Position numbers and translations under genes: made by a program
Notes under the pieces: generated by a model
Told to the model about the DNA's origin: nothing
Seen by the model: only the letters and a program-made list of their open reading frames with translations
Database searches by the model: none
Source of the DNA: Candidatus Saccharimonadales bacterium
GTDB lineage: Bacteria; Patescibacteriota; Saccharimonadia; Saccharimonadales; 2-12-FULL-41-12
Direction: 5' to 3'
DNA length: 64,000 bases
Assembly (NCBI GenBank): GCA_041600715.1
Contig: JBFIJM010000002.1
Span: forward strand, 5,770 to 69,769
Part shown: one piece after another, positions 1 to 64,000 of the stretch
How positions within the stretch are numbered: position 1 is the first letter of the stretch
Layout: the number at the start of each line of letters is the position of its first letter

Positions 1-1298
1 CAAACGCAGTAAACAACTTTAGACCTTCTTCCGGGCCAAATTACAGAGCATTTGTGATAGGAGGCAAGACCATATTCCAAGCCCCGTCATCCTCTGGATC
101 AACACCGAATGGTGATGTTGTAAATTTAACATTTGGATTGCCTGGGTCGCAAACATGGACAGAGCAAGATGTTTCAGGAGGTTCTTTCGGAGGAGAGCTA
201 CTTAGCCAAGTTCATGGCTTAAGATATTGGCTAAACCCTACTACATCAGCACTTCCAGGTGACTTAACAGGAGCAACAGAGATCACTGACTTTATTGTTT
301 TTAGAGGAAATCAAGGAGGAAACTTTGAGCAAAGCCAAACAATAGCATCAGCATCAGTCAACCCACAAAGGAAAGACAGATTTTCGGTGTTAAAATTAGG
401 AGCAGGAGCAAACGTAGAACTTGACGTAATATCAGGAGACTTTGCTAAGAACGACATAATGATCCTGATGAACGACAGTGCCTTTACAATAAAAGTAAAT
501 GACCTCTCTATAAACTCAGGAAACATCATGCTAGACCCTGTAGGGTTCTCAATGCTTAATGATGACTACATCCTAACACTAATTTATACAGTTGACGATG
601 TGAATGGATTGGTTTGGAAGGAGCTATGGAGAACTCCTCAGACTGTAGCAGTAGACTCTATAACAAACATAGAAATAGCTCCAACAGCAGTAAGTACTAC
701 CGAACTAAAGGATAATGCCGTTACAAACATTAAGATGGCAGACAACTCTGTAGATACACTAGAGATAGTTAATGATGCGGTAACTACTGATAAGATCCTA
801 GATGCTAATGTCACAACAGCTAAAATAGCAGATTTAAACGTCACAACAGACAAGATGGCTTTAGTTTCTGTGGACTCTACCATACTAGCAGACAACGCAG
901 TAACCACAGACAAGATAGTAGATGACGCTGTTACAGTGGATAAGCTAGGAGGTACTTTAACAAGAGGATTCTTCACGTTCTCAGTATCATGGGAATCAGC
1001 AACAGAGCTAGGACAAGTTAAGGCAGCCATACCATTTGATATGACTGTGGTTGAGGTTGTTGTTTCGGTAGCAAACACTATTGAGGCAACAGACACAGCA
1101 ACACTAATTTTAAAAGACCAATCATTAGCTTCTATGGGGCAATTCGATATTTCTGGAGGAGTTACAATAGGAAACGACTTCACACTTATTCCTGCTGTAA
1201 ACAACACCTTTGTTGCAGGAGAAGCAATGACATTTGAAACCCTAAAGACTACCGTTGGAGGTAGGGCTGAAGTAACTGTTATTTATGACTTAGTATAA
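1..1298 (+). CDS. tail fibre-like protein (5' end probably upstream of the window)
   Basis: ORF-track entry 54..1298 starts at GTG, but the same frame is open back to nt 3. Carries about nine tandem 10-aa repeats (x-x-D-x-A-V-T-T-D-K-I). First of three consecutive fibre-like genes. Confidence 0.6.
   Translation, partial: NAVNNFRPSSGPNYRAFVIGGKTIFQAPSSSGSTPNGDVVNLTFGLPGSQTWTEQDVSGGSFGGELLSQVHGLRYWLNPTTSALPGDLTGATEITDFIVFRGNQGGNFEQSQTIASASVNPQRKDRFSVLKLGAGANVELDVISGDFAKNDIMILMNDSAFTIKVNDLSINSGNIMLDPVGFSMLNDDYILTLIYTVDDVNGLVWKELWRTPQTVAVDSITNIEIAPTAVSTTELKDNAVTNIKMADNSVDTLEIVNDAVTTDKILDANVTTAKIADLNVTTDKMALVSVDSTILADNAVTTDKIVDDAVTVDKLGGTLTRGFFTFSVSWESATELGQVKAAIPFDMTVVEVVVSVANTIEATDTATLILKDQSLASMGQFDISGGVTIGNDFTLIPAVNNTFVAGEAMTFETLKTTVGGRAEVTVIYDLV
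655..950 (+). repeat. tandem 30-nt / 10-aa coding repeats (..AVTTDKI..)
   Basis: Protein reads NAVTNIKMADNSVDTLEIVNDAVTTDKILDANVTTAKIADLNVTTDKMALVSVDSTILADNAVTTDKIVDDAVTVDKL, a period of 10 residues. Confidence 0.7.
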
Positions 1299-3043
1299 TG
1301 GCTATTAAAAGATACCCAAATACAACTAGGATAGCCATCAAAAATGTAGGGGATCAAATCTCCATACAGATTGACGGCTCTCTTTCTTTTTATTACCCTC
1401 AATTTCTTGATGTTTTTTCAGACGAAAGTTCTTTTGTCACCATAACAAATCAAGGGGAGGATATAATACAGGCTCCTACAGTATGTTTTACTGAGCCCTC
1501 TGGTGTTTCGGTGGAAGAGCTACTACCTTTGATTAAGTGTGTGTTTCAGGTTGTACCCGTATTAGAGATAAATCTTAATGAGCTACAAGCCATACAAGGA
1601 GCAAACGCTCCTTCATCAGGGAATGTGTTTGCTACGATAGACGACTTGATTGCTGATGACCAAACAGCAGCAGAGGTTCCTTTTACTCCGGACGGAGACA
1701 TCACAGCAACAGACACTCAGGCAGCCGTAGTGGAGGTAAGGGATGATACAGATACCAAACTAGCATTAAAAGAAGATTCAGCCAATAAAGGTGTTGCCAA
1801 TGGATACGCTTCATTAGATGGGTCAGGAACAATCCCATTAAGTGAGATTCCAGCAGGAATAGCAGGAGGATTAACCTGGAAAGGTCTTTGGAACGCATCT
1901 ACAAACACACCTGCACTAGCAAGTGGAGTAGGAACAAATGGAGATACCTACGAAGTGTCTGTAGCAGGAGCCACTAACCTTGATGGAATTACTGATTGGG
2001 AGATTGGAGATTTAGCCGTATTTAATGGGGCTGACTCTACTTGGGAGAAGATTGACAATACCGACAAGGTAACTTCGGTGTTTGGAAGAGATGGAGTGGT
2101 TGTAGCAGTTTCAGGAGACTATACAGCAGCTCAAGTAACAAATGCCTTTGATAAGACAGCAGACGATACTGATGACATCACAGAAGGAGCTACCAATAAA
2201 TTCAACCAAACACACACGGGAGACGTTACAGGAGCTACAACCCTAACCATTGGGCCTTTAAAAGTGACCAATGATATGTTGGCAGGGAGTATTGATAACT
2301 CCAAGTTATTGACAGACCCATTAGCAAGAGCAAACCACACAGGGACTCAATTAGCCTCTACAATATCTGACTTTGCTGATACAGTAAGGAACACCATACT
2401 AACAGGTATTTCCTTTGCTTCAACAGCAACAATTACAGCCGCAGATTCGGTGTTAACTGCTTTTGGGAAACTACAGGCCCAGGTTACACTGAATAATGCA
2501 AAGGTGACTAACGCTACACACACAGGAGAGGTTACAGGAGCTACAGCATTAACAGTAGATAAAACAGCAATATCAAACAAAACATTAGTTGACGTTGATC
2601 CATTAGACCACTTTATAATTGGAGATGCTTCTGATACTGACAACCTAAAGAAGGTTCAGGCAGGAGACTTCCTTACGGGAAGCGGAACAATACTCGCTAC
2701 AATTACCGGTATCGACGCAACAGCAGTGGGAGACACAAACCTATACACTGTTCCAGCAGGCAAGGAGACCGTTGTTAGATTTGTGATTATAAGGCTACAA
2801 GCAATTTCAGGAGGCGGTGCAGTACCGAAAGTTGCTATAGGAACAAACGCAACAAGTTATGACAACATCGTGGCCCAACAGTCTTTAACCGGATTAACAG
2901 CTATAGATAATGCCTTCACTTTCGCTGTACAGGGTGTTTTTAAGGTGGCTCAGGCTGCTGAGATAATAAAATTGAGGGTTAACCCTGCTTCTGCAAGGAC
3001 AACCTACACAATAGATGTTGATTTAATTGGATACACTATATAG
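1298..3043 (+). CDS. tail fibre protein
   Basis: 581-aa ORF whose start abuts the previous stop. Has GYASLDGSGTIPLSEIP and two THTG(D/E)VTGAT-LT motifs of the kind seen in phage fibre proteins. Confidence 0.7.
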   Translation: MAIKRYPNTTRIAIKNVGDQISIQIDGSLSFYYPQFLDVFSDESSFVTITNQGEDIIQAPTVCFTEPSGVSVEELLPLIKCVFQVVPVLEINLNELQAIQGANAPSSGNVFATIDDLIADDQTAAEVPFTPDGDITATDTQAAVVEVRDDTDTKLALKEDSANKGVANGYASLDGSGTIPLSEIPAGIAGGLTWKGLWNASTNTPALASGVGTNGDTYEVSVAGATNLDGITDWEIGDLAVFNGADSTWEKIDNTDKVTSVFGRDGVVVAVSGDYTAAQVTNAFDKTADDTDDITEGATNKFNQTHTGDVTGATTLTIGPLKVTNDMLAGSIDNSKLLTDPLARANHTGTQLASTISDFADTVRNTILTGISFASTATITAADSVLTAFGKLQAQVTLNNAKVTNATHTGEVTGATALTVDKTAISNKTLVDVDPLDHFIIGDASDTDNLKKVQAGDFLTGSGTILATITGIDATAVGDTNLYTVPAGKETVVRFVIIRLQAISGGGAVPKVAIGTNATSYDNIVAQQSLTGLTAIDNAFTFAVQGVFKVAQAAEIIKLRVNPASARTTYTIDVDLIGYTI

Positions 3044-3045
3044 TT

Positions 3046-4431
3046 ATGGCAGAAAAAGTAAAATGTCAAGATAGCACAACGGGAAAAACCTTTTGGTCAG
3101 ACCAAGATTTAGATGTAATCATATCTGGGGATCCTGCTGTTGCCGCAAACACTTCAAAGGTAACAAACGCTACACACACAGGAGATGTGACGGGAGATAC
3201 AGCCCTAACGATAGCAAATAACGCAGTAACAAACACTAAAGCTGCTGACATGGCAGCTAATACGGTTAAAGTTAGAAATGTTGGGACAACAGGAAACCCA
3301 TCAGACTTACCAATGAGTCCTAGCACATTCTTGGCAAGACTGTCTTCAGGTAATATTGTTTCAGCTAATTCTGCTCAAGCCACAGACTTAATGGATCTAT
3401 TTACAGATTCACTTAAGGGATTAGCTCCTGCAAGTGGGGGTGGGACAGATAATTTCTTAAGAGCAGACGGAGTATGGGCTTCACCACCAGGAGGAGGAGC
3501 AGGAACAGGATCCCTGCCTGTTGCCCAAGCAATAAAAACAACATCACAAGGATTGACAATAACATCAACCAATATAGTATTTGATACTACTGAGGTTGAG
3601 AATGACCCTGCTGTACTTGACCATGACGCTGCAAATAAGGAGAGGATTTACTTAAATGATGTAGGATACTACTGGGGAACATTGGGTGGGGCATTAACAT
3701 CTACAGACAATGCAGATCAAACAGCCACATTTGAATTGTATAAAAATGATTCAACACTTCTATCTTCATTTAGTTTTACAGTTGACAAGCAATCGTCAGA
3801 GGTTTTTAGTAGAACCTTTGTTATACCTCCTTTAGTGGCAGGAGATTATTTAAACATTAAGATTAAAGTATCGAGTGGAACTTCTGTGACATTAAATTCT
3901 CATTGTAGAACCCAGATATTCAAAATGAATGGCTCTAAGGGTGATACAGGAGCTACGGGTGCAGGCTCAAATGTCATTACCCAGAAAGACGATGTTACAG
4001 TAGGAACAGTAATGGGAACCCTTAATTTTGAGGGAAATATGTCTCTTACTGACGAGGGTGGAAACAAAGTCACAATAACAAAAGGAGAGGCACAATCAAT
4101 TACGGGTGCAGCAACCTTATCAGCTACATCTTGGGCTATTGAGCGTAGATTTATGTTTGCAGGAACATCTAAGGTAGGCGCAATAACAAAAATATTTTTA
4201 AACTGTTGGAGAACAGCAGGAACAGGAACATTTGATTTAAGAATAGTTAATGCTGAGAACGCACAAGTTATATGTACAGCTACTTTACAAAGCAGTACTG
4301 ATGATGCAAATATTATTGATATGGGAACAATATCAAACCTACCAACAACAAGAACTATTTTTGAAGTTCAAGGACAAGTAAGTAGCGGAACAACAGTTGC
4401 CTTTTTAGGTGCAATATATTTTGAGAAATGA
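3046..4431 (+). CDS. tail fibre / receptor-binding protein
   Basis: 461-aa ORF with NATHTGDVTGDTALTI, FLRADGVWASPPGG and a short collagen-like GSKGDTGATGAGS stretch. Confidence 0.65.
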   Translation: MAEKVKCQDSTTGKTFWSDQDLDVIISGDPAVAANTSKVTNATHTGDVTGDTALTIANNAVTNTKAADMAANTVKVRNVGTTGNPSDLPMSPSTFLARLSSGNIVSANSAQATDLMDLFTDSLKGLAPASGGGTDNFLRADGVWASPPGGGAGTGSLPVAQAIKTTSQGLTITSTNIVFDTTEVENDPAVLDHDAANKERIYLNDVGYYWGTLGGALTSTDNADQTATFELYKNDSTLLSSFSFTVDKQSSEVFSRTFVIPPLVAGDYLNIKIKVSSGTSVTLNSHCRTQIFKMNGSKGDTGATGAGSNVITQKDDVTVGTVMGTLNFEGNMSLTDEGGNKVTITKGEAQSITGAATLSATSWAIERRFMFAGTSKVGAITKIFLNCWRTAGTGTFDLRIVNAENAQVICTATLQSSTDDANIIDMGTISNLPTTRTIFEVQGQVSSGTTVAFLGAIYFEK

Positions 4432-4949
4432 TGAATAAGTATAAAATATGGTGCGTAACTGACCAAAAGTGGGAAGAAGTCATATCTTCAACCACGCCTA
4501 CAGAATGTCCTATTGATTCACTTCATACAGTAGATTCTAATAGCGCAGTTATAATTGAAAAAGAAATCAAGAAACTTGATGGATCTCCTGAAAACTTAAC
4601 TCTTGATGAGTATAAGTCTATGAAGTATGGAGACATTGACAGAAAGACAGGAGAGCTTATTAGCCAAGGGTTTACCTATCTTTCAAATCAATTCAGCCTA
4701 TCATCAACGGCACAACACAATCTTAATGGCTTAGAAATTAGCAAGGACTTGCTAACATACCCTGTTGAATATAATACAATAGATGATACAGGTGTCTATC
4801 AAGTGGTTGACGCTACCGATATGCACAATATGTATTTAGCAGCTTTAACTGCAAAGAAAGGACACTTAGATAGTGGGTCTGCATTAAAATCACAAGTAAG
4901 GGTATCTACAGATAAAGCAGGAGTTGATGCAGTAATAGACAATAGATAA
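4428..4949 (+). CDS. hypothetical protein (fibre assembly/chaperone role possible from position only)
   Basis: 173-aa ORF with ATGA overlap to the upstream fibre gene. No motif recognised. Confidence 0.55.
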   Translation: MMNKYKIWCVTDQKWEEVISSTTPTECPIDSLHTVDSNSAVIIEKEIKKLDGSPENLTLDEYKSMKYGDIDRKTGELISQGFTYLSNQFSLSSTAQHNLNGLEISKDLLTYPVEYNTIDDTGVYQVVDATDMHNMYLAALTAKKGHLDSGSALKSQVRVSTDKAGVDAVIDNR

Positions 4950-5218
4950 TGGAAACTAATGGATGTGGAGGCAAGGGAAGCTGGATAAAAGTACCTAACT
5001 TTATCTTTGAAGCTTCTTGCAACAAGCATGACATTGGATACGGAATAGGAGGGGATGAGGCAAGGAGATTTGAATGTGACGCTAAATTTTTAGTAATGAT
5101 GTTGAAGGATACATATAGAGTGCCAGACAGGATATTAAGGTTTTATTATCAGTGGTGGGCATTTACATACTTTTTCGGTGTTAGAATAGGAGGTAAAAAA
5201 TATTTCAATTATGATTGA
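4949..5218 (+). CDS. small phospholipase A2-like protein
   Basis: 89 aa. GCGGKG, SCNKHDIGY and FECDAKF mirror the CGxGG calcium loop, the CxxHDxxY catalytic dyad and the CxCD motifs of secreted PLA2. Confidence 0.5.
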   Translation: METNGCGGKGSWIKVPNFIFEASCNKHDIGYGIGGDEARRFECDAKFLVMMLKDTYRVPDRILRFYYQWWAFTYFFGVRIGGKKYFNYD

Positions 5219-5921
5219 CGTAAACGAACTTAAAATATTCATTGACTTTGTTGCCAACAAAGAGCAATCAGGTACAGCTTATTCTATAGATCAGCTCAAT
5301 ATCGCCTTCCAAGCAGCTAACATTGACTTGTTTAAGTTGAGGTATGGACTTCCTGAAGAGTATGCCCCTGGGATGCCTCTTCCTAGAATGTCTTATGAGG
5401 TAACACAGAAAATTAAAGATGACTTAAGGTCAGTAAAAGAGAAGGTAATCATTCCTGTTGATAGTTTCGGTATTATGACATTACCGAATGATTACGTGCA
5501 TAAAACAGCAATAGAATATGTTAAGGTTACTAATGACCCGGACTGTGATGTTCCGGAAGTATTATACAAGTCGGTTGAGATCATCGACGATGACAAGTGG
5601 AGCGAGAGACTATCGAACACCATCAAGAAACCGACACTTGATTTTCCAGTCTGCAACTTTTTAAAGGACAGCATTAGGTTTATGCCTAAGAGCCTCAGAG
5701 AGGTCGAATTAAGCTATCTGAGAGTCCCAAACAAGCCTGTATGGGGATATGTGTTCCAAAGTGGAATTGAGGTGTACAGCCCAATTAATAGCGTTCAGTT
5801 TGAATGGAATGAGATATTGTTCACAGATGTTGCAAAACTTGTATTGAATTATCTATCTATTAACTTGAAAGATGTCGAACTTTACGAGGCTATGGCTGAG
5901 TATAAAGCAAAAGGAATATAA
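5211..5921 (+). CDS. hypothetical virion/tail protein
   Basis: 236-aa ORF overlapping the previous gene by 8 nt, inside the structural block. Confidence 0.65.
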   Translation: MIDVNELKIFIDFVANKEQSGTAYSIDQLNIAFQAANIDLFKLRYGLPEEYAPGMPLPRMSYEVTQKIKDDLRSVKEKVIIPVDSFGIMTLPNDYVHKTAIEYVKVTNDPDCDVPEVLYKSVEIIDDDKWSERLSNTIKKPTLDFPVCNFLKDSIRFMPKSLREVELSYLRVPNKPVWGYVFQSGIEVYSPINSVQFEWNEILFTDVAKLVLNYLSINLKDVELYEAMAEYKAKGI

Positions 5922-5924
5922 CAG

Positions 5925-6551
5925 ATGGCACTTACTAAAAAAGAAATATCAGAGTTCGTTAGAGATATAATGTCTGGTGGAGACCCCACTAGGGAGGGTA
6001 AGTTCCATGACACAATTATTTGGAAAGCTGCCGACATTGTGTTGGGAGGACTTATCCAAGAGGCTATGTGGAAGGATCAGCAGAGTAATGGGTACGAGCT
6101 TAATGGAAGCTTCCTGTCTACTGTTTCCGAGAAGGTAATGTTGGATGAGGAGAGAGGAGAGAAGTACAGTAAATTGCCACATTCGGTAATATCCCTAAAG
6201 GAGAACAGAGGTCTTCACAGGGTATCTGAGGTTGGTAACATAGACAATGCTTTTACACAGACACCTAATGGTGGGCATGATGTGTTTTCAATACTTGATG
6301 CACACTACCTTAATAGCCATACAGAGTTCTATCAGGAGGGAAATAAGATATACTACCGAAACATCGGGTCAACTGTTGAGAAGGTCTTAATCAAAGCAGT
6401 ATTCTCTATAACAGGATTGGATCCTGATGCACCAGTAGCTATTCCTTCTTCATTGGAGGATATGTTTATTGAGAGAATCACCGAGAGACTGAGGATTCAG
6501 CAGATAACTCCTGAAGACAAGAGTAATGACCAAAACCCTAATGTGAGATGA
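5925..6551 (+). CDS. hypothetical virion/tail protein
   Basis: 208-aa ORF, tightly packed on the same strand. Confidence 0.65.
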   Translation: MALTKKEISEFVRDIMSGGDPTREGKFHDTIIWKAADIVLGGLIQEAMWKDQQSNGYELNGSFLSTVSEKVMLDEERGEKYSKLPHSVISLKENRGLHRVSEVGNIDNAFTQTPNGGHDVFSILDAHYLNSHTEFYQEGNKIYYRNIGSTVEKVLIKAVFSITGLDPDAPVAIPSSLEDMFIERITERLRIQQITPEDKSNDQNPNVR

Positions 6552-7327
6552 GCCAAGATACAAACGGAATAGTAAACCTAGACTACGTTGTGAACCTTGT
6601 TCTAATGGACTTGGACGACTACTCTATGACTAAATACAAGAAGTTCCTACAGTATACCATAATGGGATACCAAGACCTCAACCTGTACACAATGCAGAAT
6701 GTTAAAGTGGCCTACCTTCCTGTGAAAGCAAATAAAACCGTAGACCTACCTATTGATTTTGTAGAATACACAAAGATCGGATATGACTCAGGAGGAAGTG
6801 TTGCTGTGTTAGGTCACAACGAAAACCTAATGCTACCAAGGCTTACTGATGATTGTGGGAACACAACCAATGAGAATGAAGGGGGATGCGAGGCTGACAG
6901 CCTAATCTTCCCGAACTATGGATACTACTTTGCTCCTCACTACCGAAATGGTCAGTTTGTAGGAGAATTGTACTCTGGTATTGGAGATGGTCAAACAGAC
7001 GGTCAGTACAGAGTTGATTTAGACAGAAGGCAAATAGCCTTTAATAGCGACCTAGCAGCGACCACTATTATCCTAGAGTACAAATCGTCAGGGGTAGGTG
7101 GAGATGGTTCTACTAACATCCCTAGACAATGCGTAGAGGCACTAAGGTCATACGTACATTGGCAAAGAAAAAGACATAACGACAAAACAGCAAGAAACGA
7201 AAAGATTGCGCTTCAGCAAGAATACTATATCGAGTTTGAAAAATTAAGAGACCTTGAGTTTTCATTTACTTATAATGAGTATCTTGACAGCAGAAGAAGA
7301 ACATACAGCTCTATACCTAAACGATAA
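6548..7327 (+). CDS. hypothetical virion/tail protein
   Basis: 259-aa ORF with a 4-nt overlap to the previous gene. Confidence 0.65.
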   Translation: MSQDTNGIVNLDYVVNLVLMDLDDYSMTKYKKFLQYTIMGYQDLNLYTMQNVKVAYLPVKANKTVDLPIDFVEYTKIGYDSGGSVAVLGHNENLMLPRLTDDCGNTTNENEGGCEADSLIFPNYGYYFAPHYRNGQFVGELYSGIGDGQTDGQYRVDLDRRQIAFNSDLAATTIILEYKSSGVGGDGSTNIPRQCVEALRSYVHWQRKRHNDKTARNEKIALQQEYYIEFEKLRDLEFSFTYNEYLDSRRRTYSSIPKR

Positions 7328-7332
7328 TACCT

Positions 7333-10300
7333 ATGCCACAGTATTTAGAAGACAAAATACCTAACAATGGAATGAATCGTGACGATGAAAATCGTTTAGT
7401 AGAAAAGAATGAATTTCGATTTGCATTAAATCTACGAGGAGGTTCTTCAGATGATGACAACATTGGGACTATTGAAAACGTAAAAGGAACAACTGAAGTA
7501 ACCTTTGACCTTCCAAAAGGAAACAATAAAGTCATTGGATCTCATGGAGACCAAACAACCAACTCCAATTTCTTCTTCCTATTTAACAGCTTAGGTAATC
7601 ACACCATCTACAGATACTTCCCTGACACAAGAGAGATAAGAATACTCTCTAGGGATAGTCGGTGGAACTTTTCTGAATACGACCTTATTAACGACATAAA
7701 TGTTATTGATGGGGAGCTTCTATACTTTAGAGACATAGAGAACCCACCAAGGAAGATAAACATCAACAAGGCTGATAATGACAACCCTGACACTAGACAG
7801 GTGTTCCATTGGTACTTAGGGGATGACTATTTGGATGGAGAGACTACGCTAGACCTAGTGTTTACTGTTCAACCGGAAAGATATTCAACTGCCCAGGTTC
7901 CTCAGATCACAGAGACATTTACAGTATTAACTCCTGCTCCTGATGAAGGAAAGCCTGAGATTGCTAGAGACCTTACTGAGCAAATAAACAATGGGGTAGC
8001 TAATGGCTCTATAGCTTTAGACATAGAAGCTGAGTCGTGTGGGGAATTTGTTATAATCACAACAACTAGCCCTGACTATTACACTATCACAGCTTTGAAG
8101 GGAGGGTTCAACACTGTAATGGTAGTCCCTCAAAACCACTACATAGGATACGCTGAGAGAACTATTGATGTTATTAAGCATCCTCCTCATTGTGAGCTAA
8201 AGGCTCAAATCAAGACTGACGAGAAGTTTAATCGAAACTACCTATCAAGAAAGGTGTTTCAGTTTGCAGCTAGATATATTTATGATGACGACGAGAAGTC
8301 AACAGTTGACCCTTACTCTATCCATATATTCAATGACAGTCAATGTCTTCAGTTCTCAACACCTACACTGAACAACTATATTGAGATTGACCTTTCGGTG
8401 TTCCCTGAACTTCTTGAACCACTTGAGCTTCAGACTATTAGACAGATAGAGTTGTTTGTCCGTATAGGAGAGCTTGGAAATTGGAAGTCAATAACCACGT
8501 TAGAGCAGTATCAGTTTGTAGATACTGCTAACCAGCATTATGACTTTTACAACAACGGAAGGTACAACCCTGTAGATCAAGCAGACTTTGTTCGTCCTTT
8601 TGATTTGGTTCCAATTAGGACTAAGAATATGGAGATTGCCAAGAACAGACAGTTTTTCGGTAATAACTTAGAGGGGTATGATAATGTTTGTACTGATGCT
8701 AAATTAGACATAGATTACGATGATGTTGAGGCTAGGATAAAACCTCCTACATACACCATAAAAGGAAGGATAGATATTAGAGCTGCGTTTAATGGTGGGT
8801 TCTCTGGGGCATTAAAAGACCATCAGCCAATATGGAAGGATAATATTGGTGGAGATGATGGGCCAGTAACAAACCCTACAGTTTGGGGAGGCATTGATAA
8901 TAAGCCATTCAAGGACTTTGATATGGAGGATATAGCCGCAAAGACAGGTCAAATACTTCCTCTGGGTGGATTTGTTGTTTATTTAGCTGGCACAGACTAC
9001 TATGGAATTTCTAAGCAGAAAACAGGTTATTCAGGACTATCTGATGTTGGACAGGATGACAACGGGGTGTTTGTGGGTAGCGGTGGTAGTTACGTGGATC
9101 ATGTTCGGGAATACATAATTGAAGAAGGGACATACGGAGAGCTTTTTAGTACGTTTGAAATATCGAATGTTCCTGATGGATGGTACTACTTAAGGGTTGC
9201 CTCTCACCAAACGGTACAAGGAGATTTGGATAGCGGAGAAAGAGGGTATCAAAGAACAAGCACAAACGCCTTTCAATTTGTAAATCCAAACTTTCTTAGT
9301 GGAGGGTTTACATATATAGAGGAGGCAGGGTCAAGGAATGAGATATTGGTTCATGTTTCAGCAGGAAACATATCAAACCTACAAAACATAGGGATAAGCA
9401 TAATGGATCTTAGTTATGCAAACAAATTGGGAAGCACCAAGATATTGTCTGGGTATGTTGTTGATAGCGACATAACAGGGAGCATAAGTACTTACTCTGA
9501 AGCAATAGCCGACACAAGGATTTCAAGAGCCCTAGTAACATTTGACAAGTCAGCAGCGACACACCACCATTTCAATACTGTTGTAGGTGGTCAGCCGATT
9601 CCTTCTGACCCAATAAATGATTGGGCTTATGACTATTGGCTTCAAGAACAGGAGCCTGGCGCAGCGACAGAGACAGATACTAGGACTGATGGAACAATAA
9701 CCGACCATAATGGATTTTTCTTTTTTGCTTCATCACAATCAATGTTCAAATTTCCGTTCATTTCAGATGGAAAGTTAAGTATTGAGAACATAAGACCTGC
9801 AAACGACCCTTCCTCAATAGGTCAGTACAATGGGGTTCTTTATTCTCAGCAAGGAGGAACAAACAGCATAAAAGAGAACAGTTTTGCCGTTGTAGCAAGT
9901 AGAGCCCCAGCAGGAGCAAGCAACCTGAATAGAACTAAGGTCACTGGTGTAATAGAGGATCAAAACTCTTTAGGAATACCTAAAGCATCAATCATATCAA
10001 GTAGAACTGCTACTCATGAAACAGATTCAACTGGAGAGTTTGAGTTCTTCCATTACGGAATACTTGACCGTTCAGGAGTCATTGGAGGAGCAGGAGTTTC
10101 AGGTGCTTCAGGTGCTTTTAAAACTCTCCTATTCCCTTCTCAGTCAGCAGGAACCTGTAGTGCTAGTTTCTCAGATAGCGAAATCTACAACTTCAACTTT
10201 GACTACCCTAACTGGTATGTAAACAACTTCTCTCCTGATTTAACTCAAGGGTTTAGTGCTCTAGTGAACTCTGCTCCATTAACATTGGATATTGCAAAGT

Positions 10301-12642
10301 TTATAGGAGACTCATCAGGAATGAAGACTATTAACGCCTTCAAGAGAGGTTTTGATGGGCAGTTGGGTATTATCTACTACGACAGAGGAATGAGGAGTGG
10401 ATCTGTTAACACCGAAGAAAAGCTAAAGATGCACATCCCATTTTATTCTGAAAAGGATGAAGACGGAAACCCATCTCCTCCAGGTGTTCCTGTTGTGTCA
10501 TGGGAGGTTAGACATAGACCACCATCTTGGGCTACTCATTGGCAGTGGGCTAGAACTAGGAATTTAACCGTTGGTAATTACCTTCAGTGGGCGACTGATG
10601 AAGTCACATACACCTTAGATGATGGGGTCACTCCATCTACCTTCCAATCAGGAAGCAGGGTGGTTTTGGGAGTATCCAACATAGCAACATTAAGAAATAA
10701 ATTCCCAAGCCTTGACTACGAATTAGGTCTTGATGACCCTGGAATGAGAGTTAGGTTTATTAAAAGGTATGACGGGCAAAGATACACCGAGTATCTTGAC
10801 TACCCACTACTAGAGAACTCTTCTCTTGGGCTTGTTATAGAGAAAGACTTTGCTCAGGGAGAGATAAAGGCAGGAACTCTTTTTGAGGTTTACAATGAGT
10901 TGCTAGACATTGAGGAAGAGATTTATTATGAGTTTGGAGAATGTTTCGAGGTAAAGCAAAATGTTTCAGGAATAAAATATCATGCAGGGCTGGCTCAAGA
11001 TCAAAACCCATTACTTCCGGCTTCAATACCAGCCACAGGAACCTTTAGGACGGGTGATGCCTACTATAGGCTAAGAAGTATGCCAAGAGCATTGGTTAAT
11101 GAGATTTCTTATATTGATGATGATGCAGTGTCAGACTTTTACCGTTCAGAGGTAGAGTCTATTGGACGAGCTAACGGGATAAATCCTGATGCCGCACAAT
11201 TATGGAAGCCTAATCAAATTAGACATAGTGGGAAGTATATTCCTGATTCTAAGGTGAACAACCTGAGTCAGTTCATATCTGACAGATTCCAACCACTACC
11301 TATAGAGTTTGGAGCTATTAATAAGCTACAGTTGGCTGCAAATGTTCTTATGTCAATACATGAGTTCAGATGGGTGTCCAACTATATCGAGGAAGCTATT
11401 GTTAGAAAGCAAGCAGGAGACGATGATATTGTGGCTACAACCTCTGTATTTGGTTCATTCAGAGCAGCAAAGCAAATAACGGGTACGGTGAACCAAGAGT
11501 CTGTAAAAGAGTACAGGGGAGCTATATGGGCATTTGACCTCAACAAAGGAGAGGTTTATCGTTGGGCTGCTGACGGCCTAACAGCCATATCTCAGTACAA
11601 GATGATTAATTACTTCTCCGACAAGTCTGAAGAAATACTGAGAAACAAGGATCTTGGAGAAAAGCCGTTTAGAGCTATCGGTGTTTACAACTCAAGACAT
11701 GATGAGTACATCCTTTCATTTGGAGAGATAGCTAAGAAGCCAACCGAAGATGTCCCTGTCGCACCACCACTACCTGAGTTTAGGTTTGCGCTTGATGTGA
11801 ACAACTCAGAGATAATTGAGGAGGCTTCAGACAACGCTCTATACACTATAAACGGAAGCAAGGAGTCAGGAAGCGTCTTCATACTTGATGAGGCTACAGC
11901 TCCAAACCTAAAGGGAGTGCAGATAGATAATCAGATAGGATCTGAAGGAGACCTTCTTGTTAAGGTTAAGAGGTTAGACGGAAGTATCGAGGAGGTTGTT
12001 AGACTAGAAGAGGGCCAGGGTATTGCAGACTTCAATATTCAAACAAGAAAGTTTAACCCTAAACCAAGAACTAACGATGCTCAGACTGTTCCGGCTCCCC
12101 AAGGGCAGATTCTTGTCTCAGGAGAGACTGTTGCCTTTAGTGAGAGGATTAACAAGTGGACTACGTTCTACTCGTTTAGACCTGAGATGTTCGGTATTAT
12201 AAGTTTAGAGATGATAGGATTCTCTGAAGGGAGATTATGGATACATAACGACAACGTAATAAGAAACAACTTCTACGGTGTTCAGTACCCTTCTCAGATA
12301 GAAGCCCTATTCAATCAAGAGCCTGGACAGGTGAAAGTATTTGAAGCTGTAGGTATTGAGAGCTACCATCCATGGCACGTACCATCAATGAAGACTCCTA
12401 ATGGAATGGAGACTCAAATGGTAGCAGGAAGGTTTGTTAGAAGAGAGGATAGCTACTTCTCTCCTGTTATGCGAGATATTAATACACCGAACTTTGGGAA
12501 TCAATTTAACGAGGCGATCCTTAATGGAAGGCAGCTAAGAGATAGAACAGCTACGGTATTGTTTCAGAATGATGAGACAGGAGAGGTTGTGCTATTCGCA
12601 TACAGCATGAAGAGCACCTTATCACCAAGACATCAAAAATGA
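7333..12642 (+). CDS. very large structural protein (1769 aa), function unknown (tail tube/nozzle analogue possible from position)
   Basis: Uninterrupted 5.3-kb ORF in the structural block. No enzymatic motif recognised. Confidence 0.8.
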   Translation: MPQYLEDKIPNNGMNRDDENRLVEKNEFRFALNLRGGSSDDDNIGTIENVKGTTEVTFDLPKGNNKVIGSHGDQTTNSNFFFLFNSLGNHTIYRYFPDTREIRILSRDSRWNFSEYDLINDINVIDGELLYFRDIENPPRKININKADNDNPDTRQVFHWYLGDDYLDGETTLDLVFTVQPERYSTAQVPQITETFTVLTPAPDEGKPEIARDLTEQINNGVANGSIALDIEAESCGEFVIITTTSPDYYTITALKGGFNTVMVVPQNHYIGYAERTIDVIKHPPHCELKAQIKTDEKFNRNYLSRKVFQFAARYIYDDDEKSTVDPYSIHIFNDSQCLQFSTPTLNNYIEIDLSVFPELLEPLELQTIRQIELFVRIGELGNWKSITTLEQYQFVDTANQHYDFYNNGRYNPVDQADFVRPFDLVPIRTKNMEIAKNRQFFGNNLEGYDNVCTDAKLDIDYDDVEARIKPPTYTIKGRIDIRAAFNGGFSGALKDHQPIWKDNIGGDDGPVTNPTVWGGIDNKPFKDFDMEDIAAKTGQILPLGGFVVYLAGTDYYGISKQKTGYSGLSDVGQDDNGVFVGSGGSYVDHVREYIIEEGTYGELFSTFEISNVPDGWYYLRVASHQTVQGDLDSGERGYQRTSTNAFQFVNPNFLSGGFTYIEEAGSRNEILVHVSAGNISNLQNIGISIMDLSYANKLGSTKILSGYVVDSDITGSISTYSEAIADTRISRALVTFDKSAATHHHFNTVVGGQPIPSDPINDWAYDYWLQEQEPGAATETDTRTDGTITDHNGFFFFASSQSMFKFPFISDGKLSIENIRPANDPSSIGQYNGVLYSQQGGTNSIKENSFAVVASRAPAGASNLNRTKVTGVIEDQNSLGIPKASIISSRTATHETDSTGEFEFFHYGILDRSGVIGGAGVSGASGAFKTLLFPSQSAGTCSASFSDSEIYNFNFDYPNWYVNNFSPDLTQGFSALVNSAPLTLDIAKFIGDSSGMKTINAFKRGFDGQLGIIYYDRGMRSGSVNTEEKLKMHIPFYSEKDEDGNPSPPGVPVVSWEVRHRPPSWATHWQWARTRNLTVGNYLQWATDEVTYTLDDGVTPSTFQSGSRVVLGVSNIATLRNKFPSLDYELGLDDPGMRVRFIKRYDGQRYTEYLDYPLLENSSLGLVIEKDFAQGEIKAGTLFEVYNELLDIEEEIYYEFGECFEVKQNVSGIKYHAGLAQDQNPLLPASIPATGTFRTGDAYYRLRSMPRALVNEISYIDDDAVSDFYRSEVESIGRANGINPDAAQLWKPNQIRHSGKYIPDSKVNNLSQFISDRFQPLPIEFGAINKLQLAANVLMSIHEFRWVSNYIEEAIVRKQAGDDDIVATTSVFGSFRAAKQITGTVNQESVKEYRGAIWAFDLNKGEVYRWAADGLTAISQYKMINYFSDKSEEILRNKDLGEKPFRAIGVYNSRHDEYILSFGEIAKKPTEDVPVAPPLPEFRFALDVNNSEIIEEASDNALYTINGSKESGSVFILDEATAPNLKGVQIDNQIGSEGDLLVKVKRLDGSIEEVVRLEEGQGIADFNIQTRKFNPKPRTNDAQTVPAPQGQILVSGETVAFSERINKWTTFYSFRPEMFGIISLEMIGFSEGRLWIHNDNVIRNNFYGVQYPSQIEALFNQEPGQVKVFEAVGIESYHPWHVPSMKTPNGMETQMVAGRFVRREDSYFSPVMRDINTPNFGNQFNEAILNGRQLRDRTATVLFQNDETGEVVLFAYSMKSTLSPRHQK

Positions 12643-12941
12643 CAACATACATCTACTACATAATGACGGTAATAGGGATAGGGTACTTCGTTACCCTGTC
12701 AGACCTAATGAAGCCTTTTAGAATGGCTGTGTCCGAATTTAATCAAGACTTAGAGTTCCCCTTTAAGTGGATCGTCGATAAGTTTGATGGAGTGGTAAAC
12801 TGTATCTATTGCTGCTCTTTTTGGGTAGGATTAGGAGTTTACGTTGGCATCTATGAAGTTCTCAACATACATACGGTGTTCAGTGCTTTTTCGGTATTAG
12901 GTGTAATCTATGTGGTCAAGAATATCTTTCCTAAGCATTAA
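12639..12941 (+). CDS. small integral membrane protein (DUF1360-like CxxC-W motif)
   Basis: 100 aa, three hydrophobic segments, NCIYCCSFWVGLG motif. 4-nt overlap with the 1769-aa gene. Confidence 0.6.
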   Translation: MTTYIYYIMTVIGIGYFVTLSDLMKPFRMAVSEFNQDLEFPFKWIVDKFDGVVNCIYCCSFWVGLGVYVGIYEVLNIHTVFSAFSVLGVIYVVKNIFPKH

Positions 12942-12946
12942 TTTTT

Positions 12947-12954
12947 TATATTTG
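12947..12954 (+). promoter_or_regulatory. candidate Bacteroidota-type -7 box TATATTTG
   Basis: Exact TAnnTTTG in the 31-nt gap, 18 nt before the ATG at 12973. The motif is short and common by chance. Confidence 0.25.
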
Positions 12955-12972
12955 TATAATTAACTCCGCTAT

Positions 12973-13491
12973 ATGCCTATAATTGAAATAGATAAAGAAT
13001 TAGAAGTCATACAACCCTCAGAAATGAGAGATATGATAATGGACTTCGAGGATGTTCTTAAGGGTGTTGATGGGGCTGTAATCGGAGATTCGGCAGTATG
13101 TCCATTAGAACATTCGTTCTCAGATGGCATTTACGTAAGACAAATAACTATTCCAAAGGGGATGCTTATCGTTGGGAAGATCCACAAGCACGAACACCCT
13201 AACTTCCTATTAAAGGGAGAGGTTGTTGTTGTGACAGAGGAAGGAGGAGAGGAAAACTTATCTGCTCCATGCTCTATGATTTCTAAGGCAGGGACAAAGA
13301 GAGCTTTGTATGCTAAGACGGAATTAGTTTGGACTACCATTCACCACAACCCCACAAACACTCAGGACTTAGAGGAGTTGGAGAAGATTGTTATTGCCGA
13401 TAGCTTTGAGGACTACGAGAAGTTTTTAGAAAGCAAGAAGGGTGTAACACAAAAGATAAAGAATTTACTAATTAAAACATTGAGCAAATGA
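12973..13491 (+). CDS. cupin-like beta-barrel protein
   Basis: 172 aa. GKIHKHEHPNFLLKGEVVVVTEEG resembles cupin His-containing motifs. Confidence 0.5.
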   Translation: MPIIEIDKELEVIQPSEMRDMIMDFEDVLKGVDGAVIGDSAVCPLEHSFSDGIYVRQITIPKGMLIVGKIHKHEHPNFLLKGEVVVVTEEGGEENLSAPCSMISKAGTKRALYAKTELVWTTIHHNPTNTQDLEELEKIVIADSFEDYEKFLESKKGVTQKIKNLLIKTLSK

Positions 13492-14168
13492 GTTGGGTAA
13501 CAGTGGCGGTTGGCGTAGGCACAGCGGCTTATGGCGTATATCAATCGCAGAGCGCAAAAAAAGAAGCTAAAAAAGAAAAGGCTAGGGCTGATATTGAAGG
13601 TAAAGCTACTCAGGCAGAGATTGATGCGTCCATGAAAGAAAGAATGGGTAGAGTCAGACAGAGAGAGATGACGAGTATGCCAGGCCAAGAGCTTATGGAG
13701 CAAAAGATTGGAGCCTCTACAGCTAGTGGGTTAACCGCATATAAAGAAATGGGTAATCAGGCGAACTTCCAAAACATGATACAGCAAAGTATTAGACAGC
13801 AAAACCAACAGTATGCTGATATTGGAATTAAAGCTGCTCAATATAAATTAGACAGGTCTTTAGATGTTGATGAGGCATTAATGGATAAAGCAGGAATGAC
13901 TGCTAGAAGACAAGCAATGGAGCAACAAAGAAGTGATGCTGAGATGGCACGACTAAGAGAGAGACAACAAGCAGGAGAGCAAAACATTGCAGGAGGAGCG
14001 CAACTAGGGGCTCAGGGTGCTTTTGGAGCAGCAGGATCAGGTGGAGAAGGCGGTAGAGTTAAAGGAGAAGGAGCTGCTAGGAGAAAGGAAAAAAGAGAGT
14101 TAAAGGGATTTAGAAACGCTGAAGATGAGTACGGTAAGCAATATCTAGGACAAGGATACGGAAGTTAA
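13488..14168 (+). CDS. putative internal virion protein (gp14-like by position)
   Basis: 226 aa with an N-terminal hydrophobic helix, a Q/R/E-rich coiled region and a Gly-rich tail. First of three genes of increasing size. Confidence 0.55.
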   Translation: MSWVTVAVGVGTAAYGVYQSQSAKKEAKKEKARADIEGKATQAEIDASMKERMGRVRQREMTSMPGQELMEQKIGASTASGLTAYKEMGNQANFQNMIQQSIRQQNQQYADIGIKAAQYKLDRSLDVDEALMDKAGMTARRQAMEQQRSDAEMARLRERQQAGEQNIAGGAQLGAQGAFGAAGSGGEGGRVKGEGAARRKEKRELKGFRNAEDEYGKQYLGQGYGS

Positions 14169-14182
14169 TAAATTTAGAATAG

Positions 14183-15751
14183 ATGGCATTAGAAGATCAA
14201 TACGGAGCAAGAGGATTAGGAAGGACATCAGCAATGGTTGTTGACCTTTCGCCTACTTATGCCTTTTTGAAACAAAACCGAGAGGAAACTAGGAAGAAAA
14301 ATGCTGAGAGACAGGCAAAGAGGGCTGTAAAACAAGCGGCAGTAGGCTCATTGTTAGATGACCTAAAAGCAGGAGGAAGGCAAAAACATATCCAACATTT
14401 TCAGGACGAGAAGAAGCATATTACAGATTTTTATTACCAAGGACTTCAGGAGGGTGGAACTGATTTTTTTATAGATAACCCAAAAAAAGCTCAGGAATTA
14501 AGGGATATGGTCAGTAAGTATGAGTCTGACATGAAGTGGTCTGAGGGTTCCGCAAAAGAGGTTGAAGCAATGCTGGAGAGATCTCACAAATCTCCATCAG
14601 AGGTCAACATGGAGTCTGTTAAGGAGTTTAAGAATTGGTATGACTCCGATTTTGAGACGCAAAGAACAACTGGAATGAAATACATAGAGGATGCTGAGAA
14701 GAATCTAACAGACCTTGTTACTACTAACTTAAAGGATGAAATAGAGGGTCAGATAGCCGCAATCTCCACCCCAACAAAGAAAGACCCTATCACAGGTGAG
14801 TACGCCCAAATAACAACAAAGGGAGCAACTGACAAGAGCCTTATGGCTATAGCTGATAGAGTTGTCTCAAATGAGTCTTCAGAAGTTGGTCAGAAAGCAT
14901 TAAAGGATGCTATGTCGGAAATTAATCAAGATCTTATTCCTCAATATTTGTCTGATGAAAATGGAGAGCAGGTGGTAAATCCTGAGTTCTTAAGTGCGGC
15001 TAAAGAAATAGCTGTCAGAAATGTTTTTGATATAAACAAGCAAATAGCAGGAAAATCTGATTATACTAAAGCCCTGCGTGGAGGAACTACAGGAGGAACA
15101 ACAAAAGGAGTTCCCTCAGCAACAGCAGTTCAAGATAAAGATAGGGGATGGGTCACAGGGGTTGGTGGAACATCAAACGAACACGCAGCTTCGTCGGGAA
15201 CTGCTCATGGACAGAAAGTTATACAGATAAAACACCCTATAATCGTCAATCCTGATGGATCATACGAAAGGGTTCCCCCAGGAACGGAGGGAGCTATCGA
15301 GGCTTATAGTTGGATTGATAAGTCTGGAAACTTGGTCAAGGCATCAGATGTTTCAGAGGATAAAAAATTCAAAACCCATCCCGTTAAGACTCAGGTTGGA
15401 ATAACAGATGGTGAGGTTGTTAAATTAGACAAGGCTCCTGAATATTATTACGACGACTCAGGTAAAAAGAAATCAATACCAGACCCAAATGTTGTTGAGG
15501 ATGCCAGAATAGTTGAATACAAAAAAGTTGACGTTAATGAGGATAGTAAGGGTAATCTGATATTTGAGGACGACAAAAGATACAATAAAGACAATAAGGT
15601 GGAGATTGAAGTCGTAACAGTAAAGACTAAGGCTGGGACTTATAACTTTCCTTATACGGATGACTTGAAAGAAAGCTTCTCTGAAACTGACGCTTTAATT
15701 AAAGAGAAGGGAGGCGGTAAATCAACCAAACAATCAATACCAGGGTTTTAA
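14183..15751 (+). CDS. putative internal virion protein (gp15-like by position)
   Basis: 522-aa ORF lying between the 226-aa and 2563-aa genes. Confidence 0.55.
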   Translation: MALEDQYGARGLGRTSAMVVDLSPTYAFLKQNREETRKKNAERQAKRAVKQAAVGSLLDDLKAGGRQKHIQHFQDEKKHITDFYYQGLQEGGTDFFIDNPKKAQELRDMVSKYESDMKWSEGSAKEVEAMLERSHKSPSEVNMESVKEFKNWYDSDFETQRTTGMKYIEDAEKNLTDLVTTNLKDEIEGQIAAISTPTKKDPITGEYAQITTKGATDKSLMAIADRVVSNESSEVGQKALKDAMSEINQDLIPQYLSDENGEQVVNPEFLSAAKEIAVRNVFDINKQIAGKSDYTKALRGGTTGGTTKGVPSATAVQDKDRGWVTGVGGTSNEHAASSGTAHGQKVIQIKHPIIVNPDGSYERVPPGTEGAIEAYSWIDKSGNLVKASDVSEDKKFKTHPVKTQVGITDGEVVKLDKAPEYYYDDSGKKKSIPDPNVVEDARIVEYKKVDVNEDSKGNLIFEDDKRYNKDNKVEIEVVTVKTKAGTYNFPYTDDLKESFSETDALIKEKGGGKSTKQSIPGF

Positions 15752-15762
15752 TTATAGAGGTT

Positions 15763-18700
15763 ATGGCTACAGACAGCAAGACAAGATTGTTATACGATGC
15801 AGTTTCTAAGGATTATGATTTAGGAACATTTGAGGAGTTTGAGGCAAAACTACAGTCTCCTGATAAAAGGCAGGCTTTCTTTGATGGGGTTGGTGCTAGA
15901 TATAACCTTGGGTCATTTGAAGAATTTGAATCCAAGGTAAAAAAAAAAGAAGAAACTCAACCAAGAGATTTTTCAGCTCTTGCAGAAGGTATTGGGAGAG
16001 GTGTCGAAGCTCGTTCAAAAGCTATTCAAGAAGAACAAAAGGAAGTCCCACAAGAAGCCCAGCCTTTTCCAGAGCTTAGTGAAGAGAGAGACCTATCAAC
16101 TCCTGCTGCAAAACCTTCAAGGAGTATGTCTGGACTTGATTCACCTATTGAGGAAGTTGTCGAGGCTCCGGGTGAAGATTTACTTCCAACAGAAGTAGCA
16201 CTACCGTCAGAAAGCACATCAGTACAAGCCCCAATAATCCCTGAAGAACAAGCATTAGAAGGTGCAGACCCATTATTCATGGGGGGTGAGATGCTACGAA
16301 AGAAAGAAGAGGATATTGTTTCTAAGAGACAACAGAAGCTAAGAGAGGAGACGTTCAAAAGAACTATGAATATTGAGGGTCGAAGAGGATTCCCGATAGA
16401 AGAGGGCGACATCCCTAAGACTCAAGAGGAGCTTGACATCCTTAGTGGAGCAGCCAAGAACTACGAGATACTAATAACATCCAAACTAGAGGAGCACGTT
16501 CCTGAAGATTTAAAGTTAAAGGCTGCTTATGTTGAGAGAGAAAGAGAAATTATTAATCAAATAAAATCAGGAGAACTAAGTAAGGAAGATTCTACTAAGG
16601 CTAGGGCAAAACTTATTGAGATAAATAAGCAGTTGTTGTCGAGCGACAACAATAAGAAGCTGTTTAATCCTGTTACAGGAGAAACAGTGGATCAAGATAA
16701 GGCTCCTGTAGAAGCCATTGAGTATGATGGTATGGTTAAGAATCTTGTTGAGAACAAGTATTCAGACATAGAGGACGCATATCAAGCATCAGAAAAGGCT
16801 ATACACAAGTATGATTACTATGACGAGGAATTAGACAAGCCTTCTGGATACCTAAACTTAACATACAGAGACTTATCTGACCCTATAAAGAGAGCATCTC
16901 TACTAGCTAGTAATCAGTTCGTTGACGAGCAGATACTAGATAAATCCAAATTATTAAAGGAGAGATGGATAGACTCTAAGGCTAATGTAGAGGCTATTTC
17001 AAGAGCTATTATGGTGAATGAAGACCCATCTCAGATTGAGAGAGGTTTCGGTGGTGGAGCAGGATTTACTGAGAGCGTAGAGAAGGGGTTTATGGAAGCC
17101 ATTGATATGGGTGAGCAAGTAACGTCTACTGAAGGAGACTTTGCTACTCGGTTTGTCGGTGTTGTAAGAGATGCAGGAAAGGATAAGATTCTTACTAAGG
17201 CTCAAGTAGCTAACACCGAACAAGCGTTTGCTGAAAAATTAGGGTACGGAGTAGGAGCTTCTATTCCTATTATGGCAGAGATAGCAGTGACTACTGCCTT
17301 AACAGAAGGTATTGCTACTGAGGCTGTTGTAGCTAAAAACATAAAGAAAATCAAGGATGCTTTCGGAACATCTAAGGCAGGAAAGCTATTTGGGAACACT
17401 ATAGAGCAAGGAGTAAAAGGATATGCTTCTTTTGCCCCTACATCAGAGACAGGAGCCACAGGAGTTGGTGAGGGTGTTGCCCAGGGGGTGATGGATACCT
17501 TTCTACCTGAGAAGTTGATTGGAGGAAAGTACGGAAAGCTCCTTAACTACATAATAAGAACCGTTGGTGGGGGTACAGGGGAGACCATACAAGAGGTTTC
17601 AGGACAATACTTTGATGCACTAGCTGAAAACGGATATGATGCAAGAGGAGCGTTCTATGACGCTTTTGGAAGAACCCCTGAAGAGAGATGGGAGAACCTT
17701 GCGTTGATAGGGACCACATCATTAATGTTCTCGGGTGTATTCAATTCTGCCCGATTGGTTATGACTAAGGATGCCCTAGAGGAGGAGATTGAAAATGGTA
17801 ATATTCCGGAAGAAGATATTCCTGCTGCTCAGGAGATCATTAATACCATGGAGGAGAAGATTGATAGTGAAGAAGCTGCTGACACTCCAAAGGTTGCTCC
17901 TGTTGTTGAGGAGGAGGATGTTGCTGAGGAAGTAGCTCCTACCGAGGAGATACAGGGAGTTGTAGATGAGATTAAAGAGATTGATGCCAAGCTAGATGAG
18001 TCTAAGGGTGTGATGAAGAGTATTTTCCGTTCCACAAAGAAGGAGAAAGAACTTGAGGAATTATACAGTAAGAGACGTAAACTAGATGATAGGCTGTGGA
18101 AGGAGTTTGGTGAGGTCGCAACAAGTGAAGATTTTGATGAGGTTGACCGTTTAGCATTAGAGCTTGAAGAAGGAAAGGAGTCGGGTAAATGGTCTGAAAA
18201 AGAGATTGAACAGAAAAATAAAGAGTTATGGGATAAACGATACGAGCTTAGGGATTCGGTATTAGAAAGAACCATTAAGGAGAAAAAATCCGAACCTAAA
18301 GCAGAAGCACCAAAAAAGAAACCAACTAAAAAAACCAAAGAAGATGCCGTTCAAGAGCGAAAAACAGAGGAGGTTCCTGTACAGCCAGAAGCCCGAGTTG
18401 GCGAAGCAGTGGAGCCAGGAAGAAAAGTACAAGAAGAGGAAGTCGAACCTGTCAAAGAAAAAGAAGCCGAAGAAGCCAGAGGTGTGGTCGAGCCTGGTGA
18501 GGTCAAGGATATAGAAAGAAGAAGAAAAGACAGTTTGCATATTGTAACACAAGCAGACTTAGATAGAGGAGAAGATGTAGGAATTACAGAGAAGGATGGT
18601 CTATTTAGAGGAGACTATTATAGTAGTGCTGATGAGTATGGTAATGTACGAATAGCAAGTGTTATTGGTACTTTAAAAGAAGTACAAGATCATCTTAATG

Positions 18701-21700
18701 CTGAATATGATGCAGAATTAGCTTCTTTGGAATCTAGTGAAGTCAAGGGGAAACCAAAAGTTGAGGCTCCGAAAAAAGAAGCACCAAAGAAAGAGACAAA
18801 AGCCCCAAAAGCAGACCTTAAGAAGGTTGAAGAGGTAGAAGAGCCATCTAAGGCTCCTGCTAAGGAGTTTACAGTACAGGAGATCACTAAGGCTCCAAAG
18901 AAGATTGAAGGAAAATCTGCTTATGAATTTGAGGACACCGAAGGGAAGAGATATATTGTAGGTATTACTAGGGGAAATAAGAAGGTGTGGGTTGTATCTA
19001 GCAATGAGGATGGCTCTCTTCCTGACCCTGGAACACATAGAAGTGCTAAGGCTGCTGAAAAGTGGATGAAGGACAATGTAGGTAAGCCATTAAAAGAAGC
19101 TGCGCCTAAGAAAGAGGTTAAGAAGCCAATAAAACCTATTAAGATAAGTGAGGTATCTCCAGAGCCTAAAAAACCTGTAAAGGTTAAGCCTACGGAGCCT
19201 ACAAAACCTGCCAAAGAACAAAGTGTAGAGGCTCAGGAAATCTCAAATGAACTTTCGGCATTAAAAGATGAACACGCCAAACTTCTTGATGAAGGAAGAA
19301 AAGGTGGTGCTAATATAATCCTTAGTAAAAACCTTGCCAAAAAAGAGGCAGAAATAAAAAAGGCAGAGAAAGCTCTTAAGACTCAACTTACTAAGGATGC
19401 TAAAGCTGCCAAGAAAACAGCAGAAGCTCCAAAGAAAGAAGCTCCTAAGAAAGATTTACCACAAAAGATAGAAGATGAGGTGGCTCAGATTAAAAAAGAT
19501 AGAGCAGCCAAGGAAATAAAAGCGAAAGAAGAAAGGGAGGCAAGGAAAGAGGCTCAAAAGAAAAAGGCTGAGAAAAAAGAAGCTCCAACCAAGAGCTTGG
19601 TTGATGAAGTGAATAGGGTTGAGTCGGAGATTGAGTCTTATACGGCTGATATAGAGGATAAGCAAAATGAAATAAAAACAGAAAGAGAGAATTTAAAGGA
19701 TGAGCTTAAGACATTAAAAGACAAGAAGGATAAGATCAAGAAGTCCAAAATGTCTAAGGCTAAAAAAGAAGAGGCTCTTGAGGATGTTGATGCGGAGATA
19801 CAAGACCTAAAAGACGATACTGCTGACTTAATCGAAGTTTACAAGGATGAAGTGAAAGAGGCAAAATCAGAAATAACAAAGCTAAACAAGGAGAAAGGAA
19901 AGGTTGAGGCTGAAGTATCTAAGGCTTTAGAGGAGGCTAAGTCTGATAGCGAAAAGGTAGGAGATTTAATAGCTGAGGCTGAAAAGGAAGAGAAGGCTGA
20001 GAAAGCTGAGGTCGCCAAGAAGAAGACCCTAAAGAAGCCAGTAAAAGATACCAAGGAGTCTTTAATGGAGGATTTATCAAACATTGACCCTAGTGAAGCT
20101 CCATTTACTCTTTTTGCTAGAGCAAAAGGATTAGGTATAACTGATGATCCTGAATTTTCAAAAGCATATATAGAAAAAGCCAAAGCACATAGCAAGTATT
20201 CAGCAGAACAAAAATCTAAGGTGGACGAGGAAGAGGATGCTATATATGAGGATATAGAGGAAGGTGAGTTTGGTTTTGAAGAGGAGGATTTTGGGGAGTT
20301 ATTTGAAGGTGAAGACCCTTCTACACCAGAAGGGAAGGATTCAATCAAGAAGATGTTGGATGACTTAGATAATGACCTTAGAGATTTCGGAGAAGGAACA
20401 TTAGGGATGAATATGCCAGTCGTTGTTGCTAGGGCTATTGTGAAAGCAATGAAGGCAGCAGTAAGCACTGCAACCTCAATACTTGACATAATAAATGCAG
20501 GTATTAAACAAATGAAGACTACATCTTGGTATAAGAAGGCGAGCCCAAAAAATAAGGCTGCTGCCGTAGCAAACGTAGCTACTAATATAGGAGTAGCGAT
20601 AGATGAGACTAGACAAGTTAAAATACCGAACCCCCTCAATAAGTCTAAGCCTATTGTAATGACTATTCCTGAGTCCCTAGATGGGATGATTGATGCTTTC
20701 AACCAAAGGATAGTAGATAAGTTCTATGACATTAGGAAGGCTCAAAGATCTGTAGAGAAAAGAAAGGGAAGCGTATCTGATAAAGCTAACTTTGACAAGG
20801 CTGAAGTTCTTCTTCATGGTAAGGCATCTAATGACTTGAAAATATTTGAAGGAAAGGTTGAGAAGTTGGCTAAGGACATGGCTAAGAGAAATGTTAGTCA
20901 ACAAGAGTTGTCTGATTATATGTATGCTCGACACGCACAAGAAAGAAATGAATACATAAGAGACAATATTGACCCAAAGAATCATTCAGGATCGGGTATG
21001 ACAACTAGCGAAGCTAATGCTATCCTTAACTCACTATCACCTGAGCAGATAACAAACCTCGATGCCTTAGCTGACCAGGTATATGGATTTGCAGAGGACA
21101 CTAGGAATAATATGGTTAAGTTTGGTCTTTGGAGTGAGAAAAACGCAGACAACTTAAGGGGTCTGTACAATAATTACGTTCCTTTAATGGGATTCGATGC
21201 TGATGAAAGTTTCGGTAATGAATACATAGATTTAGGTCAGGCCTTATCTGTAAAAGGGAAAGAAGGGATGAGGGCTACTGGTAGAACAACAAAAGCTGCA
21301 AATGTAATTGCAAACATTATATCTCAGCACTCTAACAGTATAATTAGAGGAAGGAAGAATGAGGCCATGCAATCTTTACTATTCCTTGTTAAGGACAACA
21401 AAGAAATAGGTCATGTTATCCATCCTAAGATAAACCTAGACACCAAGAAAGGATTCAATTCTAAGGGAGAGCTTACGGATATTCCAATTAGACCAGAGCA
21501 GAATAAGAACTATGTTGGAGTTAAGATTGGTGGCCAGCAGTTTTATATAAAGTTCAAGAATGATAGAATGGCAAAGGTTGTTAACGCTGCCAACATAGAG
21601 AAGACAAACATCATCAATAAAACCGTTGGTAGATTCAATAGATTCCTTAGCTCCACAATGACCTCTTATAACCCTGAGTTCGTTCTTACAAACTTCTCTA

Positions 21701-23454
21701 GGGATATTCAGGCGGCAATGATTAATATGCTCTCTGAGTCTGACATAGCGAAAGATTCAGTTCAAGGAAAGAAGTTGATTGCTGACACATTAAAAAATGT
21801 AATGCCAGCTATGGGGTCTATCCTTAAGAGTGAGGTAGGCAAAAAGTCTAATAACCCCGAAATGGAGCAGTACTATGAGGAGTTTAAGGCAGATGGAGCT
21901 AAGACTGGGTGGTATCATGCAAAAGATTCTTCAGGTGTAGCTAAAGATATTCAAAACATAATAGCCCTACAAGAAGCAGGAACCTTCTCGCCAAGGCAAG
22001 CTGCAAAAGCCTGGAAGTCTACAAAGAATTTTGTCGAGGGAGTAAATACTGCTGTTGAGAACGCAGTTAGGCTCTCCACATACGTAAGTGCCAGGAAAAA
22101 TGGAGTAAGCAGGTCTGATGCGGCAGTTCTAGCTAAAGAGCTTACCGTAAACTTTAACAGAAGTGGAGAGTGGGGAACCGTAATGAACTCAATGTACTTA
22201 TTCTTTAACGCATCTGTTCAGGGTACTGCTAGGTTCGCAAAGGCAATGCTTACTCTGAAGAAAACAGTTAATGCTGATGGAGACACAGAGTACGGGCTGA
22301 ACAGGGGTCAGAAATTAGCAGGGGCTATGGTAGCCTTTTCCTCAATGCAAACATTAATAAACCAGGCTATATCTGATGATGATGAGGATGGGGAGTCTTT
22401 CTACAGTAAGATTCCTGACTATGAGAAGGAGAGAAATATGATTATAATGAATCCTAATGGTAGAGACTATTTTAAAATTCCGCTGCCTTATGGGTTCAAC
22501 ATTTTTAGTAACGCAGGAACTATGCTTACCGAGGTGTCAACAGGAGAGAGAGAGGTTGGTGATGGAACTCTATTTATGATAGGATCAATAATAAACTCAT
22601 TTGTTCCAGTTTCATTCTCTAGCAGTAATGATTGGGACAAGAAAGTTGTAAAAGGAGTTACACCGACTGTTATGAAGCCATTCATTGAGCTTGCCGCTAA
22701 TGAAGATTATTTCGGTAGTACAATATATAATGAGAATTTACCTTTCGGTGCTAAGAAACCTCAATCCTCTATAGGAAGGAGGTCAACGTGGAGTGGGTAT
22801 AAAGACTTAGCAGAATTTTTAAATGAAGCTACAGGAGGAAACGAATATGTAAGTGGAAAGATAGATATTAACCCTGATAAAATAGCTCACATCTTCAAGT
22901 TTATGTCTGGTGGTACAGGTAAGTTTGTAGGTAGAACAGTATCTAGTGCTGGGGTTGTTTTCGACAAAGCAAGAGGAATACCTTCTGAGCTTGAGATGAG
23001 AAAGGTTCCTTTCGCTAGGGTTGTATATGGAGAGCCTAGCAAGTATGTGGATCAGACTAGTTATTATGACCGAAGAGATGAGATTGGTCAGATAGCGGAA
23101 GAGTACAAAAACGCAACCTTCCAAGAAAAGAAAGACCCTAAATTTAAGGGGGTCAAGAACCTAGCAAACCTAATAAAGGTTACAGACAAGAAGCTGAAGA
23201 GTTTAAGGGCTAAAACAGACGCAGCTAATAACATGGAAGACCCTATAAAAAGAGCTATGACTCTTAATGATATAGAGAAAAAGGAGAAGACGACATATTC
23301 CAATTTCAATAGAGAGTATAATAAGTATTCTGAGAAAGAGAAAGTTAAGACTGTTTTCGCACCAAAAAGAGGGGGAAAATCATCAGGAGGTGGAAAAACA
23401 AAGTCTTCTGGGTATGGTTCAAGTAAAGATTTTAAATCCTCAAAAGGGTTTTAA
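15763..23454 (+). CDS. giant virion protein (2563 aa), putative ejection/internal (gp16-like or polyvalent) protein
   Basis: 7.7-kb uninterrupted ORF. Has a duplicated N-terminal Y-x-LG-x-FEEFE-x-K motif and about 600 aa of K/E/A/P low complexity (APKKEAPKK). The C-terminal ~1100 aa are of normal composition. Confidence 0.8.
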   Translation: MATDSKTRLLYDAVSKDYDLGTFEEFEAKLQSPDKRQAFFDGVGARYNLGSFEEFESKVKKKEETQPRDFSALAEGIGRGVEARSKAIQEEQKEVPQEAQPFPELSEERDLSTPAAKPSRSMSGLDSPIEEVVEAPGEDLLPTEVALPSESTSVQAPIIPEEQALEGADPLFMGGEMLRKKEEDIVSKRQQKLREETFKRTMNIEGRRGFPIEEGDIPKTQEELDILSGAAKNYEILITSKLEEHVPEDLKLKAAYVEREREIINQIKSGELSKEDSTKARAKLIEINKQLLSSDNNKKLFNPVTGETVDQDKAPVEAIEYDGMVKNLVENKYSDIEDAYQASEKAIHKYDYYDEELDKPSGYLNLTYRDLSDPIKRASLLASNQFVDEQILDKSKLLKERWIDSKANVEAISRAIMVNEDPSQIERGFGGGAGFTESVEKGFMEAIDMGEQVTSTEGDFATRFVGVVRDAGKDKILTKAQVANTEQAFAEKLGYGVGASIPIMAEIAVTTALTEGIATEAVVAKNIKKIKDAFGTSKAGKLFGNTIEQGVKGYASFAPTSETGATGVGEGVAQGVMDTFLPEKLIGGKYGKLLNYIIRTVGGGTGETIQEVSGQYFDALAENGYDARGAFYDAFGRTPEERWENLALIGTTSLMFSGVFNSARLVMTKDALEEEIENGNIPEEDIPAAQEIINTMEEKIDSEEAADTPKVAPVVEEEDVAEEVAPTEEIQGVVDEIKEIDAKLDESKGVMKSIFRSTKKEKELEELYSKRRKLDDRLWKEFGEVATSEDFDEVDRLALELEEGKESGKWSEKEIEQKNKELWDKRYELRDSVLERTIKEKKSEPKAEAPKKKPTKKTKEDAVQERKTEEVPVQPEARVGEAVEPGRKVQEEEVEPVKEKEAEEARGVVEPGEVKDIERRRKDSLHIVTQADLDRGEDVGITEKDGLFRGDYYSSADEYGNVRIASVIGTLKEVQDHLNAEYDAELASLESSEVKGKPKVEAPKKEAPKKETKAPKADLKKVEEVEEPSKAPAKEFTVQEITKAPKKIEGKSAYEFEDTEGKRYIVGITRGNKKVWVVSSNEDGSLPDPGTHRSAKAAEKWMKDNVGKPLKEAAPKKEVKKPIKPIKISEVSPEPKKPVKVKPTEPTKPAKEQSVEAQEISNELSALKDEHAKLLDEGRKGGANIILSKNLAKKEAEIKKAEKALKTQLTKDAKAAKKTAEAPKKEAPKKDLPQKIEDEVAQIKKDRAAKEIKAKEEREARKEAQKKKAEKKEAPTKSLVDEVNRVESEIESYTADIEDKQNEIKTERENLKDELKTLKDKKDKIKKSKMSKAKKEEALEDVDAEIQDLKDDTADLIEVYKDEVKEAKSEITKLNKEKGKVEAEVSKALEEAKSDSEKVGDLIAEAEKEEKAEKAEVAKKKTLKKPVKDTKESLMEDLSNIDPSEAPFTLFARAKGLGITDDPEFSKAYIEKAKAHSKYSAEQKSKVDEEEDAIYEDIEEGEFGFEEEDFGELFEGEDPSTPEGKDSIKKMLDDLDNDLRDFGEGTLGMNMPVVVARAIVKAMKAAVSTATSILDIINAGIKQMKTTSWYKKASPKNKAAAVANVATNIGVAIDETRQVKIPNPLNKSKPIVMTIPESLDGMIDAFNQRIVDKFYDIRKAQRSVEKRKGSVSDKANFDKAEVLLHGKASNDLKIFEGKVEKLAKDMAKRNVSQQELSDYMYARHAQERNEYIRDNIDPKNHSGSGMTTSEANAILNSLSPEQITNLDALADQVYGFAEDTRNNMVKFGLWSEKNADNLRGLYNNYVPLMGFDADESFGNEYIDLGQALSVKGKEGMRATGRTTKAANVIANIISQHSNSIIRGRKNEAMQSLLFLVKDNKEIGHVIHPKINLDTKKGFNSKGELTDIPIRPEQNKNYVGVKIGGQQFYIKFKNDRMAKVVNAANIEKTNIINKTVGRFNRFLSSTMTSYNPEFVLTNFSRDIQAAMINMLSESDIAKDSVQGKKLIADTLKNVMPAMGSILKSEVGKKSNNPEMEQYYEEFKADGAKTGWYHAKDSSGVAKDIQNIIALQEAGTFSPRQAAKAWKSTKNFVEGVNTAVENAVRLSTYVSARKNGVSRSDAAVLAKELTVNFNRSGEWGTVMNSMYLFFNASVQGTARFAKAMLTLKKTVNADGDTEYGLNRGQKLAGAMVAFSSMQTLINQAISDDDEDGESFYSKIPDYEKERNMIIMNPNGRDYFKIPLPYGFNIFSNAGTMLTEVSTGEREVGDGTLFMIGSIINSFVPVSFSSSNDWDKKVVKGVTPTVMKPFIELAANEDYFGSTIYNENLPFGAKKPQSSIGRRSTWSGYKDLAEFLNEATGGNEYVSGKIDINPDKIAHIFKFMSGGTGKFVGRTVSSAGVVFDKARGIPSELEMRKVPFARVVYGEPSKYVDQTSYYDRRDEIGQIAEEYKNATFQEKKDPKFKGVKNLANLIKVTDKKLKSLRAKTDAANNMEDPIKRAMTLNDIEKKEKTTYSNFNREYNKYSEKEKVKTVFAPKRGGKSSGGGKTKSSGYGSSKDFKSSKGF

Positions 23455-23504
23455 CTAAAAACATAAGAATAATTGTATTATCTTTGAATTAAAATAAAGA
23501 AATT

Positions 23505-23867
23505 ATGGCACTAGAATTAGTAACAAACACAACAGGAAAAAGAAGTGAGCAAGAGTCTCTTGAGATAATAGCTGGAGCTCAAGCAGTAAGGCTTGTTCAG
23601 GCAGGAGAAACATTTGTAGGAAGCATTAAAGCTGTAGTACCGAATGTTGCCTCAACAATCACTGCTATTCTTGCTGATGATGGAAATGGCACAGATGTAG
23701 TTGGAGCAGGAGCAGGAGAGTTAAACATTTCAGCAATGACGCTTGGAGCAGGAGCTTACATCATTCCAAACAGATATAAGATTTCAAAAAGCTTTACATC
23801 TGTGACTTGTGGAGCAGGAAGCCTTTGGGTATACTACAACAACACAATAGATAACATCGGACTATAA
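23505..23867 (+). CDS. hypothetical structural protein
   Basis: 120-aa ORF after a 50-nt gap. Its stop overlaps the next start (TAATG). Confidence 0.6.
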   Translation: MALELVTNTTGKRSEQESLEIIAGAQAVRLVQAGETFVGSIKAVVPNVASTITAILADDGNGTDVVGAGAGELNISAMTLGAGAYIIPNRYKISKSFTSVTCGAGSLWVYYNNTIDNIGL

Positions 23868-24628
23868 TGGGTATTAGAAGACCAAAAATAGGGTTAGGGT
23901 TAGGGATCTCGGGTAGAACTGAGATTGCTCCTTTACCAGTATTTGATCCGCTTACCCTTTCCCCCTATATGTGGAACAGAGCTGATAGCGTCACTAAGGA
24001 TGCTTCGGACTACATTAGTGCGTTTGATGACTTAGCTGGCAATGGAAACTTCTTAAGACAAACCGTAGCCAACGAACAACCTCAACAACAAATAAGTGTA
24101 CCGGGATTCCCGGCAGACATTCCTGGGGCTAAATTTGATGGTATTGATGACGATGTGTTTTCAACTAATGTACTATTATCTGCCCAAACAAAATGGGAGA
24201 TATATACGGTGTGGAGAACTGACCTAGACACGACAGATTTATGGAGGATTAATGCTAGTAATCAATGGAGAGCCTACAGGCAAGCAAATCAACAAAAAGC
24301 TAGAATTAGGAATGGTGTTGGGTCATTTGCAAACTACGTATTATCAAACGCAGTAACACCTGGAAATTTAGTTCTTAGAGATGCCATTACCAATGACGGT
24401 ATTACTGATGGGGTATCACATAGAGATAATTTAGATACAGAGAAATTTGTTCCAGTAGCTGGATTCTTTTCTAATTTCGGAGGGAATATGGATATAGGAA
24501 ACACGGGTGCTGTTGGAACTAGGTTTGATGGATGGTTTATGGAGATGTTATTATTTCACAGACACCTAACCCCTGACGAGAGAAACAACTTAAATAGTTA
24601 CTTCAGTTCAAGATACGCAACATTCTAA
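23867..24628 (+). CDS. LamG/concanavalin-A-like lectin-fold protein
   Basis: 253 aa. FDGIDDDVFS and FDGWFMEMLLFHRHLTPDERNNL resemble the Laminin_G_3 signature ends. Confidence 0.5.
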   Translation: MGIRRPKIGLGLGISGRTEIAPLPVFDPLTLSPYMWNRADSVTKDASDYISAFDDLAGNGNFLRQTVANEQPQQQISVPGFPADIPGAKFDGIDDDVFSTNVLLSAQTKWEIYTVWRTDLDTTDLWRINASNQWRAYRQANQQKARIRNGVGSFANYVLSNAVTPGNLVLRDAITNDGITDGVSHRDNLDTEKFVPVAGFFSNFGGNMDIGNTGAVGTRFDGWFMEMLLFHRHLTPDERNNLNSYFSSRYATF

Positions 24629-24885
24629 TGGCACATATAGCAAACATATACACAAACACCGACCAACCTACGGTTGAAGCTTTAAACACTAGGCTATGGG
24701 ACTTGTTATGCTTAGACCCAACTCATTCATCCACGACTTATTCAATAATTCGTGAGAACGCACCGCTTTACGGCATTGTAATAGATGCTGAGGTTGCAGG
24801 AGATTTAACTCCCGATGAAAACTTAAACGTAATACAGGTTCCATCCGACGATCCGGGGTGGTTCCCAGAAGAGCCGGAGGAATAA
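24628..24885 (+). CDS. hypothetical protein
   Basis: 85-aa ORF with TAATG overlap to the previous gene. Confidence 0.55.
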   Translation: MAHIANIYTNTDQPTVEALNTRLWDLLCLDPTHSSTTYSIIRENAPLYGIVIDAEVAGDLTPDENLNVIQVPSDDPGWFPEEPEE

Positions 24886-24887
24886 AA

Positions 24888-25334
24888 ATGCAAAGACTAA
24901 CTAGCATATCGTCATTTATCACCGAAGATGTATTCGGATGGATTGTTTTCTTAATAGGAGCTCTCCTAGCCTTTGTAGCACCAATAAACAACCTACTACT
25001 CTTTACAGGGTTTGCAATAGTCCTTGATGTGTTTACGGGCGTATGGGCATCAAGAAGCAGGGGGGAAACCTTCAACTCAAAGAAGTTATCAAGATCATGG
25101 GCAAAGATGGTTCTATACCCAGGGGGAATCATATTCTCCTTTTGGGCAGAGAAATTAGCTCCGGAGATACCCTTTGTCAAAGGAGCCACCTACCTACTTA
25201 TCGCAATCGAAGGCAAGAGCCTAGAGGAGAACTTCAGCGACATACTAGGATTCTCAATGATGAAGTACATCAGGGTATTCATAACTAGAGGAAGAAAAGG
25301 ATTACTAGAGGAACTTAACAATAAAGAAAAATGA
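24888..25334 (+). CDS. holin (phage_holin_4_1-like)
   Basis: I prefer the ATG at 24888, 2 nt after the upstream stop, over the ORF-track start at 24858. Has 3-4 TM segments and VLDVFTGVWASRSRGETFNSKKL, a typical holin family 4 core. Lies two genes upstream of the endolysin. Confidence 0.65.
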   Translation: MQRLTSISSFITEDVFGWIVFLIGALLAFVAPINNLLLFTGFAIVLDVFTGVWASRSRGETFNSKKLSRSWAKMVLYPGGIIFSFWAEKLAPEIPFVKGATYLLIAIEGKSLEENFSDILGFSMMKYIRVFITRGRKGLLEELNNKEK

Positions 25335-25636
25335 AAGAAAATCTACTACTGCTAGGGAAAATTGCAGGGGCAGCTATGGCTCTAATATCCATTTGTGCCT
25401 TCTTTGGCAAGCCATTCCTTGAGGATTATGTTCACGAACAGATAGACCTTAAGTTTGAGGCTGTTAAAGCTGAAGCTGAGGCCAATAAGAGGCCAAGTTT
25501 CCGTAGTCTATTAAGCAAGTCAATGAAGGTTGATGAGGATGAGGTTCACGTAAGGATCGGTGATATGTATAAACAGGAGGGAGACATTAAGAAAGAAATC
25601 AAATACTACCACCCATCCACACTACTAGATAACTAA
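25331..25636 (+). CDS. membrane-anchored lysis-cassette protein
   Basis: 101 aa with a single N-terminal TM, lying between holin and endolysin. Confidence 0.55.
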   Translation: MKENLLLLGKIAGAAMALISICAFFGKPFLEDYVHEQIDLKFEAVKAEAEANKRPSFRSLLSKSMKVDEDEVHVRIGDMYKQEGDIKKEIKYYHPSTLLDN

Positions 25637-25638
25637 TT

Positions 25639-26097
25639 ATGAAAATATCAGCACACTTATCATTAAAAGAAGTAATCAAGTCTAACACTGCTACAAGGCA
25701 TGGAATAGATAATACCCCAACAGATGAGCACCTAGCTAATCTTAAAGCGGTAGCAGAGAACGTATTTGAACCCCTTAGAGAATGGCATGGAAAGCCAATA
25801 GGTATCAGCTCTGGATACAGGTCTAAGGCTCTTAATACTGCCATCAAGGGAAGCAAAACCAGTCAGCATTGTTTTGGTCAGGCGCTTGATATTGATGCTG
25901 ATATGTTCAACAATGGTATAACCAATGCTGACATCTTTAATTGGATCAAAGATAACCTTGAGTGGGATCAAATGATATGGGAATTTGGTACAGATGATGA
26001 ACCTAATTGGGTTCACGTATCCTTTGTTACCGACAGACCAAACAGAAAGAAACTAACTAGAGCCTGGAAAGGTGGAAAATACACTAACTACGAATAG
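25639..26097 (+). CDS. endolysin, peptidase M15 (zinc D-Ala-D-Ala / L-Ala-D-Glu peptidase family)
   Basis: SGYRSKALNTAIKGSKTSQHCFGQALDID matches the SGYR...S.H..G.A.D core of Peptidase_M15_3. Confidence 0.8.
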   Translation: MKISAHLSLKEVIKSNTATRHGIDNTPTDEHLANLKAVAENVFEPLREWHGKPIGISSGYRSKALNTAIKGSKTSQHCFGQALDIDADMFNNGITNADIFNWIKDNLEWDQMIWEFGTDDEPNWVHVSFVTDRPNRKKLTRAWKGGKYTNYE

Positions 26098-26098
26098 T

Positions 26099-26347
26099 AT
26101 GGCAAATTTCAAGTTTTTCAAAGACCAATTAAGAGAAGAGACAGAAGGTAAATACTCCTCAAAGAAAGTATGGGGAGCAATTGTTATGGCCTTAGTATCT
26201 ATAAGCTACATCCTTGATGGAATGTCCTTCTATAATATTGACTCAACACTATTCAACTCATTCCTTATTGCCGGAACTACCCTGCTAGGATTAAGAGCTG
26301 TCTCAAAGGTGTTCACTAAAGGAGGCTCAGATGTTAAAGAAAATTAG
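26099..26347 (+). CDS. small membrane protein (second holin/antiholin candidate)
   Basis: The ATG at 26099 follows the endolysin stop by 1 nt; the ORF-track start at 26072 would overlap it. Two TM segments. Confidence 0.5.
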   Translation: MANFKFFKDQLREETEGKYSSKKVWGAIVMALVSISYILDGMSFYNIDSTLFNSFLIAGTTLLGLRAVSKVFTKGGSDVKEN

Positions 26348-26618
26348 AATAGAGCACATCTTTATCGTATTGCTAGTCATCCTGGTGGTGAATAGCTTTA
26401 TCGGTGTATTCAAAGGCAATGGAATGTCGGAAGAGGAGCACCAATACAAGATGAAGATCCATGATCTCATGCAAGAAAGGGATGAAGCCTTAAGCAAGAA
26501 CGATTCGTTACAGAATAAAATCAAAACTTTTAAGAATGAGAAATCTAAAATTGATAGTATTACTGACGGCTATGATGACAATCAGGTTGACAGCTTTTAC
26601 ACAAACTTCTTCAAGTGA
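26331..26618 (+). CDS. i-spanin-like protein
   Basis: 95 aa with an N-terminal TM followed by a charged coiled-coil. Lies downstream of the endolysin. Confidence 0.5.
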   Translation: MLKKIRIEHIFIVLLVILVVNSFIGVFKGNGMSEEEHQYKMKIHDLMQERDEALSKNDSLQNKIKTFKNEKSKIDSITDGYDDNQVDSFYTNFFK

Positions 26619-26907
26619 TAGTGTAAAGTGCTTCACCTATGAGCAAGCCAGACAGATAGCCAAGGCAATCAAGCATGGTGAGATATGCGATAGCATAAGC
26701 CAGAACCAAGCCCTTCAGATATTCAACTTCATAGAGGTTGTCAAGAAGGATAACGCAATCATACTACTCAACAAAGACCGTATTTCGGAGTTAGAGAAAG
26801 ACCTTAAAATAACAAACACTAAACTCAAGATCAGCAAGAAGCTAACAATGTTTGGAATACCTATCGCCTTTGGTGGAGGATTTCTTGTAGGCATCTTGTT
26901 AAAGTGA
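26536..26907 (+). CDS. spanin-like protein with N-terminal signal and C-terminal TM
   Basis: 123 aa, overlapping the previous gene by 83 nt in another frame. Has a signal-like N-terminus and a C-terminal TM (FGIPIAFGGGFLVGILL). No canonical lipobox. Confidence 0.45.
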   Translation: MRNLKLIVLLTAMMTIRLTAFTQTSSSDSVKCFTYEQARQIAKAIKHGEICDSISQNQALQIFNFIEVVKKDNAIILLNKDRISELEKDLKITNTKLKISKKLTMFGIPIAFGGGFLVGILLK

Positions 26908-26961
26908 GGGTATTAATACCTATATTTACAAAAACATTTATAAACCATAAAACTATACAAA

Positions 26962-27423
26962 ATGGCACAATCTTTTGAAGTAACAGAAAAGGTAGTAAAC
27001 GGTAAGACACACCAAACTGCTATCGTAAAATCATATAACACATCTTTCGTAGAAACAGCAACAGCCGTTGACGCTTCTGGAGCTGATGACACCCTAGTAT
27101 TCCTAGCAGGAAGAGCAACTAAAGACCTTAGAAGAGTAGACGAAGACTACGCAGCAGTTGTAGCAGCAATGAACGCAGCTTCAGCAGGATATGACAAATC
27201 AGGAGTTTCCCTTACAGTGAAAGCTGCCCCAGGAGATACAGTAGAAAACACTACTCCATACGCTCAGATGTTTGCTAAGTCTGACGTTGTTGAGTTCTTT
27301 GCTAATCCTAATGACGCAGCTGACTCTTTCGTTATAACTCAAACAGGAGCTAACAACCAAGAGAGATCAGTATGGTTAGTGGATGACCTTTATTCTGCAA
27401 TCAAGACAGATTTCAATCTATAA
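26962..27423 (+). CDS. hypothetical structural protein
   Basis: 153-aa ORF after a 54-nt AT-rich gap. Confidence 0.6.
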   Translation: MAQSFEVTEKVVNGKTHQTAIVKSYNTSFVETATAVDASGADDTLVFLAGRATKDLRRVDEDYAAVVAAMNAASAGYDKSGVSLTVKAAPGDTVENTTPYAQMFAKSDVVEFFANPNDAADSFVITQTGANNQERSVWLVDDLYSAIKTDFNL

Positions 27424-27447
27424 TACCGAACTATTAAATTTCAAATT

Positions 27448-27651
27448 ATGAGCTGGACACATTGTATGCAAGACAAAATAGTAAGCCATTACGGTGAAGC
27501 TGTTAAAAGTTGTACTGACGGAATTACCCATGGAAATTGGGAAGAGATTCTTGAATGTATGGTAACTGTATTAGGAATTGCAGACCCAGAAGTATGGATC
27601 CCTGAGCAAATTGTTTTGTTCGGTGAATGGTCTATTGAGTGCGCTCTTTAA
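27448..27651 (+). CDS. hypothetical protein
   Basis: 67-aa ORF on the same strand, tightly packed. Confidence 0.5.
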   Translation: MSWTHCMQDKIVSHYGEAVKSCTDGITHGNWEEILECMVTVLGIADPEVWIPEQIVLFGEWSIECAL

Positions 27652-27663
27652 AAATAAACAATC

Positions 27664-29493
27664 ATGGCAATATTAGTATCATTAAACGTAGAGAAAAATA
27701 ATTCAGGAACATTAAGTGCTCCTAGAACAACTCTTTACGGAATACCTTTTATTACTTTAGTTAGGGCAAACGGAGCAGGATCAACTCTTATTGTTAAGGG
27801 TTTAAATGGTCCAGAAGAGGTTATTGTATCTCAGTCCTACGCTTCTGTTGACGCTTTAATTAACGCAGGATATTTAGATTTCTCTATTCCTTTAACCGTT
27901 AATTCGGTAGTAGGAATACCTAGAGACACCTACCCATACGCCATATCATTAAGAGCTTCTAATATCGTTGAAGTTTATGCTAACCCACAAAACGCAAGTG
28001 AGTCGGTTGTAACATACAGAGACGAGGAGAGCCCTAATGACAGGCTTTACATTGTAAATGAAGACCTAGCCGCAATATCAGCACTTCTTCCTGTAATAAG
28101 CACAGGAGATGGTAATGGTATCTATACATCGTCAGGATCTTTACCTGCTCCAACCGTAGTCACAATGGCTACTAATAACATGAGATTTGATTCTTCAGGA
28201 CAATCAGGACTGTTTTCTATTGACGCTGTAAATGACAGGGTTGGTATTGGAACAGAATCACCTGGATACTCTCTTCAAGTTGAGTCAGGAGACTTCTTTG
28301 TGAAGTCCGGTGTTGTTGGTATTAACGAATCACCAGATTCCACAACAAACTTAAGAGTAACCTCTGATGGAGGAACTACTACTGCTGTGAGAGCTGACCT
28401 TTCTTATTTAGGAACAGGAACATACAGTGGGTTTACCGCAAGGAGAGTACCTAATTACGCTGGAGCCACAAGTACGGTTTTCGGTGTTAACTCCTTAATG
28501 CAGGGAACTGCTGATGCAGGAGCACACAAGGTTTACGGTGGTAGCTTTAGAGCAGAAAGTGTAGCAGGTGTAGGAACTATTGATAACATTGGGATCAGAG
28601 TTACAGCATTGAATGGTACAACCAACTACGCTCTTCAACTACAAGATGGAACAGAAGGAGCAGGAAAGGTATTAACCTCTGATGCAACAGGAAGAACTCA
28701 ATGGGCAAACCCAGCGGCTTCTGAAACCCTAAGTGCTACACTAACCGCAGGAGACACTACTGCTGACGGTCAAACTTTCAATTCCTTGAATGGTAGTGGG
28801 CAACTAGACTTAAGATACGGTGGAACGAATAATCAGGTAGCCTTATCAAATGATGCTGGAGGATTCTCAAATGAAATACTTTATTTGTCCGACAACTTTG
28901 TTGAACTTTCAAGTTATGGAAGTGCAACTTCAAGCGTAAATTTTTATACGGATAATAACCGTATTGAAATGACCGAAAGCAATGACCAGATTATTCTTCG
29001 TACTGGTGGAAGTGCTGCTGAATTTAAAATATCCCCTATCCATTACGGTGGTGGTGCGAATGGAGTATCAGTTATCGGAACACAATCAACGAACCCAATT
29101 AATGCAATTTCCTTTTATACTGGCAATAATACGGCTGGAGCTATTTCAACAGCAAATCAAGATGTTTATCCGACATTGGTTTCTGCAAGGAACTCAACTG
29201 TTAATACAGGATTAGACAATGTTGCTGTTGTTGGTGCTACAGGAATTACCGCAAAAGTGTCAAACGCTTTATATACGAGTCAGTTGAGGATGCAAGATTC
29301 TATCACGACAAATGATGGGATTTTCACTTCAGGAATATTAACTGCTGATAGAACTTATAGCTTTCCTGATGCAGATATGGACTTCAGCACAGCAATCACC
29401 GAAACATTGAACTTTGGTGGTGGTGGATCAGGAGATGTTGCTACATTAACGATAACCAACGGGATTGTAACAGCAAGAACTTTAGTACCGTAA
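27664..29493 (+). CDS. tail fibre/spike-like protein
   Basis: 609 aa, Gly/Ser/Thr/Asn-rich with beta-rich composition like the fibre genes at 1-4.4 kb. Confidence 0.55.
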   Translation: MAILVSLNVEKNNSGTLSAPRTTLYGIPFITLVRANGAGSTLIVKGLNGPEEVIVSQSYASVDALINAGYLDFSIPLTVNSVVGIPRDTYPYAISLRASNIVEVYANPQNASESVVTYRDEESPNDRLYIVNEDLAAISALLPVISTGDGNGIYTSSGSLPAPTVVTMATNNMRFDSSGQSGLFSIDAVNDRVGIGTESPGYSLQVESGDFFVKSGVVGINESPDSTTNLRVTSDGGTTTAVRADLSYLGTGTYSGFTARRVPNYAGATSTVFGVNSLMQGTADAGAHKVYGGSFRAESVAGVGTIDNIGIRVTALNGTTNYALQLQDGTEGAGKVLTSDATGRTQWANPAASETLSATLTAGDTTADGQTFNSLNGSGQLDLRYGGTNNQVALSNDAGGFSNEILYLSDNFVELSSYGSATSSVNFYTDNNRIEMTESNDQIILRTGGSAAEFKISPIHYGGGANGVSVIGTQSTNPINAISFYTGNNTAGAISTANQDVYPTLVSARNSTVNTGLDNVAVVGATGITAKVSNALYTSQLRMQDSITTNDGIFTSGILTADRTYSFPDADMDFSTAITETLNFGGGGSGDVATLTITNGIVTARTLVP

Positions 29494-29512
29494 CCAATAA
29501 AACCTAATAATT

Positions 29513-29686
29513 ATGACTAAAAAGGCAGAGGAAACACCAGACGTTAAGAAAATTCCATTAATTCGCTTAACGATTGACCAAAAGATTGCAAACTTAAGGG
29601 CGCAACTAGAAGAAGCATCTAAAATTCAGATGCAATGTATAGGAGCGATAGCAGTCTTAGAAGAGATGAAAGCAGAGCAAGAATAA
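29513..29686 (+). CDS. small coiled-coil protein (57 aa, below the ORF-track cut-off)
   Basis: My translation is MTKKAEETPDVKKIPLIRLTIDQKIANLRAQLEEASKIQMQCIGAIAVLEEMKAEQE*. Starts 20 nt after the previous stop and is followed by a terminator. Confidence 0.45.
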   Translation: MTKKAEETPDVKKIPLIRLTIDQKIANLRAQLEEASKIQMQCIGAIAVLEEMKAEQE

Positions 29687-29710
29687 GCAACTTTTTCCCC
29701 TCTATATCCA

Positions 29711-29750
29711 GAAGAAACCTCAGCAGAAATGTTGGGGTTTCTTTGCTTAT
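29711..29750 (+). terminator. intrinsic terminator closing the late block
   Basis: GAAGAAACC (29711-19) pairs with GGTTTCTTT (29736-44), followed by a T-rich tail. Confidence 0.55.
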
Positions 29751-29797
29751 ATCAAACCCAATGTGTAATTTTAAAAAATATTTAAAGATTCACATTA

Positions 29798-30211
29798 ATG
29801 GCTAAAATAGACAAGGTAAAGCTCAAGAAGGACATCCACCGAAAGTTCGGTAGTCTAGTCAATTTCAGCAAAATCACAGACACAAAATATAGTGACCTAC
29901 TACGGATATTAAACACATCAGAGTTTACTGGTGAGGAGATAACGGATGTCCATCGAAAATATATCGAGTTTGATATTGATGAGGGGATAGAGGGGTTTAT
30001 AGATGATAGTGACAGGGAGAGCGTAAGGATTTGTGTTGCTGTTCATTTCAAGAGCACCACAGCGTTCTGTGAGGAGCATCCTGAGTATGATGAGGTCTAC
30101 ATAAGTAATGTGGTCACAGGAAGGCTTAAAAGAGTTACAACAAAATACGGAGGACTAATTGATTTACTAAAACGAAAATACAACTATGACAAATTTGCTT
30201 TACAAGTATAG
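29798..30211 (+). CDS. hypothetical protein
   Basis: 137-aa ORF, first gene after the terminator. Confidence 0.6.
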   Translation: MAKIDKVKLKKDIHRKFGSLVNFSKITDTKYSDLLRILNTSEFTGEEITDVHRKYIEFDIDEGIEGFIDDSDRESVRICVAVHFKSTTAFCEEHPEYDEVYISNVVTGRLKRVTTKYGGLIDLLKRKYNYDKFALQV

Positions 30212-30782
30212 TAAGAGAACCCGAGGATGGAGAGTTAAATTCCTAATGGGAAAGGATGACAAACCTATTGAGGGGAAGGTTATGATAATCAATGGTATGG
30301 GAGCTGAGTATCTCATAGAGGTTGAGAAGGATACCCCGGAGGATATGGTTGGTCATCACCTAGAGGATCTTGTGACTAAGTTCTTAAAGGATGTGGAGGA
30401 GAAGGACATAATGTATGTGAGCAGAGAGACGTTAATGTTTATGGTGTTTGCCCAGGTTATAAGGGCTCAGTCCCAATGCTTTGTAAGCTACCTGACTAAG
30501 GATAAGAAGCATGACCTACAGATGTTCAACAACCACGTAGATAAGATGGTGAGGTCATTAGAGTCTAACTATACAGAACTGATAGGAGGAGATCAAATAG
30601 AAAAGTTCTCAGAGGTTATGGGAGATGTTGTGTTTGATGTGTTCTTGAAGTTTAAGGAGATGGCAGAGGTGGGTAAGCTAGATGAGTTTCGTAATTATGT
30701 GACAGCCTTTAACACCGAACCTTCGGTAGTGAAGATGAAGGCCACAAACGAGATGAAGCCTATTAAAGTCAAAAAGAAATGA
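30186..30782 (+). CDS. hypothetical protein
   Basis: 198-aa ORF overlapping the previous gene by 26 nt. Confidence 0.55.
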   Translation: MTNLLYKYSKRTRGWRVKFLMGKDDKPIEGKVMIINGMGAEYLIEVEKDTPEDMVGHHLEDLVTKFLKDVEEKDIMYVSRETLMFMVFAQVIRAQSQCFVSYLTKDKKHDLQMFNNHVDKMVRSLESNYTELIGGDQIEKFSEVMGDVVFDVFLKFKEMAEVGKLDEFRNYVTAFNTEPSVVKMKATNEMKPIKVKKK

Positions 30783-31162
30783 TAGAGGTTATAGTTCCTA
30801 TTTACTTTAAGTCAACCAAGAAGAAGACCGTAATGCTTGGGCTTAATTGGTACAGGAACGCTCACTACGCAGTACTTGATAAGGCTAAGAAATTTATCCT
30901 TTCGGTAGTAGAGGACTCTATTGAAGGAGATCCAATACTTGAGGGGAAGATACACGCCCACTATAAGATATACCTGAAAAGGAAAGGGTCAGACGGAGGA
31001 AATGTAAGGTCTGTCGCAGAGAAATTTGCTTTGGATGCTATACAGAAATCGGGATACATCGTAGATGACCATGCAGAAATAATTACTTCAGACTCTTCGG
31101 AGTACTTCTTTGATAAAGAGTTCCCTAGAGCTGAGATAACCTTAACTAGAAAAGATGGCTAA
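30779..31162 (+). CDS. RusA-like Holliday junction resolvase
   Basis: 127 aa. DGGNVRSVAEKFALDAIQKSGYIVDDHAEI resembles the RusA D-x-D-N...K...D-a-L...DD core. Confidence 0.5.
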   Translation: MIEVIVPIYFKSTKKKTVMLGLNWYRNAHYAVLDKAKKFILSVVEDSIEGDPILEGKIHAHYKIYLKRKGSDGGNVRSVAEKFALDAIQKSGYIVDDHAEIITSDSSEYFFDKEFPRAEITLTRKDG

Positions 31163-31511
31163 ACTATGTGATGCAGAGAGTTGCTATAATCCACGATGGG
31201 GGAAGGGATACTGTAAGAACCACCAACACCTCCGAACAGACAAGAAACAGAAAGTAATAAGCCCTCTGTCAGCGAAGAAAGCTGAGGAGCTGGCTATGTA
31301 TCGTCCTAGAAGGGATAAGTACCTGAAGGAGAATACTGTATGTGAGGTTAGGGAGTGTAGTAAGCCCTCAACCCATATCCATCATAAGAATGGGCGCATA
31401 GGTAAGATGCTGTACGATGTGAACTACTTTATGGCTGTGTGTAATGGGTGTCACCCTCAGAAGATTCATGAGAATCCGGAATGGGCCAGGGAGCAGGGAT
31501 ACCTAATCTAA
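31155..31511 (+). CDS. HNH / NinG-like nuclease
   Basis: 118 aa with CxxxxxxxxxxC-xxH at the N-terminus. THIHHKNGR...N...CNGCHPQKIH is an HNH-type zinc-finger motif. Confidence 0.55.
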   Translation: MAKLCDAESCYNPRWGKGYCKNHQHLRTDKKQKVISPLSAKKAEELAMYRPRRDKYLKENTVCEVRECSKPSTHIHHKNGRIGKMLYDVNYFMAVCNGCHPQKIHENPEWAREQGYLI

Positions 31512-31768
31512 GACTTTTTCTTTCTACCACCTTCACCTCTTCTACCCATATTGGTAGCTGCAAGAACCATAGCGTCTACTGCATGGTCATATTGAAGTCC
31601 TTTGGAGGCTGGGCTACATCCATTTTTTTTCTTGTAGGCAGCAACCTTAGCATTAGACTCAGACCTTTTCTTGATTTGCTCAGGGCGAGCGTTAATCTTC
31701 TTGTCCACCTTAGCCTTCTTGTCTCTGGCCTTTTTGTGTGTTCTGTAATATTCGGTTGATGCTCCCAT
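31508..31768 (-). CDS. small basic protein
   Basis: 86 aa, Lys/Arg-rich. Preferred over the hydrophobic mirror ORF 31481..31759(+). Convergent with the HNH gene. Confidence 0.5.
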   Translation of the reverse strand: MGASTEYYRTHKKARDKKAKVDKKINARPEQIKKRSESNAKVAAYKKKNGCSPASKGLQYDHAVDAMVLAATNMGRRGEGGRKKKS

Positions 31769-31782
31769 AAATCAAAGGTAAT

Positions 31783-31811
31783 AAAAAAAGGGGAGCGTTA
31801 TACGACTCCCC
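31783..31811 (-). terminator. intrinsic terminator for leftward transcripts (possibly bidirectional)
   Basis: GGGGAG (31790-95) pairs with CTCCCC (31806-11). On the minus strand the stem is followed by TTTTTTT. Confidence 0.6.
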
Positions 31812-31884
31812 TTAAAAATCAAAGGTTAATTATTTTGCGAAAAATAACTGTAAAACTTGATATAGAAAGAACGCTTATAACTGC

Positions 31885-32763
31885 TTAAATATACATAGAA
31901 TCTTCGAGCTCTTGCAAGTATTCCCTAGATAATATTGCAATTTTCTCCATCTTCTTATCAATCTCTGCATCGAAGTAGGTTATCTTCTCCACGATTCTTT
32001 CCTTTCCAGGTATCTCTACAAAGGATTGAAACATATCAATAGTCTTCTCATCGGAGTCGGCATTGACCACAACATCGTTCTCTACTAGCATCTCAAGGAA
32101 GTACTTCTCCTCATAGCAGTAGTACTTAATGATCTCTACCTTCCTCCAATCAGGGATAACCTCTCCACCCCACTTCCATAGCTCTCCATATAGGGTTCTT
32201 CCTATCTCCTTGGGTAGCATACTAAGGGCAATGGCTGAGGTAGTCCACTCCTTCTTGTTCCATAGTCTCATGTAGACTCTGTTCTGATACTCGTAGATGG
32301 TCTTCAGTGGCTCTTCAGGATCAGGCAAGGTGTCAAGAGACCAAGACACTTTGGTGTCATATCCTTCAACGATGTCACACTCCCCGGTGAAGTACTCGTC
32401 TTCTCTTCTCTCCTTGTTGTTGGTGAACACCGTATCATGGTGTAGGGATAGCCAATCTATCGCTTCCTCCTCCAGCTCTATACCTTTAGTCAGGTACTTG
32501 GAGTTAATCTCTCTACGCCTCTTAAACTTGACCTCTCTACGAAGTTTCCGTAGTATAGTCTTGGCTCCTGTAGATAGGGTTACTGAGTCTCTCTTGTTGA
32601 TAAGGTCTTCAAGGGTCTCTGCTTGCTTCTCTGTCAGCTTCTCCTTAGCTTGGAGTGTAGCTATCATCTCCTTCTGCTTGTCTGTAATATCTTTGGCTCC
32701 TGCCATTAGATCACCGAAACCTGATGCTCGGAATTTGTAGGTACTAAAGTCGTATTTTTCCAT
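31885..32763 (-). CDS. PD-(D/E)XK exonuclease (YqaJ/lambda-Exo-like)
   Basis: 292 aa. KGIELEEEAIDWL and TGECDIVEGYDTKVS fit the G..E..A and D...(D/E)xK motifs. Adjacent to a putative annealase. Confidence 0.5.
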   Translation of the reverse strand: MEKYDFSTYKFRASGFGDLMAGAKDITDKQKEMIATLQAKEKLTEKQAETLEDLINKRDSVTLSTGAKTILRKLRREVKFKRRREINSKYLTKGIELEEEAIDWLSLHHDTVFTNNKERREDEYFTGECDIVEGYDTKVSWSLDTLPDPEEPLKTIYEYQNRVYMRLWNKKEWTTSAIALSMLPKEIGRTLYGELWKWGGEVIPDWRKVEIIKYYCYEEKYFLEMLVENDVVVNADSDEKTIDMFQSFVEIPGKERIVEKITYFDAEIDKKMEKIAILSREYLQELEDSMYI

Positions 32764-32765
32764 AT

Positions 32766-33485
32766 CTATTTCTTTTTTTCTTTCATAGTTAATTCATAGT
32801 GTTTTTTAGAATATGCGTTATTAACTTCTCCATCAAGGAATCCAATGCAGTCATCTGAAATCTTCTGAAGCGAAGCCACTGTCTTCTTGGAGGCTATCAT
32901 CTTAAGTAGTCGTTGCTTCATGTGAGCCTTAGCCTTATCCTCTTCTGGAACCTCTTGCTTCTTCTCGAAGTGGTCTCTCATAATGTCAGCGTAGTCATCT
33001 GTCTCAGCTCTGAATATCTGTCCAATCTTCTTAGATGCGTTCAGGATAGCAAAAGACTCTGCTCCTGGGACATTTCGGTGGTTCCACTTAAAAGGCCCGG
33101 AGGCAGGAATCAAGGGTACTGAGGCTGTCCCTGAGTACGTCTCTCTAGTCTTCAGTATAGGATGAGTCACTACAATATTCACAAAGTAGATAAGCTGTCC
33201 CTCAATGTATAGAGGAGCGAATGGTTGCTCTATACCGTAAGAGTCGTAGATAGCTAGGAGCATTTGCTCTACTACCTGTAGGGGGATGTATTTATTACCG
33301 AACTGTTGGTTGGTCTTTATGAGTTTCGGTGGTGGCTGTTGGTTCAGGATCCGCTTAAAATCCAATAATTCATGCTCCTCTTGGTCTTTCTTTGACCGGT
33401 ATGCGTTTTTGTGTTTGGGTCTCTTCTGTGTGAGTCGAGACACCTCTGACACCACATCCTTGAATAGGTCTAATTGTTCATTCAT
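32766..33485 (-). CDS. putative single-strand annealing protein (Rad52/Sak-like)
   Basis: 239 aa. The call rests mainly on being directly upstream of the exonuclease, plus a weak NKYIPLQVVEQMLLAIYDSYG resemblance to Rad52-type N-terminal motifs. Confidence 0.35.
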   Translation of the reverse strand: MNEQLDLFKDVVSEVSRLTQKRPKHKNAYRSKKDQEEHELLDFKRILNQQPPPKLIKTNQQFGNKYIPLQVVEQMLLAIYDSYGIEQPFAPLYIEGQLIYFVNIVVTHPILKTRETYSGTASVPLIPASGPFKWNHRNVPGAESFAILNASKKIGQIFRAETDDYADIMRDHFEKKQEVPEEDKAKAHMKQRLLKMIASKKTVASLQKISDDCIGFLDGEVNNAYSKKHYELTMKEKKK

Positions 33486-33750
33486 ATTTTAGGTTTTAAA
33501 TAATCTCTCTGTCCGTTACCATTGGATAAAGCTCAACTGACATAAGGTAATTAATCCCCATTACAGTTTGTACAACTCTAAATGCGTAGAAGCAATCCCA
33601 TCCGATAAACAACAACCTTGGAAGGTTACATCATTTTACCGCCACCCTTATTAATTGCCTATGAAATCCTAAGACCATTACAATATTAGATTTTGGTGAT
33701 GCCGTTTATCTTCAAGCAGAGAGATTAAAATTATAATTTGAGTACGTAAT

Positions 33751-35340
33751 CTATTTACGCTCCTCTATTTCGGTGATAATACAGTTGCCCATAAGTATCA
33801 TACTAGCTACTGAGGAAGCATTATTTAATGCCGAAATCTCAACCTTAGCTGTATCTAGGATGCCACGTTCAATCATATCACAGTACTCTCTCTTGTTGAG
33901 GTCGTATCCTGACCCCTCTTCCCAATTAAGCACTCCATCAAGGATTACTTCACTAGGGAGCCCTGCGTTCTTCATTATCTGCTTTAATGGAGCATACAAG
34001 GCTTCTCTAACAATATCAATTCCTGATTGCTCACCTTTAGTCTTACCCTTCATCTTGTTCAACACCTTAGAGGCGTGAACTAGAGAGGAACCTCCCCCAG
34101 GAACAACCCCCATCTCAAGGGCAGATCGTGTAGCTGCAATAGCATCTTCAATTAAATCTTTCTTTTCTGCTACCTCACTTTCGGTAGCACCACCAACGTA
34201 GTACACTGCGATACCACCATCTATGTTGGCTAGTCTATTCTCTACCATCTCTTTAGCGTGAGGGTCTGACATCTCTTCAAGCATTAGCTTCACAGCCTTT
34301 ACTCTAGCGTTAATCAACTCCTTGTCTCCTCTACCACCGATAAAGGTTGTTGAGTGCCTGTTGATAACCACCTTATCAGCTTCTCCTAGCATCTCTAGGG
34401 TGCAGGACTCAAGATCAGTACCAACGGTCTCGCTGACCACTGTACCACCTGTAATTAGGGCTACATCTTCTAGCTCATCTCTCATGGAGCCTCCGTATCC
34501 TGGTGCATGAATACACGCCAAGGGAAGGTTAGCTTTGACCTTATTCTGAATGATAGTGGCAAGAGCCTCATTGTTAACGTCCTTAGCTATAATCAGTACT
34601 CCTCTTCCAGCTTTAGTTGCCTCTTCAAGGATATTGATTAGTGGAGCGATACCTGAGATTTGCTCATCATATAGTAGGATGTATGGGTTGGTTAGTACGC
34701 ACTCCATCTTCTCTGAGTTTGTAATGAAGTAGGGGGATAAGAATCCTCTATCAATCTTCATCCCTTCAACCACATCAATGTATGAGTCCATAGACTTGGA
34801 TTCGCTTACGGTTACTACACCATTCTCTTTTACCTTTTTGATGGCTCCTGCAATGTTCTTTCCTATCTCTGAGTTGTTGTTGGCTGAGATGGTGGCTACC
34901 TGCTCAATCATATTTGATTTTCGGTCTACCTTAACAGCCATTTTGTCGATAGCTTTGGTCACTTTAGCGACAGCAGCTTCAATACCTCTCTTGATGTCGG
35001 TACGGCTACTGCCTGACTCAATCATATTAACCCCCTTCTGAACAAGCTCTCTTGTTATCACACAATAGGTAGTTGTACCATCACCAGCTTCTTCTGCTGT
35101 CTTCTTGGCTCCTTCGATTAGTAGTTGAGCCCCTTGGTTCTCTTGAGCATCCTCTAGGATTACTCTACGTATTGAGTAGTACCCATCCTTAGTAACCTTT
35201 GGTGATCCATAGGGTTGTTGGATGATGGTATAGTTACCTTGTTGACCCATTGTCTCAGCTGCTACATTAGCTACTACCGAAACTCCGGATACAGATTTCT
35301 TTCTTGCTTCTGATTCAAATATTACCTTAGTCTTTATCAT
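33751..35340 (-). CDS. groL: chaperonin GroEL (Cpn60)
   Basis: 529 aa. PKVTKDG, ENQGAQLL and AGDGTTT match GroEL equatorial-domain signatures along the full length. There is no C-terminal GGM tail. Confidence 0.9.
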   Translation of the reverse strand: MIKTKVIFESEARKKSVSGVSVVANVAAETMGQQGNYTIIQQPYGSPKVTKDGYYSIRRVILEDAQENQGAQLLIEGAKKTAEEAGDGTTTYCVITRELVQKGVNMIESGSSRTDIKRGIEAAVAKVTKAIDKMAVKVDRKSNMIEQVATISANNNSEIGKNIAGAIKKVKENGVVTVSESKSMDSYIDVVEGMKIDRGFLSPYFITNSEKMECVLTNPYILLYDEQISGIAPLINILEEATKAGRGVLIIAKDVNNEALATIIQNKVKANLPLACIHAPGYGGSMRDELEDVALITGGTVVSETVGTDLESCTLEMLGEADKVVINRHSTTFIGGRGDKELINARVKAVKLMLEEMSDPHAKEMVENRLANIDGGIAVYYVGGATESEVAEKKDLIEDAIAATRSALEMGVVPGGGSSLVHASKVLNKMKGKTKGEQSGIDIVREALYAPLKQIMKNAGLPSEVILDGVLNWEEGSGYDLNKREYCDMIERGILDTAKVEISALNNASSVASMILMGNCIITEIEERK

Positions 35341-35597
35341 TTCTTTCTAATTACAGCCAATATGTTAGGCTCGTTAAACATTTTTAATCCACCAGGAAAA
35401 TCTGTCCCTGAGTGCTTACCATAAAATACTCTATCTCCTTCATCAAGGGTTGATGTTGGCCCAGAAGAAACCACAACCCCCTGCTGTGGCATCTCTTGGG
35501 CGGTCTTCGGTATTATAAGTCCTCCGGAGGTTTTGGTATCCTTATCATCAGGCTTTACCAATACCCTATCGCTTAATGGTTCAATTATTTCACTCAT
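35337..35597 (-). CDS. groS: co-chaperonin GroES (Cpn10)
   Basis: 86 aa. PLSDRVLVKP...SGGLIIP...QQGVVVSSGP...EGDRVFYGKHSGT...ILAVI is a canonical Cpn10 pattern. 4-nt overlap with groL. Confidence 0.85.
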   Translation of the reverse strand: MSEIIEPLSDRVLVKPDDKDTKTSGGLIIPKTAQEMPQQGVVVSSGPTSTLDEGDRVFYGKHSGTDFPGGLKMFNEPNILAVIRKK

Positions 35598-35968
35598 ACT
35601 GCTCGTTTTAACATTGTTTTATATTCCCTTATTGCTTTTGTAAGCTCAGGCACTCTTGATCTTGTTGATTTTATTTCGTCTAGGTGAATGACTCCTTTCT
35701 TGGTGATGATGTACTTTGTGTCCTTGTTGATTGGCATATAGTCATCCTCATCGTAGTGTGTTGTTGTTCTTTCGTGGAATGAGCAATCTCTTACACTTAC
35801 TACGTGTCTAGCCCTCATGTAGTCAAGTAGCTCAAAGTAATCCTTGTTCCCTATTTGTAGGGTTGCCATAACGGTGGGCTTATTGTATTTCCTGTATAAG
35901 GTTTCAAACATGAAAACCTTTTCATTCCACTCTTTCTCTTTGAATCCTATTGGTGCTGTCTGCTTCAT
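35594..35968 (-). CDS. hypothetical protein
   Basis: 124-aa ORF with a 4-nt overlap to groS. Confidence 0.6.
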   Translation of the reverse strand: MKQTAPIGFKEKEWNEKVFMFETLYRKYNKPTVMATLQIGNKDYFELLDYMRARHVVSVRDCSFHERTTTHYDEDDYMPINKDTKYIITKKGVIHLDEIKSTRSRVPELTKAIREYKTMLKRAV

Positions 35969-35980
35969 ATCTTAGGTTTT

Positions 35981-36023
35981 AAAAAGCAGTGGGGAGAGGG
36001 TCAACTCGATTATTCCCCACTGC
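35981..36023 (-). terminator. intrinsic terminator downstream of the SSB gene
   Basis: Perfect 10-bp stem: GCAGTGGGGA (35986-95) pairs with TCCCCACTGC (36014-23). It is followed on the minus strand by TTTTT. Confidence 0.65.
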
Positions 36024-36030
36024 TCATTGA

Positions 36031-36741
36031 TTAAAAGGGTAGGTCATCCATCCCGTTTGTTTCAGGAGCTTTTTTTGCAGCTTGCTCTTCAGCGTACTGC
36101 TGCTCCATAGCTAGGATGTCCTCTTCTGAGGATGGTGTTGGGGTTTCTATGGCTCCAATACCTTTAGCCCATTGCTCAAAGTGTTTTGCAAGGAAGTTGG
36201 TTTGCTTGTCGCTGTTCCATTTCTTCTTACCTGCTACCTCAGTAACTTCCCATTCAGGCATACTACCTGGGTTGTCTTTGGTCCATTTGTAAGGAACCTT
36301 GTCTCCATCCCATCCCTTGTTCTTTTGGTATATGGTAACTCCTGTTTGTTTCTTTCCGTCACTTTCAAAGCTGTATGGTCTGATTGTCACCTCAAGTTCA
36401 GGATCAATGTTCGGTGTTCTAAGCATTACTGAACGACCATAGCTAGACTCTAATGGTATCTGCACAGTAAAGGCTTCATCTCCATCTACGAGTTCTAGTA
36501 CTAATTTACTACCGAAATCCCCTGATGTGTCAATAGAGGCTTCTCTTATGAACCCATCTACAGACTCGTAGTATCTTTCGATAACGGTCTTGACTAGGTT
36601 TCCTTGTTTGTCTTTGATTTCTCTTGCGATTGTTACTTGTTGTCCACCTACTTCGTGGTGTTCCTTGTAACGTCTTGCTAGTTGCCCACCTACGATATTG
36701 AGGTAAGTCTTTGATGTGTGGTTTGAGTCATTTAGTCCCAT
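36031..36741 (-). CDS. single-stranded DNA-binding protein (T7 gp2.5-like size and tail)
   Basis: 236 aa, ending in the acidic/aromatic tail ...ETNGMDDLPF. Has its own upstream gap and terminator, and sits beside the helicase. Confidence 0.6.
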   Translation of the reverse strand: MGLNDSNHTSKTYLNIVGGQLARRYKEHHEVGGQQVTIAREIKDKQGNLVKTVIERYYESVDGFIREASIDTSGDFGSKLVLELVDGDEAFTVQIPLESSYGRSVMLRTPNIDPELEVTIRPYSFESDGKKQTGVTIYQKNKGWDGDKVPYKWTKDNPGSMPEWEVTEVAGKKKWNSDKQTNFLAKHFEQWAKGIGAIETPTPSSEEDILAMEQQYAEEQAAKKAPETNGMDDLPF

Positions 36742-36789
36742 GTTGTTTTTGGTTTTAGTTGTTTATAATAATTGTTGTTTTTAACGAGG

Positions 36790-36797
36790 TCAAATAT
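36790..36797 (-). promoter_or_regulatory. candidate -7 box TATATTTG for the SSB gene
   Basis: The plus strand reads CAAATATA in the 87-nt gap, 49 nt upstream of the ATG at 36741. Confidence 0.3.
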
Positions 36798-36828
36798 ATT
36801 AAATAATTTTTAATATTCTATTCTTTGT

Positions 36829-37059
36829 TCAGGAATTTATTTGTCTTAGTTTCTCTACCTCTTTCCTGAGATCCCTGTTCTCTGATGATACCCTTGTGTA
36901 GGCATTTTCCAGGTTCCTAAGTACATTCTTGGAGTGATTGAAGGCATCCATCTTCTTAAGGAGCCTATTGTCATCTGTTTGTGAAAACTCATACTTAATC
37001 AGCTCAAGCTGTGAATACAGGAAGAGGTGTGCTTTGTTTATTTCTAGTAGTATATCCAT
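36829..37059 (-). CDS. hypothetical coiled-coil protein
   Basis: 76-aa ORF ending 2 nt from the helicase gene. Confidence 0.55.
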   Translation of the reverse strand: MDILLEINKAHLFLYSQLELIKYEFSQTDDNRLLKKMDAFNHSKNVLRNLENAYTRVSSENRDLRKEVEKLRQINS

Positions 37060-37061
37060 AG

Positions 37062-38006
37062 TTAGTAGGGTAAATCGTCTTTGTCTGAGTATAAATCATC
37101 AACCTCAGCATCAAAGTCATTGTTCAATTCTAGGGGAGGTAGCTCTAAATCGTTTTTAACGGTGTTATTAAGAGGGTTCTCCCCATTTATGGTAAATCCT
37201 AGCCCGGAGTTAAAATCGAGCATTACAGGGCTGTTTATGTCGCTTACAGAGCCTCCTGTCTCTGTGTCTTTCACCTTCCTCGAAAAAAGTAGCGTTTTAT
37301 ATTGCATCAGAGGATGTCCTACGAGCCTATGTATTGTCCAAAATCCATCACAACGGTTCCCGAAAGGTTGTCCACCTTCGCTACTACTCTTGGACGGGGG
37401 GAAGGGGTATCCCTCGAACTCATGTCCTGCTGGGTACGTCCTCCTGGCTGACTCACTGACTACGTGGGTGTTTACGTACAGGCTCTTCTTCGTCCTGTTG
37501 CAGAAGTCTCTTGATTCGTTTAGGAAGTCGTAGTTGGCAGCGTGTGTGTACTCTCTATTCATTCCGGTATACGGATCAACAAGGCATCCGTTGTAGTCTC
37601 CATCTTCAAATATCTTGAATAGTTCTGTTGATTTGTAGAAGTCGTTCTTTACGAATGTGAACCATCCCTCTATCATTAGCTCATACCTGAACACCTCTCC
37701 AAGGGTCAGTTCGTTTAGTCTCTTGCCTGTCATCCACTGAATCATCTGTCTGACGAGCTGCCCAGGTTGGTTCTCTCCTGAGTAGATGATCCATTTCAGG
37801 TTGTGCTTGTACGATAGGCAGAGGTAGTACCAGAGAACTGTAACAGTCTTCCCAACATTGTCAAGCCCATTGATGATGGTTAGTTCTGACTGCTTGAAGC
37901 GTATAGCGTTATCAATTTCGGAGATACCTATCCCTTTTCCCATGGAGATTTTACCTTCGTGATATTCCTGTAGGTATTTCGATACCTCTTCTTTGTTCAC
38001 TATCAT
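37062..38006 (-). CDS. RecA/DnaB-fold replicative helicase-like ATPase
   Basis: 314 aa. Walker A-like INGLDNVGKTV, DnaB C-terminal-domain-like layout, and an acidic C-terminal tail ...DDLYSDKDDLPY. Confidence 0.6.
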   Translation of the reverse strand: MIVNKEEVSKYLQEYHEGKISMGKGIGISEIDNAIRFKQSELTIINGLDNVGKTVTVLWYYLCLSYKHNLKWIIYSGENQPGQLVRQMIQWMTGKRLNELTLGEVFRYELMIEGWFTFVKNDFYKSTELFKIFEDGDYNGCLVDPYTGMNREYTHAANYDFLNESRDFCNRTKKSLYVNTHVVSESARRTYPAGHEFEGYPFPPSKSSSEGGQPFGNRCDGFWTIHRLVGHPLMQYKTLLFSRKVKDTETGGSVSDINSPVMLDFNSGLGFTINGENPLNNTVKNDLELPPLELNNDFDAEVDDLYSDKDDLPY

Positions 38007-38662
38007 GATTTTCCAGAGAGTTTTTCAGCTAAGGTCAGTTCCCTTTTGCCTTCCATGTTTAAATATTTATTGAAGTTGTCCACCCGGAGCACATGGCTCG
38101 GTAGCTGTTGATTGTTTTCTTTAGGCCAAGGACTGTCGAGCATATTGTTGATAGCTAATATGAAATCTTCTCGCTCGTAGCTTTTGCGTAATTGCTTGAG
38201 ATTGTTTCTATCAGTTTTTGATAGGGTCTTAATTGCCGACCGACCGCCCCTCGCTTTTTTTAGTTCGTTAAATAAATTTAGAAAATTAGTTTCTAAGCTA
38301 TTAGTGTATTCTACTTTCCCTTTCCCTTTCCCTTCTACTTGTAGGCTAGGGGTATCAGACCCCCCTTGCCTACCCCCTTGCCTACCCCCTTCGGTAGGGG
38401 GTGTACAAGCCTGAGTATCAGATAGTTTGTTTCCTGTCTTATCTTCATAACCTTTAACTTGCGTGTCAATACTATGTTGCTGACTTATCCAAGCGAACTT
38501 AGCCATACCTTTTAGGTTATCTGGGTCAATTCCTAAGAATTGTTTATTCAGTAGAGCGTCTAAAAAAGCTAGTCGATCCTTATCGTTTTCTAGCTCATTA
38601 TAGACATCCCAATAACTCCTAAAGAAGTTGAAGCCCTTACGTTTGGTATTTTTCATAGACAT
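38003..38662 (-). CDS. replisome-organiser-like protein
   Basis: 219 aa. The N-terminus FNFFRSYWDVYNEL..DRLAFLDALL resembles phage replisome organiser N-terminal domains. Has a GGRQGGRQGG linker and a 4-nt overlap with the helicase. Confidence 0.4.
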   Translation of the reverse strand: MSMKNTKRKGFNFFRSYWDVYNELENDKDRLAFLDALLNKQFLGIDPDNLKGMAKFAWISQQHSIDTQVKGYEDKTGNKLSDTQACTPPTEGGRQGGRQGGSDTPSLQVEGKGKGKVEYTNSLETNFLNLFNELKKARGGRSAIKTLSKTDRNNLKQLRKSYEREDFILAINNMLDSPWPKENNQQLPSHVLRVDNFNKYLNMEGKRELTLAEKLSGKS

Positions 38663-38815
38663 AACTTATGCACGTTATAAGCGTCCATAGCGAGGGTGTT
38701 CGTGCAACACAACCAATAAAGGAGTATCCACCCTCTCTAGGACTTATATTTAAAAACTGATTTCTGATTTCATATTGATTATGTTACACGATACCACAAA
38801 CATACAAAATTAATT

Positions 38816-39622
38816 TTAGATTAACTCAGGGAAGGATTCATTTTCTTTATTCCATCTAAGGAACTGAACCTTCTCTCCTTTCCTGTATGCGTTCCAGGCT
38901 TTAAAGATTATAGCCTTTTTCTCAGTAGCAGGTAGAGATGCCTTACTCATCTTATCTTGCATCAGCTTATTCCTGAGAGCTATTATTGGGCTACCTTCTT
39001 CAAGGCCAAGACCTGTACAGACCTTTCTCCAAAAATCTTCAGAGGCTACCACATCTCTTTCAGCCATAAGGTATTTGTATCCTGCAATCACTGAAAGCGA
39101 CAGGATCTTTTGGAAGGATAGGTATAGATTATTGCTATCTGCGACTAACTGTTCAATATCCTTGTGTTCATTGAAGTAGTTTATCAAATCAGTGTTAGAA
39201 GGCTTTACCCTCCCCTTTAGTCCTCCCCTAGTTGAGTTTCTACCATTATGGTGCAGAAGGATTATCTTAGTGGCGGCAGCACAGGAGTTTGGGTTCTTAA
39301 CACCATTGATAGAGAACACATCTCCACCTGACCTGTTCTTACCTGTATCCATCACTGCGAAGGCTTCTGAGTTTATTCCTGTTACTACAAGGAACTTCTG
39401 GGTGCTATCCGACTCAACTATAGCGGTTAGTCGGTGTTGACCATCTAAAAGCCCTCCGGCCTCTGAGAACCTAATAGGCTGTCCATCGAATGTCCAATTA
39501 CCAATCATCATTTCTTTTGCTAAGAAGTTAGCATGAGCTTTAGATAGCTTTCTGTTGCTTACATTTCTCTTTAACATATCCATTGCAACTTTTGGGGTAA
39601 TGTCTCTTATTTCTGTTTTCAT
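38816..39622 (-). CDS. ParB/sulfiredoxin-fold protein with DGQHR motif
   Basis: 268 aa. GGLLDGQHRLTAI is the ParB-nuclease/DGQHR signature. Confidence 0.6.
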   Translation of the reverse strand: MKTEIRDITPKVAMDMLKRNVSNRKLSKAHANFLAKEMMIGNWTFDGQPIRFSEAGGLLDGQHRLTAIVESDSTQKFLVVTGINSEAFAVMDTGKNRSGGDVFSINGVKNPNSCAAATKIILLHHNGRNSTRGGLKGRVKPSNTDLINYFNEHKDIEQLVADSNNLYLSFQKILSLSVIAGYKYLMAERDVVASEDFWRKVCTGLGLEEGSPIIALRNKLMQDKMSKASLPATEKKAIIFKAWNAYRKGEKVQFLRWNKENESFPELI

Positions 39623-39640
39623 AATTATTAATTTAGGTTA

Positions 39641-39802
39641 CTATTTGAATTTATCTTCTAGGTACTCAATTAAATACTTAGCATAGGATACATTGAAAGC
39701 CCTACCGTTAAAAGAAAAGGTTTCTGATCCATTCTTTTTTGCTGATTCGTACATCTTCTTAAAAGAGTCAAAATCTCCTTTTGTAAAACTTATCTCATCC
39801 AT
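39641..39802 (-). CDS. small hypothetical protein (53 aa, below cut-off)
   Basis: My translation is MDEISFTKGDFDSFKKMYESAKKNGSETFSFNGRAFNVSYAKYLIEYLEDKFK*. It fills the gap exactly; the upstream stop is 2 nt away. Confidence 0.45.
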   Translation of the reverse strand: MDEISFTKGDFDSFKKMYESAKKNGSETFSFNGRAFNVSYAKYLIEYLEDKFK

Positions 39803-39804
39803 AG

Positions 39805-40206
39805 CTATATAATTTTAATTAGTTCTTCTTTTAGTTCTACCGAAAGTTGGTCTTGAAACCTGTTATACAGGCTTTTAGCAGCTTTCTTCATTTTCACTAT
39901 CTTAACTTTCTCTCGGTTTCTTTCCTGTATAAATACAGCAGGCTCATAATGATACACAGAGAAGGTTCTTATCTTTCCGCTAGGATCAACTAAATCCCTA
40001 GTTCCGTGTTTATAGATTACACCTAAATCCTCTAGCCCAGACAGCCTGGCGACGATTGTAGACACAGCCATTGTGAAGTGGGATTTTAAATTAGGTATTA
40101 CTACTCCTTGGCTGTTTTTGATATAATCCAAGATGTATGCGGCATCTGTTTCCATTTGGCCTGAATCTACTTGCCTGTTCAGGGTTATTATTTGTGCTTG
40201 ACTCAT
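39805..40206 (-). CDS. winged-helix (MarR-like) DNA-binding protein
   Basis: 133 aa. HFTMAVSTIVARLSGLEDLGVIYKHG fits a wHTH recognition helix plus wing. Confidence 0.5.
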   Translation of the reverse strand: MSQAQIITLNRQVDSGQMETDAAYILDYIKNSQGVVIPNLKSHFTMAVSTIVARLSGLEDLGVIYKHGTRDLVDPSGKIRTFSVYHYEPAVFIQERNREKVKIVKMKKAAKSLYNRFQDQLSVELKEELIKII

Positions 40207-40207
40207 G

Positions 40208-40537
40208 TTATACTAGATTAGGTTCAACAATAATTCGCTCAATACCCTCTTTTATAAGGGGCATCGTAGCCAACATTTCGGTGGTCTCATTTTTAAAGTC
40301 ATGAGGAACCAGCTTTCTAAAAGATCCTGCCCAATAACATTCTCTATCTCCATCACTTCCTTTAACAGAAATCTCAACGAAGTATAGGTACTCTCTACCG
40401 TTAAACATCTTTGACCCGAGAACAGTCAGGATGTCTCCTTTCTTTGGGTCGAATGGGCTTGGTTCATCACTCAATAAGAACGCATCACTGAAACCATTTT
40501 CTTCAATGCACTCCACTTTGTCTCCTTGTTTCATCAT
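40208..40537 (-). CDS. hypothetical protein
   Basis: 109-aa ORF ending 1 nt from its neighbour. Confidence 0.6.
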   Translation of the reverse strand: MMKQGDKVECIEENGFSDAFLLSDEPSPFDPKKGDILTVLGSKMFNGREYLYFVEISVKGSDGDRECYWAGSFRKLVPHDFKNETTEMLATMPLIKEGIERIIVEPNLV

Positions 40538-40555
40538 AATATATAATTTAGGGGG

Positions 40556-40684
40556 TTAATATTCATCTTTTCTTTCATCTTCATAAAGGTCTGTCACCTC
40601 TTCCATACGGCAGATGGAGCAGAGACCTCCTTTTTCTATCTCATACTCTCCACATCTCTCACATAACTCACTATCATCGTCCAT
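40556..40684 (-). CDS. 42-aa zinc-ribbon mini-protein (below cut-off)
   Basis: My translation is MDDDSELCERCGEYEIEKGGLCSICRMEEVTDLYEDERKDEY*, carrying CxxC...CxxC. Has TAATG overlap with the upstream small gene. Confidence 0.4.
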   Translation of the reverse strand: MDDDSELCERCGEYEIEKGGLCSICRMEEVTDLYEDERKDEY

Positions 40685-40851
40685 TACTTAGCTTTTAATG
40701 CGTTATCAATTATTGCTACCCATAGGGTGTACCTACCAGAGTCTATCATTTGGTCTCTAAGGGTGTTGAGAGTTATCTCTAGGCAGTCTTCTCTGGTCAT
40801 CTGAGGCTCTACTGCCGAACTTTCGGTGTTGTCATTTTCTTTATCTTTCAT
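40684..40851 (-). CDS. 55-aa hypothetical protein (below cut-off)
   Basis: My translation is MKDKENDNTESSAVEPQMTREDCLEITLNTLRDQMIDSGRYTLWVAIIDNALKAK*. Starts 2 nt after the upstream stop. Confidence 0.4.
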   Translation of the reverse strand: MKDKENDNTESSAVEPQMTREDCLEITLNTLRDQMIDSGRYTLWVAIIDNALKAK

Positions 40852-40853
40852 AT

Positions 40854-41129
40854 CTAATCGTATTTAGTTACTAATTCCATATACACTGTGTCTTGCTGTA
40901 GGTACTTCTGATCTTTGTCGCACATATTGTTCATCATGATGATGGTAATGGCGCATTGATCCCAGTACTTTTGTGTTGACACCGAAACCTCGTCCTCTAG
41001 TTTTTCATTAGATTTCTCTAGGTCTTGTATCCTATGTGACATTTCGGTGTTACTGTATCCTACCCCTCCAAGTACAATGACCAGAAGCATAAACAAGAAG
41101 ATTACTAGTTCGTATTGGTGGTTTTTCAT
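40854..41129 (-). CDS. small membrane protein
   Basis: 91 aa with an N-terminal TM (LVIFLFMLLVIVLGGVGY). Confidence 0.55.
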   Translation of the reverse strand: MKNHQYELVIFLFMLLVIVLGGVGYSNTEMSHRIQDLEKSNEKLEDEVSVSTQKYWDQCAITIIMMNNMCDKDQKYLQQDTVYMELVTKYD

Positions 41130-41138
41130 AATTATATT

Positions 41139-41405
41139 TTATAAGTCCATTGGTCTACACCATCGCTCAAATTTGTAGCTAGGTATTTCATCTTCTGTCT
41201 TTTCGTATCCATCACGCCTGTATGCTTTCATGGTAACATCATCAACCCACTGAATCTGGCTCTCTCCATCAACCTCTATCCAAGCCCACCTCTTGTTGCA
41301 TATAGGTTTGGGTTCAGGTATTGGGTCTATGCCAAATAAGAATCTTTCTTCTTGAGCCTTATATTCTTCAAACCTCTTTTTTTCTTCTTTACTTATCCAA
41401 TTCAT
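41139..41405 (-). CDS. hypothetical protein
   Basis: 88-aa ORF. Confidence 0.55.
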   Translation of the reverse strand: MNWISKEEKKRFEEYKAQEERFLFGIDPIPEPKPICNKRWAWIEVDGESQIQWVDDVTMKAYRRDGYEKTEDEIPSYKFERWCRPMDL

Positions 41406-41569
41406 CTCTTTCGTTTTAGTCTTATTAGGTCACACTTCTTACACCTCCTATAGTCTGGTAGGTGAGGTATCCTCTTAAATCTGTGCTTGCAGTTGTTTTT
41501 GGGGATCCCGTTGTAGGTATTTTCTTCTACGCCAGGCGTTACTATTATGAATATCTCTCGTTTCTGCAT
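41402..41569 (-). CDS. 55-aa basic protein (below cut-off)
   Basis: My translation is MQKREIFIIVTPGVEENTYNGIPKNNCKHRFKRIPHLPDYRRCKKCDLIRLKRKR*. ATGA overlap with the next gene. Confidence 0.4.
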   Translation of the reverse strand: MQKREIFIIVTPGVEENTYNGIPKNNCKHRFKRIPHLPDYRRCKKCDLIRLKRKR

Positions 41570-41626
41570 ACTTATTATTACTAGGTTGTAGCAAAAATAC
41601 TAAAAAATATTTAAAGTTTTACATTT

Positions 41627-41920
41627 TTAGAAAGAAATATTTCCGGGGAGCTTAATCTCATCCATGTACTGTTGAGGTTTCATGTGCCTTAGCTCATGCT
41701 CAAGACGCAGATTTAAGCATCCTAATTCTGATAGTGAGTCGTTATAGGCTTGAATATCTTTCAGGTCGAAGTTGCTCTGAATCATGAACTCTCTTGCATG
41801 GGCAAGCTTGGTGCTGGTATCTTCTATCTGCTGTCGCAGTAGCTTAATCTTAGATTTTCTACCAAAGTATGCCACTTTAATATGATTTATGAACGACCAC
41901 AACCGCATTGACCTTGACAT
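41627..41920 (-). CDS. hypothetical protein (start uncertain)
   Basis: 97-aa ORF overlapping the upstream gene by 44 nt. An in-frame GTG at 41875, 1 nt after that gene's stop, is an alternative start. Confidence 0.5.
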   Translation of the reverse strand: MSRSMRLWSFINHIKVAYFGRKSKIKLLRQQIEDTSTKLAHAREFMIQSNFDLKDIQAYNDSLSELGCLNLRLEHELRHMKPQQYMDEIKLPGNISF

Positions 41921-42188
41921 TGTAGAAGAATTTGTTTGAGTGGTCAGTGAAATTTTCTCCTAGCCCTATGTCGGACTTGAGCATTTCGTATTGATCTTCT
42001 GGAACATTCTGTATTTCGATTACGAACTTGTCCTGGGGGAAGCGTTCAGAGAAGGATGATAGTTCGGTAGTAATAGCGTAGAAGTCATTATACTTGTTCA
42101 GCTCTTCTCTATACAGTGGCATTATACTTTTTATTACTCCGTTCTCTCGGCTCACAACTCTTTGTCTTTCAAATTGATAGATCAACAT
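41877..42188 (-). CDS. hypothetical protein
   Basis: 103-aa ORF. Confidence 0.55.
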   Translation of the reverse strand: MLIYQFERQRVVSRENGVIKSIMPLYREELNKYNDFYAITTELSSFSERFPQDKFVIEIQNVPEDQYEMLKSDIGLGENFTDHSNKFFYNVKVNAVVVVHKSY

Positions 42189-42192
42189 CTTG

Positions 42193-42405
42193 CTAATATA
42201 AGGAATTAATCAATAGGAGCTGAATAAATTCTTTCAACAACCTTAGCTCGTTATCGTAATCCCCCTGAACAAGACTATCTCCATCAACATCCTTTTGGGT
42301 GATGTAGCCTTCTTCTGGTATAATCTTGTTGTGCTTCCACTTGATAAGATCTGACTCAATCAAGATGAATGTATCGTTCTCTGTTACTGTGATGTTTCTC
42401 TGCAT
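42193..42405 (-). CDS. hypothetical protein
   Basis: 70-aa ORF. Confidence 0.5.
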   Translation of the reverse strand: MQRNITVTENDTFILIESDLIKWKHNKIIPEEGYITQKDVDGDSLVQGDYDNELRLLKEFIQLLLINSLY

Positions 42406-42415
42406 GGCGTTTGGT

Positions 42416-42634
42416 TTAGTGTTTATAATACTTGTTTACAATTCTTTCAGACTCTTCTTGGTGTTTTGAGTAATCGCTAAAAAAGTTATCATTGTAACTC
42501 TCTCCATAAGAAGCGACAAACCCACGAACCAACTCTTTAAAGGTTTTAGCATTTAGCTTTTCACCTCCACGAAATAAGTGCTGCATAACTGCCGCCTGTG
42601 CTGTGTCTTCCGTTATCTTCACTAATAATCTCAT
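42416..42634 (-). CDS. hypothetical protein
   Basis: 72-aa ORF. Confidence 0.5.
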   Translation of the reverse strand: MRLLVKITEDTAQAAVMQHLFRGGEKLNAKTFKELVRGFVASYGESYNDNFFSDYSKHQEESERIVNKYYKH

Positions 42635-42640
42635 AATTTA

Positions 42641-43900
42641 TTATTTTAGGTTTAACTTACTGATTATTGCTGACAGCACCTCTCTCGTAATGCTGTTTCC
42701 GGCCTGTTTGTAGGCCTGGGTGTCGCTGACAGGTATCTTGAACGTGTCAGGGAAGCCTTGTAGTCTGAAGCACTCCCTTGGGGTGAGCCTTCGGATTCTG
42801 CTTTCAGCCCTAATAACAGGCTGTCCACTTCCATCTTCCCTTGCTCTAGCAGGTATGGTGGGGGCTGTACCGTCAGCTATCTTCCTAAATCCCTCTCCAT
42901 CCTTATGTGTTCTCCACGTACCGCTTTCGATAACTCCCTGCTCACATCCAGTATCTAATGTTTGAGCGATACCCTTACCAACCCTTCCTCTACGAGTAGT
43001 TGATGCTAGGACACTGAAGTTAAGGCTGTCTCCTTCCTTCATCTCGTCATACCCCTTAGAGTTGTTGGTTTTAATCTTCACAAGGTCGTCAGCACCACCA
43101 CCACCGAACTTCAAGGCACTCATGTTGTCCTTTTCAGGATCATGAAACTTAGCTCCAAAGCCATTTCCTTTAGCCTTATTTCGCTCATCATACTCAACCA
43201 ACCTATTAACCACCTCCTCTTTTAGGAAGTAATTATCTCCAGGGGAGTCCTCTAAGACATCTTTTAGCTTAGTTGTTAATGGAACCTCTTGAGGCCAAGA
43301 GAAAGTGTTGTCAGCGTCATCTCTGATGCCCACAATGAATACTCTTTCCCTATTTTGGGGAATACCGAAGTTTTTAGTGTTGAGCACCCGATAATAAATA
43401 TGATAGTGTACAGCTTCCTCTATTGGGAAGATGATAGGGTTTCCATTGACTGACTTACCACCAAGGTAGTTGAGCCATGTCTGAAATGTCTTACCCACCT
43501 GGGATGAGTCCTTGCTATCCCTGTCGTGAGACAATAACCCCTTGACATTCTCAAAGATAAAGAAGCGTGGGTTGTTTTCCTTTATGAACTCATATGAGTT
43601 ATAGAACAATATACCCCTACCACTTTCGTCTTCAGTTCCCTTCCTATTCCCTGCCATACTAAACGCTTGGCATGGTGGAGAGGTCATGTAGATGTCTAAT
43701 GGTTCCGATGGGATCTCCCTATCGTATACGTTCTCCGGGTAGTACTTAGGCTCTCCATAGTTGGCTATGTATGTTTGCCTGGCGTACTTATCCATATCAC
43801 AAGAGAACTCTGTCTCATAACCTATGCCTGACAGCATTAATGCTTGGTCAAAGGCTCCAACTCCTGAGAAGTCTGATCCTACTTTGATTTTCTTTTCCAT
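42641..43900 (-). CDS. DNA (cytosine-5)-methyltransferase
   Basis: All core motifs are present: I FSGVGAF, IV SPPCQAFS, VI ENVKGL, VIII QNRERVFIVG, IX RRLTPRECFRLQGFPD and X GNSI. Confidence 0.9.
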   Translation of the reverse strand: MEKKIKVGSDFSGVGAFDQALMLSGIGYETEFSCDMDKYARQTYIANYGEPKYYPENVYDREIPSEPLDIYMTSPPCQAFSMAGNRKGTEDESGRGILFYNSYEFIKENNPRFFIFENVKGLLSHDRDSKDSSQVGKTFQTWLNYLGGKSVNGNPIIFPIEEAVHYHIYYRVLNTKNFGIPQNRERVFIVGIRDDADNTFSWPQEVPLTTKLKDVLEDSPGDNYFLKEEVVNRLVEYDERNKAKGNGFGAKFHDPEKDNMSALKFGGGGADDLVKIKTNNSKGYDEMKEGDSLNFSVLASTTRRGRVGKGIAQTLDTGCEQGVIESGTWRTHKDGEGFRKIADGTAPTIPARAREDGSGQPVIRAESRIRRLTPRECFRLQGFPDTFKIPVSDTQAYKQAGNSITREVLSAIISKLNLK

Positions 43901-43927
43901 AGTTTCGGTATTAAATTTTCAATAAAG

Positions 43928-44044
43928 TTAACTATTACATTTTACTTCTATGAGAAGGACTATGAACGCAATTATCACAGTGATATTAAACACCCTTCTA
44001 AATACAGCCCATAGCCATTCTATCCATCTCTTTAGATCACTCAT
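43928..44044 (-). CDS. 38-aa membrane mini-protein (below cut-off)
   Basis: My translation is MSDLKRWIEWLWAVFRRVFNITVIIAFIVLLIEVKCNS*. Its start overlaps the upstream stop (ATGAGTGA). Confidence 0.3.
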   Translation of the reverse strand: MSDLKRWIEWLWAVFRRVFNITVIIAFIVLLIEVKCNS

Positions 44045-44585
44045 CGTCTAATTTTTTATATGAATCCATTCGTTCAATCTTATCCAGGTACTTGAACAGT
44101 TTGCCCTGCGTCTCTGTGTCTACATCCTCCATGTTCGCTCTAATCCTCTCGAATTGGTTGATGATTAACCAACCTCGCACCTTATCGAGTAGCATTTGCT
44201 CGAACTCATCTCGGTCTAGCCCTAGTGCTTCCTTGTCCTTCCATCGGACTACAATAAAGCCCTTGATGTTCGGTGTTGCACGAAGGCTTACCCTGTATCT
44301 TTCAAACCGATGTAGCCTGGGGTATATCTTCTTAATACCGAAATAGTTCTCAAGTTGTGTGATACTGTCAAAGAACCTTGTGATGTCGTAGCTGTGCGGA
44401 TCAATGATTGCATACCGGTTTCCTATCTTCCTACCAGCATTGCTCTTCACATTACGCATAGCTCTCTTACGTTGCTTTGCACGTTTCTTATTCAGGATTT
44501 TCTGTTCGTTCCTACGCCTGAACTTCTCTAAGCTAGAGAAACCGTAGTCATCCTCATCTAGGAGGGCATCGTGTCGTCTTATCAT
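44037..44585 (-). CDS. hypothetical basic protein (start trimmed)
   Basis: The ORF track gives 44037..44672, but its first 29 codons read through the conserved intergenic element. I prefer the Met at 44585 (MIRRHDALL...). Confidence 0.55.
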   Translation of the reverse strand: MIRRHDALLDEDDYGFSSLEKFRRRNEQKILNKKRAKQRKRAMRNVKSNAGRKIGNRYAIIDPHSYDITRFFDSITQLENYFGIKKIYPRLHRFERYRVSLRATPNIKGFIVVRWKDKEALGLDRDEFEQMLLDKVRGWLIINQFERIRANMEDVDTETQGKLFKYLDKIERMDSYKKLDDE

Positions 44586-44637
44586 TTGTTTAAAATTTAG
44601 GTTAATAATTAATTGATAGTGATTGTTCGGTGTTAAA
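44586..44637 (-). promoter_or_regulatory. conserved leftward intergenic element, copy A
   Basis: Gene-sense sequence is TTAACACCGAACAATCACTATCAATTAATTATTAACCTAAATTTTAAACAA-ATG. Confidence 0.55.
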
Positions 44638-44997
44638 TTAATTTTGTTCTTCCAACCATTTGTAGTGGTCATCTATTATTTTCCTGTCAGGTTTTTTATA
44701 CCAAAATAGAAACTCAATAAGTATTTTACACAACATTTGTTGTCGTGTATGGTAATCAAACCATTGAAATGTAACCCTAAACTTTTGGTATTTATGTTCC
44801 ATTTTCCAGTGATTTCTACCAAGCTCCAAATAGACCCCTGTTTCTTGTTCTATTATTTCAGCTATATTCATTAGCTCTGAGTAAGACTCATGATACTTAA
44901 CGCCATCCCTTTCATCCTCAAGGAACTCCTTTATTACCTGAATCCCCTCAGTTGACGGACTAAAATGATCTTTTTTTGTTGTCTTTAATTTTTTCAT
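44638..44997 (-). CDS. hypothetical protein
   Basis: 119-aa ORF. Confidence 0.6.
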   Translation of the reverse strand: MKKLKTTKKDHFSPSTEGIQVIKEFLEDERDGVKYHESYSELMNIAEIIEQETGVYLELGRNHWKMEHKYQKFRVTFQWFDYHTRQQMLCKILIEFLFWYKKPDRKIIDDHYKWLEEQN

Positions 44998-45002
44998 GTC
45001 TC

Positions 45003-45257
45003 TTATTTTACTTTAATGAATATATCAGTACTTGTTTTATTCCAGTCAACCCTAGCTAGGTTGCCTTTCTGTAGGGCTAAGTACTCTTTAGCCACTACTG
45101 GGTCAATCTTTTCGTTCTTAGCATAACGGACTCCTGTTATCAGCGTAAATGTTTCCACACCATTGGTATCCATAACGGATTTTATTGCCGTTGATCCCAT
45201 TCCGTTTGTTTTGGCGACTGCCATTTCTTGCTCTAATTGTTTTAATGTGTCAATCAT
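45003..45257 (-). CDS. hypothetical protein (start trimmed)
   Basis: The ORF track gives 45003..45314. Its N-terminal 19 codons are read-through of the repeat element, so I prefer the Met at 45257 (MIDTLKQ...). Confidence 0.55.
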   Translation of the reverse strand: MIDTLKQLEQEMAVAKTNGMGSTAIKSVMDTNGVETFTLITGVRYAKNEKIDPVVAKEYLALQKGNLARVDWNKTSTDIFIKVK

Positions 45258-45307
45258 GATTTTAAAATTTAGGTTAATAATTAATTGATAGTGATTGTTC
45301 GGTGTTA
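45258..45307 (-). promoter_or_regulatory. conserved leftward intergenic element, copy B
   Basis: Gene-sense sequence is TTAACACCGAACAATCACTATCAATTAATTATTAACCTAAATTTTAAAATC-ATG, nearly identical to copy A. Confidence 0.55.
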
Positions 45308-45679
45308 ACAACAATTACAGTCATCTATATCTTTTCCATTACGACATAGAGTACCATCTAATAAATCCTCCTTATTTTCGTTATACCACTTAATAAATTC
45401 TACTACTACCCTGTATAGGTCTCCAATATTACTGAATGACCTAATTGGTATCTTGTCATCAAGAATGGAATCATTATCCATCCATCCACCTACCACATCA
45501 ATACATTTGTGATAAACAGGCATTAACCAATCCCAAGAGGTGTCAAATAGTAAATCATCAAATGTATTATCTTTTGTGTAGGATAGCTTTAAATTTCCCT
45601 CATTGTCATACCATCCTATCGGGGTGTTTTGCATCCCCATAAATTCTGCTATTAGCTTATTGTTTTCTGTTGTTTTCAT
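45305..45679 (-). CDS. hypothetical protein (start trimmed)
   Basis: The ORF track gives 45305..45736. The Met at 45679 (MKTTENNKLIAEFMG...) is preceded by AAGGAGGA at 6-nt spacing and avoids a 41-nt overlap. Confidence 0.6.
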   Translation of the reverse strand: MKTTENNKLIAEFMGMQNTPIGWYDNEGNLKLSYTKDNTFDDLLFDTSWDWLMPVYHKCIDVVGGWMDNDSILDDKIPIRSFSNIGDLYRVVVEFIKWYNENKEDLLDGTLCRNGKDIDDCNCC

Positions 45680-45695
45680 AATTAGTCCTCCTTGT

Positions 45696-45932
45696 TTATG
45701 TTGTGTAAATAACTGTATCAATACCTTTCTTCTCATCTACAAAGAAAGCTGCACCCCCATCATTCCCTTCATCATCTTTCTGAAGCACCATAAAACTGCC
45801 GTCATCAAAGATTATTGCCAATGGATTACTGTGCCACCCCATATCTTCCATTTCTTCAGACGTAAGGTATCTTGTCTCCTTAATAGTTTTTCCTACTAAG
45901 AGTTCTGACATTTTCTTATCATGTTTACTCAT
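45696..45932 (-). CDS. hypothetical protein
   Basis: 78-aa ORF. Confidence 0.55.
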   Translation of the reverse strand: MSKHDKKMSELLVGKTIKETRYLTSEEMEDMGWHSNPLAIIFDDGSFMVLQKDDEGNDGGAAFFVDEKKGIDTVIYTT

Positions 45933-45956
45933 ATTCTAATGCCTGTTTCCAGGTCT

Positions 45957-46358
45957 TTAATGGTTATTATTAGTGATAGTGTTTATTCGGTCTATTTGCT
46001 GATCCATTATCATTGATGCCCTTTCCTCTCTTGTTAAGCGTTTAATCTTCCCCTCAAGCTGTTTAATCTTCCTCTTTAGGTTAATAACCGTAATCGACTT
46101 AGGGTCTTCCATATACTTCCGACCATCAGCAGTCACCTTAAACTTAGCCCCCCTACCGTCTTTAAATAGTAGTTCATCTGCCTCCCACCTAGCTATATTG
46201 ATTGAGTAGTAGCCCTGGCGATACACAAAGTCCCTATGGAGATTGCCTTGGGCTACCCATATAAACAACTGCACCTGCTTTCTGGTTGCTCCACCTCTAG
46301 TCTTAGCGATCCTGCGAAAGACATAACGCTGAATATTATTTACTCGTTCCATCATCAT
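45957..46358 (-). CDS. hypothetical protein
   Basis: 133-aa basic ORF. Confidence 0.55.
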   Translation of the reverse strand: MMMERVNNIQRYVFRRIAKTRGGATRKQVQLFIWVAQGNLHRDFVYRQGYYSINIARWEADELLFKDGRGAKFKVTADGRKYMEDPKSITVINLKRKIKQLEGKIKRLTREERASMIMDQQIDRINTITNNNH

Positions 46359-46608
46359 TGGATTTAGTTAAAAACTCCTCAGCTATACTCTGAGATATTT
46401 GGTGGATGTCTAACCCTAAATCGGAACACTCCCTCTTTAATTCATCTCTCTCGGAGCACAACTCCTTGGACACTCTGCCTCCCACATAATCTGAGGTTTC
46501 ATGTACACAGTCCGACAGGAAGTATATTCCGGTTATTTCTATTAGGTTTCGGAAGAACTCTTCTGTTCTTCTCATTGTTTCGACAATTTCTTTCGCTGTT
46601 ATTTTCAT
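46336..46608 (-). CDS. hypothetical protein
   Basis: 90-aa ORF. Confidence 0.55.
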   Translation of the reverse strand: MKITAKEIVETMRRTEEFFRNLIEITGIYFLSDCVHETSDYVGGRVSKELCSERDELKRECSDLGLDIHQISQSIAEEFLTKSNDDGTSK

Positions 46609-46658
46609 GACTTTAAATTTAGTACCGAAAGTTCGGTGTTAATAATAATTGATAGTGA
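46609..46658 (-). promoter_or_regulatory. conserved leftward intergenic element, copy C (shuffled module order)
   Basis: Gene-sense sequence is AATCACTATCAATTATTATTAACACCGAACTTTCGGTACTAAATTTAAAGTC-ATG. It contains an ACCGAA/TTCGGT palindrome. Confidence 0.5.
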
Positions 46659-47225
46659 TTACTTACCTGTCATCTTAAGATACTTAAAGATGTACCCTAA
46701 TGCGAGAGACACTCCTTCCTCAACACTTATGTAGTCATAAGTCCTAAGTGAGGCAGAACTACTTAGCCCGCTATTTCTGTCTGAATTAGTCCACCCCATA
46801 TCTTTTAGGTAGGTTCTCTTAAACCCACCCTCTAACACAAATAGAGACAGAGCCCTTCCTCTGGACTCATACCCAATATTAGACTCTATTAACAAGAAGG
46901 TATGACCTCTAAACACAAAGGTCTTTTCATTGGGAAGTATATCTTTGACTTCCACTACTGGTTCAGCTACTAACTCAAGGAAGTCCTCAACATCAATATC
47001 CTGAAATGATTGTACGGTTTTTTTAGGTTGCTTACCTTTACCTTTAAGGACTGATAGTGAAATACTTTCTCCGTCTATAATTACTGATATTTGTGTTTCG
47101 TCATCCACATCAAAATTGAAGTGTCCAACACCGAACTCTTTAAGTAGTTCGTCATCAATATTCCCATAGGTCTTTTCGGCTAATGTAGCCATTGCTGATA
47201 CTCTTTTTGGCAAACTTGTTCTCAT
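46659..47225 (-). CDS. hypothetical protein
   Basis: 188-aa ORF. Confidence 0.6.
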   Translation of the reverse strand: MRTSLPKRVSAMATLAEKTYGNIDDELLKEFGVGHFNFDVDDETQISVIIDGESISLSVLKGKGKQPKKTVQSFQDIDVEDFLELVAEPVVEVKDILPNEKTFVFRGHTFLLIESNIGYESRGRALSLFVLEGGFKRTYLKDMGWTNSDRNSGLSSSASLRTYDYISVEEGVSLALGYIFKYLKMTGK

Positions 47226-47252
47226 GATAATATATTTTAGGTTAATAATTAA
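47226..47252 (-). promoter_or_regulatory. conserved leftward element, copy D (proximal half only)
   Basis: Gene-sense sequence is AATTAATTATTAACCTAAAATATATTATC-ATG. Confidence 0.45.
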
Positions 47253-48443
47253 TTACGCACTCTTTTGATTTCTTAATCTTTCTAATGACAATTCAACATA
47301 CTCTTCAATAGTCATGTCGAGGTCTTCAGCAGCACTAGACAACCTGTCTAATGACTCCTCTTGTTCGGACTTAGGATCATCATCATCTAAGTCCAACCCC
47401 ATGTCATCATAGAAGTCTACAGCGTCATCTACTGTAGCTGGGCCATAGGAGTCACAATTAAAGCAGTAGTTTTTTTCAGTTAGTTCATCAAGCAGCACCT
47501 CCCTACTACTACAATGCACACAATAATCTAGTGACACCGGAACATCATCCTCTTCAGTTGTTTCGATAGATGATAGTGGTGTTACCCTTCCAGGGTTCCA
47601 ATCCCAATCCCAATAGCTACTATGACCTGTTCTTCCTGAATAACCGCTATAGCCTCCGTATGGTGTTCGTGCAACCTTTCTATCTTCATCAGGCACTAGC
47701 CACATCTGTCCTGCCATAGCCTCAAATATTTCCAAGACAAACTCTAACGTCTCATCCACCTCACTGATTACAATGAACTCATTGTCAGAGTGTGGATCAT
47801 AGTACCCACATGACATATTCGCAACACACACCCCAAGTCCGTTGGTTACTAGCTGACACACATCAGTTAGTCCACCACTTGTTTCAGCCCTACTCCATTT
47901 GTCTAGTATTGCTGAGATGCCATGGCTGAACTCACTTGAGAACAGCTTGGTTCCGTATATCTCATTAACGAAATCCTTGTATCCTTTCCTGTCGCATTGC
48001 AGGGCGAACTCTACATCTTTAAAGAAGGACATATCTGCATCTGCACTACCGACACATCCGACCTCCTCATCTCTAAAGAAAGCTGCTTTACATACATCAA
48101 CCTCCTTGAGTATCTGTAGTGCCACAAACACACCGACCTTATCATCCCCTCCAATTCCAACTCGCTCCATAGTATCCCCATCTATTGAGAATAGTCTATC
48201 GCCAGAGTTGAACAGCAGGAAGTTATTAACAAGGTCGTGAACTGTGTCTGTGTGAGCAACAATACATGGGTAGCTTTCTGCCTCCCCTTTAGTGACGTAG
48301 ATGTTCTGCTTATCATTCACAACAGTTACCCCTTCGATCTGGGATAGCTCATTGAGAATAAAGGCAGTCATCTGCTCAGTTTTATACGATGTCGTTTGTA
48401 TGCACATCGTTTTGCATAGGTCTTTATATCTACTTTTATTCAT
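47253..48443 (-). CDS. M20/M42-type metallopeptidase-like protein with C-terminal zinc ribbon and acidic tail
   Basis: 396 aa. AHTDTV, GGDDKVG and RDEEVGCVGS fit the metal-ligand motifs of peptidase clan MH. Also has CVHC...CFNC near the C-terminus. Confidence 0.55.
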   Translation of the reverse strand: MNKSRYKDLCKTMCIQTTSYKTEQMTAFILNELSQIEGVTVVNDKQNIYVTKGEAESYPCIVAHTDTVHDLVNNFLLFNSGDRLFSIDGDTMERVGIGGDDKVGVFVALQILKEVDVCKAAFFRDEEVGCVGSADADMSFFKDVEFALQCDRKGYKDFVNEIYGTKLFSSEFSHGISAILDKWSRAETSGGLTDVCQLVTNGLGVCVANMSCGYYDPHSDNEFIVISEVDETLEFVLEIFEAMAGQMWLVPDEDRKVARTPYGGYSGYSGRTGHSSYWDWDWNPGRVTPLSSIETTEEDDVPVSLDYCVHCSSREVLLDELTEKNYCFNCDSYGPATVDDAVDFYDDMGLDLDDDDPKSEQEESLDRLSSAAEDLDMTIEEYVELSLERLRNQKSA

Positions 48444-48497
48444 AGTTATTTATTTTATTGATTTATAATTAATTGATAGTGAATGTTCGGTGTTATG
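48444..48497 (-). promoter_or_regulatory. conserved leftward intergenic element, copy E
   Basis: Gene-sense sequence is ATAACACCGAACATTCACTATCAATTAATTATAAATCAATAAAATAAATAACT-ATG. Confidence 0.5.
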
Positions 48498-49776
48498 CGG
48501 CAGCGGCATCATCTTCATCAGAAGGTAGCACCCAATTTCCATCGTCATTCATCTCATACCCTTCAGCTTCATAAGCAGCAGCAACATGGCCTTCGTGAAC
48601 GTCCATGCCTAACTCTTCAAGATAAATTAAATCAACCTCTCCGTTATAGTAGTCTGTTCCGTCATATCCACAGGTAACAATGTCATCACATAGAACATAG
48701 CCTCCGTATGAAGCTACATAGACAACATCATCATTATGAGAACTTGTCCATTGTCCATTAGGCAATTGAACAGCATCTTCACTCAAGATAGACACATCGT
48801 TAACGTCATCATACGTACATTCATCTTGGTGAGCCCAATCATCACGACACTCTAGGTAGTTCATATCGTCAACATGGAATCTATCACCCCTAACACAGCA
48901 CTCACGATAATCTTCACCACCCTGTCTACCTCCTCCTGTTTCGTTACAGACATACTCATGAGATGAATTACAATCGTTGCTCGTAGTTCCTTCTGACATA
49001 TACTTGAAGGTATCCATGTAAGGCCAATGGTCATGCTCTGTGTTTAGTGAGAATGTAAGCCTCTCAGTAAAACGGTCTCCACCAGGATTCACCCAATCAA
49101 CATCGTCATCGTATGATTGTCTATACTTACGGTTAAGACCGTTATCCTTAGCATAGTTTATGAACTTCTCTACAGTTGCGTTTGTCCCGTAGATTCTATC
49201 CATCCACACACCATCCCACAGCAAGGCTCGACCTAATAGTTTTCCTCCCTTGACTAGGATAACCATTTGGACTAGCTGAGGGTTCTTTACGTACACATCG
49301 AAGCACTCAGGGATGTTGTGCCTCATGCAAGAATTTGATAGTGTATCGGTGTTATCAGCGTACCTTGATCCGTTGTACCAGTAGGCGATGTCGTCACCCT
49401 TAACGATACTAAACTCCCCATCGGACACTTCTGCCTTAAGGAAGTTAACTAGGTTTTCGAGGTCTGCATCTATGTACTCAAACCGAGGCACTTGCTCTGT
49501 AAGAACCTTCTTTAAGACCTTTCCATATTTACCTTCTTGCCGGTTTTCCCTGCTCCAAGATTCATTTCCATCGTCGGCCTCGCTCACAATGGTTTGTTTT
49601 TTTGGTGGACAGAATGTCATCACCTTATCCTTTCTGATAGTGATGTTTCTCAAACTGTCCTCATGATACTCGTATTTAGCGAGTCGCGTCAACATCTTAG
49701 CTACTTTATTGTCTGTTTTCGACAATATCTCATAAAAGCTAGTGGACACTAATTTCAATTTAGTTGCTCTCTGCAT
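48493..49776 (-). CDS. hypothetical protein, acidic Asp/Cys/Tyr-rich C-terminal half
   Basis: 427-aa ORF. No family recognised. Confidence 0.65.
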   Translation of the reverse strand: MQRATKLKLVSTSFYEILSKTDNKVAKMLTRLAKYEYHEDSLRNITIRKDKVMTFCPPKKQTIVSEADDGNESWSRENRQEGKYGKVLKKVLTEQVPRFEYIDADLENLVNFLKAEVSDGEFSIVKGDDIAYWYNGSRYADNTDTLSNSCMRHNIPECFDVYVKNPQLVQMVILVKGGKLLGRALLWDGVWMDRIYGTNATVEKFINYAKDNGLNRKYRQSYDDDVDWVNPGGDRFTERLTFSLNTEHDHWPYMDTFKYMSEGTTSNDCNSSHEYVCNETGGGRQGGEDYRECCVRGDRFHVDDMNYLECRDDWAHQDECTYDDVNDVSILSEDAVQLPNGQWTSSHNDDVVYVASYGGYVLCDDIVTCGYDGTDYYNGEVDLIYLEELGMDVHEGHVAAAYEAEGYEMNDDGNWVLPSDEDDAAAA

Positions 49777-49826
49777 TTTAATTGATTTTGGTTAGTAATT
49801 GATTGATAACTGATTTTCGGTGTTAA
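49777..49826 (-). promoter_or_regulatory. conserved leftward intergenic element, copy F
   Basis: Gene-sense sequence is TTAACACCGAAAATCAGTTATCAATCAATTACTAACCAAAATCAATTAAA-ATG. Confidence 0.5.
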
Positions 49827-49987
49827 GACTTCCTGTCTATACCCATTGGTATAAACGATATAAGAACAAACGACACCACACCAAAGAAAAATGCTATAGG
49901 CATTAGTCCCAGGTGTTCTGCTGTTATTGATAGGATTATACTCAGCACTATGCAAACTACACAGACTGTTGTTTCTGATTTTTTCAT
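49823..49987 (-). CDS. 54-aa two-TM membrane protein (below cut-off)
   Basis: My codon-by-codon translation is MKKSETTVCVVCIVLSIILSITAEHLGLMPIAFFFGVVSFVLISFIPMGIDRKS*. Preferred over ORF-track 49755..49955, which reads through the repeat element. Confidence 0.5.
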   Translation of the reverse strand: MKKSETTVCVVCIVLSIILSITAEHLGLMPIAFFFGVVSFVLISFIPMGIDRKS

Positions 49988-50040
49988 TACTTTAGGTTTT
50001 GGTTAATAATTGATTTTCGTGAATAATATGAGCGTGATTA
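49988..50040 (-). promoter_or_regulatory. conserved leftward element, copy G (AATCACGCTCAT variant)
   Basis: Gene-sense sequence is TTAATCACGCTCATATTATTCACGAAAATCAATTATTAACCAAAACCTAAAGTA-ATG. Confidence 0.45.
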
Positions 50041-50595
50041 ACCTTCTAGGTCTTTATTGCTCCTAATGACTTTGTTTCTAATCCTGGTGATGATGTATCC
50101 ATCACTTAAAGAGGTAGACTCTCCATAACTTAGTAATGACATTTTATCTATAACTTCTTCTATCTCCGAAAACATCAGGCCTCCTCCATACCCCTTCATA
50201 TCTGCTATCGTAAAATTAATTGGTGTCATTTCTCCGAACTCATCCAATAAAGTGAACTGCTTGTCTTCCATAGTTTTAATGAAATCCTCCTCCATTTGGA
50301 TGTACATCTTCTTGATTTCGATTGTTTTCTCTAGCACATAGTTGAAGTCGTGCTCTTCAATGTTGTTGTATGAGTGGGCTGTATCAAACCCTAAGACAAT
50401 ATAATCTCCAATATCTTTATTGTAGGTACATTCTTCCCCACATTTGTCCGACATATCTTGGTCGTATTGACTAATTAAGTTAGCAACCCTTGAGTCTTTA
50501 GGTATCATAACATACCCACAACCCCAACCAGTTTTGGCTGTATTTATCCATTCTCTGTCGTACCCAACAAGGTACATTTGAAATTCTTTTTTCAT
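50038..50595 (-). CDS. hypothetical protein
   Basis: 185-aa ORF. Confidence 0.6.
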   Translation of the reverse strand: MKKEFQMYLVGYDREWINTAKTGWGCGYVMIPKDSRVANLISQYDQDMSDKCGEECTYNKDIGDYIVLGFDTAHSYNNIEEHDFNYVLEKTIEIKKMYIQMEEDFIKTMEDKQFTLLDEFGEMTPINFTIADMKGYGGGLMFSEIEEVIDKMSLLSYGESTSLSDGYIITRIRNKVIRSNKDLEG

Positions 50596-50655
50596 GATAT
50601 ATAATTTAGGTTAATACTTTCGGTGTTAAAAGGTGATAGTGATTTTTCGGTGTTA
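50596..50655 (-). promoter_or_regulatory. conserved leftward element, copy H (distal box duplicated)
   Basis: Gene-sense sequence is GTAACACCGAAAAATCACTATCACCTTTTAACACCGAAAGTATTAACCTAAATTATATATC-ATG. Confidence 0.5.
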
Positions 50656-51123
50656 CTTCTTATCGAAGTTCCAAGTGTACCCCATTTGACCAAGGAAGTA
50701 GTATGTCTCTCCGAATAGTTCTTCTGCATGGGCATGGTGGGTAAACAGTTCACCACATGAGTTCTCAATAATAGTGAGCGTACCATCCTTAAAAGTTAGT
50801 GTCTGCCCTTCATCCTCTCCCCAATCATAAGTTAGCTCCTTACAGAGGCTCTCAATGTGCTTCTCGTGGATGTATGGCATAGCCCATCCGTTCCATCTCT
50901 CATTCTTATTGATGACGGCATCGTATTTCTCTCCGTCATCGAAGTATGCTACGCCCTGGACGTATACCTGTGGCACGAAGTCCACCTCGGTTACTGATAC
51001 TGCATCAAACTTCTCTATTGTGAACCCGGTTCCACCTAATAGGTAGCCTCTATCGTTCTTGGTAGCGTATTGTTTGTTACCGTCTTTCCGTAGTACTTCG
51101 TACCATTGTGTTTTGTTGCTCAT
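50653..51123 (-). CDS. hypothetical protein
   Basis: 156-aa ORF. Confidence 0.6.
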   Translation of the reverse strand: MSNKTQWYEVLRKDGNKQYATKNDRGYLLGGTGFTIEKFDAVSVTEVDFVPQVYVQGVAYFDDGEKYDAVINKNERWNGWAMPYIHEKHIESLCKELTYDWGEDEGQTLTFKDGTLTIIENSCGELFTHHAHAEELFGETYYFLGQMGYTWNFDKK

Positions 51124-51286
51124 ATCTATAATTTTTGGGATTAATACTGATTTTCGGTGTTGCCTTACTGTCCTGAAATGAGCGTGATTGCTTGTCGTAT
51201 CTTGCCTTAGCAGTACGATAGAACTCAGCGTAGTATTCCTGGTAGGTCGGCCTGTGATCTATGAATAGGTCTAGTTGTCTACTCAT
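51077..51286 (-). CDS. hypothetical protein (3' end uncertain)
   Basis: 69-aa ORF. Its last ~20 codons read through element copy I and overlap the next gene by 47 nt. Confidence 0.4.
   Translation of the reverse strand: MSRQLDLFIDHRPTYQEYYAEFYRTAKARYDKQSRSFQDSKATPKISINPKNYRYEQQNTMVRSTTERR
51124..51190 (-). promoter_or_regulatory. conserved leftward element, copy I
   Basis: Gene-sense sequence is AATCACGCTCATTTCAGGACAGTAAGGCAACACCGAAAATCAGTATTAATCCCAAAAATTATAGAT-ATG. Confidence 0.45.
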
Positions 51287-51521
51287 GACCTATCTCCCAT
51301 TGGTATATGTCTAGCACATCCTTAGCGGATAGCTTGTCGAACTGCATATCGAATAGCTTCACATACGTTAGCTTATCAATCCTGCTTAGACTTCTAAACC
51401 AATCGTTAGCTACGCATAGCTCTAGGTGTCTATCCATCTCGGCCTTCACCTTGTCTTTGGTCTCTTGAGTGACCATCTCGCCTACCTTGTCAAAGGCCCA
51501 GCCTATTTTTCGTTTGCTCAT
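51279..51521 (-). CDS. hypothetical protein
   Basis: 80-aa ORF. Confidence 0.55.
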   Translation of the reverse strand: MSKRKIGWAFDKVGEMVTQETKDKVKAEMDRHLELCVANDWFRSLSRIDKLTYVKLFDMQFDKLSAKDVLDIYQWEIGHE

Positions 51522-51535
51522 GACATTTCGGTGTT
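51522..51535 (-). promoter_or_regulatory. short form of the leftward element
   Basis: Gene-sense sequence is TTAACACCGAAATGTC-ATG; the TAA is the upstream stop codon. Confidence 0.4.
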
Positions 51536-51773
51536 AATTATTAGTAAAATAGAACTCAGACAGTATGTACCCTACCTCACAAGTCTTAACCTGCTCAGTA
51601 TAGTCTATACCATCCCCATTCCTTTCTATTTCTTGTCTTAGCTTGCCTGTTGAGGCTATAACGTGTAGCTCCCATTCCAACTGATTTAACTTCTCCAGTA
51701 GGTATTGGTATGCTAGTTCAGCTACGAACGCATAAAGCTGCTCAAGGCTGATTGATGCTCTAGGTTCTTTCAT
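51534..51773 (-). CDS. hypothetical protein
   Basis: 79-aa ORF. Confidence 0.55.
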   Translation of the reverse strand: MKEPRASISLEQLYAFVAELAYQYLLEKLNQLEWELHVIASTGKLRQEIERNGDGIDYTEQVKTCEVGYILSEFYFTNN

Positions 51774-51775
51774 AG

Positions 51776-51949
51776 CTATCGGATTACTCTTATTCTTCGT
51801 TTACGAACTAATATCCCATTGATGAACTTCCCAATGATGTCGTACTGTCCTTTGCCATCGTGTTCGGTGTCAATGATTCTGTACTCAGGGATACATTTAA
51901 CTTCATGTTCCTTTTGTGGCGCGTTGCCTCTCTGCTTTGGCTTTTTCAT
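51776..51949 (-). CDS. 57-aa basic protein (below cut-off)
   Basis: My translation is MKKPKQRGNAPQKEHEVKCIPEYRIIDTEHDGKGQYDIIGKFINGILVRKRRIRVIR*. Its stop lies 2 nt before the next ATG. Confidence 0.45.
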   Translation of the reverse strand: MKKPKQRGNAPQKEHEVKCIPEYRIIDTEHDGKGQYDIIGKFINGILVRKRRIRVIR

Positions 51950-52228
51950 TTTTAGATTGCCTGTTTCCAGGGCTTATTGGTTTGCCAGTTGGATGGGTAT
52001 TGCTCCCACTTACGCAGTCGTTCTGCTCCAACCGGTTTAGGTACTCTATTCTATTACCTTTTCATAACTCACCTCCTTTTTTTCCTACGCCCATTATGAG
52101 CGTGATTAACATTCCCTACTACTTGCTACAAGAGCAGGATGAACCGTGACTCACTGCGTTACATACTATGCACACAGGCATTGACACGGCTATTCTAATT
52201 GGTTCCCTCATGATTTCCGGTTTTATGG

Positions 52229-52414
52229 CTACATAGCCGTTAGTATTACTCTTAACTTTAATTCATTTGCGAATCGCTCCGCTGCTACCAGGCAGTACGA
52301 GGCTTTCTCATTGTCCCCTTCAAAGAAAGCGTCTGAAGCCTTCTCATTGAAAAATTGTACTCGTTCTACTAGCTCGTGGAACGATAACTCATTCATGTCT
52401 TCGTATGCTTTCAT
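52229..52414 (-). CDS. hypothetical protein
   Basis: 61-aa acidic helical ORF. Confidence 0.5.
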   Translation of the reverse strand: MKAYEDMNELSFHELVERVQFFNEKASDAFFEGDNEKASYCLVAAERFANELKLRVILTAM

Positions 52415-52440
52415 AACATTTCGGTGTTAATTAATAATTG
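52415..52440 (-). promoter_or_regulatory. short form of the leftward element
   Basis: Gene-sense sequence is CAATTATTAATTAACACCGAAATGTT-ATG. Confidence 0.4.
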
Positions 52441-52493
52441 TCCACTAATAGGGCATTGATCCCTCTGGTTAGTCATTCTAAACTAGTGGATAT

Positions 52494-52531
52494 AAAAAAA
52501 GGCCACAACTATTAAGTCGTGACCTTTTTTC
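52494..52531 (-). terminator. intrinsic terminator after gene 52543..53019 (A-run/T-run on both sides, possibly bidirectional)
   Basis: AGGCCAC (52500-06) pairs with GTGACCT (52519-25) with one mismatch. It is flanked by A7 and T6 runs. Confidence 0.5.
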
Positions 52532-52542
52532 TGATTGTGCTA

Positions 52543-53019
52543 CTACTTACCTAAATCAGCTTTCTTGTCCATCGCCTTTTGTTGTTTCTCAGCTTTGATG
52601 GCTCTCGCAGTGTTCAGGTCGTTCTTTTTCAGGATTTCGTTGCACATCAGTGCCACCTGATGAACGCTAACAAACGGCAAGTCCTTGTACTTGCTTTCGT
52701 CCTTGTGTAGGCACAGACTTTTGAAGCTGATTGCCTCCATTTGTTTCGGTGTTAAGACCTTCTTAGCTTGTGACACGTACCTTTTGAACGCTTGTGATAT
52801 TGTTACCGCGTCTAGGTGTACTAATCTACTTGCCTCTAATAGTCGGTCGTAGCTTCCTGCCTCCGCCTTATTGAAGTTCGCACTCTTCTCTGCTTTTAGC
52901 AAGATAGCCTTGCTTACCTTTGGTATTGCTACCTTTTTTGGCTCAGCCTTAGCCTTAGCCTTTTCTTGTGGTTTGGTAGCCTTGCTACTCTTCGCCACAC
53001 TCTTTCCAATTTTTGTCAT
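52543..53019 (-). CDS. Lys/Ala-rich N-terminus protein, first leftward early gene
   Basis: 158 aa. The N-terminal 45 aa are KAK-rich (histone-like composition). The gene stands alone between the long leader region and a terminator. Confidence 0.6.
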   Translation of the reverse strand: MTKIGKSVAKSSKATKPQEKAKAKAEPKKVAIPKVSKAILLKAEKSANFNKAEAGSYDRLLEASRLVHLDAVTISQAFKRYVSQAKKVLTPKQMEAISFKSLCLHKDESKYKDLPFVSVHQVALMCNEILKKNDLNTARAIKAEKQQKAMDKKADLGK

Positions 53020-54228
53020 TGGTTGCTCGTGCCTATTTCTAGGGCTTTATTGGTTAGCCAAAACCTCGGGGTTCGCTCCCGTCCAGACGGATCTGGGCCA
53101 AGTCTACTTGGAGGTTTCGGTATTAATAACTGATTGAATCTCAGGTTCTCTCATTCACCACAGTTAAGGGCATCACCTTGCATTTATTAGTCGGATGTAT
53201 TTTATTCGTCCGACGGAGGTACTTCTAATTTCCCTCCACACATTCGCATTTATTGTATTACACCCTAGACTCTCTCTAGGTTGCCGAATAGCCTTCGACT
53301 GCTATTCGTTCCCCTGTATCGGGGCGGAAGGCGCATCTTTTTACGCTATCTGATTTATAGTGCAGTTTTCACCGTTCAGAACCTCGTAGGGTATACTAGG
53401 GCATAAACCCACACCTATTAATGACATTTAACACTTTTCAAACGCAACCCCTCAAAGAAGGTAAAACAAAATTCAGTTTTAAGGTATAGAGCGCTTTTCC
53501 GTCGAATTTTTAATGTGGTACGGTTCCCACGGGTTTTTTACGCCTAATCTCGCTATGTCCCCACCTTACTAGTACTGTGCCTTTCAACTCTGTAGTGGCA
53601 TCTGCCTGATGACTCGCATCGTTTACTACTCAAGGCACTATATGTTTGTGCGGTTAATCAATTCGTGATGTGTTGTTGAATTGATAGTTCAAATGTATGA
53701 AAACTTATATGTATTTTCCAAGCACAAAATTTAAATCAGGTGTAAAGAATTGATTATCAGATAATTAAACTTGATATATAGCACTGGATTTAACCATAGA
53801 AAAGTTGTAATTAGGGGTAGAAACTAGGGAAATTCGAGGGGTTTATACACACAAAGCAACCCCATAAAAGGGGATATATAAGACAAGGGGCAAACAACCC
53901 CACCAACGCACACAATAATAGGTAACACATTCATTTACAGCACTTTAGTATAAAAGAATTGTCATATAATTAGAATTATGTTAAATAGAAGGGGCTAAAA
54001 ATATAGCTAATCCAGGTAAAGGATCACACGAGGTAACATAGGCTAACTCGCTGAAAAACAATCCCTTAAAAAATCGGGGGGTGGGGTAAAAAGAACGGAT
54101 TTCGTATCCCGTAGTCGCGCCCCCGGTTGTATAATATTACCCACCCCCCACATCTGCGTGAAAAAAAGGTGGCAAAAAGCTTGTTTTTATGAAAAGTAAA
54201 GTGTTACATTTGTACACTCATCACGACG
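53020..54228. other. 1.2-kb ORF-free, hairpin-rich divergent control region (candidate ncRNA/leader/origin)
   Basis: Apart from the 3' end of ORF 52871..53137(+), which I reject, no ORF-track entry of 60 aa or more lies here on either strand. Visibly richer in G/C runs than the flanks, with multiple stems (see findings). Confidence 0.55.
54205..54212 (+). promoter_or_regulatory. candidate -7 box TACATTTG for rightward early genes
   Basis: Exact TAnnTTTG 17 nt upstream of the ATG at 54229, with a TTG about 24 nt further upstream. Confidence 0.3.
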
Positions 54229-54471
54229 ATGGAGACAAACAATTGTGTTATTATGGGTATAAAAGAGCAAATATTGGATGAAATAGCGTTAAAGAAGCGT
54301 GTTCGGGGGTCCGGTGTTAATTTAAAGGCTATAGCTAAGGATACTGGTTTGAGTTATAACGGGTTGTTGAAGTGGCGTAACGAGCCTGAGAGGAGTATAG
54401 GTGATAAGAGCCTGGATAAGATAGCCAAGGCGTTGGGAAAGCGTATAATATTGATAAATCGGGATATATGA
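54229..54471 (+). CDS. Cro/XRE-type helix-turn-helix regulator
   Basis: 80 aa. LKAIAKDTGLSYNGLLKWRN...LDKIAKALG is a typical XRE HTH pattern. First rightward gene after the control region. Confidence 0.6.
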   Translation: METNNCVIMGIKEQILDEIALKKRVRGSGVNLKAIAKDTGLSYNGLLKWRNEPERSIGDKSLDKIAKALGKRIILINRDI

Positions 54472-54866
54472 GTGATTATGTAAAGGGCCAGGAGGATTTG
54501 ATAAAGCATATCAAGGATGGTATGGTTGACATTGTGAACACTACGACTGGATCAGCGATGTATGAGTCAATAATGGAGTTTTTGATGGCGTTGGAGCCTA
54601 TTGATGATTGGACTTTGTTTAAGACGGGCGAAGGTGAGGATGAGTCTAATCATTTGGAGTTGGATAGGGGTACTTATGAGTACTTGCGAGGGAGAGTTGC
54701 CGAAATAGTGGAGGAGTATGAGGAGGGGGGTATTATGTTGGTTACTGATAATGATCCTGAGAACATGAATATTCATGCCTGGGAATTTGCCTCGAAGAAG
54801 GGGTGGGAGTTCTCACTGATGATTGGAAAAAAGACTAAATGGAAGACATTCACCCCTAAAAACTAA
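54468..54866 (+). CDS. hypothetical acidic protein
   Basis: 132-aa ORF ending in ...FTPKN, encoded by the junction motif. Confidence 0.6.
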   Translation: MSDYVKGQEDLIKHIKDGMVDIVNTTTGSAMYESIMEFLMALEPIDDWTLFKTGEGEDESNHLELDRGTYEYLRGRVAEIVEEYEEGGIMLVTDNDPENMNIHAWEFASKKGWEFSLMIGKKTKWKTFTPKN

Positions 54867-54871
54867 ACAAG

Positions 54872-54979
54872 ATGATTGAAATATTAAGAGGAAGTATTTT
54901 TTTACAGATATTATTATTTGCGGTAATTTGTCCTGCTCTTATGGCTTATTGTGTGTATAAATCAAAACCTAAAAACTAA
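54872..54979 (+). CDS. 35-aa membrane mini-protein (below cut-off)
   Basis: My translation is MIEILRGSIFLQILLFAVICPALMAYCVYKSKPKN*. Bounded by junction motifs. Confidence 0.4.
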   Translation: MIEILRGSIFLQILLFAVICPALMAYCVYKSKPKN

Positions 54980-54983
54980 ACAG

Positions 54984-55094
54984 ATGGAAAATACAATTTT
55001 AATACTGCCGATTTTATGTATTTCTTGGAACGATGTAAACGAAAAAGAATTAACAATAGGATGGCTAACTTTTACTTGTACAATAAAATTTTAA
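54984..55094 (+). CDS. 36-aa mini-protein (below cut-off)
   Basis: My translation is MENTILILPILCISWNDVNEKELTIGWLTFTCTIKF*. Bounded by junction motifs. Confidence 0.35.
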   Translation: MENTILILPILCISWNDVNEKELTIGWLTFTCTIKF

Positions 55095-55112
55095 CCCCTA
55101 AAAACTAAACAG

Positions 55113-55328
55113 ATGGAAGAAACATTAGAGGATTTAAAGAGGGAGTATATGAAAGAAATATATATAGCAAATATTAAAATCCAAGCCCTCACCAAAGAGA
55201 ACGAAGAACTGAGGGAGGCAAGTAAGACGCTTTTAAGTTTATGCGACCTTGAGGACAATAGCGGTAGATTGGTTCATAAGGAGGCAGATAAAGAGATTTT
55301 AAGAAAACTTTTAACCCCTAAAAACTAA
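55113..55328 (+). CDS. KENEEL-motif mini-protein, paralogue 1
   Basis: 71 aa with ALTKENEELR and the C-terminus LLTPKN. Confidence 0.55.
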   Translation: MEETLEDLKREYMKEIYIANIKIQALTKENEELREASKTLLSLCDLEDNSGRLVHKEADKEILRKLLTPKN

Positions 55329-55332
55329 ACAG

Positions 55333-55587
55333 ATGGAAAGACCAAAAGACGAAGATTTTAGAAACAACGAAAGCGGAACAATCACATATTTATTTGCTCT
55401 TGAAAAATATTGTGATGCCCTAACCAAAGAGAACGAAGAGTTGAGGAAGGATAAGAAGAAAAACTCTGAACTTTGGTTGGAGGAAACAGAGCTAACCGAC
55501 CAACTAAAAGTAAGGGTTAAGGAGTTGGAGTGGGAGAACGATAAGCTAATAAAGATAACTAACAAACTTTTAACCCCTAAAAACTAA
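55333..55587 (+). CDS. KENEEL-motif mini-protein, paralogue 2
   Basis: 84 aa with ALTKENEELR and the C-terminus LLTPKN. Confidence 0.55.
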   Translation: MERPKDEDFRNNESGTITYLFALEKYCDALTKENEELRKDKKKNSELWLEETELTDQLKVRVKELEWENDKLIKITNKLLTPKN

Positions 55588-55591
55588 ACAG

Positions 55592-55843
55592 ATGACACCA
55601 GAAAGAATAGAAGAGATACAAAAAACAACATCCTACCCAAATAGTGTAAGCGTTCAACAAGCATTGTTAACCGTATGGAATGAATGTGAGCAACCCCTCG
55701 CCAAAGAGAACGAAGAGCTGAAAAACCCCTGCTGTTGCAATTGTGGCAGTCATAATGTTGTGTGGTACGCTTTACAACAAGAGTTTCAGTGTACCGATTG
55801 TGATAATGAATGGGAATTAGGTGACTTGAAAATTAACCCCTAA
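55592..55843 (+). CDS. KENEEL-motif mini-protein, paralogue 3 (with Cys4 zinc-ribbon)
   Basis: 83 aa with PLAKENEELK followed by CCCNCG...CTDC. Confidence 0.55.
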   Translation: MTPERIEEIQKTTSYPNSVSVQQALLTVWNECEQPLAKENEELKNPCCCNCGSHNVVWYALQQEFQCTDCDNEWELGDLKINP

Positions 55844-55853
55844 AAACTAAACA

Positions 55854-55964
55854 ATGATTGAGGTAATAATATTCTGGATCTCGCTTAATGCCTTTTTTAT
55901 AGGTATATTGTACTGTATTAAGTACAGGTGGGACAGACAGGAAGATAAAAAGAGGAGGGAGTAA
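55854..55964 (+). CDS. 36-aa membrane mini-protein (below cut-off)
   Basis: My translation is MIEVIIFWISLNAFFIGILYCIKYRWDRQEDKKRRE*. Its MIE- start resembles the 54872 gene, and it has TAATG overlap with the next gene. Confidence 0.4.
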   Translation: MIEVIIFWISLNAFFIGILYCIKYRWDRQEDKKRRE

Positions 55965-56395
55965 TGGACTTGTCCCTGGTCTCTACATACCACAACCTGT
56001 TTTACCTTGTCAAGAGGGAGAAGGAGCTGTTCGTTAAGGCTAATAACCTGAAGAAGTTCGACAGGGTGCAGTACCTACTGTGGATGAACTATATTATTGA
56101 GAGGAGAGGCCACTGCTATGATGCTGATATAGCCTATTTGAAGAAGACTAAGATCAATAAGCTCCCTATGTTAAGTGTTAGGAGGATGCTTTATGTTATG
56201 AAGGGAGAGAAGCTAGTAGATTATGTTAGGTCAGAGAAGCTGCACCCGGTTCTTAAGCGACGATATATTATCACCGAACAAGGGTATCGAATCCTAGACA
56301 ACTACACCTCCCTGTTTACTAAGGCCGAGAGAGACATAAGCTATTTATTGAAAAAAGTACACACCGATGCCGATAAGTTGATAGAAAAAGACTAA
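55964..56395 (+). CDS. winged-helix DNA-binding protein (PadR/MarR-like)
   Basis: 143 aa. RRMLYVMKGEKLVDYVRSEK...RRYIITEQGYRIL fits a wHTH wing pattern. Confidence 0.45.
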   Translation: MDLSLVSTYHNLFYLVKREKELFVKANNLKKFDRVQYLLWMNYIIERRGHCYDADIAYLKKTKINKLPMLSVRRMLYVMKGEKLVDYVRSEKLHPVLKRRYIITEQGYRILDNYTSLFTKAERDISYLLKKVHTDADKLIEKD

Positions 56396-56450
56396 ATTTG
56401 GAGACTTAGTAATGACTCTCTGCAACTTTGTTCATTATTATTTTAGGTTA

Positions 56451-56482
56451 AGGCTCCTGGGTATATCTCGGGAGCTTTTTTA
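56451..56482 (+). terminator. intrinsic terminator
   Basis: GCTCCTG (56453-59) pairs with CGGGAGC (56469-75), followed by TTTTTT. Confidence 0.6.
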
Positions 56483-56525
56483 TATTAAATAATTTCCTAT
56501 CCTTGGTGAAACAAAACAAACCACC

Positions 56526-56903
56526 ATGAAAGGAACAACATACGCAGCTACTACTGTTGCTAAAAATAAAAAGCCTAAGAAGAAGAGTTTCACCACAAAG
56601 ACCTCTAGAGGTAATATTAATGTCACATCCTCAAAAGACCCCGAATATAAACAGGGTAAAAAACATATAAAAGAGGATCAAAGACTAAGTGACGCATCAG
56701 GAAAGATACTAGAGTCTTATGCCAATAGAAACTCTTCCCCAAGAACAAGTATGTGGACAGGGAAAACAACCCAAGGGACATCTGTTCAAACAGCTAGAAA
56801 AAAGCTGGCTAAATCTGAGTTAGAAAGGAGAAAGAAAGTAAAAGAAGGGAATAGTGGAAAAAGAATATCCGGAAAAGAATCTGTCGGTGGAAACATGAGA
56901 TAA
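56526..56903 (+). CDS. basic Lys/Ser/Thr-rich protein
   Basis: 125-aa ORF between two terminators. Confidence 0.55.
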   Translation: MKGTTYAATTVAKNKKPKKKSFTTKTSRGNINVTSSKDPEYKQGKKHIKEDQRLSDASGKILESYANRNSSPRTSMWTGKTTQGTSVQTARKKLAKSELERRKKVKEGNSGKRISGKESVGGNMR

Positions 56904-56988
56904 TCATAACAACATAAGGATTTTTTTATATCTTTACCCCGAGCTTAATTTATTTTTCCATTTGTTAACTCAAGTCTTTTCCAACGAA

Positions 56989-57018
56989 CCCTCTGATTTT
57001 CAGGGGGTTTGCCTTTTT
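56989..57018 (+). terminator. intrinsic terminator
   Basis: CCCTCTG (56989-95) pairs with CAGGGGG (57001-07, one G-U pair), followed by TTTGCCTTTTT. Confidence 0.5.
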
Positions 57019-57108
57019 ATAGAAGTAAAACATTAAAAATTATTTAAGATTCTTGTAACATTAATTCGGATCCTGCGTTATAGTAAGTGAACCATAAAAT
57101 AATAAACC

Positions 57109-57573
57109 ATGAAAAAAGTTGCAGTAGTATTAGTAGGAATCTTATTAGCATTAACCACCCAGGCACAGTGCTTTGATAGATATTTTTCACCAAAAGAGTA
57201 TAAAGAAGTGTATGAGGAGCGATTTGATAAAGTAGGGTCAATACTATATCGGAAGTACTTAAGCACAAAGGGAGATACAGTCACCCTAAATTATGTTGAA
57301 GAGCACTCGTTCTCTGATAGGGAGTACTTCTTGAGGTATGAGGATGAGGCTATTGAGGTGTTTGGTCATTATTTCTTTAGTGAAGACTGTAGCTTCACAG
57401 TTGGAAAAGGGGACGATGAGTCTGAAATTTATGTTAGAACATACCACATGGAGGTTTCTGATGATTTTTTAGTGAGAGAGGTAATTGTAAAGTCAGATTA
57501 CGCAGACTTTCACAACCTACACAGCGTAACAATTAAAAAAATGGAAGGATACACCCATAGCTATATTTTCTAA
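57109..57573 (+). CDS. secreted/periplasmic protein with N-terminal signal peptide
   Basis: 154 aa. MKKVAVVLVGILLALTTQAQC is signal-peptide-like. The gene stands alone. Confidence 0.6.
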   Translation: MKKVAVVLVGILLALTTQAQCFDRYFSPKEYKEVYEERFDKVGSILYRKYLSTKGDTVTLNYVEEHSFSDREYFLRYEDEAIEVFGHYFFSEDCSFTVGKGDDESEIYVRTYHMEVSDDFLVREVIVKSDYADFHNLHSVTIKKMEGYTHSYIF

Positions 57574-57585
57574 TCAAAAAAGTTG

Positions 57586-57593
57586 TATATTTG
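57586..57593 (+). promoter_or_regulatory. candidate -7 box TATATTTG
   Basis: Exact TAnnTTTG in the 48-nt gap, 28 nt before the ATG at 57622. Confidence 0.25.
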
Positions 57594-57621
57594 TCAGTAT
57601 AAACTTTAAAAAGAAAAAACT

Positions 57622-57879
57622 ATGGCTTACGAAATGAGAGCTGCCGCTATTAACGCTGGCCCAGGCGACAAAAAAAAGAAGAAGAAAAGAGTTTCCGGAT
57701 ACAAAGAGAAATCTGGAGAAATTCACAAAACAAAAGAAGGTTTTTACAAGTCTAAAGCTGACAAAGAAAAAACTGACAGAAAGGTTTTTAAAACTGCTGA
57801 TGGAAAGATTCATTCTACTATGGCAGAGTACAATGCTCACAAGGCTAAACTTAGAAAGTCAGGGGAATACTACAAGTAG
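57622..57879 (+). CDS. small basic protein
   Basis: 85 aa, Lys-rich. Confidence 0.55.
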   Translation: MAYEMRAAAINAGPGDKKKKKKRVSGYKEKSGEIHKTKEGFYKSKADKEKTDRKVFKTADGKIHSTMAEYNAHKAKLRKSGEYYK

Positions 57880-57910
57880 ACCATTACTCACATAATCCAA
57901 GATCATTACT

Positions 57911-58591
57911 ATGATAGAAAGGATTCCGAAGAGTTATGTGTTGGTTGAGGTAGATTCCTTATTCCAAGACAAAATTCTTTTCCAAGACGGTAGAGAGCTA
58001 CACATAGACCCTACCTACGAACCAGAGAAACACCACCAAACTTCAGGCATAGTTCATACTGTGCCTGATTCTTTGCATTTTGACCTTAAGGACATGGAGT
58101 TCTCTATGGAGTACGATGTCCCTATTGAACTCAAAAAGGGAGACAAAGTATTCTTCCACTACCTACAGATCTCAGACGCTATAAAAAATAAGATGCTTCT
58201 TACCATAGAGGGTAAGCTGCATATCTTTGTTAGATACGACAGCTGCTTTTGTGCATTGAGAGAAGATGAGATGGTTATGCTTAATGGGTGGATGCTACTT
58301 GAACCTTTCGGTACTACCGAAGAACTGACCTCCAACGTAATTGACACTAAGCTACCCTTCCATAGGAGGAAACCACACCCCTTAAAAGGCGAAATAACCT
58401 CTATTGGAACCCCTGTAAAACAGTACTTATGGAACAAACATGAGTCAGATAAAAATATTAATGTATCTTTGGGTGACAAAGTTATGTTTCTACCCCACAG
58501 TGACATACCCCTAGAATACGGTTTACACCAGAAGTTAGATAAGGTTTACTACAGGGTACAACGTAAGGATTTATTAAACAAAATTTTATAA
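57911..58591 (+). CDS. possible tandem GroES-like (double Cpn10 fold) protein
   Basis: 226 aa with two halves that each follow a Cpn10-like order. First half: YVLVEV...SGIVHTVP...KKGDKVFFHY...IFVRYDSCFCAL. Second half: WMLLEP...KGEITSIGTP...SLGDKVMFLPH...YYRVQRKDLL. Confidence 0.35.
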   Translation: MIERIPKSYVLVEVDSLFQDKILFQDGRELHIDPTYEPEKHHQTSGIVHTVPDSLHFDLKDMEFSMEYDVPIELKKGDKVFFHYLQISDAIKNKMLLTIEGKLHIFVRYDSCFCALREDEMVMLNGWMLLEPFGTTEELTSNVIDTKLPFHRRKPHPLKGEITSIGTPVKQYLWNKHESDKNINVSLGDKVMFLPHSDIPLEYGLHQKLDKVYYRVQRKDLLNKIL

Positions 58592-58592
58592 A

Positions 58593-58943
58593 ATGAAAAA
58601 TTTTATCGTTTACTCGAAAAAAAACGAAGACAGCGTAAAGAAAGTCGCTAACTTCAAAGCACAACACCCTAAGACAGTATTCATTGATGTTGATGACAAA
58701 AAAGCTATAGCTGAGGCTGAAGCAGGTATTAATGTTGGAAACAGAGTTACTTACCTTGACGCTCCTAAAGCAGCTAAAAAACCAGTAGCTAAGAAGGCTG
58801 AAACCAAGAAGGCTCCTGCCAAGAAAGCTCCTGCTAAAAAGGCTCCTGCTAAAAAGGCTCCTGCTAAGAAGGTAGCTAAGAAAGCACCTGCTAAGAAGAA
58901 AGCCCCGGCTAAGAAGAAAACGACTACCAAAAAGAAGAAGTAG
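58593..58943 (+). CDS. histone H1-like / AKKAP-repeat DNA-binding protein
   Basis: 116 aa. The C-terminal half is KKAPAKKAPAKKAPAKKAPAKKVAKKAPAKKKAPAKKK. Confidence 0.6.
   Translation: MKNFIVYSKKNEDSVKKVANFKAQHPKTVFIDVDDKKAIAEAEAGINVGNRVTYLDAPKAAKKPVAKKAETKKAPAKKAPAKKAPAKKAPAKKVAKKAPAKKKAPAKKKTTTKKKK
58806..58915 (+). repeat. tandem 15-nt coding repeat (AAGGCTCCTGCTAAA, giving KAPAK)
   Basis: Four near-identical units are followed by degenerate ones. Confidence 0.7.
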
Positions 58944-58997
58944 TCTTAGTAACATCTGCTAAAGAGGACATCCTCTGTGAGCAGCAAAACAATTTAG

Positions 58998-59636
58998 ATG
59001 GCACACTTTAAAAGCCAAGACTTTAAAGACATCCTATATCCTGTCCACACCCTCAAGCGAGGGGTGGACATTTTTAGTGCCTTCCCCAAGCTCCAAGATT
59101 TTGAGGAGTTCAAAGTACCCCTGTCAGCATCCATACCAATACACAAGGTATTCAAGTATATCGTTTATGCCTACGACCAACGGTCTCCATTCTTTATTCA
59201 AATAGAAGACCTAAGGGAAAGGAAAATACTAGCCATGCAGGAGGCCGGGTTTGAACCTACACATAAAAAAGGGTTTAGTGATGCTGTTAGAATGATCCTG
59301 AACTGTGAACACAAGAAGGTTAACTCAATGATAATTCGGTATTGCAGGTTCCAAGGAAAGGACTTCACCAACCTAATATCATCACAGGAGGCTTTCTATC
59401 AGATCAACCTACAGCTGCTATCCAACATCCAGAGTGATGATGATGACGCTATTAAGTTCTCACAGGACAAGGCGAAGCTGGATGAATTAGCAACAAAACA
59501 CGCAGAGAGGCTAAATGAAAAGGCAAGGAAGTTCTTGTCCCAAGAAACAGCCGAAGGACTACACGAAGACCTATGGAAGTTAGCAGAGGACGAAGCAGCC
59601 AATATTAAGCTAACTCCTGAAGACTATGCCGATTAA
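58998..59636 (+). CDS. putative small terminase subunit (position only)
   Basis: 212-aa ORF overlapping the large terminase start by 11 nt. Confidence 0.3.
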   Translation: MAHFKSQDFKDILYPVHTLKRGVDIFSAFPKLQDFEEFKVPLSASIPIHKVFKYIVYAYDQRSPFFIQIEDLRERKILAMQEAGFEPTHKKGFSDAVRMILNCEHKKVNSMIIRYCRFQGKDFTNLISSQEAFYQINLQLLSNIQSDDDDAIKFSQDKAKLDELATKHAERLNEKARKFLSQETAEGLHEDLWKLAEDEAANIKLTPEDYAD

Positions 59637-61692
59637 ATACAAGAAGGCTGATAAGTCTATCATATTCAACGAAGATCCTGACCTAAAAGAGATAGAGGTT
59701 ATGCTACCGAAACCTCCCCCTGAAGAGGAAATTGTCGGATACGGCCTACCGCATAAGGAGCAGAAATTCAAAAGACCATTTGTACCTAGAAAACTTTTTG
59801 ACCTAGACAAGGATAAGAAGGTGTCCATGTTCGATAAAGCCACCATACTTAAAGACGACCATGAGTATTACAAAGAGGAAATAGAGTTCATCAATAAGGA
59901 ATGGGATAGAAGGATCAATGGTGTTTGGTACTACATAAACGGAAAGCCAACATACATACCTGGAGGATACTACTTCTACCTGACCGCATGGTACTTGGAA
60001 AGGGGATACCCCGACTACAGGGAGAGAGACAGGAAGTTCTTTATCTTCTCTGAGTTTGTTGAGAATGACTCATCATGTTTCGGTTTTATATACCCCAAGC
60101 ATCGTAGAGAGGGAGCTACAACTAAAGCTGCTTGCTGGAACTACGAATACATATCACGAAGAAGGAGAGTTAGAGGAGGTATACAGTCAATGACCGACAG
60201 CCATGCAGAGCTAGTGTTCCAGAAGCACGTTGTATCAGGTTGGAGGAAGCTTCCTTTTTGGTATAGACCTGTGTTTGAGGGGAGTACCAACCCAAAATCA
60301 GAACTTAGTTTAAATGCCCCGGCCCTAAGAATCACAAGATCCAATATGGGTACTGATGAAATGGAAGACCTACAGAGCACCCTTGACTTCATGTCTTCTA
60401 CCGAAGGAGCTTATGATGGGTCTAGGCTAGAGAGATACCATGGGGATGAGGTAGGGAAGACAAAATCTGTGAATGTATACAAGAGACACCTCGTTGTTCG
60501 CCAATGTCTCTCAGAGCTAGACAAGATTATTGGGAAAGCCATATACACCTCAACAGCAGGAGAGATGACCAAAGGTGGTGGAGAGCAGTTTAAGAAGCTG
60601 ATTGAAGCGTCTGACTATTACGACAGGGATGCCAACGGAAGAACTACATCAGGGCTATACGTACTATTCATTCCAGCTGACGAGGGTTTTATTGTTGATG
60701 AGTTCGGTAATTCCAAGAAGGATGAGTCAAGACAGTACTTGCTTAATGAGAGGAAGAAGGCATTAGAGGATGAGGATTTTGACAAGCTGAATGAGTCCAC
60801 CAGGCAGTTCCCCTTGAGATTAAGGGATTGCTTCAGGAACGCAAGTGATAGTGACAACTTCAACATGAAGGTTATACAGGATCAACTAGACAAGTTCCAA
60901 TTCGGTAATAATGAAGTAACGACAGGAGACTTTATTTGGGAGAATGGTATAAAGGATAGTAGGGTTATATTTGAACCGAGAGAGAACGGTAAGTTTAAGG
61001 TTTCATACCTATTCGAGAACCCACAGGAATCAAACAGGTCGTTAAACATAGAAGGAGTTAAGGTTCCTGCAAACGACAAGAAGTTTATAGCAGGAGGGGA
61101 TACATTCAAGTTTACTACCGTAAAAGGAGGAAAGAAGTCTGATGGGGGTGGAGCTGTGTTTATGAAGAGAGACCACTCCATTGATAAGGATGAAGACCCA
61201 ATAGAGGAATGGAAGACGCATAGGTTTGTATGTACCTACCTTCACAGGCCAAAGACTAAAGACGAGTACTGTGAGGATATGCTACTAATGTCTATTTACT
61301 ATGGATGTAAGATGTGTCCTGAGATTAACGTACCTGCAATTATGGATCACTTCAATAGAAGAGGATACCAAGGATACCTTCACTACGTACTAGATAAGAA
61401 GACAGGGAGGTACAAGAAGAACCCTGGGTATAACACCGGAACATCAGAACGAGAATCAATATTTCGGTCGTACCAAGCATTTATCGAGAAGCATGGACAT
61501 AGATGCGTACATGACGACCTACTAACCCAATTACTAGAAATAGGAGAAGATATGGGTGACTACGATTTATTTGTAGCAGGAGGAATGTGCTTAATAGGAA
61601 TGGAGGACGAAAACAGCTTCTACTATGGGGAAAATGAAAACGAACAAGATGGAGACCATATAGATAATTTTTTCCGCACAAGGACTTATTAA
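59626..61692 (+). CDS. terL: terminase large subunit
   Basis: 688 aa. The N-terminal ATPase-like region has PKHRREGATTK and HGDEVGK. The C-terminal RNaseH-like nuclease pattern has IAGGDTF, CPEINV and VHDDLL. Lies immediately upstream of the portal gene. Confidence 0.7.
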   Translation: MPIKYKKADKSIIFNEDPDLKEIEVMLPKPPPEEEIVGYGLPHKEQKFKRPFVPRKLFDLDKDKKVSMFDKATILKDDHEYYKEEIEFINKEWDRRINGVWYYINGKPTYIPGGYYFYLTAWYLERGYPDYRERDRKFFIFSEFVENDSSCFGFIYPKHRREGATTKAACWNYEYISRRRRVRGGIQSMTDSHAELVFQKHVVSGWRKLPFWYRPVFEGSTNPKSELSLNAPALRITRSNMGTDEMEDLQSTLDFMSSTEGAYDGSRLERYHGDEVGKTKSVNVYKRHLVVRQCLSELDKIIGKAIYTSTAGEMTKGGGEQFKKLIEASDYYDRDANGRTTSGLYVLFIPADEGFIVDEFGNSKKDESRQYLLNERKKALEDEDFDKLNESTRQFPLRLRDCFRNASDSDNFNMKVIQDQLDKFQFGNNEVTTGDFIWENGIKDSRVIFEPRENGKFKVSYLFENPQESNRSLNIEGVKVPANDKKFIAGGDTFKFTTVKGGKKSDGGGAVFMKRDHSIDKDEDPIEEWKTHRFVCTYLHRPKTKDEYCEDMLLMSIYYGCKMCPEINVPAIMDHFNRRGYQGYLHYVLDKKTGRYKKNPGYNTGTSERESIFRSYQAFIEKHGHRCVHDDLLTQLLEIGEDMGDYDLFVAGGMCLIGMEDENSFYYGENENEQDGDHIDNFFRTRTY

Positions 61693-61753
61693 TCAGCAAT
61701 CTAAAATCTAAACATATTTTTTTATACCTTTGGTAAAATATTAAATTCCGAGT

Positions 61754-64000
61754 ATGTTCCAACAGTTATTTACAGAACAAGAGTACAGACTTCCTTCTGA
61801 CGACATAGACCCAGCATTAAAAAATCAATCAGATTACTGCTTAAAATGGGCTAAAGGTGTTTATCAACTACACGTTAAAGACCAAGGAGGTATTAGATAC
61901 ACAAAGCTACAAGATATTGACCTTAACAGGCAATATGCTGAAGGTAGACAGCCAGTAGAGAAGTACCTAGACATCCTTTGCCCTAAAAATGCTAAAGGAG
62001 AAAGAAAGAGCTACTTAGATATATCTACAGACATCCTTTCTATAATACCGAAATTCCGTAGTATAGTAATCGGAAAGTTCATTCAAATGGAACATGACAT
62101 CACAGCCAACGCTGTTGATGAGAACTCAGGAACAGAAAGACAAAACATGAAGTATCGTCTTTGGGCTAAATCAAAGGTTCAAGAACTCCTGAAGCCTATT
62201 GACGAGATAATGAAAATCTCAGACGACCCTAATGATGTAAAAGAAATACTCCCAAGAACAGTAGAGGAGCTAGAGATGCTACAAAGCATTGGAGCCTTTA
62301 AGCTGAAGTGGGAAGCAGGGATGGAGAAGTTACTGAAGGATGCCTTCTATATCAGTAAATGGGACGACACCAAGGTAAAGCTATATGAGGACATCTTTGA
62401 CTTAGGGATATGTGCCACTAGAGACTACACAGATAAGGTCACAGGAAAAGCGAAAGCTAGATATGTTGACATCAAGAGGTTGATTGTGCGACACTCCAAC
62501 GACCACCATTACACAAACATTGACTATGCAGGGGAAATCTTAGATTTAACACCAAATCAAATTAGGGTAGATGCAGGAGAAGACATTCCGGCAGAGCAGT
62601 TGAATGAGATTATCCGAATGTACAACGACAGTAACCACCTAGATTTTGCTTTCAATGAGAGCATCAATGAGCTTTACGAGCAACATGGGAACCTAGACGT
62701 TAAAGTTCTTGATCTTACTTGGAAAACTATTGACACAATAAAAGGAGAATGGAAGACTGACTCAAGAGGACACAGAAGATTCTACAACAAGCCATTTGAC
62801 TATGTACAGAAAAAGTCTAACAACCGAGAAGTATTGGTTGGTAAAAAACAGATGGTATACAAGTGTAAGTGGATAGTAGGCTCAAACTACGTATATGATT
62901 TCGGTGTTGAAGAAGACATCATCAGAAAAGACCTTAAGACGGCAGAGCTACCATTTAGCATCCATAGAGTATCAAGGAAGTCTATGCTAGACTCTATCAT
63001 ACCTTTAGAGGACAACCTACAATTAGCGTGGCTTAAGTTTCAAAACTCATTAGCTAAGGCCGCCCCAGGTGGTATCGCTGTAGATGTAGGAGCCCTAAAG
63101 AACATCACCAATGGAAAGAATAAGCTAGAGCCACTACAATTACTTGAGATTAGAAGGCAAACAGGGGATTTACTCTTTAAGTCCACCACTCACCACAGCC
63201 AAGTAATCAACCCAAATGCAGGAAGACCTATTATCGACCTACCAGGGGGAGCAGGATCAGAGCTTGATGAACATATCAAGGTTATGGACTTCAATATTGG
63301 GATGATACGTCAGATTACAGGTATTAATGAGTTGATGGATGCAACAGCACCAGCTCCTAATACATTAGTTGGTACTGCCGAAATCGCACAACAAGGAACA
63401 AACAACACTCTATTTAACATCTATAATTCATATAGAAACGTAAAAGAGAATACAGCTAGTAACCTTTCTTTAAGGATTCAGAACATCATAAAGTATGTTG
63501 ACTACAAGCCTTATGACCCTGTGGTTGGAAATGCTATGGCAAATGTATTCAAGCAAGGAAGCCAAGTAGCACACTCAAGCTACGGTATTAAGCTACAGTT
63601 AAGACCACAGGAAGCCGACAGGAGATCTCTTCTTGAGAAGGCTACATTTGCTTTCCAACAGGAGAAACTATCCATGTCCGACTATATGTACCTAGAGCAA
63701 GAAGTTAAGTACGGAAGTATTAAGATGGCTAGAATCTATATGATGTATAGAGAAGACCTATACAATCAACAGAAACAAGCTGAAGCTCAAGCTAACGTGG
63801 AAGCTCAATCTCAAGCAATACAGCAACAACAACAGCAAGCTGCTCAAATGAGAATGGAGGAAAACGCCCAACTATCTCAGAACAACATTAATGAGATGGC
63901 TGCAAGGAAAGACCTTGACGTAGAGGAGTATGGAGCCAAACATGAGATGAAAAAGGATCAGGATAATAACCAATCCGAAAATAAAGTGAAAGAAAATTTA
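61754..64000 (+). CDS. portal (head-to-tail connector) protein, 3' end beyond the window
   Basis: Absent from the ORF track because no stop falls in the window. I translated 749 codons from the ATG at 61754 with no stop (MFQQLFTEQEYRL...GINELMDATAP...QQQQQAAQMRMEEN...). The call rests on size and position after terL. Confidence 0.65.
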   Translation, partial: MFQQLFTEQEYRLPSDDIDPALKNQSDYCLKWAKGVYQLHVKDQGGIRYTKLQDIDLNRQYAEGRQPVEKYLDILCPKNAKGERKSYLDISTDILSIIPKFRSIVIGKFIQMEHDITANAVDENSGTERQNMKYRLWAKSKVQELLKPIDEIMKISDDPNDVKEILPRTVEELEMLQSIGAFKLKWEAGMEKLLKDAFYISKWDDTKVKLYEDIFDLGICATRDYTDKVTGKAKARYVDIKRLIVRHSNDHHYTNIDYAGEILDLTPNQIRVDAGEDIPAEQLNEIIRMYNDSNHLDFAFNESINELYEQHGNLDVKVLDLTWKTIDTIKGEWKTDSRGHRRFYNKPFDYVQKKSNNREVLVGKKQMVYKCKWIVGSNYVYDFGVEEDIIRKDLKTAELPFSIHRVSRKSMLDSIIPLEDNLQLAWLKFQNSLAKAAPGGIAVDVGALKNITNGKNKLEPLQLLEIRRQTGDLLFKSTTHHSQVINPNAGRPIIDLPGGAGSELDEHIKVMDFNIGMIRQITGINELMDATAPAPNTLVGTAEIAQQGTNNTLFNIYNSYRNVKENTASNLSLRIQNIIKYVDYKPYDPVVGNAMANVFKQGSQVAHSSYGIKLQLRPQEADRRSLLEKATFAFQQEKLSMSDYMYLEQEVKYGSIKMARIYMMYREDLYNQQKQAEAQANVEAQSQAIQQQQQQAAQMRMEENAQLSQNNINEMAARKDLDVEEYGAKHEMKKDQDNNQSENKVKENL

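Follow-up and report, generated by a model that had tools for sequence, protein, structure and literature searches.

The 89-aa protein encoded at 4949..5218 of the window (the whole stretch of 64,000 nucleotides that was analysed) is truly related to the secreted phospholipases A2 (PLA2s) of bacteria and fungi, in a pared-down form that has kept its catalytic residues. Evidence for the PLA2 reading comes from profile homology, from the predicted fold and from the near-invariance of both the His-Asp pair of the CxxHD motif and the downstream Asp, and the protein is probably a genuine, minimal PLA2 of the group XIV type that is predicted to be active. The role favoured here, at a probability of roughly 0.4, is that of a late Ca2+-dependent PLA2 which would reach the lipids of the envelope after the holin opens the membrane. 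The gene can be annotated with confidence as encoding a PLA2-like late protein with a putative role.

PLA2 homology, fold and catalytic residues

The open reading frame begins with an ATG and ends with a stop codon at 5216-5218, and its translation is METNGCGGKGSWIKVPNFIFEASCNKHDIGYGIGGDEARRFECDAKFLVMMLKDTYRVPDRILRFYYQWWAFTYFFGVRIGGKKYFNYD. The gene and its motif-bearing segments are as follows.

4949..5218, forward strand, PLA2-like gene encoding an 89-aa stand-alone protein (10.5 kDa, pI 8.8)
4958..4978, forward strand, Gly-rich loop N4-G5-C6-G7-G8-K9-G10, the presumed Ca2+-binding loop
5015..5041, forward strand, S23-C24-N-K-H27-D28-I-G-Y31, with the catalytic His, the Ca2+-ligand Asp and the Tyr
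5069..5089, forward strand, F41-E-C43-D44-A-K-F47, with D44 as the second catalytic Asp and C43 specific to a clade

The forward frame is under purifying selection, as seen in a comparison of the window gene with the 78%-identical homologue L079 only (L017 was left out, having an indel and being out of register), in which the codon-position differences are 14/12/39 and the codon changes comprise 27 synonymous and 20 non-synonymous. A hydropathy-window test, which is not a dedicated signal-peptide predictor, found no transmembrane (TM) segment or hydrophobic N-terminus in the protein.

Searched alone against Pfam, the window protein has a match to PLA2G12 over residues 2-49 (E=0.031, under the gathering threshold of 34) and one to PF09056 (E=0.046, 14.8 bits, gathering threshold 29.4), and a single-sequence search of the PDB returned no match. 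PF09056 is matched by 24 of 32 homologues, with a best E of 3.8e-7, and is the precomputed assignment on most members of the wider family. The initial annotation had recognised the signature of a secreted PLA2 from motifs, and this is borne out by homologue profiles, which match the group XIV PLA2s SvPLA2 (1FAZ) and TbSP1 (4AUP): a 32-sequence profile finds 1FAZ at E=4e-5, and an 86-sequence profile finds 4AUP (4.3e-11), 1FAZ (4e-10), 8K1W (8e-6) and 7YGK (9e-6), with no canonical sPLA2 at E<=1. Conversely, SvPLA2 scores 41.6 bits with a 193-sequence HMM and is aligned from P52 to its C-terminus. Membership of group XIV and PF09056 is therefore to be read as transitive, resting on homology at the profile level. 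The parvoviral family PF08398 has weak matches in 7 of the 32 homologues (best E=0.012), PF07087 (DUF1353) is unmatched by all 32 at E<=0.1, and NCBIfam holds no family for the protein.

Structure prediction gave a three-helix model (AF2, pLDDT 84.5; helices at residues 21-33, 37-55 and 61-81) whose PDB relatives are group XIV PLA2s only, while residues 1-10, which contain the Gly-rich loop, are modelled at low confidence (mean pLDDT 54). The top four Foldseek matches in the PDB (4AUP_B, 4AUP_A, 1FAZ and 8K1W) all belong to this group, with a TMq of 0.73 for 4AUP and an rmsd of 1.9 A over 67 columns for 1FAZ, and no other match has a probability above 0.6. The best matches in a fold search of BFVD are phage proteins named 'Phospholipase A2' (TMq 0.65-0.81). 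PLA2 domains of densovirus and parvovirus VP1 are also among the fold matches, at a probability of up to 0.97 and a TMq of only ~0.5.

The three motifs occur in the order that had been claimed, GCGGKG at residues 5-10, SCNKHDIGY at 23-31 and FECDAKF at 41-47, and their conservation was assessed across 193 homologues. The conservation of the His-Asp dyad is upheld, in 192 of the 193 for both H27 and D28; C24 is likewise kept in 192, residue 31 is Tyr in 181 and Phe in the other 12, and the segment S23-Y31 aligns with C61-A-R-H64-D65-F-G-Y68 of 1FAZ. The 'downstream Cys-Asp' hallmark holds in part: the Asp stands, as D44 aligns with D85 of 1FAZ and is Asp in 177/193 and Asn in 16/193 (8%), whereas the Cys falls away as a hallmark, C43 being confined to a sub-clade (Cys in 47/193, Ala in 128/193). 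An assignment of the catalytic Asp to position 43 was corrected to D44, residue 43 being the Cys; F47 is kept in 177/193. The claimed Ca2+-binding loop corresponds to a conserved N-G-C-G-x-K-G loop (N4 in 175, G5 in 180, C6 in 193, G7 in 189, K9 in 157 and G10 in 152), and its Ca2+ role is suggested by position, because the loop lies outside every HMM local alignment to the group XIV structures and matches D43-L44-C45 of SvPLA2 by position only. A disulfide between C6 and C24 is presumed. Outside the near-invariant C6, C24, H27 and D28 the homologues share ~23% mean column identity, and this confinement of near-absolute conservation to catalytic, Ca2+ and Cys-pair residues argues for retained chemistry.

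Gene position in the window and among relatives

The genes of the window that bear on the role of the protein are listed below.

54..1298, forward strand, tail-fibre gene, PHROG tail fibre / minor tail
1298..3043, forward strand, tail-fibre gene, PHROG tail fibre / minor tail
3046..4431, forward strand, third tail-fibre gene
4428..4949, forward strand, 173-aa DUF4376-like tail-fibre-associated protein, the coupled upstream neighbour
5211..5921, 5925..6551, 6548..7327 and 7333..12642, forward strand, virion structural genes downstream of the PLA2-like gene
24858..26907, forward strand, lysis cassette, ~20 kb downstream of the PLA2-like gene
24858..25334, forward strand, holin (Phage_holin_4_1, E=6e-8)
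25331..25636, forward strand, 101-aa TM protein of the lysis cassette
25639..26097, forward strand, M15 endolysin (Peptidase_M15_3, E=1.4e-16; phrog_894 endolysin)
26072..26347, forward strand, 91-aa TM protein of the lysis cassette
26331..26618 and 26536..26907, forward strand, overlapping spanin-like pair of the lysis cassette

Translational coupling to the genes on both sides, as initially proposed, is confirmed: the upstream gene ends in a TAA whose final A, at 4949, also opens the ATG of the PLA2-like gene, and the next gene starts at 5211, 8 nt ahead of the PLA2-like stop codon. The third tail-fibre gene has no PHROG match, and its N-terminus has a repeat style in common with the other two. 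The product of 4428..4949 matches PF14301 at E=4.6e-4, which is below the gathering threshold, and phrog_1348 'tail fiber protein' at E=4e-5; in L002, L005, L009 and L070, too, a DUF4376 protein is encoded immediately upstream of the PLA2-like gene or up to four genes away on that side. Downstream, the matches are to phrog_14543, phrog_13977 and phrog_14478, all 'virion structural protein', and the same order of structural genes and the same tail-fibre/virion-gene setting are found in L014.

The homologue family comprises 1,573 clusters at 50% identity and is widespread in metagenomes, and the recovered genome hosts are all diderms. Almost every member is a single-domain protein of 80-200 aa (81-300 aa among ~270 listed relatives, none of which has a recognised second domain or a fusion to a structural protein), and the hydropathy-window test detected an N-terminal signal or TM segment in only 2 of 149 representatives. 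Against 50,697 GenBank phage records there was no match in tblastn for the 89-aa protein, in megablast for 3000..9000 or in tblastn for the downstream structural protein; with a distant member and the family consensus as tblastn queries, Vibrio phage 1.097.O was the sole cultured-phage match. Some phage members are auto-annotated as "phospholipase A2" and none is characterised; a literature search found no paper on a phage-encoded phospholipase, and a preprint on the Lipocone superfamily proved irrelevant.

Pooled Pfam and PHROG scans of the neighbours revealed no fixed partner, each neighbouring family occurring beside at most 2-3 members, and because these scans were too heterogeneous an enrichment test for small TM proteins and phmmer searches with known lysis proteins were used. 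Of the genes in first downstream position, 33% encode small TM proteins, of those in second position 20% and of those in third position 21%, versus ~5% of the other genes of the loci (OR 6.4, p=3e-10 for the three downstream genes), and such a protein is encoded within three genes downstream in 19 of 47 IMG/VR loci. Six IMG/VR loci have endolysin homologues at a distance of 2-5 genes downstream. Individual arrangements include holin, PLA2-like gene, small ORF and endolysin in L002, where the holin overlap is 4 nt, holin followed by PLA2-like gene in L006-8 and L037, and a lysozyme gene two genes downstream in L009. In L017, whose PLA2 homologue is 69% identical, the third and fourth downstream genes are homologues of the window lysis-cassette genes 26072..26347 and 26536..26907. 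Other members adjoin T4-type tail genes or head genes, and that of Vibrio phage 1.097.O has the terminase on one side and the head completion adaptor on the other. Position varies even among relatives that are 64-80% identical (the window and L014 versus L017, L011, L079 and L080). The relatives in other phages most often have lysis genes for neighbours, and typically stand immediately upstream of a holin/endolysin cluster or within one. The association with lysis genes is thus a statistical one across the family and does not hold at the window locus, where ~20 kb separate the PLA2-like gene from holin and endolysin.

Possible roles of the enzyme

Under the favoured reading, a late lysis-linked PLA2, the protein has kept the three-helix core with His27, Asp28 as Ca2+ ligand and Asp44 as partner, together with the C6/C24 Cys pair and the Gly-rich loop, and has lost the signal peptide, N-terminal helices and second disulfide of group XIV enzymes. 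Expressed with the late structural operon, it would build up in the cytoplasm, where low free Ca2+ and reducing conditions would hold it inactive. Once the inner membrane has been made permeable by the holin, the enzyme could be released to the periplasm and the medium together with the signal-less endolysin and, now activated, could split the phospholipids of the envelope into lysophospholipids and fatty acids, a hydrolysis that may help to break the outer membrane or to dissolve membrane debris. Both entry and exit had been raised as candidate roles; exit fits the data better, since the domain stands alone and the gene lies beside or inside lysis cassettes in other phages. Several observations weigh against it, however. 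The gene is embedded in, and coupled to, tail-fibre and virion genes; the neighbourhoods across the family are heterogeneous and D44 is replaced by Asn in 8% of members; and spanin-like candidates are already encoded by the window phage, which leaves no obvious gap for a PLA2-like enzyme to fill. TtaP of Salmonella Typhi, the sole analogue that has been characterised, gave no envelope phenotype. Further, lysis cassettes often come after tail-fibre genes, so that 'just upstream of lysis genes' in part restates 'just downstream of fibre genes'. Replacement of the spanins in the window phage was set aside, since its lysis cassette has a spanin-like pair of its own, and a secreted host-virulence PLA2 comparable to Sla of streptococcal prophage was rejected given the missing signal peptide and the environmental diderm hosts.

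An enzyme associated with the virion, carried on the tail or fibre or ejected, and hydrolysing phospholipids of the host outer or inner membrane locally at adsorption or DNA ejection by analogy with parvoviral VP1u, is considered unlikely. In the window and L014 the gene is flanked by tail-fibre genes on one side and by three 'virion structural protein' genes on the other and overlaps both neighbours, its upstream neighbours elsewhere are often tail-fibre or DUF4376 proteins, and its place beside the head completion adaptor in Vibrio phage 1.097.O points in the same direction. Extracellular Ca2+ and oxidising conditions would be equally able to activate a virion-borne enzyme, and VP1 domains are among the fold matches, at a probability <=0.97 and a TMq of only ~0.5. 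However, virion enzymes of tailed phages, like the parvoviral PLA2, normally form part of a structural protein, whereas the 89-aa protein lacks any domain for attachment or of fibre type and its listed relatives are small and unfused. Several members also lie between holin and endolysin, and gene position in the window genome is the sole support for virion tethering.

It is similarly improbable that the protein is a late accessory lipid enzyme of the 'moron' kind, whose position would reflect where accessory genes tend to insert, i.e. at operon boundaries, and which might clear receptor-bearing outer-membrane vesicles or debris, remodel membranes late in infection or act in superinfection exclusion. 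The highly variable position even among members that are 64-80% identical, the lack of a fixed partner gene and the occurrence of 1,573 clusters, widespread in metagenomes, alongside a single cultured phage matched by tblastn are consistent with such a gene, but none of the proposed roles has positive support, and the lysis-gene enrichment is more specific than random insertion predicts.

A catalytically dead PLA2 fold with a structural or binding function, such as that of a chaperone for lipids or fibres, would suit a locus at which small tail-fibre assembly proteins are often encoded, the sub-threshold Pfam score of the window protein and the Asn at D44 in 16 homologues; it is nonetheless very improbable, since near-absolute conservation falls exactly at C6, C24, H27 and D28. 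A chance resemblance of motifs in a short ORF unrelated to PLA2, which single-sequence Pfam E values of 0.03-0.05 and the empty PDB search might have suggested, is effectively refuted by profile E values down to 4e-11, a fold search that returns PLA2s only, purifying selection, the existence of hundreds of homologues and the residue conservation across 193 of them.

For the family as a whole, a tentative and rather doubtful proposal is that these signal-less mini-PLA2s, switched on by Ca2+ and oxidation after holin action, might form a lipid-hydrolysing arm of lysis, distinct from spanins and disruptin and widespread in tailed phages of diderms, or might be borne on the virion and act at entry where they are encoded in the tail operon. 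To our knowledge, no step in the lysis of Gram-negative hosts by phages is less well understood than the disruption of the outer membrane, and the known solutions, spanins and the cationic peptide disruptin, are both non-enzymatic. More than 1,500 phage-borne PLA2-like clusters with an enrichment beside holins and endolysins could potentially indicate an enzymatic route across the outer membrane, or else a lipid-active virion component. As the proteins are tiny, with one presumed disulfide and no signal peptide, they should be easy to express and assay, and they are candidate outer-membrane-permeabilising partners for endolysin-based antibacterials.

Comparison with known systems

The closest known enzymes are the group XIV PLA2s, i.e. 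SvPLA2 of Streptomyces violaceoruber (1FAZ/1LWB), TbSP1 of Tuber borchii (4AUP) and the Saccharothrix enzyme (8K1W), which have in common with the window family the C-x-x-H-D-x-x-Y helix, a partner Asp in the helix that follows it and a C-terminal 'A-x-x-Y-Y-x-A-V-x-x-x-G' helix. The three-helix core superposes at a TMq of 0.62-0.73, the Cys before the catalytic His is kept (C24 = C61), and SvPLA2 can be aligned to the family through to its last residue. The signal or propeptide and ~40 N-terminal mature residues are absent from the window protein, which is encoded by a phage, whereas the group XIV enzymes come from cells that secrete them. Group XIV enzymes as a rule have two disulfides formed by four Cys (PMC11525133). 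The window family departs from this rule in that only the first pair has counterparts, with C6 = C45 by position only, and no Cys occurs at the positions of the C96/C107 disulfide of SvPLA2; its conserved N-G-C-G-x-K-G loop likewise stands in place of the D-L-C Ca2+ segment. The canonical sPLA2s of groups I, II, V, X and XII have an x-C-G-x-G-G Ca2+ loop, followed by C-C-x-x-H-D-x-C, and a scaffold of 5-8 disulfides; of these traits, the window protein has a conserved loop of the form N-G-C-G-x-K-G and no disulfide-rich scaffold.

Among viral PLA2s, the parvoviral VP1u domain (PF08398) resembles the window protein in having an HD dyad and a loop rich in Gly, which in the window protein is the presumed Ca2+ loop, and the likeness of fold is only at the superfamily level. 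In parvoviruses the enzyme forms part of a capsid protein and is exposed at entry, whereas the window protein is free-standing. The auto-annotated proteins of Vibrio phage 1.097.O (AUR87155.1, 'phospholipase A2 domain protein') and Siphoviridae sp. (UniProt A0A8S5LC67) are of the same small, stand-alone kind and are ~29-38% identical to family queries over part of their length; their names are annotation only, and the gene of the Vibrio phage differs in position from that of the window.

Lipid-active lysis factors of other folds offer a parallel in concept. LysB of mycobacteriophages, a cutinase-like alpha/beta-hydrolase, is a lipid-targeting lysis factor that cleaves the mycolyl-arabinogalactan linkage. 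For phage WO, a lytic cassette of a patatin-like PLA2 and a holin-like protein, next to the tail module, has been proposed (PMC9203015). The shared idea is that of a lipolytic enzyme which, with holin and endolysin, breaches an outer lipid layer; the folds are unrelated to that of the window protein, the WO cassette is putative, and the window gene is not adjacent to holin or endolysin.

The best functional analogue found is TtaP (STY1887), from the typhoid-toxin islet of Salmonella Typhi, a signal-less, cell-associated PLA2 of 125 aa that acts on PE and PG and is a distant relative of group XIV in the family DUF1353 (PF07087), with the His/Asp and the further Asp retained (PMC11525133). It is encoded beside the phage-type muramidase TtsA, and its authors, who found no envelope or other biological phenotype, propose a perturbation of the outer membrane (PMC11525133). 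TtaP belongs to a different sequence family and is without Cys, whereas the window family has an invariant Cys pair, and its gene is chromosomal and toxin-linked, whereas the window protein is phage-encoded. The PLA2-like family supplies a phage context for this orphan Salmonella enzyme.

Homology, fold and conserved residues of the PLA2-like protein

The 89-aa protein encoded at 4949..5218 (+) (METNGCGGKGSWIKVPNFIFEASCNKHDIGYGIGGDEARRFECDAKFLVMMLKDTYRVPDRILRFYYQWWAFTYFFGVRIGGKKYFNYD; 10.5 kDa, pI 8.8, 21% aromatic residues) is, by sequence homology, a member of the PF09056 / group XIV phospholipase A2 (PLA2) superfamily, reduced, signal-less and with a single presumed disulfide. Reading of the ORF confirmed the gene and its three motifs (residues 5-10, 23-31 and 41-47) as described in the initial annotation. 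The + frame is the coding frame: compared with a same-length, 78%-identical homologue, it shows 14/12/39 differences at the three codon positions, and of the changed codons 27 are synonymous and 20 non-synonymous. Searched alone, the protein gave sub-threshold Pfam matches to PLA2G12 (E=0.031) and PF09056 (E=0.046), no match to PDB sequences, and a match to the functionally unassigned family PHROG 6098. PF09056 was already assigned to two of the 44 homologues from a database search and was matched by 24 of 32 aligned members (best E=3.8e-7), with weak matches to parvoviral-type PF08398 and to PLA2G12 in seven members each. The PLA2 interpretation was supported at the profile level: a 32-sequence profile matched 1FAZ (Streptomyces violaceoruber PLA2, SvPLA2; E=4e-5) and 4AUP (Tuber borchii PLA2; E=1.5e-4), an 86-sequence profile matched 4AUP (E=4.3e-11), 1FAZ (E=4e-10), 8K1W (Saccharothrix PLA2; E=8e-6) and 7YGK (E=9e-6), and a 193-sequence HMM matched SvPLA2 (checked as identical to 1FAZ) at 41.6 bits, aligned from P52 to the last residue. 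In these comparisons C24-x-x-H27-D28-x-x-Y31 aligned on C61-A-R-H64-D65-F-G-Y68, and D44 on D85, the catalytic partner in SvPLA2.

The predicted fold is consistent with this reading. Structure prediction with a deeper alignment (pLDDT 84.5) gave three helices (21-33, 37-55 and 61-81), the same picture as the first model, and its confident PDB fold matches were limited to 4AUP (TMq 0.73), 8K1W (TMq 0.67) and 1FAZ, which superposes with an rmsd of 1.9 A across 67 columns. Among predicted viral structures the best matches were 'Phospholipase A2 [Siphoviridae sp.]', the 'phospholipase A2 domain protein' of Vibrio phage 1.097.O and, at TMq 0.81, a protein from an uncultured member of the Caudovirales; many VP1 PLA2 domains of densoviruses and parvoviruses ranked below them, at TMq about 0.5.

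Table. Residue conservation among 193 family sequences
C6: 193/193
C24, H27, D28: 192/193 each
G34: 190/193
G7, P16: 189/193 each
Y31: 181/193, plus 12 Phe
G5: 180/193
F47: 177/193
D44: Asp 177/193, Asn 16/193
N4: 175/193
C43: Cys 47/193, Ala 128/193

The His-Asp dyad is thus conserved among homologues, and CxxHD was present in 148/149 representatives. Of the three hallmarks initially proposed, the Gly-rich loop and CxxHDxxY are conserved, but the third is the Asp alone and not Cys-Asp. The Gly-rich loop would be the Ca2+ loop, a tentative assignment because N4-G5-C6 matches D43-L44-C45 of SvPLA2 by position only: the local HMM alignments do not reach this segment, and model confidence is lowest there. 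A sub-clade with an expanded loop, 'NGCGPxWxPxWxK..LFxWFFEASCNKHD' (family member P0036; loci L046, L047, L051, L069-L072 and L074), has the 'RFECD' Cys in common with the window clade and occurs in Marinobacter, Pseudomaricurvus and Marinomonas genomes.

When 1.84 billion representatives were searched exhaustively with a profile, 1,573 metagenomic clusters (50% identity) passed E<=1e-3, of which 358 also passed E<=1e-10; nearly all of the best 150 of the 1,573 are 80-200 aa long. The sole cultured phage with a tblastn-detectable member, among 50,697 GenBank phage records, was Vibrio phage 1.097.O (two accessions, one genome); the contrast amounts to a strong bias in cultivation or in host. 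Genome matches, prophage-like, fell only in diderms (Marinobacter, Pseudomaricurvus, Marinomonas, Desulfobacter, Balneolaceae, Bacteriovoracaceae and Planctomycetota).

Genomic context in the window phage and its relatives

The window is a tailed-phage genome (40% GC), and its host is probably a Bacteroidota diderm, since the terminase resembles those of Flavobacterium, Cellulophaga and Tenacibaculum podophages. Placement of the gene inside the tail module was correct for this genome. The gene is tightly packed within its operon: its ATG shares the last base of the upstream stop codon, and the downstream gene starts at 5211, 8 nt ahead of the stop codon of the PLA2-like gene.

Table. Genes of the window phage
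54..1298 and 1298..3043 (+): tail-fibre proteins with short tandem peptide repeats (N-A-V-T-T-D-K-I type), matching several PHROG tail-fibre families
4428..4949: DUF4376-like gene (173 aa), after three tail-fibre genes
4949..5218 (+): PLA2-like gene
Downstream: three PHROG 'virion structural protein' genes, one of 1,769 aa
12639..12941 (+): protein of 100 aa, spanned by two TM segments and immediately following the 1,769-aa one within the structural operon; weak phrog_781 match
15763..23454 (+): giant 2,563-aa protein within the structural region, possibly ejected; similar over its C-terminal ~900 residues to phrog_14770 and phrog_616 (very large phage proteins, function unknown) and over residues ~2091-2472 to a DarB-like antirestriction family (phrog_10089)
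24858..26907 (+): lysis cassette (Phage_holin_4_1 holin, 101-aa TM protein, Peptidase_M15_3 endolysin, 91-aa TM protein, overlapping spanin-like pair)
33751..35340 (-): phage-encoded GroEL-type chaperonin (phrog_5725, E=6e-139)
59626..61692: large terminase subunit, 27-33% identical to Flavobacterium, Cellulophaga and Tenacibaculum podophage counterparts

The lysis cassette sits apart from the PLA2-like gene. The overlapping pair that closes it (26331..26618 and 26536..26907, +) comprises a 95-aa protein, which has a TM segment at its N-terminus and a coiled coil, and, in a different frame, a 123-aa protein whose N-terminus is signal-like and whose C-terminus bears a TM segment; neither ORF had a Pfam or PHROG match, and the pair resembles a spanin pair or unimolecular spanin.

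The window arrangement recurs at locus L014, and contexts differ both among other close relatives and among more distant members of 110-140 aa.

Table. Gene orders at loci of the more distant members
L002: DUF4376, holin, PLA2-like (4-nt overlap with holin), 89-aa ORF, GH108 endolysin
L005: DUF4376, two small ORFs, PLA2-like
L006-8 and L037: holin, PLA2-like
L009: DUF4376, PLA2-like, 121-aa ORF, lysozyme

At L017, whose PLA2-like protein is 69% identical to that of the window, homologues of the window lysis-cassette ORFs 26072..26347 and 26536..26907 lie 3 and 4 genes downstream. Among the other close relatives, small ORFs, one being DUF5675, follow the gene at L011/L012, L079 and L080. In a set of 47 non-redundant IMG/VR loci, small TM proteins made up 33%, 20% and 21% of first, second and third downstream genes, against about 5% elsewhere in the same loci (OR 6.4, Fisher p=3e-10); 19 loci had one within three genes downstream, and inspection revealed holin-like, i-spanin-like and lipoprotein sequences among them. 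Six loci carry endolysin homologues at a distance of 2 to 5 genes downstream, and several endolysin PHROGs occurred among downstream neighbours. Elsewhere, the Vibrio phage 1.097.O member adjoins terminase and head adaptor; other members neighbour T4-type tail genes or have a tail fibre on one side and, on the other, several small ORFs of which the last encodes an XhlA-like protein. No dominant single Pfam or PHROG partner was found among pooled neighbours; the common denominator is a late operon, in which the gene usually lies where tail-fibre genes give way to lysis genes.

DUF5675 (PF18925) recurs a few genes from PLA2-like genes on unrelated contigs (L080 1395..1838; single members of pooled neighbour sets A2 and A3) and may be an unrecognised lysis-related family. 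At L006/L007/L008, a reverse transcriptase gene (RVT_1, 131..1141) lies two genes ahead of the holin and PLA2-like pair and is possibly part of a diversity-generating retroelement located at that phage's tail-fibre end.

Possible exit, entry and other roles

The protein has a PLA2 fold with intact catalytic residues and lacks an export signal (no hydrophobic segment was found in its 89 residues, and only 2/149 representatives have an N-terminal signal or TM segment); it is late co-expressed, and its family is statistically associated with lysis genes. A possible explanation, to which a probability of about 0.4 is given, is holin-dependent action on the envelope at lysis. As a Ca2+-dependent, disulfide-stabilised PLA2, the enzyme would stay silent after its synthesis in the cytoplasm, a reducing compartment with sub-micromolar Ca2+, and would reach its substrate only once the holin opened the inner membrane, like canonical signal-less endolysins, then releasing lysophospholipids and fatty acids in the envelope. 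With a spanin-like pair already encoded by the window phage, the enzyme would play an accessory part there and not replace a spanin. A virion-borne PLA2 acting at entry, as initially raised, agrees with gene order at the window locus, but none of the roughly 270 relatives listed is fused to a structural protein and some members lie between holin and endolysin, so that family-wide context, if anything, disfavours it and it is considered unlikely. Another accessory role, such as debris or vesicle clearing, seems similarly improbable, and a dead-enzyme scaffold very improbable. That holin-gated hydrolysis of outer-membrane or debris lipids is an enzymatic component of Gram-negative phage lysis is a tentative and rather doubtful extension of the lysis reading.

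Comparison with known systems

LysB of mycobacteriophages is an established lipid-targeting lysis enzyme. Group XIV enzymes differ from the window protein in having a signal or propeptide and N-terminal helices, and from its family in a second Cys pair (C96/C107). Phage members are already auto-annotated 'phospholipase A2' in GenBank and UniProt, and a literature search found no experimental work on them. A patatin-like enzyme of phage WO has been proposed as a phospholipase in a phage lytic cassette (PMC9203015). Among characterised proteins, TtaP from the typhoid-toxin islet comes closest as an analogue: it is a signal-less 125-aa DUF1353 protein that is experimentally a PLA2, stays cell-associated and is encoded beside a phage-type muramidase (PMC11525133), although a Pfam search of 32 members places the two in different sequence families. 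The window protein is a divergent member of a kind already known and annotated, and it is this divergent phage member that is new here.

Follow-up and report, generated by a model that had tools for sequence, protein, structure and literature searches.

What might a phage use a protein of 2563 amino acids for? The gene that raises this question lies at 15763-23454 on the plus strand of our window, i.e. the whole 64-kb stretch of DNA that was analysed, and its parts and the cassette genes described below are on the same strand. As originally predicted, it is one open reading frame; it starts with ATG 12 nt past the stop of a 522-aa gene and encodes a cysteine-free protein of 285 kDa. We regard this giant protein as probably being packaged in the capsid and ejected into the host together with the DNA, as a member of the LPD38 large-polyvalent kind from a muzzle-bearing Bacteroidota podophage distantly related to Pachyviridae and Crassvirales. 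The first reading as a virion-internal or ejection protein is thus supported by homology and synteny only, namely by the LPD38 family, a muzzle cassette and virion-associated relatives. We infer its packaging and ejection and the role of each module from homologies, fold conservation, gene order and the presence of relatives in virions; a virion location would follow from phi24B gp47, phi18:3 gp123 and the cargo proteins of crAss001. By its sequence the protein appears as a mosaic of three independently widespread modules: a 2 x 29-aa N-terminal repeat (N-motif), an N-domain and a C-terminal module (C-core).

The lack of enzyme motifs noted at first sight holds, as a motif scan of the 2563 aa found neither HExxH, DxDGD nor DFDxD, and the sole match to a Walker-A pattern is the Gly/Ser/Lys tail at aa 2533, with no helicase-type Walker A. 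Searches over the entire length with Pfam, NCBIfam (zero matches), PHROGs and PDB likewise yielded no enzymatic domain. The only Pfam domain is LPD38 (PF18857; 22402-22971, aa 2214-2403; E 8e-39, 134 bits at a cutoff of 27), the remaining modules being conserved but uncharacterised. Together with PHROGs 14770, 616 and 10691, which cover aa ~1630-2522 in alignments that stop at the profile ends, this match refutes the view that the last ~1100 aa are devoid of recognisable motifs, which reflected the limit of reading by eye.

The LPD38 match is embedded in the C-core (20644-23364, aa 1628-2534), a mostly alpha-helical fold of ~900 aa that is C-terminal in its carriers and of which the 189 positions of the Pfam family are a fragment. 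The giant protein belongs to the LPD38 C-terminal family both by homology across the full ~900-aa module and by its C-terminal location. An AF2 model of the C-core (pLDDT 77, pTM 0.74) gave 72 matches at E<=1e-3 in BFVD, with TM-scores up to 0.82 over ~900-950 alignment columns, and these fold relatives include the C-termini of the giants of PTXU04 and Ralstonia phage Alix. There was no PDB match, whether by fold or by profile; Foldseek similarities to transporters were rejected as chance-level helical matches (best E ~1), and profiles from the N-domain and C-core alignments reached only E 0.23 against PDB sequences. In tblastn, the C-core hit 379 phage records, among them Vibrio podophages at 35% identity, and of 34 homologues P0001 is 48% identical over aa 1616-2520. 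Upstream of the C-core, its closest relatives (48% and 42% identity) have nothing in common with the giant protein. Upstream, relatives bear ART-PolyVal, InPase and LPD3, and those in BFVD carry names such as LT_GEWL, RelA/SpoT or methylase; as these domains and names differ, the C-core is what stays constant in otherwise variable proteins. Giants of Stx, Vibrio, Ralstonia, Burkholderia and Bacillus phages share the module, whose probable role is that of a generic ejection or conduit unit. It is preceded by a junction element (20398-20643, aa ~1546-1627; GxxTLGxNxP...SWYKK) that is included in the alignment of phi46:3 gp120 (aa 1055-1370) to aa 1526-1832 of the giant protein (E 1e-17) and that also occurs in six giants lacking a C-core among the best 150 of 407 representatives. 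A basic Gly/Ser/Lys-rich tail follows (23365-23451, aa 2535-2563; AF2 pLDDT <50).

LPD38 giants are common in phages, Shiga-toxin phages included, and one of them, PTXU04_00025, for which LPD38 is the only annotation, is required for efficient infection. Another, phi24B gp47, was detected in large amounts when virions were analysed by mass spectrometry, is missing from the cryo-EM map and has been proposed to be an ejection protein (bioRxiv 10.64898/2026.04.10.717836). For LPD38 itself, no phage has so far provided an experimentally demonstrated function. The giants of such podophages (phi24B/933W gp47, 2811 aa; Escherichia phage PTXU04_00025, 2198 aa; Vibrio phage 252E42.2 p0009, 3066 aa) have a homologous C-terminal part of ~900 aa. 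However, the giant protein described here lacks LPD1, LPD5, a MuF-C peptidase, a methylase or any other domain that could be recognised upstream of its C-core and instead possesses the N-motif, a Gly-rich N-domain, a charged spacer of ~850 aa and a crAss-type muzzle cassette.

The original prediction had likened the protein to polyvalent, co-injected giants. Phage-type large polyvalent proteins are defined by an inventory of domains, of which LPD38 was reported in phage-type members only (Iyer et al. 2017, PMC5512222). The giant protein contains this inventory domain and is phage-encoded among virion and packaging genes. However, large polyvalent proteins combine 2-15 domains including enzymatic or nucleic-acid-binding effectors, whereas LPD38 is the sole Pfam domain here. 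The likeness therefore stands as far as the LPD38 kind is concerned, but strictly speaking the protein does not qualify as polyvalent, as it shows no detectable enzymatic domain. It represents the family in a stripped-down form, with conserved end modules and a spacer, which argues for the ends as delivery machinery and for the variable middle as payload or tether.

Among the alternatives, a true polyvalent effector carrier survives best, albeit as an unlikely one: orphan islands in the spacer, the N-domain or the C-core would then be unrecognised enzymes or anti-defence domains that disarm the host in the manner of DarB instead of serving as structural ejection machinery. Relatives do carry ART, kinase, GNAT, SNF2 and methylase domains, and the invariant polar residues of the C-core (N1977, R1980, D1981, E2099, R2103) could equally mark an unrecognised enzyme. 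A match to PHROG 10089 ("DarB-like antirestriction") points in the same direction, but it is weak (E 1.5e-19) and covers no more than the C-terminal end of the profile, i.e. the shared C-terminal region, and the components of the P1 DarB type (LPD36, adenine methylase, SF2 helicase) are absent. Some LPDs may be enzymatic, but LPD38 is missing from the potentially enzymatic ones (Iyer et al., PMC5512222). Moreover, the searches for enzymatic domains and catalytic motifs described above were negative throughout, and the constant modules are precisely the ones that remain while effectors change.

At the other end of the protein, a doubled Y[DN]LG[TS]FEEFE[AS]K had been spotted and is real (aa 18-29 and 47-58). 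Judged from homologues, the true unit is a tandem repeat of 29 aa (15778-15951, aa 6-34 and 35-63) with the consensus K[RK]xLYDAVSKDYDLGTFxEFxxKL. It is matched by PHROG 24532 (E 4e-22) and by no Pfam family at E<=5. The repeat is not a chance feature, as it is 67% identical in Cellulophaga phage phi46:3 gp119 (E 9e-24) and recurs across the representatives of an exhaustive HMMER search, which numbered 407 and of which the best 150 were examined in detail. At least 65 of these 150 contain the N-motif, in 67 stretches that begin at residue 1-29 with one exception; the carriers are giant phage proteins with the motif at their extreme N-terminus. Word-indexed searches with aa 1-760 or the N-domain alignment returned nothing or one protein, and these negatives were set aside because low-complexity words swamp the index while the exhaustive search gave the 407 representatives. 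A degenerate DNA pattern recovered three true N-motif loci from genome contigs, every one in a Bacteroidales MAG. The repeat may serve for docking or packaging, as a tag by which interchangeable giant bodies are attached to a conserved part of the virion. It is followed by an acidic Pro/Ser/Glu-rich linker (15952-16449, aa 64-229; net charge about -16) whose conservation among the best 150 of 407 representatives is limited to P0035 and P0056, the closest relatives.

The ~500-aa N-domain consists of two halves, neither of which has a Pfam match at E<=5. Part A (16450-17022, aa 230-420) is predicted as a helical bundle with a beta-hairpin (AF2 pLDDT ~75-90), has homologues in 13 of the best 150 of 407 representatives and shows no fold match in PDB. 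Part B (17023-17862, aa 421-700) is a Gly-rich, weakly hydrophobic and highly conserved helical region with the motifs GxTGETxQE, FGRTxEE and TSxMFSGAFN, in which G, E and N columns are invariant. It is present in 84 of the same 150, hosted by giants of ~1450-4040 aa as well as by shorter or partial proteins, and is likewise without a PDB match; its AF2 pLDDT is merely 35-50 despite the conservation. A Foldseek similarity of the N-domain model to 14-3-3 was discarded as a chance-level helical match (best E ~1). The nearest relative of the domain, P0035 (53% identity), is devoid of a C-core. The N-motif and the N-domain are thus widespread modules that are absent from Pfam and NCBIfam and functionally unannotated in PHROGs, i.e. 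two further reusable N-terminal modules. The Gly-rich, weakly hydrophobic helices, in which hydropathy is highest at aa 496-514 and 648-666, might insert into a membrane or form a channel once the protein has been ejected. Speaking against a membrane role, hydropathy nowhere in the giant protein exceeds a Kyte-Doolittle value of 1.4, which is below transmembrane grade.

The N-domain and the junction element are connected by a charged spacer rich in K, E, A and P (17863-20397, aa 701-1545). It had been described as almost pure K/E/A/P at aa ~700-1330; the enrichment is real but was overstated, as the K+E+A+P fraction is 0.43-0.62 in 100-aa windows over aa ~650 to ~1450 and two islands of ordinary composition are enclosed. 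For comparison, the C-terminal module mostly has values of 0.20-0.27 (aa ~1700-2400), with a rise to as much as 0.39 near its ends. The reported APKK- and KP-type repeats were recovered, with seven copies of APKK and a KP/EP-rich stretch at aa ~1119-1150. Helix-prone, E/K/R-rich segments with few Pro or Gly (aa 751-850 and 1151-1450) are accompanied by three Pro-rich K/A/P segments and an acidic end. Both islands (island 1, 18448-18732, aa 896-990; island 2, 18883-19092, aa 1041-1110) are orphans without Pfam match at E<=5 or counterpart among the best 150 of 407 representatives. The spacer as a whole has no homologue there except for one weak match, and aa 1450-1649 gave just sub-threshold noise against Pfam at E<=5. 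A recent expansion by tandem arrays in the DNA was considered and rejected, as none were found apart from a 15-nt sequence present twice. The length of the equivalent K/E/A/P-rich stretch varies among relatives, as had been proposed for checking, from 0 to 817 aa in those sharing the N-domain, and is greatest in the giant protein. Its K/E/A-rich helical parts and KP/EP stretches resemble domain II of TolA and the Pro-rich spacer of TonB, where such stretches span the periplasm. This likeness is one of composition alone, with no Pfam match and no homology claimed, and the spacer is several times longer. We read it as an extended tether of TolA/TonB-like composition and freely variable length that links the N-domain to the C-core.

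No other giant in a sample of about 190 unites N-motif, N-domain and C-core. N-domain and C-core occur together in only two of the best 150 of 407 representatives (P0062 and, more weakly, P0053), and only one of 38 N-motif giants has a C-core. This uniqueness, and the location of the junctions in low-complexity sequence, would fit a chimeric or mis-assembled reading frame in which two phage genomes were joined within the spacer, which we consider very improbable. GC content (0.39-0.43) and a positive GC skew continue unbroken across the gene, the flanks are coherent with a muzzle cassette upstream and a lysis gene downstream, and partial combinations occur independently, namely N-domain with C-core in P0062 and N-motif with C-core in L034. 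Further, no donor pair is evident, since for either half even the nearest relatives reach just ~50% identity.

The reading as an ejected cargo protein gains further weight from the neighbourhood of the gene. Tail-fibre-like, virion structural and muzzle genes are located upstream and an endolysin downstream, and the large terminase is also in the window. The muzzle protein (7333-12642, 1769 aa) matches Pfam crAss_MUZ_C (E 7e-14) and crAss_MUZ (E 1e-8) as well as crAss001 gp44 (phmmer E 2e-8). Between it and the giant gene lie the 226-aa and 522-aa genes (13488-15751; ORFs 13488-14168 and 14183-15751), correctly placed ahead of the giant gene by the original prediction; they are positional counterparts of small cargo or ejection proteins and have no family matches. 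The arrangement is thus that of a crAss-type cargo cassette, with the giant downstream of a crAss-fold muzzle and small cargo in between. The same size order is found in L003, L005, L007, L012, phi18:3 and crAss001, and a muzzle-like ORF precedes 41 of 46 N-motif loci on related viral contigs. For the 226-aa and 522-aa proteins this synteny is one of size and order only, because they have no detectable sequence similarity to their counterparts.

Three known systems are similar in part. In the Pachyviridae phages of Cellulophaga (phi18:3 gp122+gp123; phi46:3 gp119+gp120+gp121), the cassette is the same, and in phi46:3 the giant shares the junction element as well and carries a C-core that has diverged. 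In phi18:3, gp114, gp120, gp121 and gp123 are virion proteins by MS/MS, gp123 being the positional equivalent of the giant protein. However, the bodies of the Cellulophaga giants are otherwise unrelated and lack a long K/E/A/P spacer; for phi18:3 gp123 no homology of the body is detectable and the N-motif is the sole link. The genes for the ejection proteins of T7 (gp14/gp15/gp16) and P22 (gp7/gp20/gp16) likewise come late in the structural module and increase in size along it, and these proteins are packed in the head, ejected unfolded and form a conduit across the envelope. This behaviour, described in part in PMC10172136, is what we propose for the giant protein, although it has no PHROG or Pfam homology to them, no transglycosylase domain and twice the size of gp16. 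In crAss001, mass spectrometry identified gp45 (C1), gp46 (C2) and gp47 as cargo (Bayfield et al. 2023, PMC10172136); they are encoded in the same order after the homologous muzzle gp44, the last two being 534 and 2341 aa long versus 522 and 2563 aa here. Both the crAss001 cargo and the giant protein are predicted to be alpha-helical, and storage in the capsid with unfolded passage through the tail has been proposed (PMC10172136). The crAss001 proteins are, however, without N-motif or LPD38, and the giant protein is without an RNA-polymerase signature.

An external structural protein, be it a tail fibre, an adhesin or a ruler of the tape-measure type, would also be large, encoded in the structural module and equipped with a long extended-looking segment, but is still less credible than a chimera. 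No fibre or tape-measure family matched in Pfam, PHROGs or NCBIfam, an assignment the original prediction had named as one that would count against it. The predicted folds are helical instead of beta-rich, fibre-like genes are located elsewhere (54-4949 and 12973-13491), phi24B gp47 is missing from the external cryo-EM density, and a tape measure is missing from muzzle-bearing phages, which are podoviruses (PMC10172136, PMC8776804). A virion RNA polymerase or subunit thereof, like crAss001 gp47, gp49 and gp50 or N4 gp50, can practically be dismissed despite the same post-muzzle position and a size near that of crAss001 gp47 (2341 aa), as DFDxD and DxDGD are absent, HMM and phmmer searches revealed no similarity to crAss001 gp45-gp50, and DFDxD occurs at chance level among related giants (1/35 and 4/106).

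For the preferred reading as packaged and ejected cargo, we propose that the giant protein is made late and packed inside the head, is then driven in unfolded form along portal, tail and muzzle, either before the DNA or together with it, and would finally refold in the envelope or cytoplasm. Its all-helical predictions, weakly hydrophobic helices and lack of cysteine suit a protein that unfolds to thread a narrow channel.

A second peculiarity lies at the end of the repeat, where the codons for V59 and K60-K62 (GTA AAA AAA AAA G) contain an in-frame A10 tract (15939-15948). It is the sole run of eight or more A in the gene and the sole run of nine or more A or T in the window. Counting the window, 25 distinct loci have the exact A10 in this position, where it is kept although the encoded peptides differ (VKKKE, LKKKD, EKKN). 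In 29 related ORFs, 18 KKK triplets within the first 100 codons are encoded by AAA only; past codon 100 none of 55 are, against 20.8 expected. The tract is thus conserved at the nucleotide level beyond the needs of the protein sequence, and poly-A is avoided elsewhere in these genes. In this it agrees with sites of programmed slippage by transcriptional realignment or ribosome sliding on poly-A, which show a homopolymer of at least nine A with such conservation. Two protein products or a heterogeneous mRNA are hinted at only indirectly, as 19 of the 67 N-motif stretches sit in ORFs of <250 aa, several of which diverge directly after KKK; no frameshift-stimulating RNA structure was found downstream of the tract (z -0.5).

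The A10 may therefore control how much of the giant protein is made. More tentatively, and with considerable doubt on our side, repeat and selected A10 could form a single cassette across a large clade of muzzle-bearing Bacteroidota podophages, in which interchangeable giant cargo bodies would all be docked or packaged by way of the repeat as a universal tag. Slippage of RNA polymerase or ribosome on the A10 would then set a fixed ratio between a tag-only protein of ~90-150 aa and the full-length 285-kDa cargo, or throttle synthesis. If true, this would mean a recoding site not described before as well as a general rule for loading giant proteins into phage heads. The A10 marks the start of these genes, and a role as recoding or attenuation signal can be tested directly.

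The deposited genes of the Cellulophaga phages phi18:3 and phi46:3 are split at an A9 where the giant gene has the in-frame A10, and the N-motif ORF gp122 of phi18:3 fuses with gp123 once its A9 run is read as A10. Real phase variation behind these split ORFs is disfavoured, since the tract is in frame, mostly as A10, at every other locus in which the frame is traceable across it, the exceptions being three Cellulophaga isolates that were presumably sequenced by 454. The A10 also suggests that the split gene models in the three published Cellulophaga phage genomes should be merged.

The 285-kDa giant protein (2563 aa) is encoded by a single ORF (15763..23454, + strand) with an ATG start and GAGG ahead of it. 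This start lies 12 nt behind the stop codon of a 522-aa gene, itself preceded by a 226-aa gene, confirming the position given in the original prediction. The C-terminus had initially seemed devoid of recognisable motifs, but it holds the sole Pfam match of the protein (LPD38, PF18857, aa 2214-2403, E 8e-39, 134 bits vs a cutoff of 27) and, over aa ~1630-2522, matches to PHROGs 14770, 616 and 10691; these profiles span 2800-3900 positions, and each is matched at its C-terminal end. The module around LPD38 (C-core, ~900 aa) occurs in 379 phage records from Vibrio, Stx-converting and other Escherichia phages, Ralstonia, Burkholderia and Bacillus (tblastn, ~35% identity over aa 1628-2534), and a metagenome search with it returned 34 homologues with a best identity of 48%. 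Its AlphaFold model, built on the homologue alignment (pLDDT 77, pTM 0.74), is mostly helical with small beta inserts; neither fold comparison (best E 1) nor a profile search matched it to the PDB. Comparison with BFVD, which stores long phage proteins in parts, gave 72 matches at E<=1e-3, with TM up to 0.82 for the best (~900-950 alignment columns). Most of the matched models cover later parts of such proteins, including those of PTXU04 and Ralstonia phage Alix. ART-PolyVal, InPase and LPD3 are found ahead of the C-core in relatives, and BFVD relatives bear names such as LT_GEWL, RelA/SpoT or methylase. With its 189 positions, the Pfam LPD38 model thus captures just part of a single C-terminal fold of ~900 aa, which stays constant in such giants while the region in front of it changes. 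A stand-alone 175-aa ORF on a related viral contig (L004, 4058-4585), weakly similar to C-core aa 2203-2291 (E 8e-4), may represent part of the LPD38 region on its own. The tail behind the C-core (aa 2535-2563) is basic and rich in Gly, Ser and Lys, and there is no cysteine among the 2563 residues of the giant (window 15763-23451).

Two independent modules make up the N-terminal third. When aa 1-760 were searched exhaustively with HMMER (E<=1e-3), 407 representative clusters emerged, and the best 150 of these were used for module counts. The first module (N-motif, aa ~4-70) contains the duplicated Y[DN]LG[TS]FEEFE[AS]K of the original prediction at aa 18 and aa 47; alignment with homologues identified the true unit as a 29-aa tandem repeat (K[RK]xLYDAVSKDYDLGTFxEFxxKL, aa 6-34 and 35-63). 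It shares 45-68% identity in most matches and starts at residue 1-29 in 66 of the 67 stretches recovered from the best 150 representatives; the stretches lie in 35 giants of at least 1000 aa, 13 mid-size proteins and 19 ORFs below 250 aa. The second module (N-domain, aa ~230-740) is carried mostly by giants of ~1450-4040 aa, and its conserved core is the Gly-rich second half (aa 421-700; GxTGETxQE, FGRTxEE, TSxMFSGAFN), present in 84 of the best 150 representatives. Carriers of the N-terminal modules, some with SNF2, LPD23 plus a metallopeptidase, Kinase-PolyVal or GNAT domains, belong to the world of polyvalent proteins. AlphaFold modelled aa 230-420 confidently as a helical bundle (pLDDT ~80) and the most conserved Gly-rich part poorly (pLDDT 35-50); the N-domain has no PDB match by profile or fold and is weakly hydrophobic, with peaks at aa 496-514 and 648-666. 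High conservation, low single-chain confidence and weak hydrophobicity would fit a segment that takes its structure in an oligomer or membrane. Neither the N-motif, the N-domain nor the two islands of the spacer described below are present in Pfam or NCBIfam.

The giant is a mosaic of exchanged modules. The closest C-core relatives, P0001 (1649 aa) and P0002 (1549 aa), have nothing in common with the giant upstream of the C-core, and the closest N-domain relative (P0035, 53% identity) is without a C-core. N-domain and C-core occur together clearly in P0062 and more weakly in P0053 (best 150 representatives), and the N-motif giants from viral contigs have the C-core in 1/38 (L034) and the N-domain in 0/38. 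Based on these counts, the combination of all three modules is unique to the giant in a sample of ~190. There is no sign that it arose by mis-assembly, as composition and synteny run continuously across the giant. Between the modules lies a K/E/A/P-rich spacer (aa 701-1545). The originally noted bias stands, with K+E+A+P at 0.43-0.62 per 100-aa window from aa ~650 to ~1450 vs 0.20-0.27 over the bulk of the C-terminal module (aa ~1700-2400) and as much as 0.39 towards the ends of that module, but the stretch is not almost pure: two islands of ordinary composition (aa ~896-990 and ~1041-1110) interrupt helix-prone E/K/R-rich segments (aa 751-850 and 1151-1450, almost without Pro or Gly) and three Pro-rich K/A/P segments. 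As tandem arrays are absent from the spacer DNA, this reflects biased composition and not a recent repeat expansion. A comparison of spacer length among related phages, suggested at the outset, revealed 0 to 600 K/E/A/P-rich residues after the N-domain in relatives sharing it vs 817 here, the longest. Spacer length is clearly not conserved, which fits a tether rather than a folded functional domain; its composition resembles TolA domain II and the KP/EP spacer of TonB, a resemblance only.

The general nature of such a giant is already described in the literature. Polyvalent proteins were defined by Iyer et al., who listed LPD38 in the phage type only and without assigned function (PMC5512222). 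Proteomics of virions of the Stx phage phi24B found gp47 (2811 aa; LPD5, LPD1, LPD38, MuF-C peptidase) to be abundant, and cryo-EM did not show it; the authors propose that it is an ejection protein, packed in the capsid, that builds a conduit across the periplasm (bioRxiv 10.64898/2026.04.10.717836). A 2198-aa protein of PTXU04 with LPD38 as its only annotation is needed for efficient infection (bioRxiv 10.1101/2023.09.18.558157). Relatives of the giant are thus present in the virion or needed for infection; its C-terminus belongs to these LPD38 giants and, judged from its sequence, it would work like them. However, it does not have the multiple effector domains by which polyvalent proteins are strictly defined, and a motif search of the protein found no catalytic motif.

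Upstream, a 1769-aa protein (7333-12642, +) matches the Crassvirus muzzle families crAss_MUZ_C (E 7e-14) and crAss_MUZ (E 1e-8) and crAss001 gp44 directly. Judged by these matches, the phage would belong outside Crassvirales proper, to a broad lineage of muzzle-bearing podophages with Pachyviridae-like phages of marine Bacteroidota among its members. The rest of the window is phage as well (large terminase, endolysin, GroEL-like chaperonin, replication genes), and this phage is absent from the phage database. Behind the muzzle gene of crAss001 come gp45 (C1), gp46 (C2, 534 aa) and gp47 (2341 aa), all verified as cargo by mass spectrometry; capsid and tail are their presumed storage sites, from which they would be extruded in a partly unfolded state (PMC10172136). 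The window order is muzzle, two small genes, then 226, 522 and 2563 aa, and this cassette recurs on the contigs of the closest C-core relative (L003) and of N-domain relatives (L005, L007) and on viral contig L012. Likewise, a muzzle-like ORF lies upstream in 41/46 viral contigs carrying the N-motif; ORFs of about 200-330 aa and 420-740 aa usually come next, and then the giant. In Cellulophaga phage phi18:3, from a family (Pachyviridae) with podoviral members (PMC8776804), the record gives the muzzle homologue gp114, the two proteins gp120 and gp121, and the giant gp123 virion-protein annotations that rest on experimental MS/MS proteomics. For the 226-aa and 522-aa proteins, the synteny is one of size and order only, as no sequence similarity to their positional counterparts could be detected. 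The giant occupies the genomic place of the crAss cargo proteins but is not homologous to them. Identities as tape measure, fibre or DarB-type protein were rejected, and so was a virion RNA polymerase, given that the giant has no similarity to crAss001 gp45-gp50 and no DFDxD, a motif at chance level among its relatives.

LPD38 homology, virion- or infection-linked relatives and the muzzle cassette support the virion or ejection protein originally proposed, and we consider a packaged, ejected LPD38-type protein the probable identity of the giant. Much less certain are the roles of its modules. The giant would be packed in the head and extruded unfolded via portal, tail and muzzle. The N-terminal repeat, being best conserved, always N-terminal and tied to the cassette and not to any particular body, might be a tag by which varying giant bodies dock to a conserved part of the virion, while the Gly-rich N-domain and C-core might act in envelope penetration or conduit formation, with the charged spacer as a possible tether. 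The full extent of the C-core, the two functionally unannotated N-terminal modules and the effector-less architecture are, as far as our searches show, undescribed and testable.

The same applies especially to a conserved A10 tract (15939-15948, +) directly after the N-terminal repeat, where V59-K62 are encoded by GTA AAA AAA AAA G. The 7.7-kb gene has no other run of A>=8, and the 64-kb window no other of A>=9 and none of T>=9. In the gene, only 44% of Lys codons are AAA and the remaining three KKK triplets use mixed codons. Among viral contigs, the exact A10 is present at codon ~52-78 in 25 distinct loci (the window included, others from the range L012-L057), retained across differing peptides (VKKKE, LKKKD, EKKN) and nearly always the sole A>=9 run in ORFs of 2000-3000 codons. 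In 29 distinct related ORFs, 18 KKK triplets within the first 100 codons are all-AAA, while of 55 beyond codon 100 none is, against 20.8 expected from each ORF's own codon usage. Selection thus acts at the nucleotide level, avoiding poly-A elsewhere in giant genes and maintaining it at this site. A +1/-1 shift here leads to truncation 13-83 codons on (median ~30), and the predicted product of roughly 75-150 aa overlaps the size range of the 19 short N-motif ORFs in the protein database (85-221 aa), several of which diverge immediately past KKK. No stimulatory RNA structure was found downstream (z -0.5). The most economical hypothesis is that RNA polymerase slips on the tract or that ribosomes slide along its A's, which would make it a possible programmed slippage or attenuation site. 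Either event could limit how much of the 285-kDa protein is made, give rise to a protein consisting of the tag alone, or do both. Precedents exist for transcriptional frameshifting on poly-A (review PMC5009743; tssM, PMC4256274).

In the published genomes of three Cellulophaga isolates, this site reads A9, and the N-motif is annotated as a separate ~100-aa ORF with the giant behind it in another frame. With A10, the N-motif ORF would fuse in frame to the giant in phi18:3 (gp122/gp123, L010 6980-13110), phi46:3 (gp119/gp120/gp121, L001 11983-18822) and phi19:3 (gp128/gp129, L011 6983-12918). The phi46:3 gp121 matches the C-core HMM (E 2e-12), and its split from gp120 looks like that of a single gene. 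These genomes were reportedly sequenced by 454, and A9 is most likely a homopolymer under-call, since the tract is in frame at every other locus where the reading frame can be traced across it. The splits are probably homopolymer sequencing errors, and the gene models should be merged; if so, the MS/MS-verified gp123 of phi18:3 carries the N-motif.

Further proteins of the window deserve mention. Just downstream of the giant, a 253-aa protein (23867-24628, +) is similar at aa 179-225 to residues 183-228 of the crAss001 C1 cargo protein gp45 (E ~1e-5), a region that overlaps the tail-barrel-binding helix of gp45 (214-245). Within the structural module, between the muzzle and short-tail-fibre-like genes, lies a small, strongly hydrophobic, Cys-containing membrane protein of 100 aa (12639-12941, +). 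The chaperonin genes comprise a GroEL type (33751-35340, -; PHROG 5725, E 3e-139) and a weak GroES-like match (57911-58591, +; E 1.5e-6), a pair that could assist the folding of virion proteins as large as the giant.

Follow-up and report, generated by a model that had tools for sequence, protein, structure and literature searches.

Organization of the chaperonin locus

The window analysed here, a stretch of 64,000 nucleotides, carries terminase, tail and virion genes; the major capsid gene was not found in it. On its minus strand lies a tightly packed string of genes in the order helicase-like gene, SSB-like gene, 124-aa ORF, groES, groEL, 239-aa gene and exonuclease (Table 1). A first-pass annotation had reported an 86-aa Cpn10 and a 529-aa Cpn60 overlapping by 4 nt, and both ORFs were recovered as described, on the minus strand, with a junction reading AGA AAG AAA TGA / ATG ATA AAG. 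The assignment of this phage-borne pair to a replication/recombination module was likewise borne out by its neighbours, which include an exonuclease, a helicase-like gene and a gene whose product has an SSB-like tail.

Table 1. Features of the groES-groEL region (positions within the window)
Feature	Position	Strand	Remarks
groES-like co-chaperonin gene	35337..35597	(-)	86 aa; TKTSGGLIIP mobile loop intact, roof hairpin trimmed; Pfam Cpn10 and PHROG 3188 (co-chaperonin GroES)
groEL-like chaperonin gene	33751..35340	(-)	529 aa, without C-terminal GGM tail; Pfam, NCBIfam PRK00013, PHROG 5725
ATGA stop/start overlap, groES/groEL	35337..35340	(-)	Read from sequence
124-aa ORF, function unassigned	35594..35968	(-)	ATGA overlap with groES; weakly conserved at this place in 5/7 clade loci
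236-aa protein with acidic tip ...MDDLPF (SSB-like)	36031..36741	(-)	Upstream in the same gene string; translation
Conserved 239-aa protein and 292-aa exonuclease (recombination genes)	31885..33485	(-)	Directly downstream of groEL; exonuclease is PHROG 5715 (1.2e-28)

The 4-nt overlap had been read as a sign of translational coupling. It is compatible with co-translation of the two genes, but ATGA overlaps are commonplace in this genome, occurring at 4 of the 21 junctions between genes of the 11.9-kb copy L001, and the 124-aa ORF overlaps groES in the same manner, so that the arrangement is not peculiar to this pair. In related loci of the viral clade described below, the groES/groEL junction is a 4-nt overlap (L020 and L022), a 20-nt overlap (L021) or a 13-nt gap (L019). 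A promoter and terminator scan returned counts equal to the shuffled expectation, with nothing above chance, and it is the gene packing that points to a groES-groEL transcription unit. An Rfam search of positions 33300-36900 gave no match. The CIRCE heat-shock operator was not found anywhere in the window, and the GC content is even, at about 0.42.

Among the clade loci, the 124-aa ORF is 19-27% identical and retains a common motif in alignment, E-x-D-Y-G...ITKKG...YKxML, while Pfam and PHROG searches with it gave no match. The 236-aa protein matched PHROG 19605 alone, a family of unknown function; in L022 a 206-aa protein ending in DDLPF lies directly upstream of GroES. Downstream of GroEL, the loci L005, L019, L020, L021 and L022 have a gene of 230-240 aa and then one of 290-340 aa.

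The GroEL protein

The Cpn60 scored 230 bits against Pfam Cpn60_TCP1 (PF00118, cutoff 34) and 568 bits against NCBIfam subfamily PRK00013 (cutoff 397); it passed three further GroEL subfamily models and fell narrowly under the cutoff of the strict equivalog TIGR02348 (564 versus 582 bits). The AGDGTTT and PKVTKDG motifs previously cited for it are both present, and its best PDB sequence matches are GroELs (E = 1e-145 to 1e-120). Examination of its structure and apical residues, which the first-pass annotation had proposed as a check, also supported the assignment. The AF2 model (pLDDT 81.9, pTM 0.77) matched solved GroEL and mtHsp60 at full length (Foldseek TM 0.81-0.91 over 523-526 columns), with the GroEL-ADP-gp31 complex 2cgt among the structural matches, and predicts the equatorial, intermediate and apical three-domain fold. 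Nearly all of the apical binding residues are kept (F199, S201, Y203, F204, I234, L237, L259 and I263), the complete string reading F S Y F I L L I Q in the window and Y S Y F L L L V V in E. coli; V264Q is the sole non-conservative change and is found clade-wide. The R197-E386 pair is also retained.

Disabling substitutions in the ATP site, which had been named as evidence that would speak against a working chaperonin, were not found among the residues audited: the ATP/Mg/K and catalytic residues T30, G32, K51, D52, D87-G-T-T-T91, D398, G414-416 and D495 are all identical to those of E. coli. Two substitutions adjoining the site, P33Q and A480L, are both clade-wide.

The differences from cellular GroEL are concentrated elsewhere. 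As the first-pass annotation had noted, the GGM repeats are missing: the protein ends in ...ITEIEERK, matching E. coli residue 528, three residues past residue 525, and the tail is absent from 16 of 16 clade members. The GroEL of Thermocrinis also has no GGM tail, and the tail is therefore not a strict criterion of membership. Only two of the six cavity-wall acidic residues are present in the window (KDNPAE versus EDEDDE), whereas all 18 cellular sequences have six of six, and this remodelling of the wall was found throughout the 16 clade members. In addition, the inter-ring acidic residue has been relocated in the clade from position 461, non-acidic in all 16 members, to position 463, acidic in 15 of them, a state that differs from all 18 cellular sequences. 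P33Q, V264Q, the loss of four of the six wall acidics and the changes of E461 to a non-acidic and of S463 to an acidic residue could alter the mechanism of the chaperonin. The substitution E434K was dropped as a meaningful change, position 434 being highly variable among cellular GroELs.

The GroES protein

The 86-aa protein scored 63.5 bits against Pfam Cpn10 (PF00166, cutoff 21.1) and matched all 14 NCBIfam GroES models, each under its cutoff (the best at 64 versus 136 bits). It is about 50% identical to Bacteroidota GroES. Its mobile loop, T-S-G-G-L-I-I-P, aligns to S-A-G-G-I-V-L-T of E. coli, with the Gly-Gly and the hydrophobic tripeptide kept. The earlier description of a full Cpn10 pattern needs correction in one respect: the roof hairpin is cut to a segment of about 6 residues, whereas 43 GroES sequences of the Bacteroidota type have 11 and E. 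coli has about 16. Against M. tuberculosis Cpn10, as against GroES of E. coli, the roof region falls in an alignment gap, and the roof-less Cpn20 N-domain ranks first among the PDB matches. We considered the deletion as a purely viral innovation and rejected this idea, as the GroES of Bacteroidota itself lacks about 5 of the residues that E. coli has in this region; within the clade, the GroES of L005 has a roof segment of Bacteroidota length. The single-sequence AF2 model had a pLDDT of 36.8, too low for fold assessment, and a large-database protein search with the window GroES returned the query itself as the only match.

Phylogenetic position, co-inheritance and selection

The window GroEL falls into a viral clade of 16 members that was monophyletic in 98 of 100 neighbor-joining (NJ) bootstraps and never nested within a cellular group. 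Near-identity to host groESL, which the first-pass annotation had regarded as the mark of a recent passive capture, was looked for: identity to cellular GroEL ranges from 41 to 47%, and none of the 185,579 species genomes scanned gave a value above 47%. Scans of metagenome contigs and genome contigs, saturated by cellular GroELs at 42-47%, listed no clade members among their matches and show that no cellular genome scanned carries a GroEL of this clade. A scan of IMG/VR with the clade alignment recovered distant GroELs only (<=42% identity) and zero clade members. At the DNA level, megablast found nothing similar to the locus among GenBank phages. A tblastn search with the window GroES matched only cellular-type GroES in doubtful 'phage' records, and it missed the annotated GroES of the Flavobacterium phages elemo and immuto and of Cellulophaga phage phi40:1 because these are too divergent.

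Each of the seven clade loci examined has a GroES gene ahead of GroEL, and every copy scores above the Pfam Cpn10 cutoff; in two relatives, L005 and L007, an ORF is inserted between the two genes. The pairwise divergences of GroES and GroEL are correlated (r=0.84, 15 pairs), showing a pair that is co-inherited as a unit and co-evolving. Synonymous sites are saturated (pS about 0.7), while pN is 0.15-0.26 for GroEL and 0.28-0.36 for GroES; both genes evolve under purifying selection. The clade module is also present on 68-72-kb phage contigs, and the window TerL matches only phages of Flavobacterium, Cellulophaga, Tenacibaculum and Maribacter, at 27-33% identity. Taken as a whole, the sequence data indicate a marine Bacteroidota-type phage with its own intact, co-evolving GroES-GroEL.

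Comparison with known viral and bacterial systems

Viral GroES/GroEL operons have been described at scale, in both gene orders, by Marine et al. 2017 (ISME J; PMC5649160), who remarked on a podovirus/Cellulophaga-phage affinity of virioplankton operons, and also by Nishimura et al. 2017 (PMC5332604). In the former study, GroES occurred on 40% of the GroEL-bearing virome contigs, with the canonical order on 63 of 133 paired contigs; viral co-chaperonins with roof-hairpin deletions were also reported, and variability was greatest at sites facing the inside of the cavity (PMC5649160). In gene content and order the window pair agrees with this class of viral GroES>GroEL operons, both genes lying on a viral contig in canonical order. 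In the GroES>GroEL clusters of Marine et al. 2017 the conserved mobile-loop Gly is replaced by Asn or Ser, and the Gly-Gly kept in the window argues against membership of its GroES in clusters 15/18. Small heat-shock protein (sHSP) genes lay upstream in 25 of their contigs, whereas a Pfam search found none in the window.

Among cultured phages, all five Bacteroidota phage groups that we examined carry both genes (Cellulophaga phi40:1, Flavobacterium immuto and elemo, Bacteroides DAC16 and Maribacter Panino). The view that a matched GroES is rarer still than a phage GroEL is therefore not sustained, given these groups, the seven of seven clade loci and the virome figures above; nor is the position of the pair among early genes unusual, since phi40:1 and immuto share it. 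A close parallel is provided by phi38:1 and phi40:1 (Pervagoviridae, Callevirus), podoviruses of about 72 kb from marine Flavobacteriia, in which, as in the window, GroES precedes GroEL within a replication module. Their TerL is matched by that of the window. The order in phi40:1 is exonuclease, Cpn10, ORF, GroEL, exonuclease, adjoining the DNA polymerase; an exonuclease follows GroEL directly, comparable to the exonuclease downstream of groEL in the window. The two genes of phi40:1 are separated by an ORF, whereas those of the window overlap directly; the layout with an inserted ORF in L005 and L007 is the one described for phi38:1 by Marine et al. (PMC5649160). A DNA-level match to phages of the phi38:1/phi40:1 type was not found, their GroELs are only about 33% identical to that of the window and form separate NJ branches joined in 2 of 100 bootstraps, and the mobile loop of phi40:1 Cpn10 is degenerate (EGSGMTF, compared with SGGLII). 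The Flavobacterium myovirus immuto (polA, GroES, GroEL) shares the canonical order beside a replication gene and a GroEL that is 40% identical. The Flavobacterium podovirus elemo has a TerL among the nearest cultured relatives of the window TerL and a 35% identical GroEL, but its GroEL precedes GroES, the pair lies in the tail/lysis region and GDSTTC replaces GDGTTT.

Compared to the bacterial proteins of E. coli and Bacteroidota, the window proteins are full-length and collinear (41-47% for GroEL, about 50% for GroES), with the same gene order, ATP site, apical hydrophobics and mobile loop. They differ in the missing GGM tail, two rather than six of six wall acidics, P33Q, V264Q, an acidic residue at 463 instead of 461, a GroES roof 5 residues shorter than that of Bacteroidota and the lack of a CIRCE operator. 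T4 gp31 and RB49 CocO are likewise phage lids without the roof hairpin (PMC5649160). These phages encode the lid only and use host GroEL, however, while the phage in the window encodes both proteins, and its GroES is clearly a Cpn10 by sequence. The Pseudomonas phage proteins EL gp146 and OBP gp246 are GroEL homologues with a conserved ATP site, as in the window, but are only 20-25% identical; their apical residues diverge, and a GroES partner is not known for them.

The novelty of the pair is thus limited, as Flavobacteriia phages and ocean viromes were already known for such pairs, and earlier claims of rarity and novelty were overstated. The chaperonin pair opens no new kind of biology. What is new is a well-supported, hitherto unnamed clade among the phage GroES/GroEL systems of marine Bacteroidota phages, in which the pair is old, inherited as a unit and under selection.

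Proposed function and alternative explanations

The most likely explanation, to which we assign a probability of roughly 0.8, is that the locus encodes a functional group I chaperonin system of old acquisition, in which a GroEL-type ATPase ring and its own co-evolved GroES-type lid would carry out ATP-driven encapsulation and folding of ordinary-sized proteins. The tight packing on the minus strand suggests that the pair is most likely produced together with the replication genes, and early production would allow the large oligomer to assemble ahead of late virion protein synthesis. The genes were probably acquired long ago from a Bacteroidota-like groESL and appear to have been passed on vertically and together among phages of about 70 kb of the marine Flavobacteriia type that form one clade. 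The clients would most likely be phage proteins of ordinary size (<= about 60-70 kDa); capsid, portal or tail subunits are candidates, as the cases of T4 gp31/gp23 and of lambda, with its groE dependence, suggest by analogy.

Other assignments of the clients have to be weighed. The pair might serve no dedicated phage client and instead add chaperonin capacity, or replace host GroESL after host transcription shut-off, by folding aggregation-prone proteins in general; such a role would differ from the preferred reading in client identity while the mechanism would be the same. The apical binding surface, nearly identical to that of cellular GroEL, fits this possibility, as does the presence of GroEL in only 36 of 78 related Flavobacteriaceae phage genomes sharing phi38:1 structural proteins, which indicates that the gene is accessory and not strictly required for assembly (PMC5332604). 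However, the chamber lining is remodelled in all 16 clade members while the 18 cellular sequences keep their six acidics, and long retention under purifying selection with a co-inherited lid suggests a role beyond that of the host system; we therefore consider a generalist role possible but less than probable. Far more doubtful is the earlier proposal that the chaperonin serves to fold the 1769-aa and 2563-aa virion proteins. At about 195 and 280 kDa, these exceed several-fold the cage capacity of about 60-70 kDa (PMC9950496), which leaves domain-wise or trans-ring help as the only physically possible route. About half of the related phages with phi38:1 structural proteins have no GroEL (PMC5332604), and GroEL-bearing phages of other groups are numerous (286 records). 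In favour of the proposal, Elemovirus phages have, besides GroEL/GroES, two giant structural proteins, one of 1493 aa (41802-46283) and one of about 3694 aa (48718-59802), and a tail-less floor and a trimmed roof could widen or open the cage; we nevertheless rate it as very unlikely.

The two proteins might also act separately, with the phage GroEL working without a lid, as a holdase or single ring, and the phage GroES redirecting host GroEL like T4 gp31. The characterised phage GroEL homologue EL gp146, for which a non-encapsulating, double-to-single ring cycle has been proposed, neither encapsulates nor binds E. coli GroES (PMC7185714), an observation that counts against the preferred reading. 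Phages with a co-chaperonin alone are common (PMC5649160), an inserted ORF splits the genes in two clade relatives, the inter-ring contact residues are unlike those of all cellular sequences, and the phage mobile loop, being similar to GGIIIP of Bacteroidota GroES, might bind host GroEL. Against this, the EL-like and OBP homologues are just 20-25% identical with altered apical residues, whereas the window GroEL is within the 41-47% range of cellular GroEL and, by eye, gap-free against Bacteroidales GroEL at residues 459-465; furthermore, GroES is kept with GroEL in seven of seven loci and the two diverge in step. Uncoupled functions thus seem improbable. A recent passive capture of host groESL without a phage-specific role, or bacterial contamination of the assembly, is effectively refuted: some GenBank 'phage' records do hold cellular-type groESL (entries from Listeria, Staphylococcus, Salmonella and Acinetobacter), but here identity to cellular GroEL peaks at 47%, the proteins fall into a distinct and supported clade, the genes are embedded through ATGA overlaps among phage replication genes at a uniform GC of about 0.42, and the same module lies on 68-72-kb phage contigs.

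Within the preferred reading of a ring with its own lid, we tentatively suggest that the clade may represent a matched, re-engineered chamber. The GGM-less floor, the wall with two of six acidics, the roof-trimmed lid and the inter-ring acidic residue moved from 461 to 463 could together yield a larger, more open and near-neutral cage, possibly with altered ring-ring allostery, and maybe adapted to a single phage client while being orthogonal to host GroESL. If this is true, nature would have provided in this clade an experiment on the control of folding by cage charge and volume. A modest practical value lies in the compact, tail-less, charge-depleted GroEL and its roof-less lid, which offer a comparison for the effects of cavity charge and volume on folding.

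The comparisons also correct some database annotation: Bacteroides phage DAC16 and Maribacter phage Panino each have a GroES gene that carries no label there, and one member of the clade is labelled Promethearchaeota.

A chaperonin pair within the phage replication module

The window is phage DNA, and the chaperonin genes lie in a compact string of genes on its minus strand. Both open reading frames were found where the first-pass annotation had placed them, and the features that it had reported for Cpn60, namely the AGDGTTT and PKVTKDG motifs and the missing Gly-Gly-Met repeats (the C-terminus reads ...ITEIEERK), were all seen. Over its full length Cpn60 scored 230 bits in Pfam (cutoff 34) and 568 bits against the NCBIfam GroEL subfamily PRK00013 (cutoff 397), and it narrowly missed the strict equivalog TIGR02348 (564 bits, cutoff 582). 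Cpn10 scored 63.5 bits in Pfam (cutoff 21.1) and remained under every NCBIfam GroES cutoff. As had also been noted, the two genes overlap by 4 nt in an ATGA (groES ends AGA AAG AAA TGA, groEL starts ATG ATA AAG). The 124-aa ORF and groES share an ATGA overlap too, and in an 11.9-kb second copy of the chaperonin region 4-nt overlaps join genes at 4 of the 21 junctions; the arrangement is therefore general in the genome and does not set the pair apart. The number of promoter-like and terminator-like sites was no higher than expected from shuffling, an Rfam search of 33300-36900 gave no match, and no CIRCE operator was found in the whole window.

Coordinates of the chaperonin genes and other features of the window
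Feature	Position	Strand	Length (aa)	Assignment or place
Tail-fibre proteins	54-3043			phage hallmark
Virion protein	15763-23454	plus	2563	phage hallmark
Virion protein			1769	phage hallmark
Exonuclease	31885-32763	minus		last in string
Unnamed protein		minus	239	between groEL and exonuclease
groEL (Cpn60)	35340..33751	minus	529	Pfam, NCBIfam, PHROG 5725 'chaperonin groEL'
groES (Cpn10)	35597..35337	minus	86	Pfam Cpn10, PHROG 3188
ORF	35594-35968	minus	124	third in string, before groES and groEL
SSB-like tip (...DDLPF) protein	36031-36741	minus	236	second in string
DnaB-like/primase-helicase-like protein	37062-38006	minus	314	first in string
Large terminase	59626-61692			phage hallmark
DNA methyltransferase				within window

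Origin of the pair

The best GroEL matches among GenBank phages reached 44% identity (Bacteroides phage DAC16 and its relatives), and in a collection of 5.8 billion proteins the cellular GroELs begin at 46-47% (Aquificota, Bacteroidales and Capnocytophaga). A scan of one genome per species across 185,579 species, in which the top matches were mostly Bacteroidota, yielded no GroEL above 47% identity. Between the exact match and this cellular plateau fall 15 metagenomic proteins of 528-535 aa with 51-76% identity, all of which are missing the C-terminal tail. In a tree of 51 GroELs, built by neighbour joining only and with cellular sampling biased toward the best matches, these proteins and the window GroEL were monophyletic in 98 of 100 bootstraps and never nested in any cellular group, and only 2 of the 100 replicates joined them to the group of phi40:1, elemo and Panino. 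A recent capture of host groESL is thus effectively ruled out, as cellular identity tops out at 47% and the clade is distinct. One clade member, P0007 (NCBI MHA2009955.1; 67% identical to the window GroEL, longest contig 8.8 kb), bears the label 'MAG: Hsp60 family chaperonin [Promethearchaeota archaeon]'; since every clade locus examined has a phage context, the contig probably belongs to a phage and was wrongly binned with an archaeal MAG.

Six relatives were recovered with their genome context. They come from a TARA scaffold, from JGI and ENA contigs and from Logan assemblies, and include two phage contigs of 68.7 kb and 72.4 kb. In all six, the replication/recombination module that contains GroEL also has, upstream of it, a Cpn10 gene above the Pfam cutoff; this applies even to the copy that a scaffold gap truncates and to the one that lacked precomputed annotation. 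The two genes abut or overlap in four relatives; in L005 and L007 an inserted ORF of 101 aa or 163 aa separates them. Pairwise GroES and GroEL divergences were correlated (r=0.84, 15 non-independent pairs), as co-inheritance predicts; the window GroES shares about 50% identity with its Bacteroidota counterparts. Against the clade relatives, synonymous sites were saturated (pS about 0.7) and pN remained low (0.15-0.26 for GroEL, 0.28-0.36 for GroES), which indicates purifying selection on both genes.

Comparison with known phage chaperonins

The pair had been proposed to be rare, a premise that fails for this phage lineage. Both genes occur in cultured phages, IMG/VR contigs and viromes. A GroEL match was found in 286 of 50,697 GenBank phage records, including 68 of Flavobacterium elemo and 9 of Cellulophaga phages. 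Gene order varies: annotated GroEL then GroES in Elemovirus; polA, GroES, GroEL in Flavobacterium phage immuto; and, adjoining DNA polymerase in Cellulophaga phi40:1, exonuclease, hypothetical protein, Cpn10, 90-aa ORF, GroEL, exonuclease. Unannotated Cpn10 genes were detected just upstream of GroEL in DAC16 (87 aa, 76.6 bits; L184 2215-2478, gene 261) and downstream of it in Maribacter phage Panino (36 bits; L186 4128-4394, CDS0109); both are labelled hypothetical proteins despite exceeding the Pfam Cpn10 cutoff, as is the DAC16 GroEL. IMG/VR contigs whose GroEL is 40-42% identical to that of the window also carry GroES directly upstream. Marine et al. 2017 found GroES on 133 of 337 GroEL-bearing virome contigs, 63 in the order GroES>GroEL and 70 in the reverse, and described phi38:1 with the canonical order and a short ORF in between (PMC5649160). 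Nishimura et al. 2017 recorded GroEL in 36 of 78 genomes of a Flavobacteriaceae phage group to which phi38:1 and phi40:1 belong (PMC5332604). Taken together, the clade is distinct and well supported, and the accessory system that it carries is of a kind already known from phages. As the window TerL matches only Flavobacterium, Cellulophaga, Tenacibaculum and Maribacter phages (27-33% identity), the host is probably a marine member of Flavobacteriia.

Some database records call for caution. Cellular-type groES-groEL genes occur in 'phage' records of Listeria (LM 4-14-1, LM 4-11-1), Staphylococcus (SA 1306 Kay), Enterococcus, Salmonella (AFYI01000007, AGRM01000005) and Acinetobacter (MD-2021a), several of which are unannotated fragments or 500-kb bacterial contigs; these look like bacterial sequence filed as phage, inflating phage GroEL/GroES counts. 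In Elemovirus NC_055853, the 180-aa gp30 (L002 31199-31741) is labelled 'co-chaperonin GroES', a label that is probably wrong because the gene, directly upstream of the large terminase, occupies the position of a small terminase subunit; the genuine GroES is gp44.

Intactness and remodelling of the chamber

The window GroEL was aligned with its 15 relatives from the clade and with 18 cellular GroELs, that of E. coli among them. The ATP and catalytic residues (T30, G32, K51, D52, D87-G-T-T-T91, D398, G414-416, D495) and the R197-E386 pair are conserved, and the apical hydrophobic residues F199, S201, Y203, F204, I234, L237, L259 and I263 are retained, V264Q being the sole non-conservative apical change. 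An AlphaFold2 model based on the 16-sequence clade alignment (pLDDT 81.9) can be superposed on solved chains of GroEL and mitochondrial Hsp60 across 523-526 columns (TM 0.81-0.91). No disabling ATP-binding substitution is present among the residues checked. The 'full Cpn10 pattern' ascribed to GroES stood for the mobile loop (T-S-G-G-L-I-I-P) but not for the roof segment, which is trimmed to ~6 residues, compared with 11 in 43 Bacteroidota-type GroES and ~16 in E. coli; a single-sequence GroES model was unusable (pLDDT 37). This trimming happened within the clade, as L005 retains a segment of Bacteroidota length, GKGKPNEPLTVKVGD.

Several features distinguish all or nearly all of the 16 clade members from 18 cellular GroELs. 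Besides the missing tail and the substitutions P33Q and V264Q, cavity-wall positions 252/253/255/359/361/363 read K-D-N-P-A-E in the clade versus E-D-E-D-D-E in E. coli, with two acidic residues compared with six in all cellular sequences. At the ring-ring interface, position 461 is acidic in 18/18 cellular sequences and never in the clade, whereas position 463 is acidic in 15/16 clade members and 0/18 cellular sequences; the alignment at 459-465 is gapless (AGLEGSVV in Bacteroidales, AGLPSEVI in the window). Acidic wall residues and GGM tails reportedly influence folding rate and effective cavity volume (Tang et al. 2006, Cell), and T4 gp31 is reported to lack the roof hairpin, enlarging the cage for gp23 (Hunt et al. 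1997, Cell). The roof deletion in gp31 and CocO is stated by Marine et al., who also noted that many viral co-chaperonins miss this hairpin, that GroEL varies most at sites lining the cavity and that the cavity wall varies among viral GroELs (PMC5649160). At the six wall positions, other phage GroELs have anywhere from 0 to 6 acidic residues; wall variation is a general viral theme, and only the remodelling of the chamber has some potential for novelty.

Mode of action and possible clients

The observation of the gene pair is confirmed, and its interpretation is partly supported. The best-supported reading of these sequences is a functional GroEL ring with a co-evolved GroES lid. The two proteins would be made together with the replication genes, so that ring and lid would be ready ahead of the late proteins; expression timing, ring number, encapsulation and the clients are all predictions. 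A lid-independent holdase mode of the kind proposed for phage EL gp146 (PMC7185714) is less likely: at 41-47% identity, the window GroEL aligns collinearly with its cellular counterparts and is only 20-25% identical to the EL-like and OBP proteins, and GroEL travels with GroES at every clade locus examined.

For such a ring and lid, the 1769-aa and 2563-aa proteins proposed as clients are unlikely ones, because at roughly 195 and 280 kDa (110 Da per residue) they exceed a cage capacity of only about 60-70 kDa (PMC9950496) and because about half of the related phage genomes sharing phi38:1 structural proteins are without GroEL (PMC5332604). By analogy with T4 and lambda, mid-sized virion proteins are more plausible; the capsid gene lies outside the window.

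Other features of the locus

Over its C-terminal ~880 aa, the 2563-aa protein matches large phage proteins (PHROG 14770, E about 1e-184; PHROG 616, about 1e-165) and, more weakly, a DarB-like antirestriction family; it may be an injected multi-domain enzyme and not purely structural. The acidic tips of the 236-aa protein (...NGMDDLPF), the 314-aa helicase-like protein (...DKDDLPY) and, in the relative L022, a 206-aa protein encoded just upstream of GroES (3714-4334; ...EVDDLPF) resemble the C-terminal protein-interaction motif of SSB, which hints at an SSB-like hub among the replication genes; proteins with these tips matched no Pfam family. The 124-aa ORF, without a family match, shows weak conservation (19-27% identity) in the corresponding place in 5/7 clade loci, with a shared motif E-x-D-Y-G...ITKKG...YKxML, and some homologues have an N-terminal stretch resembling a helix-turn-helix. 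A 265-nt gene-free gap follows groEL (33486-33750), with no Rfam match or convincing terminator; its equivalent spans only 23-113 nt in four relatives (L019, L020, L021 and L005). GC and AT skews are negative over 32-54 kb and positive on either side, over 1-32 kb and beyond 54 kb. They flip sign at ~31.8 kb and ~54 kb, the two points where gene orientation switches; skew thus follows the coding strand in this genome.
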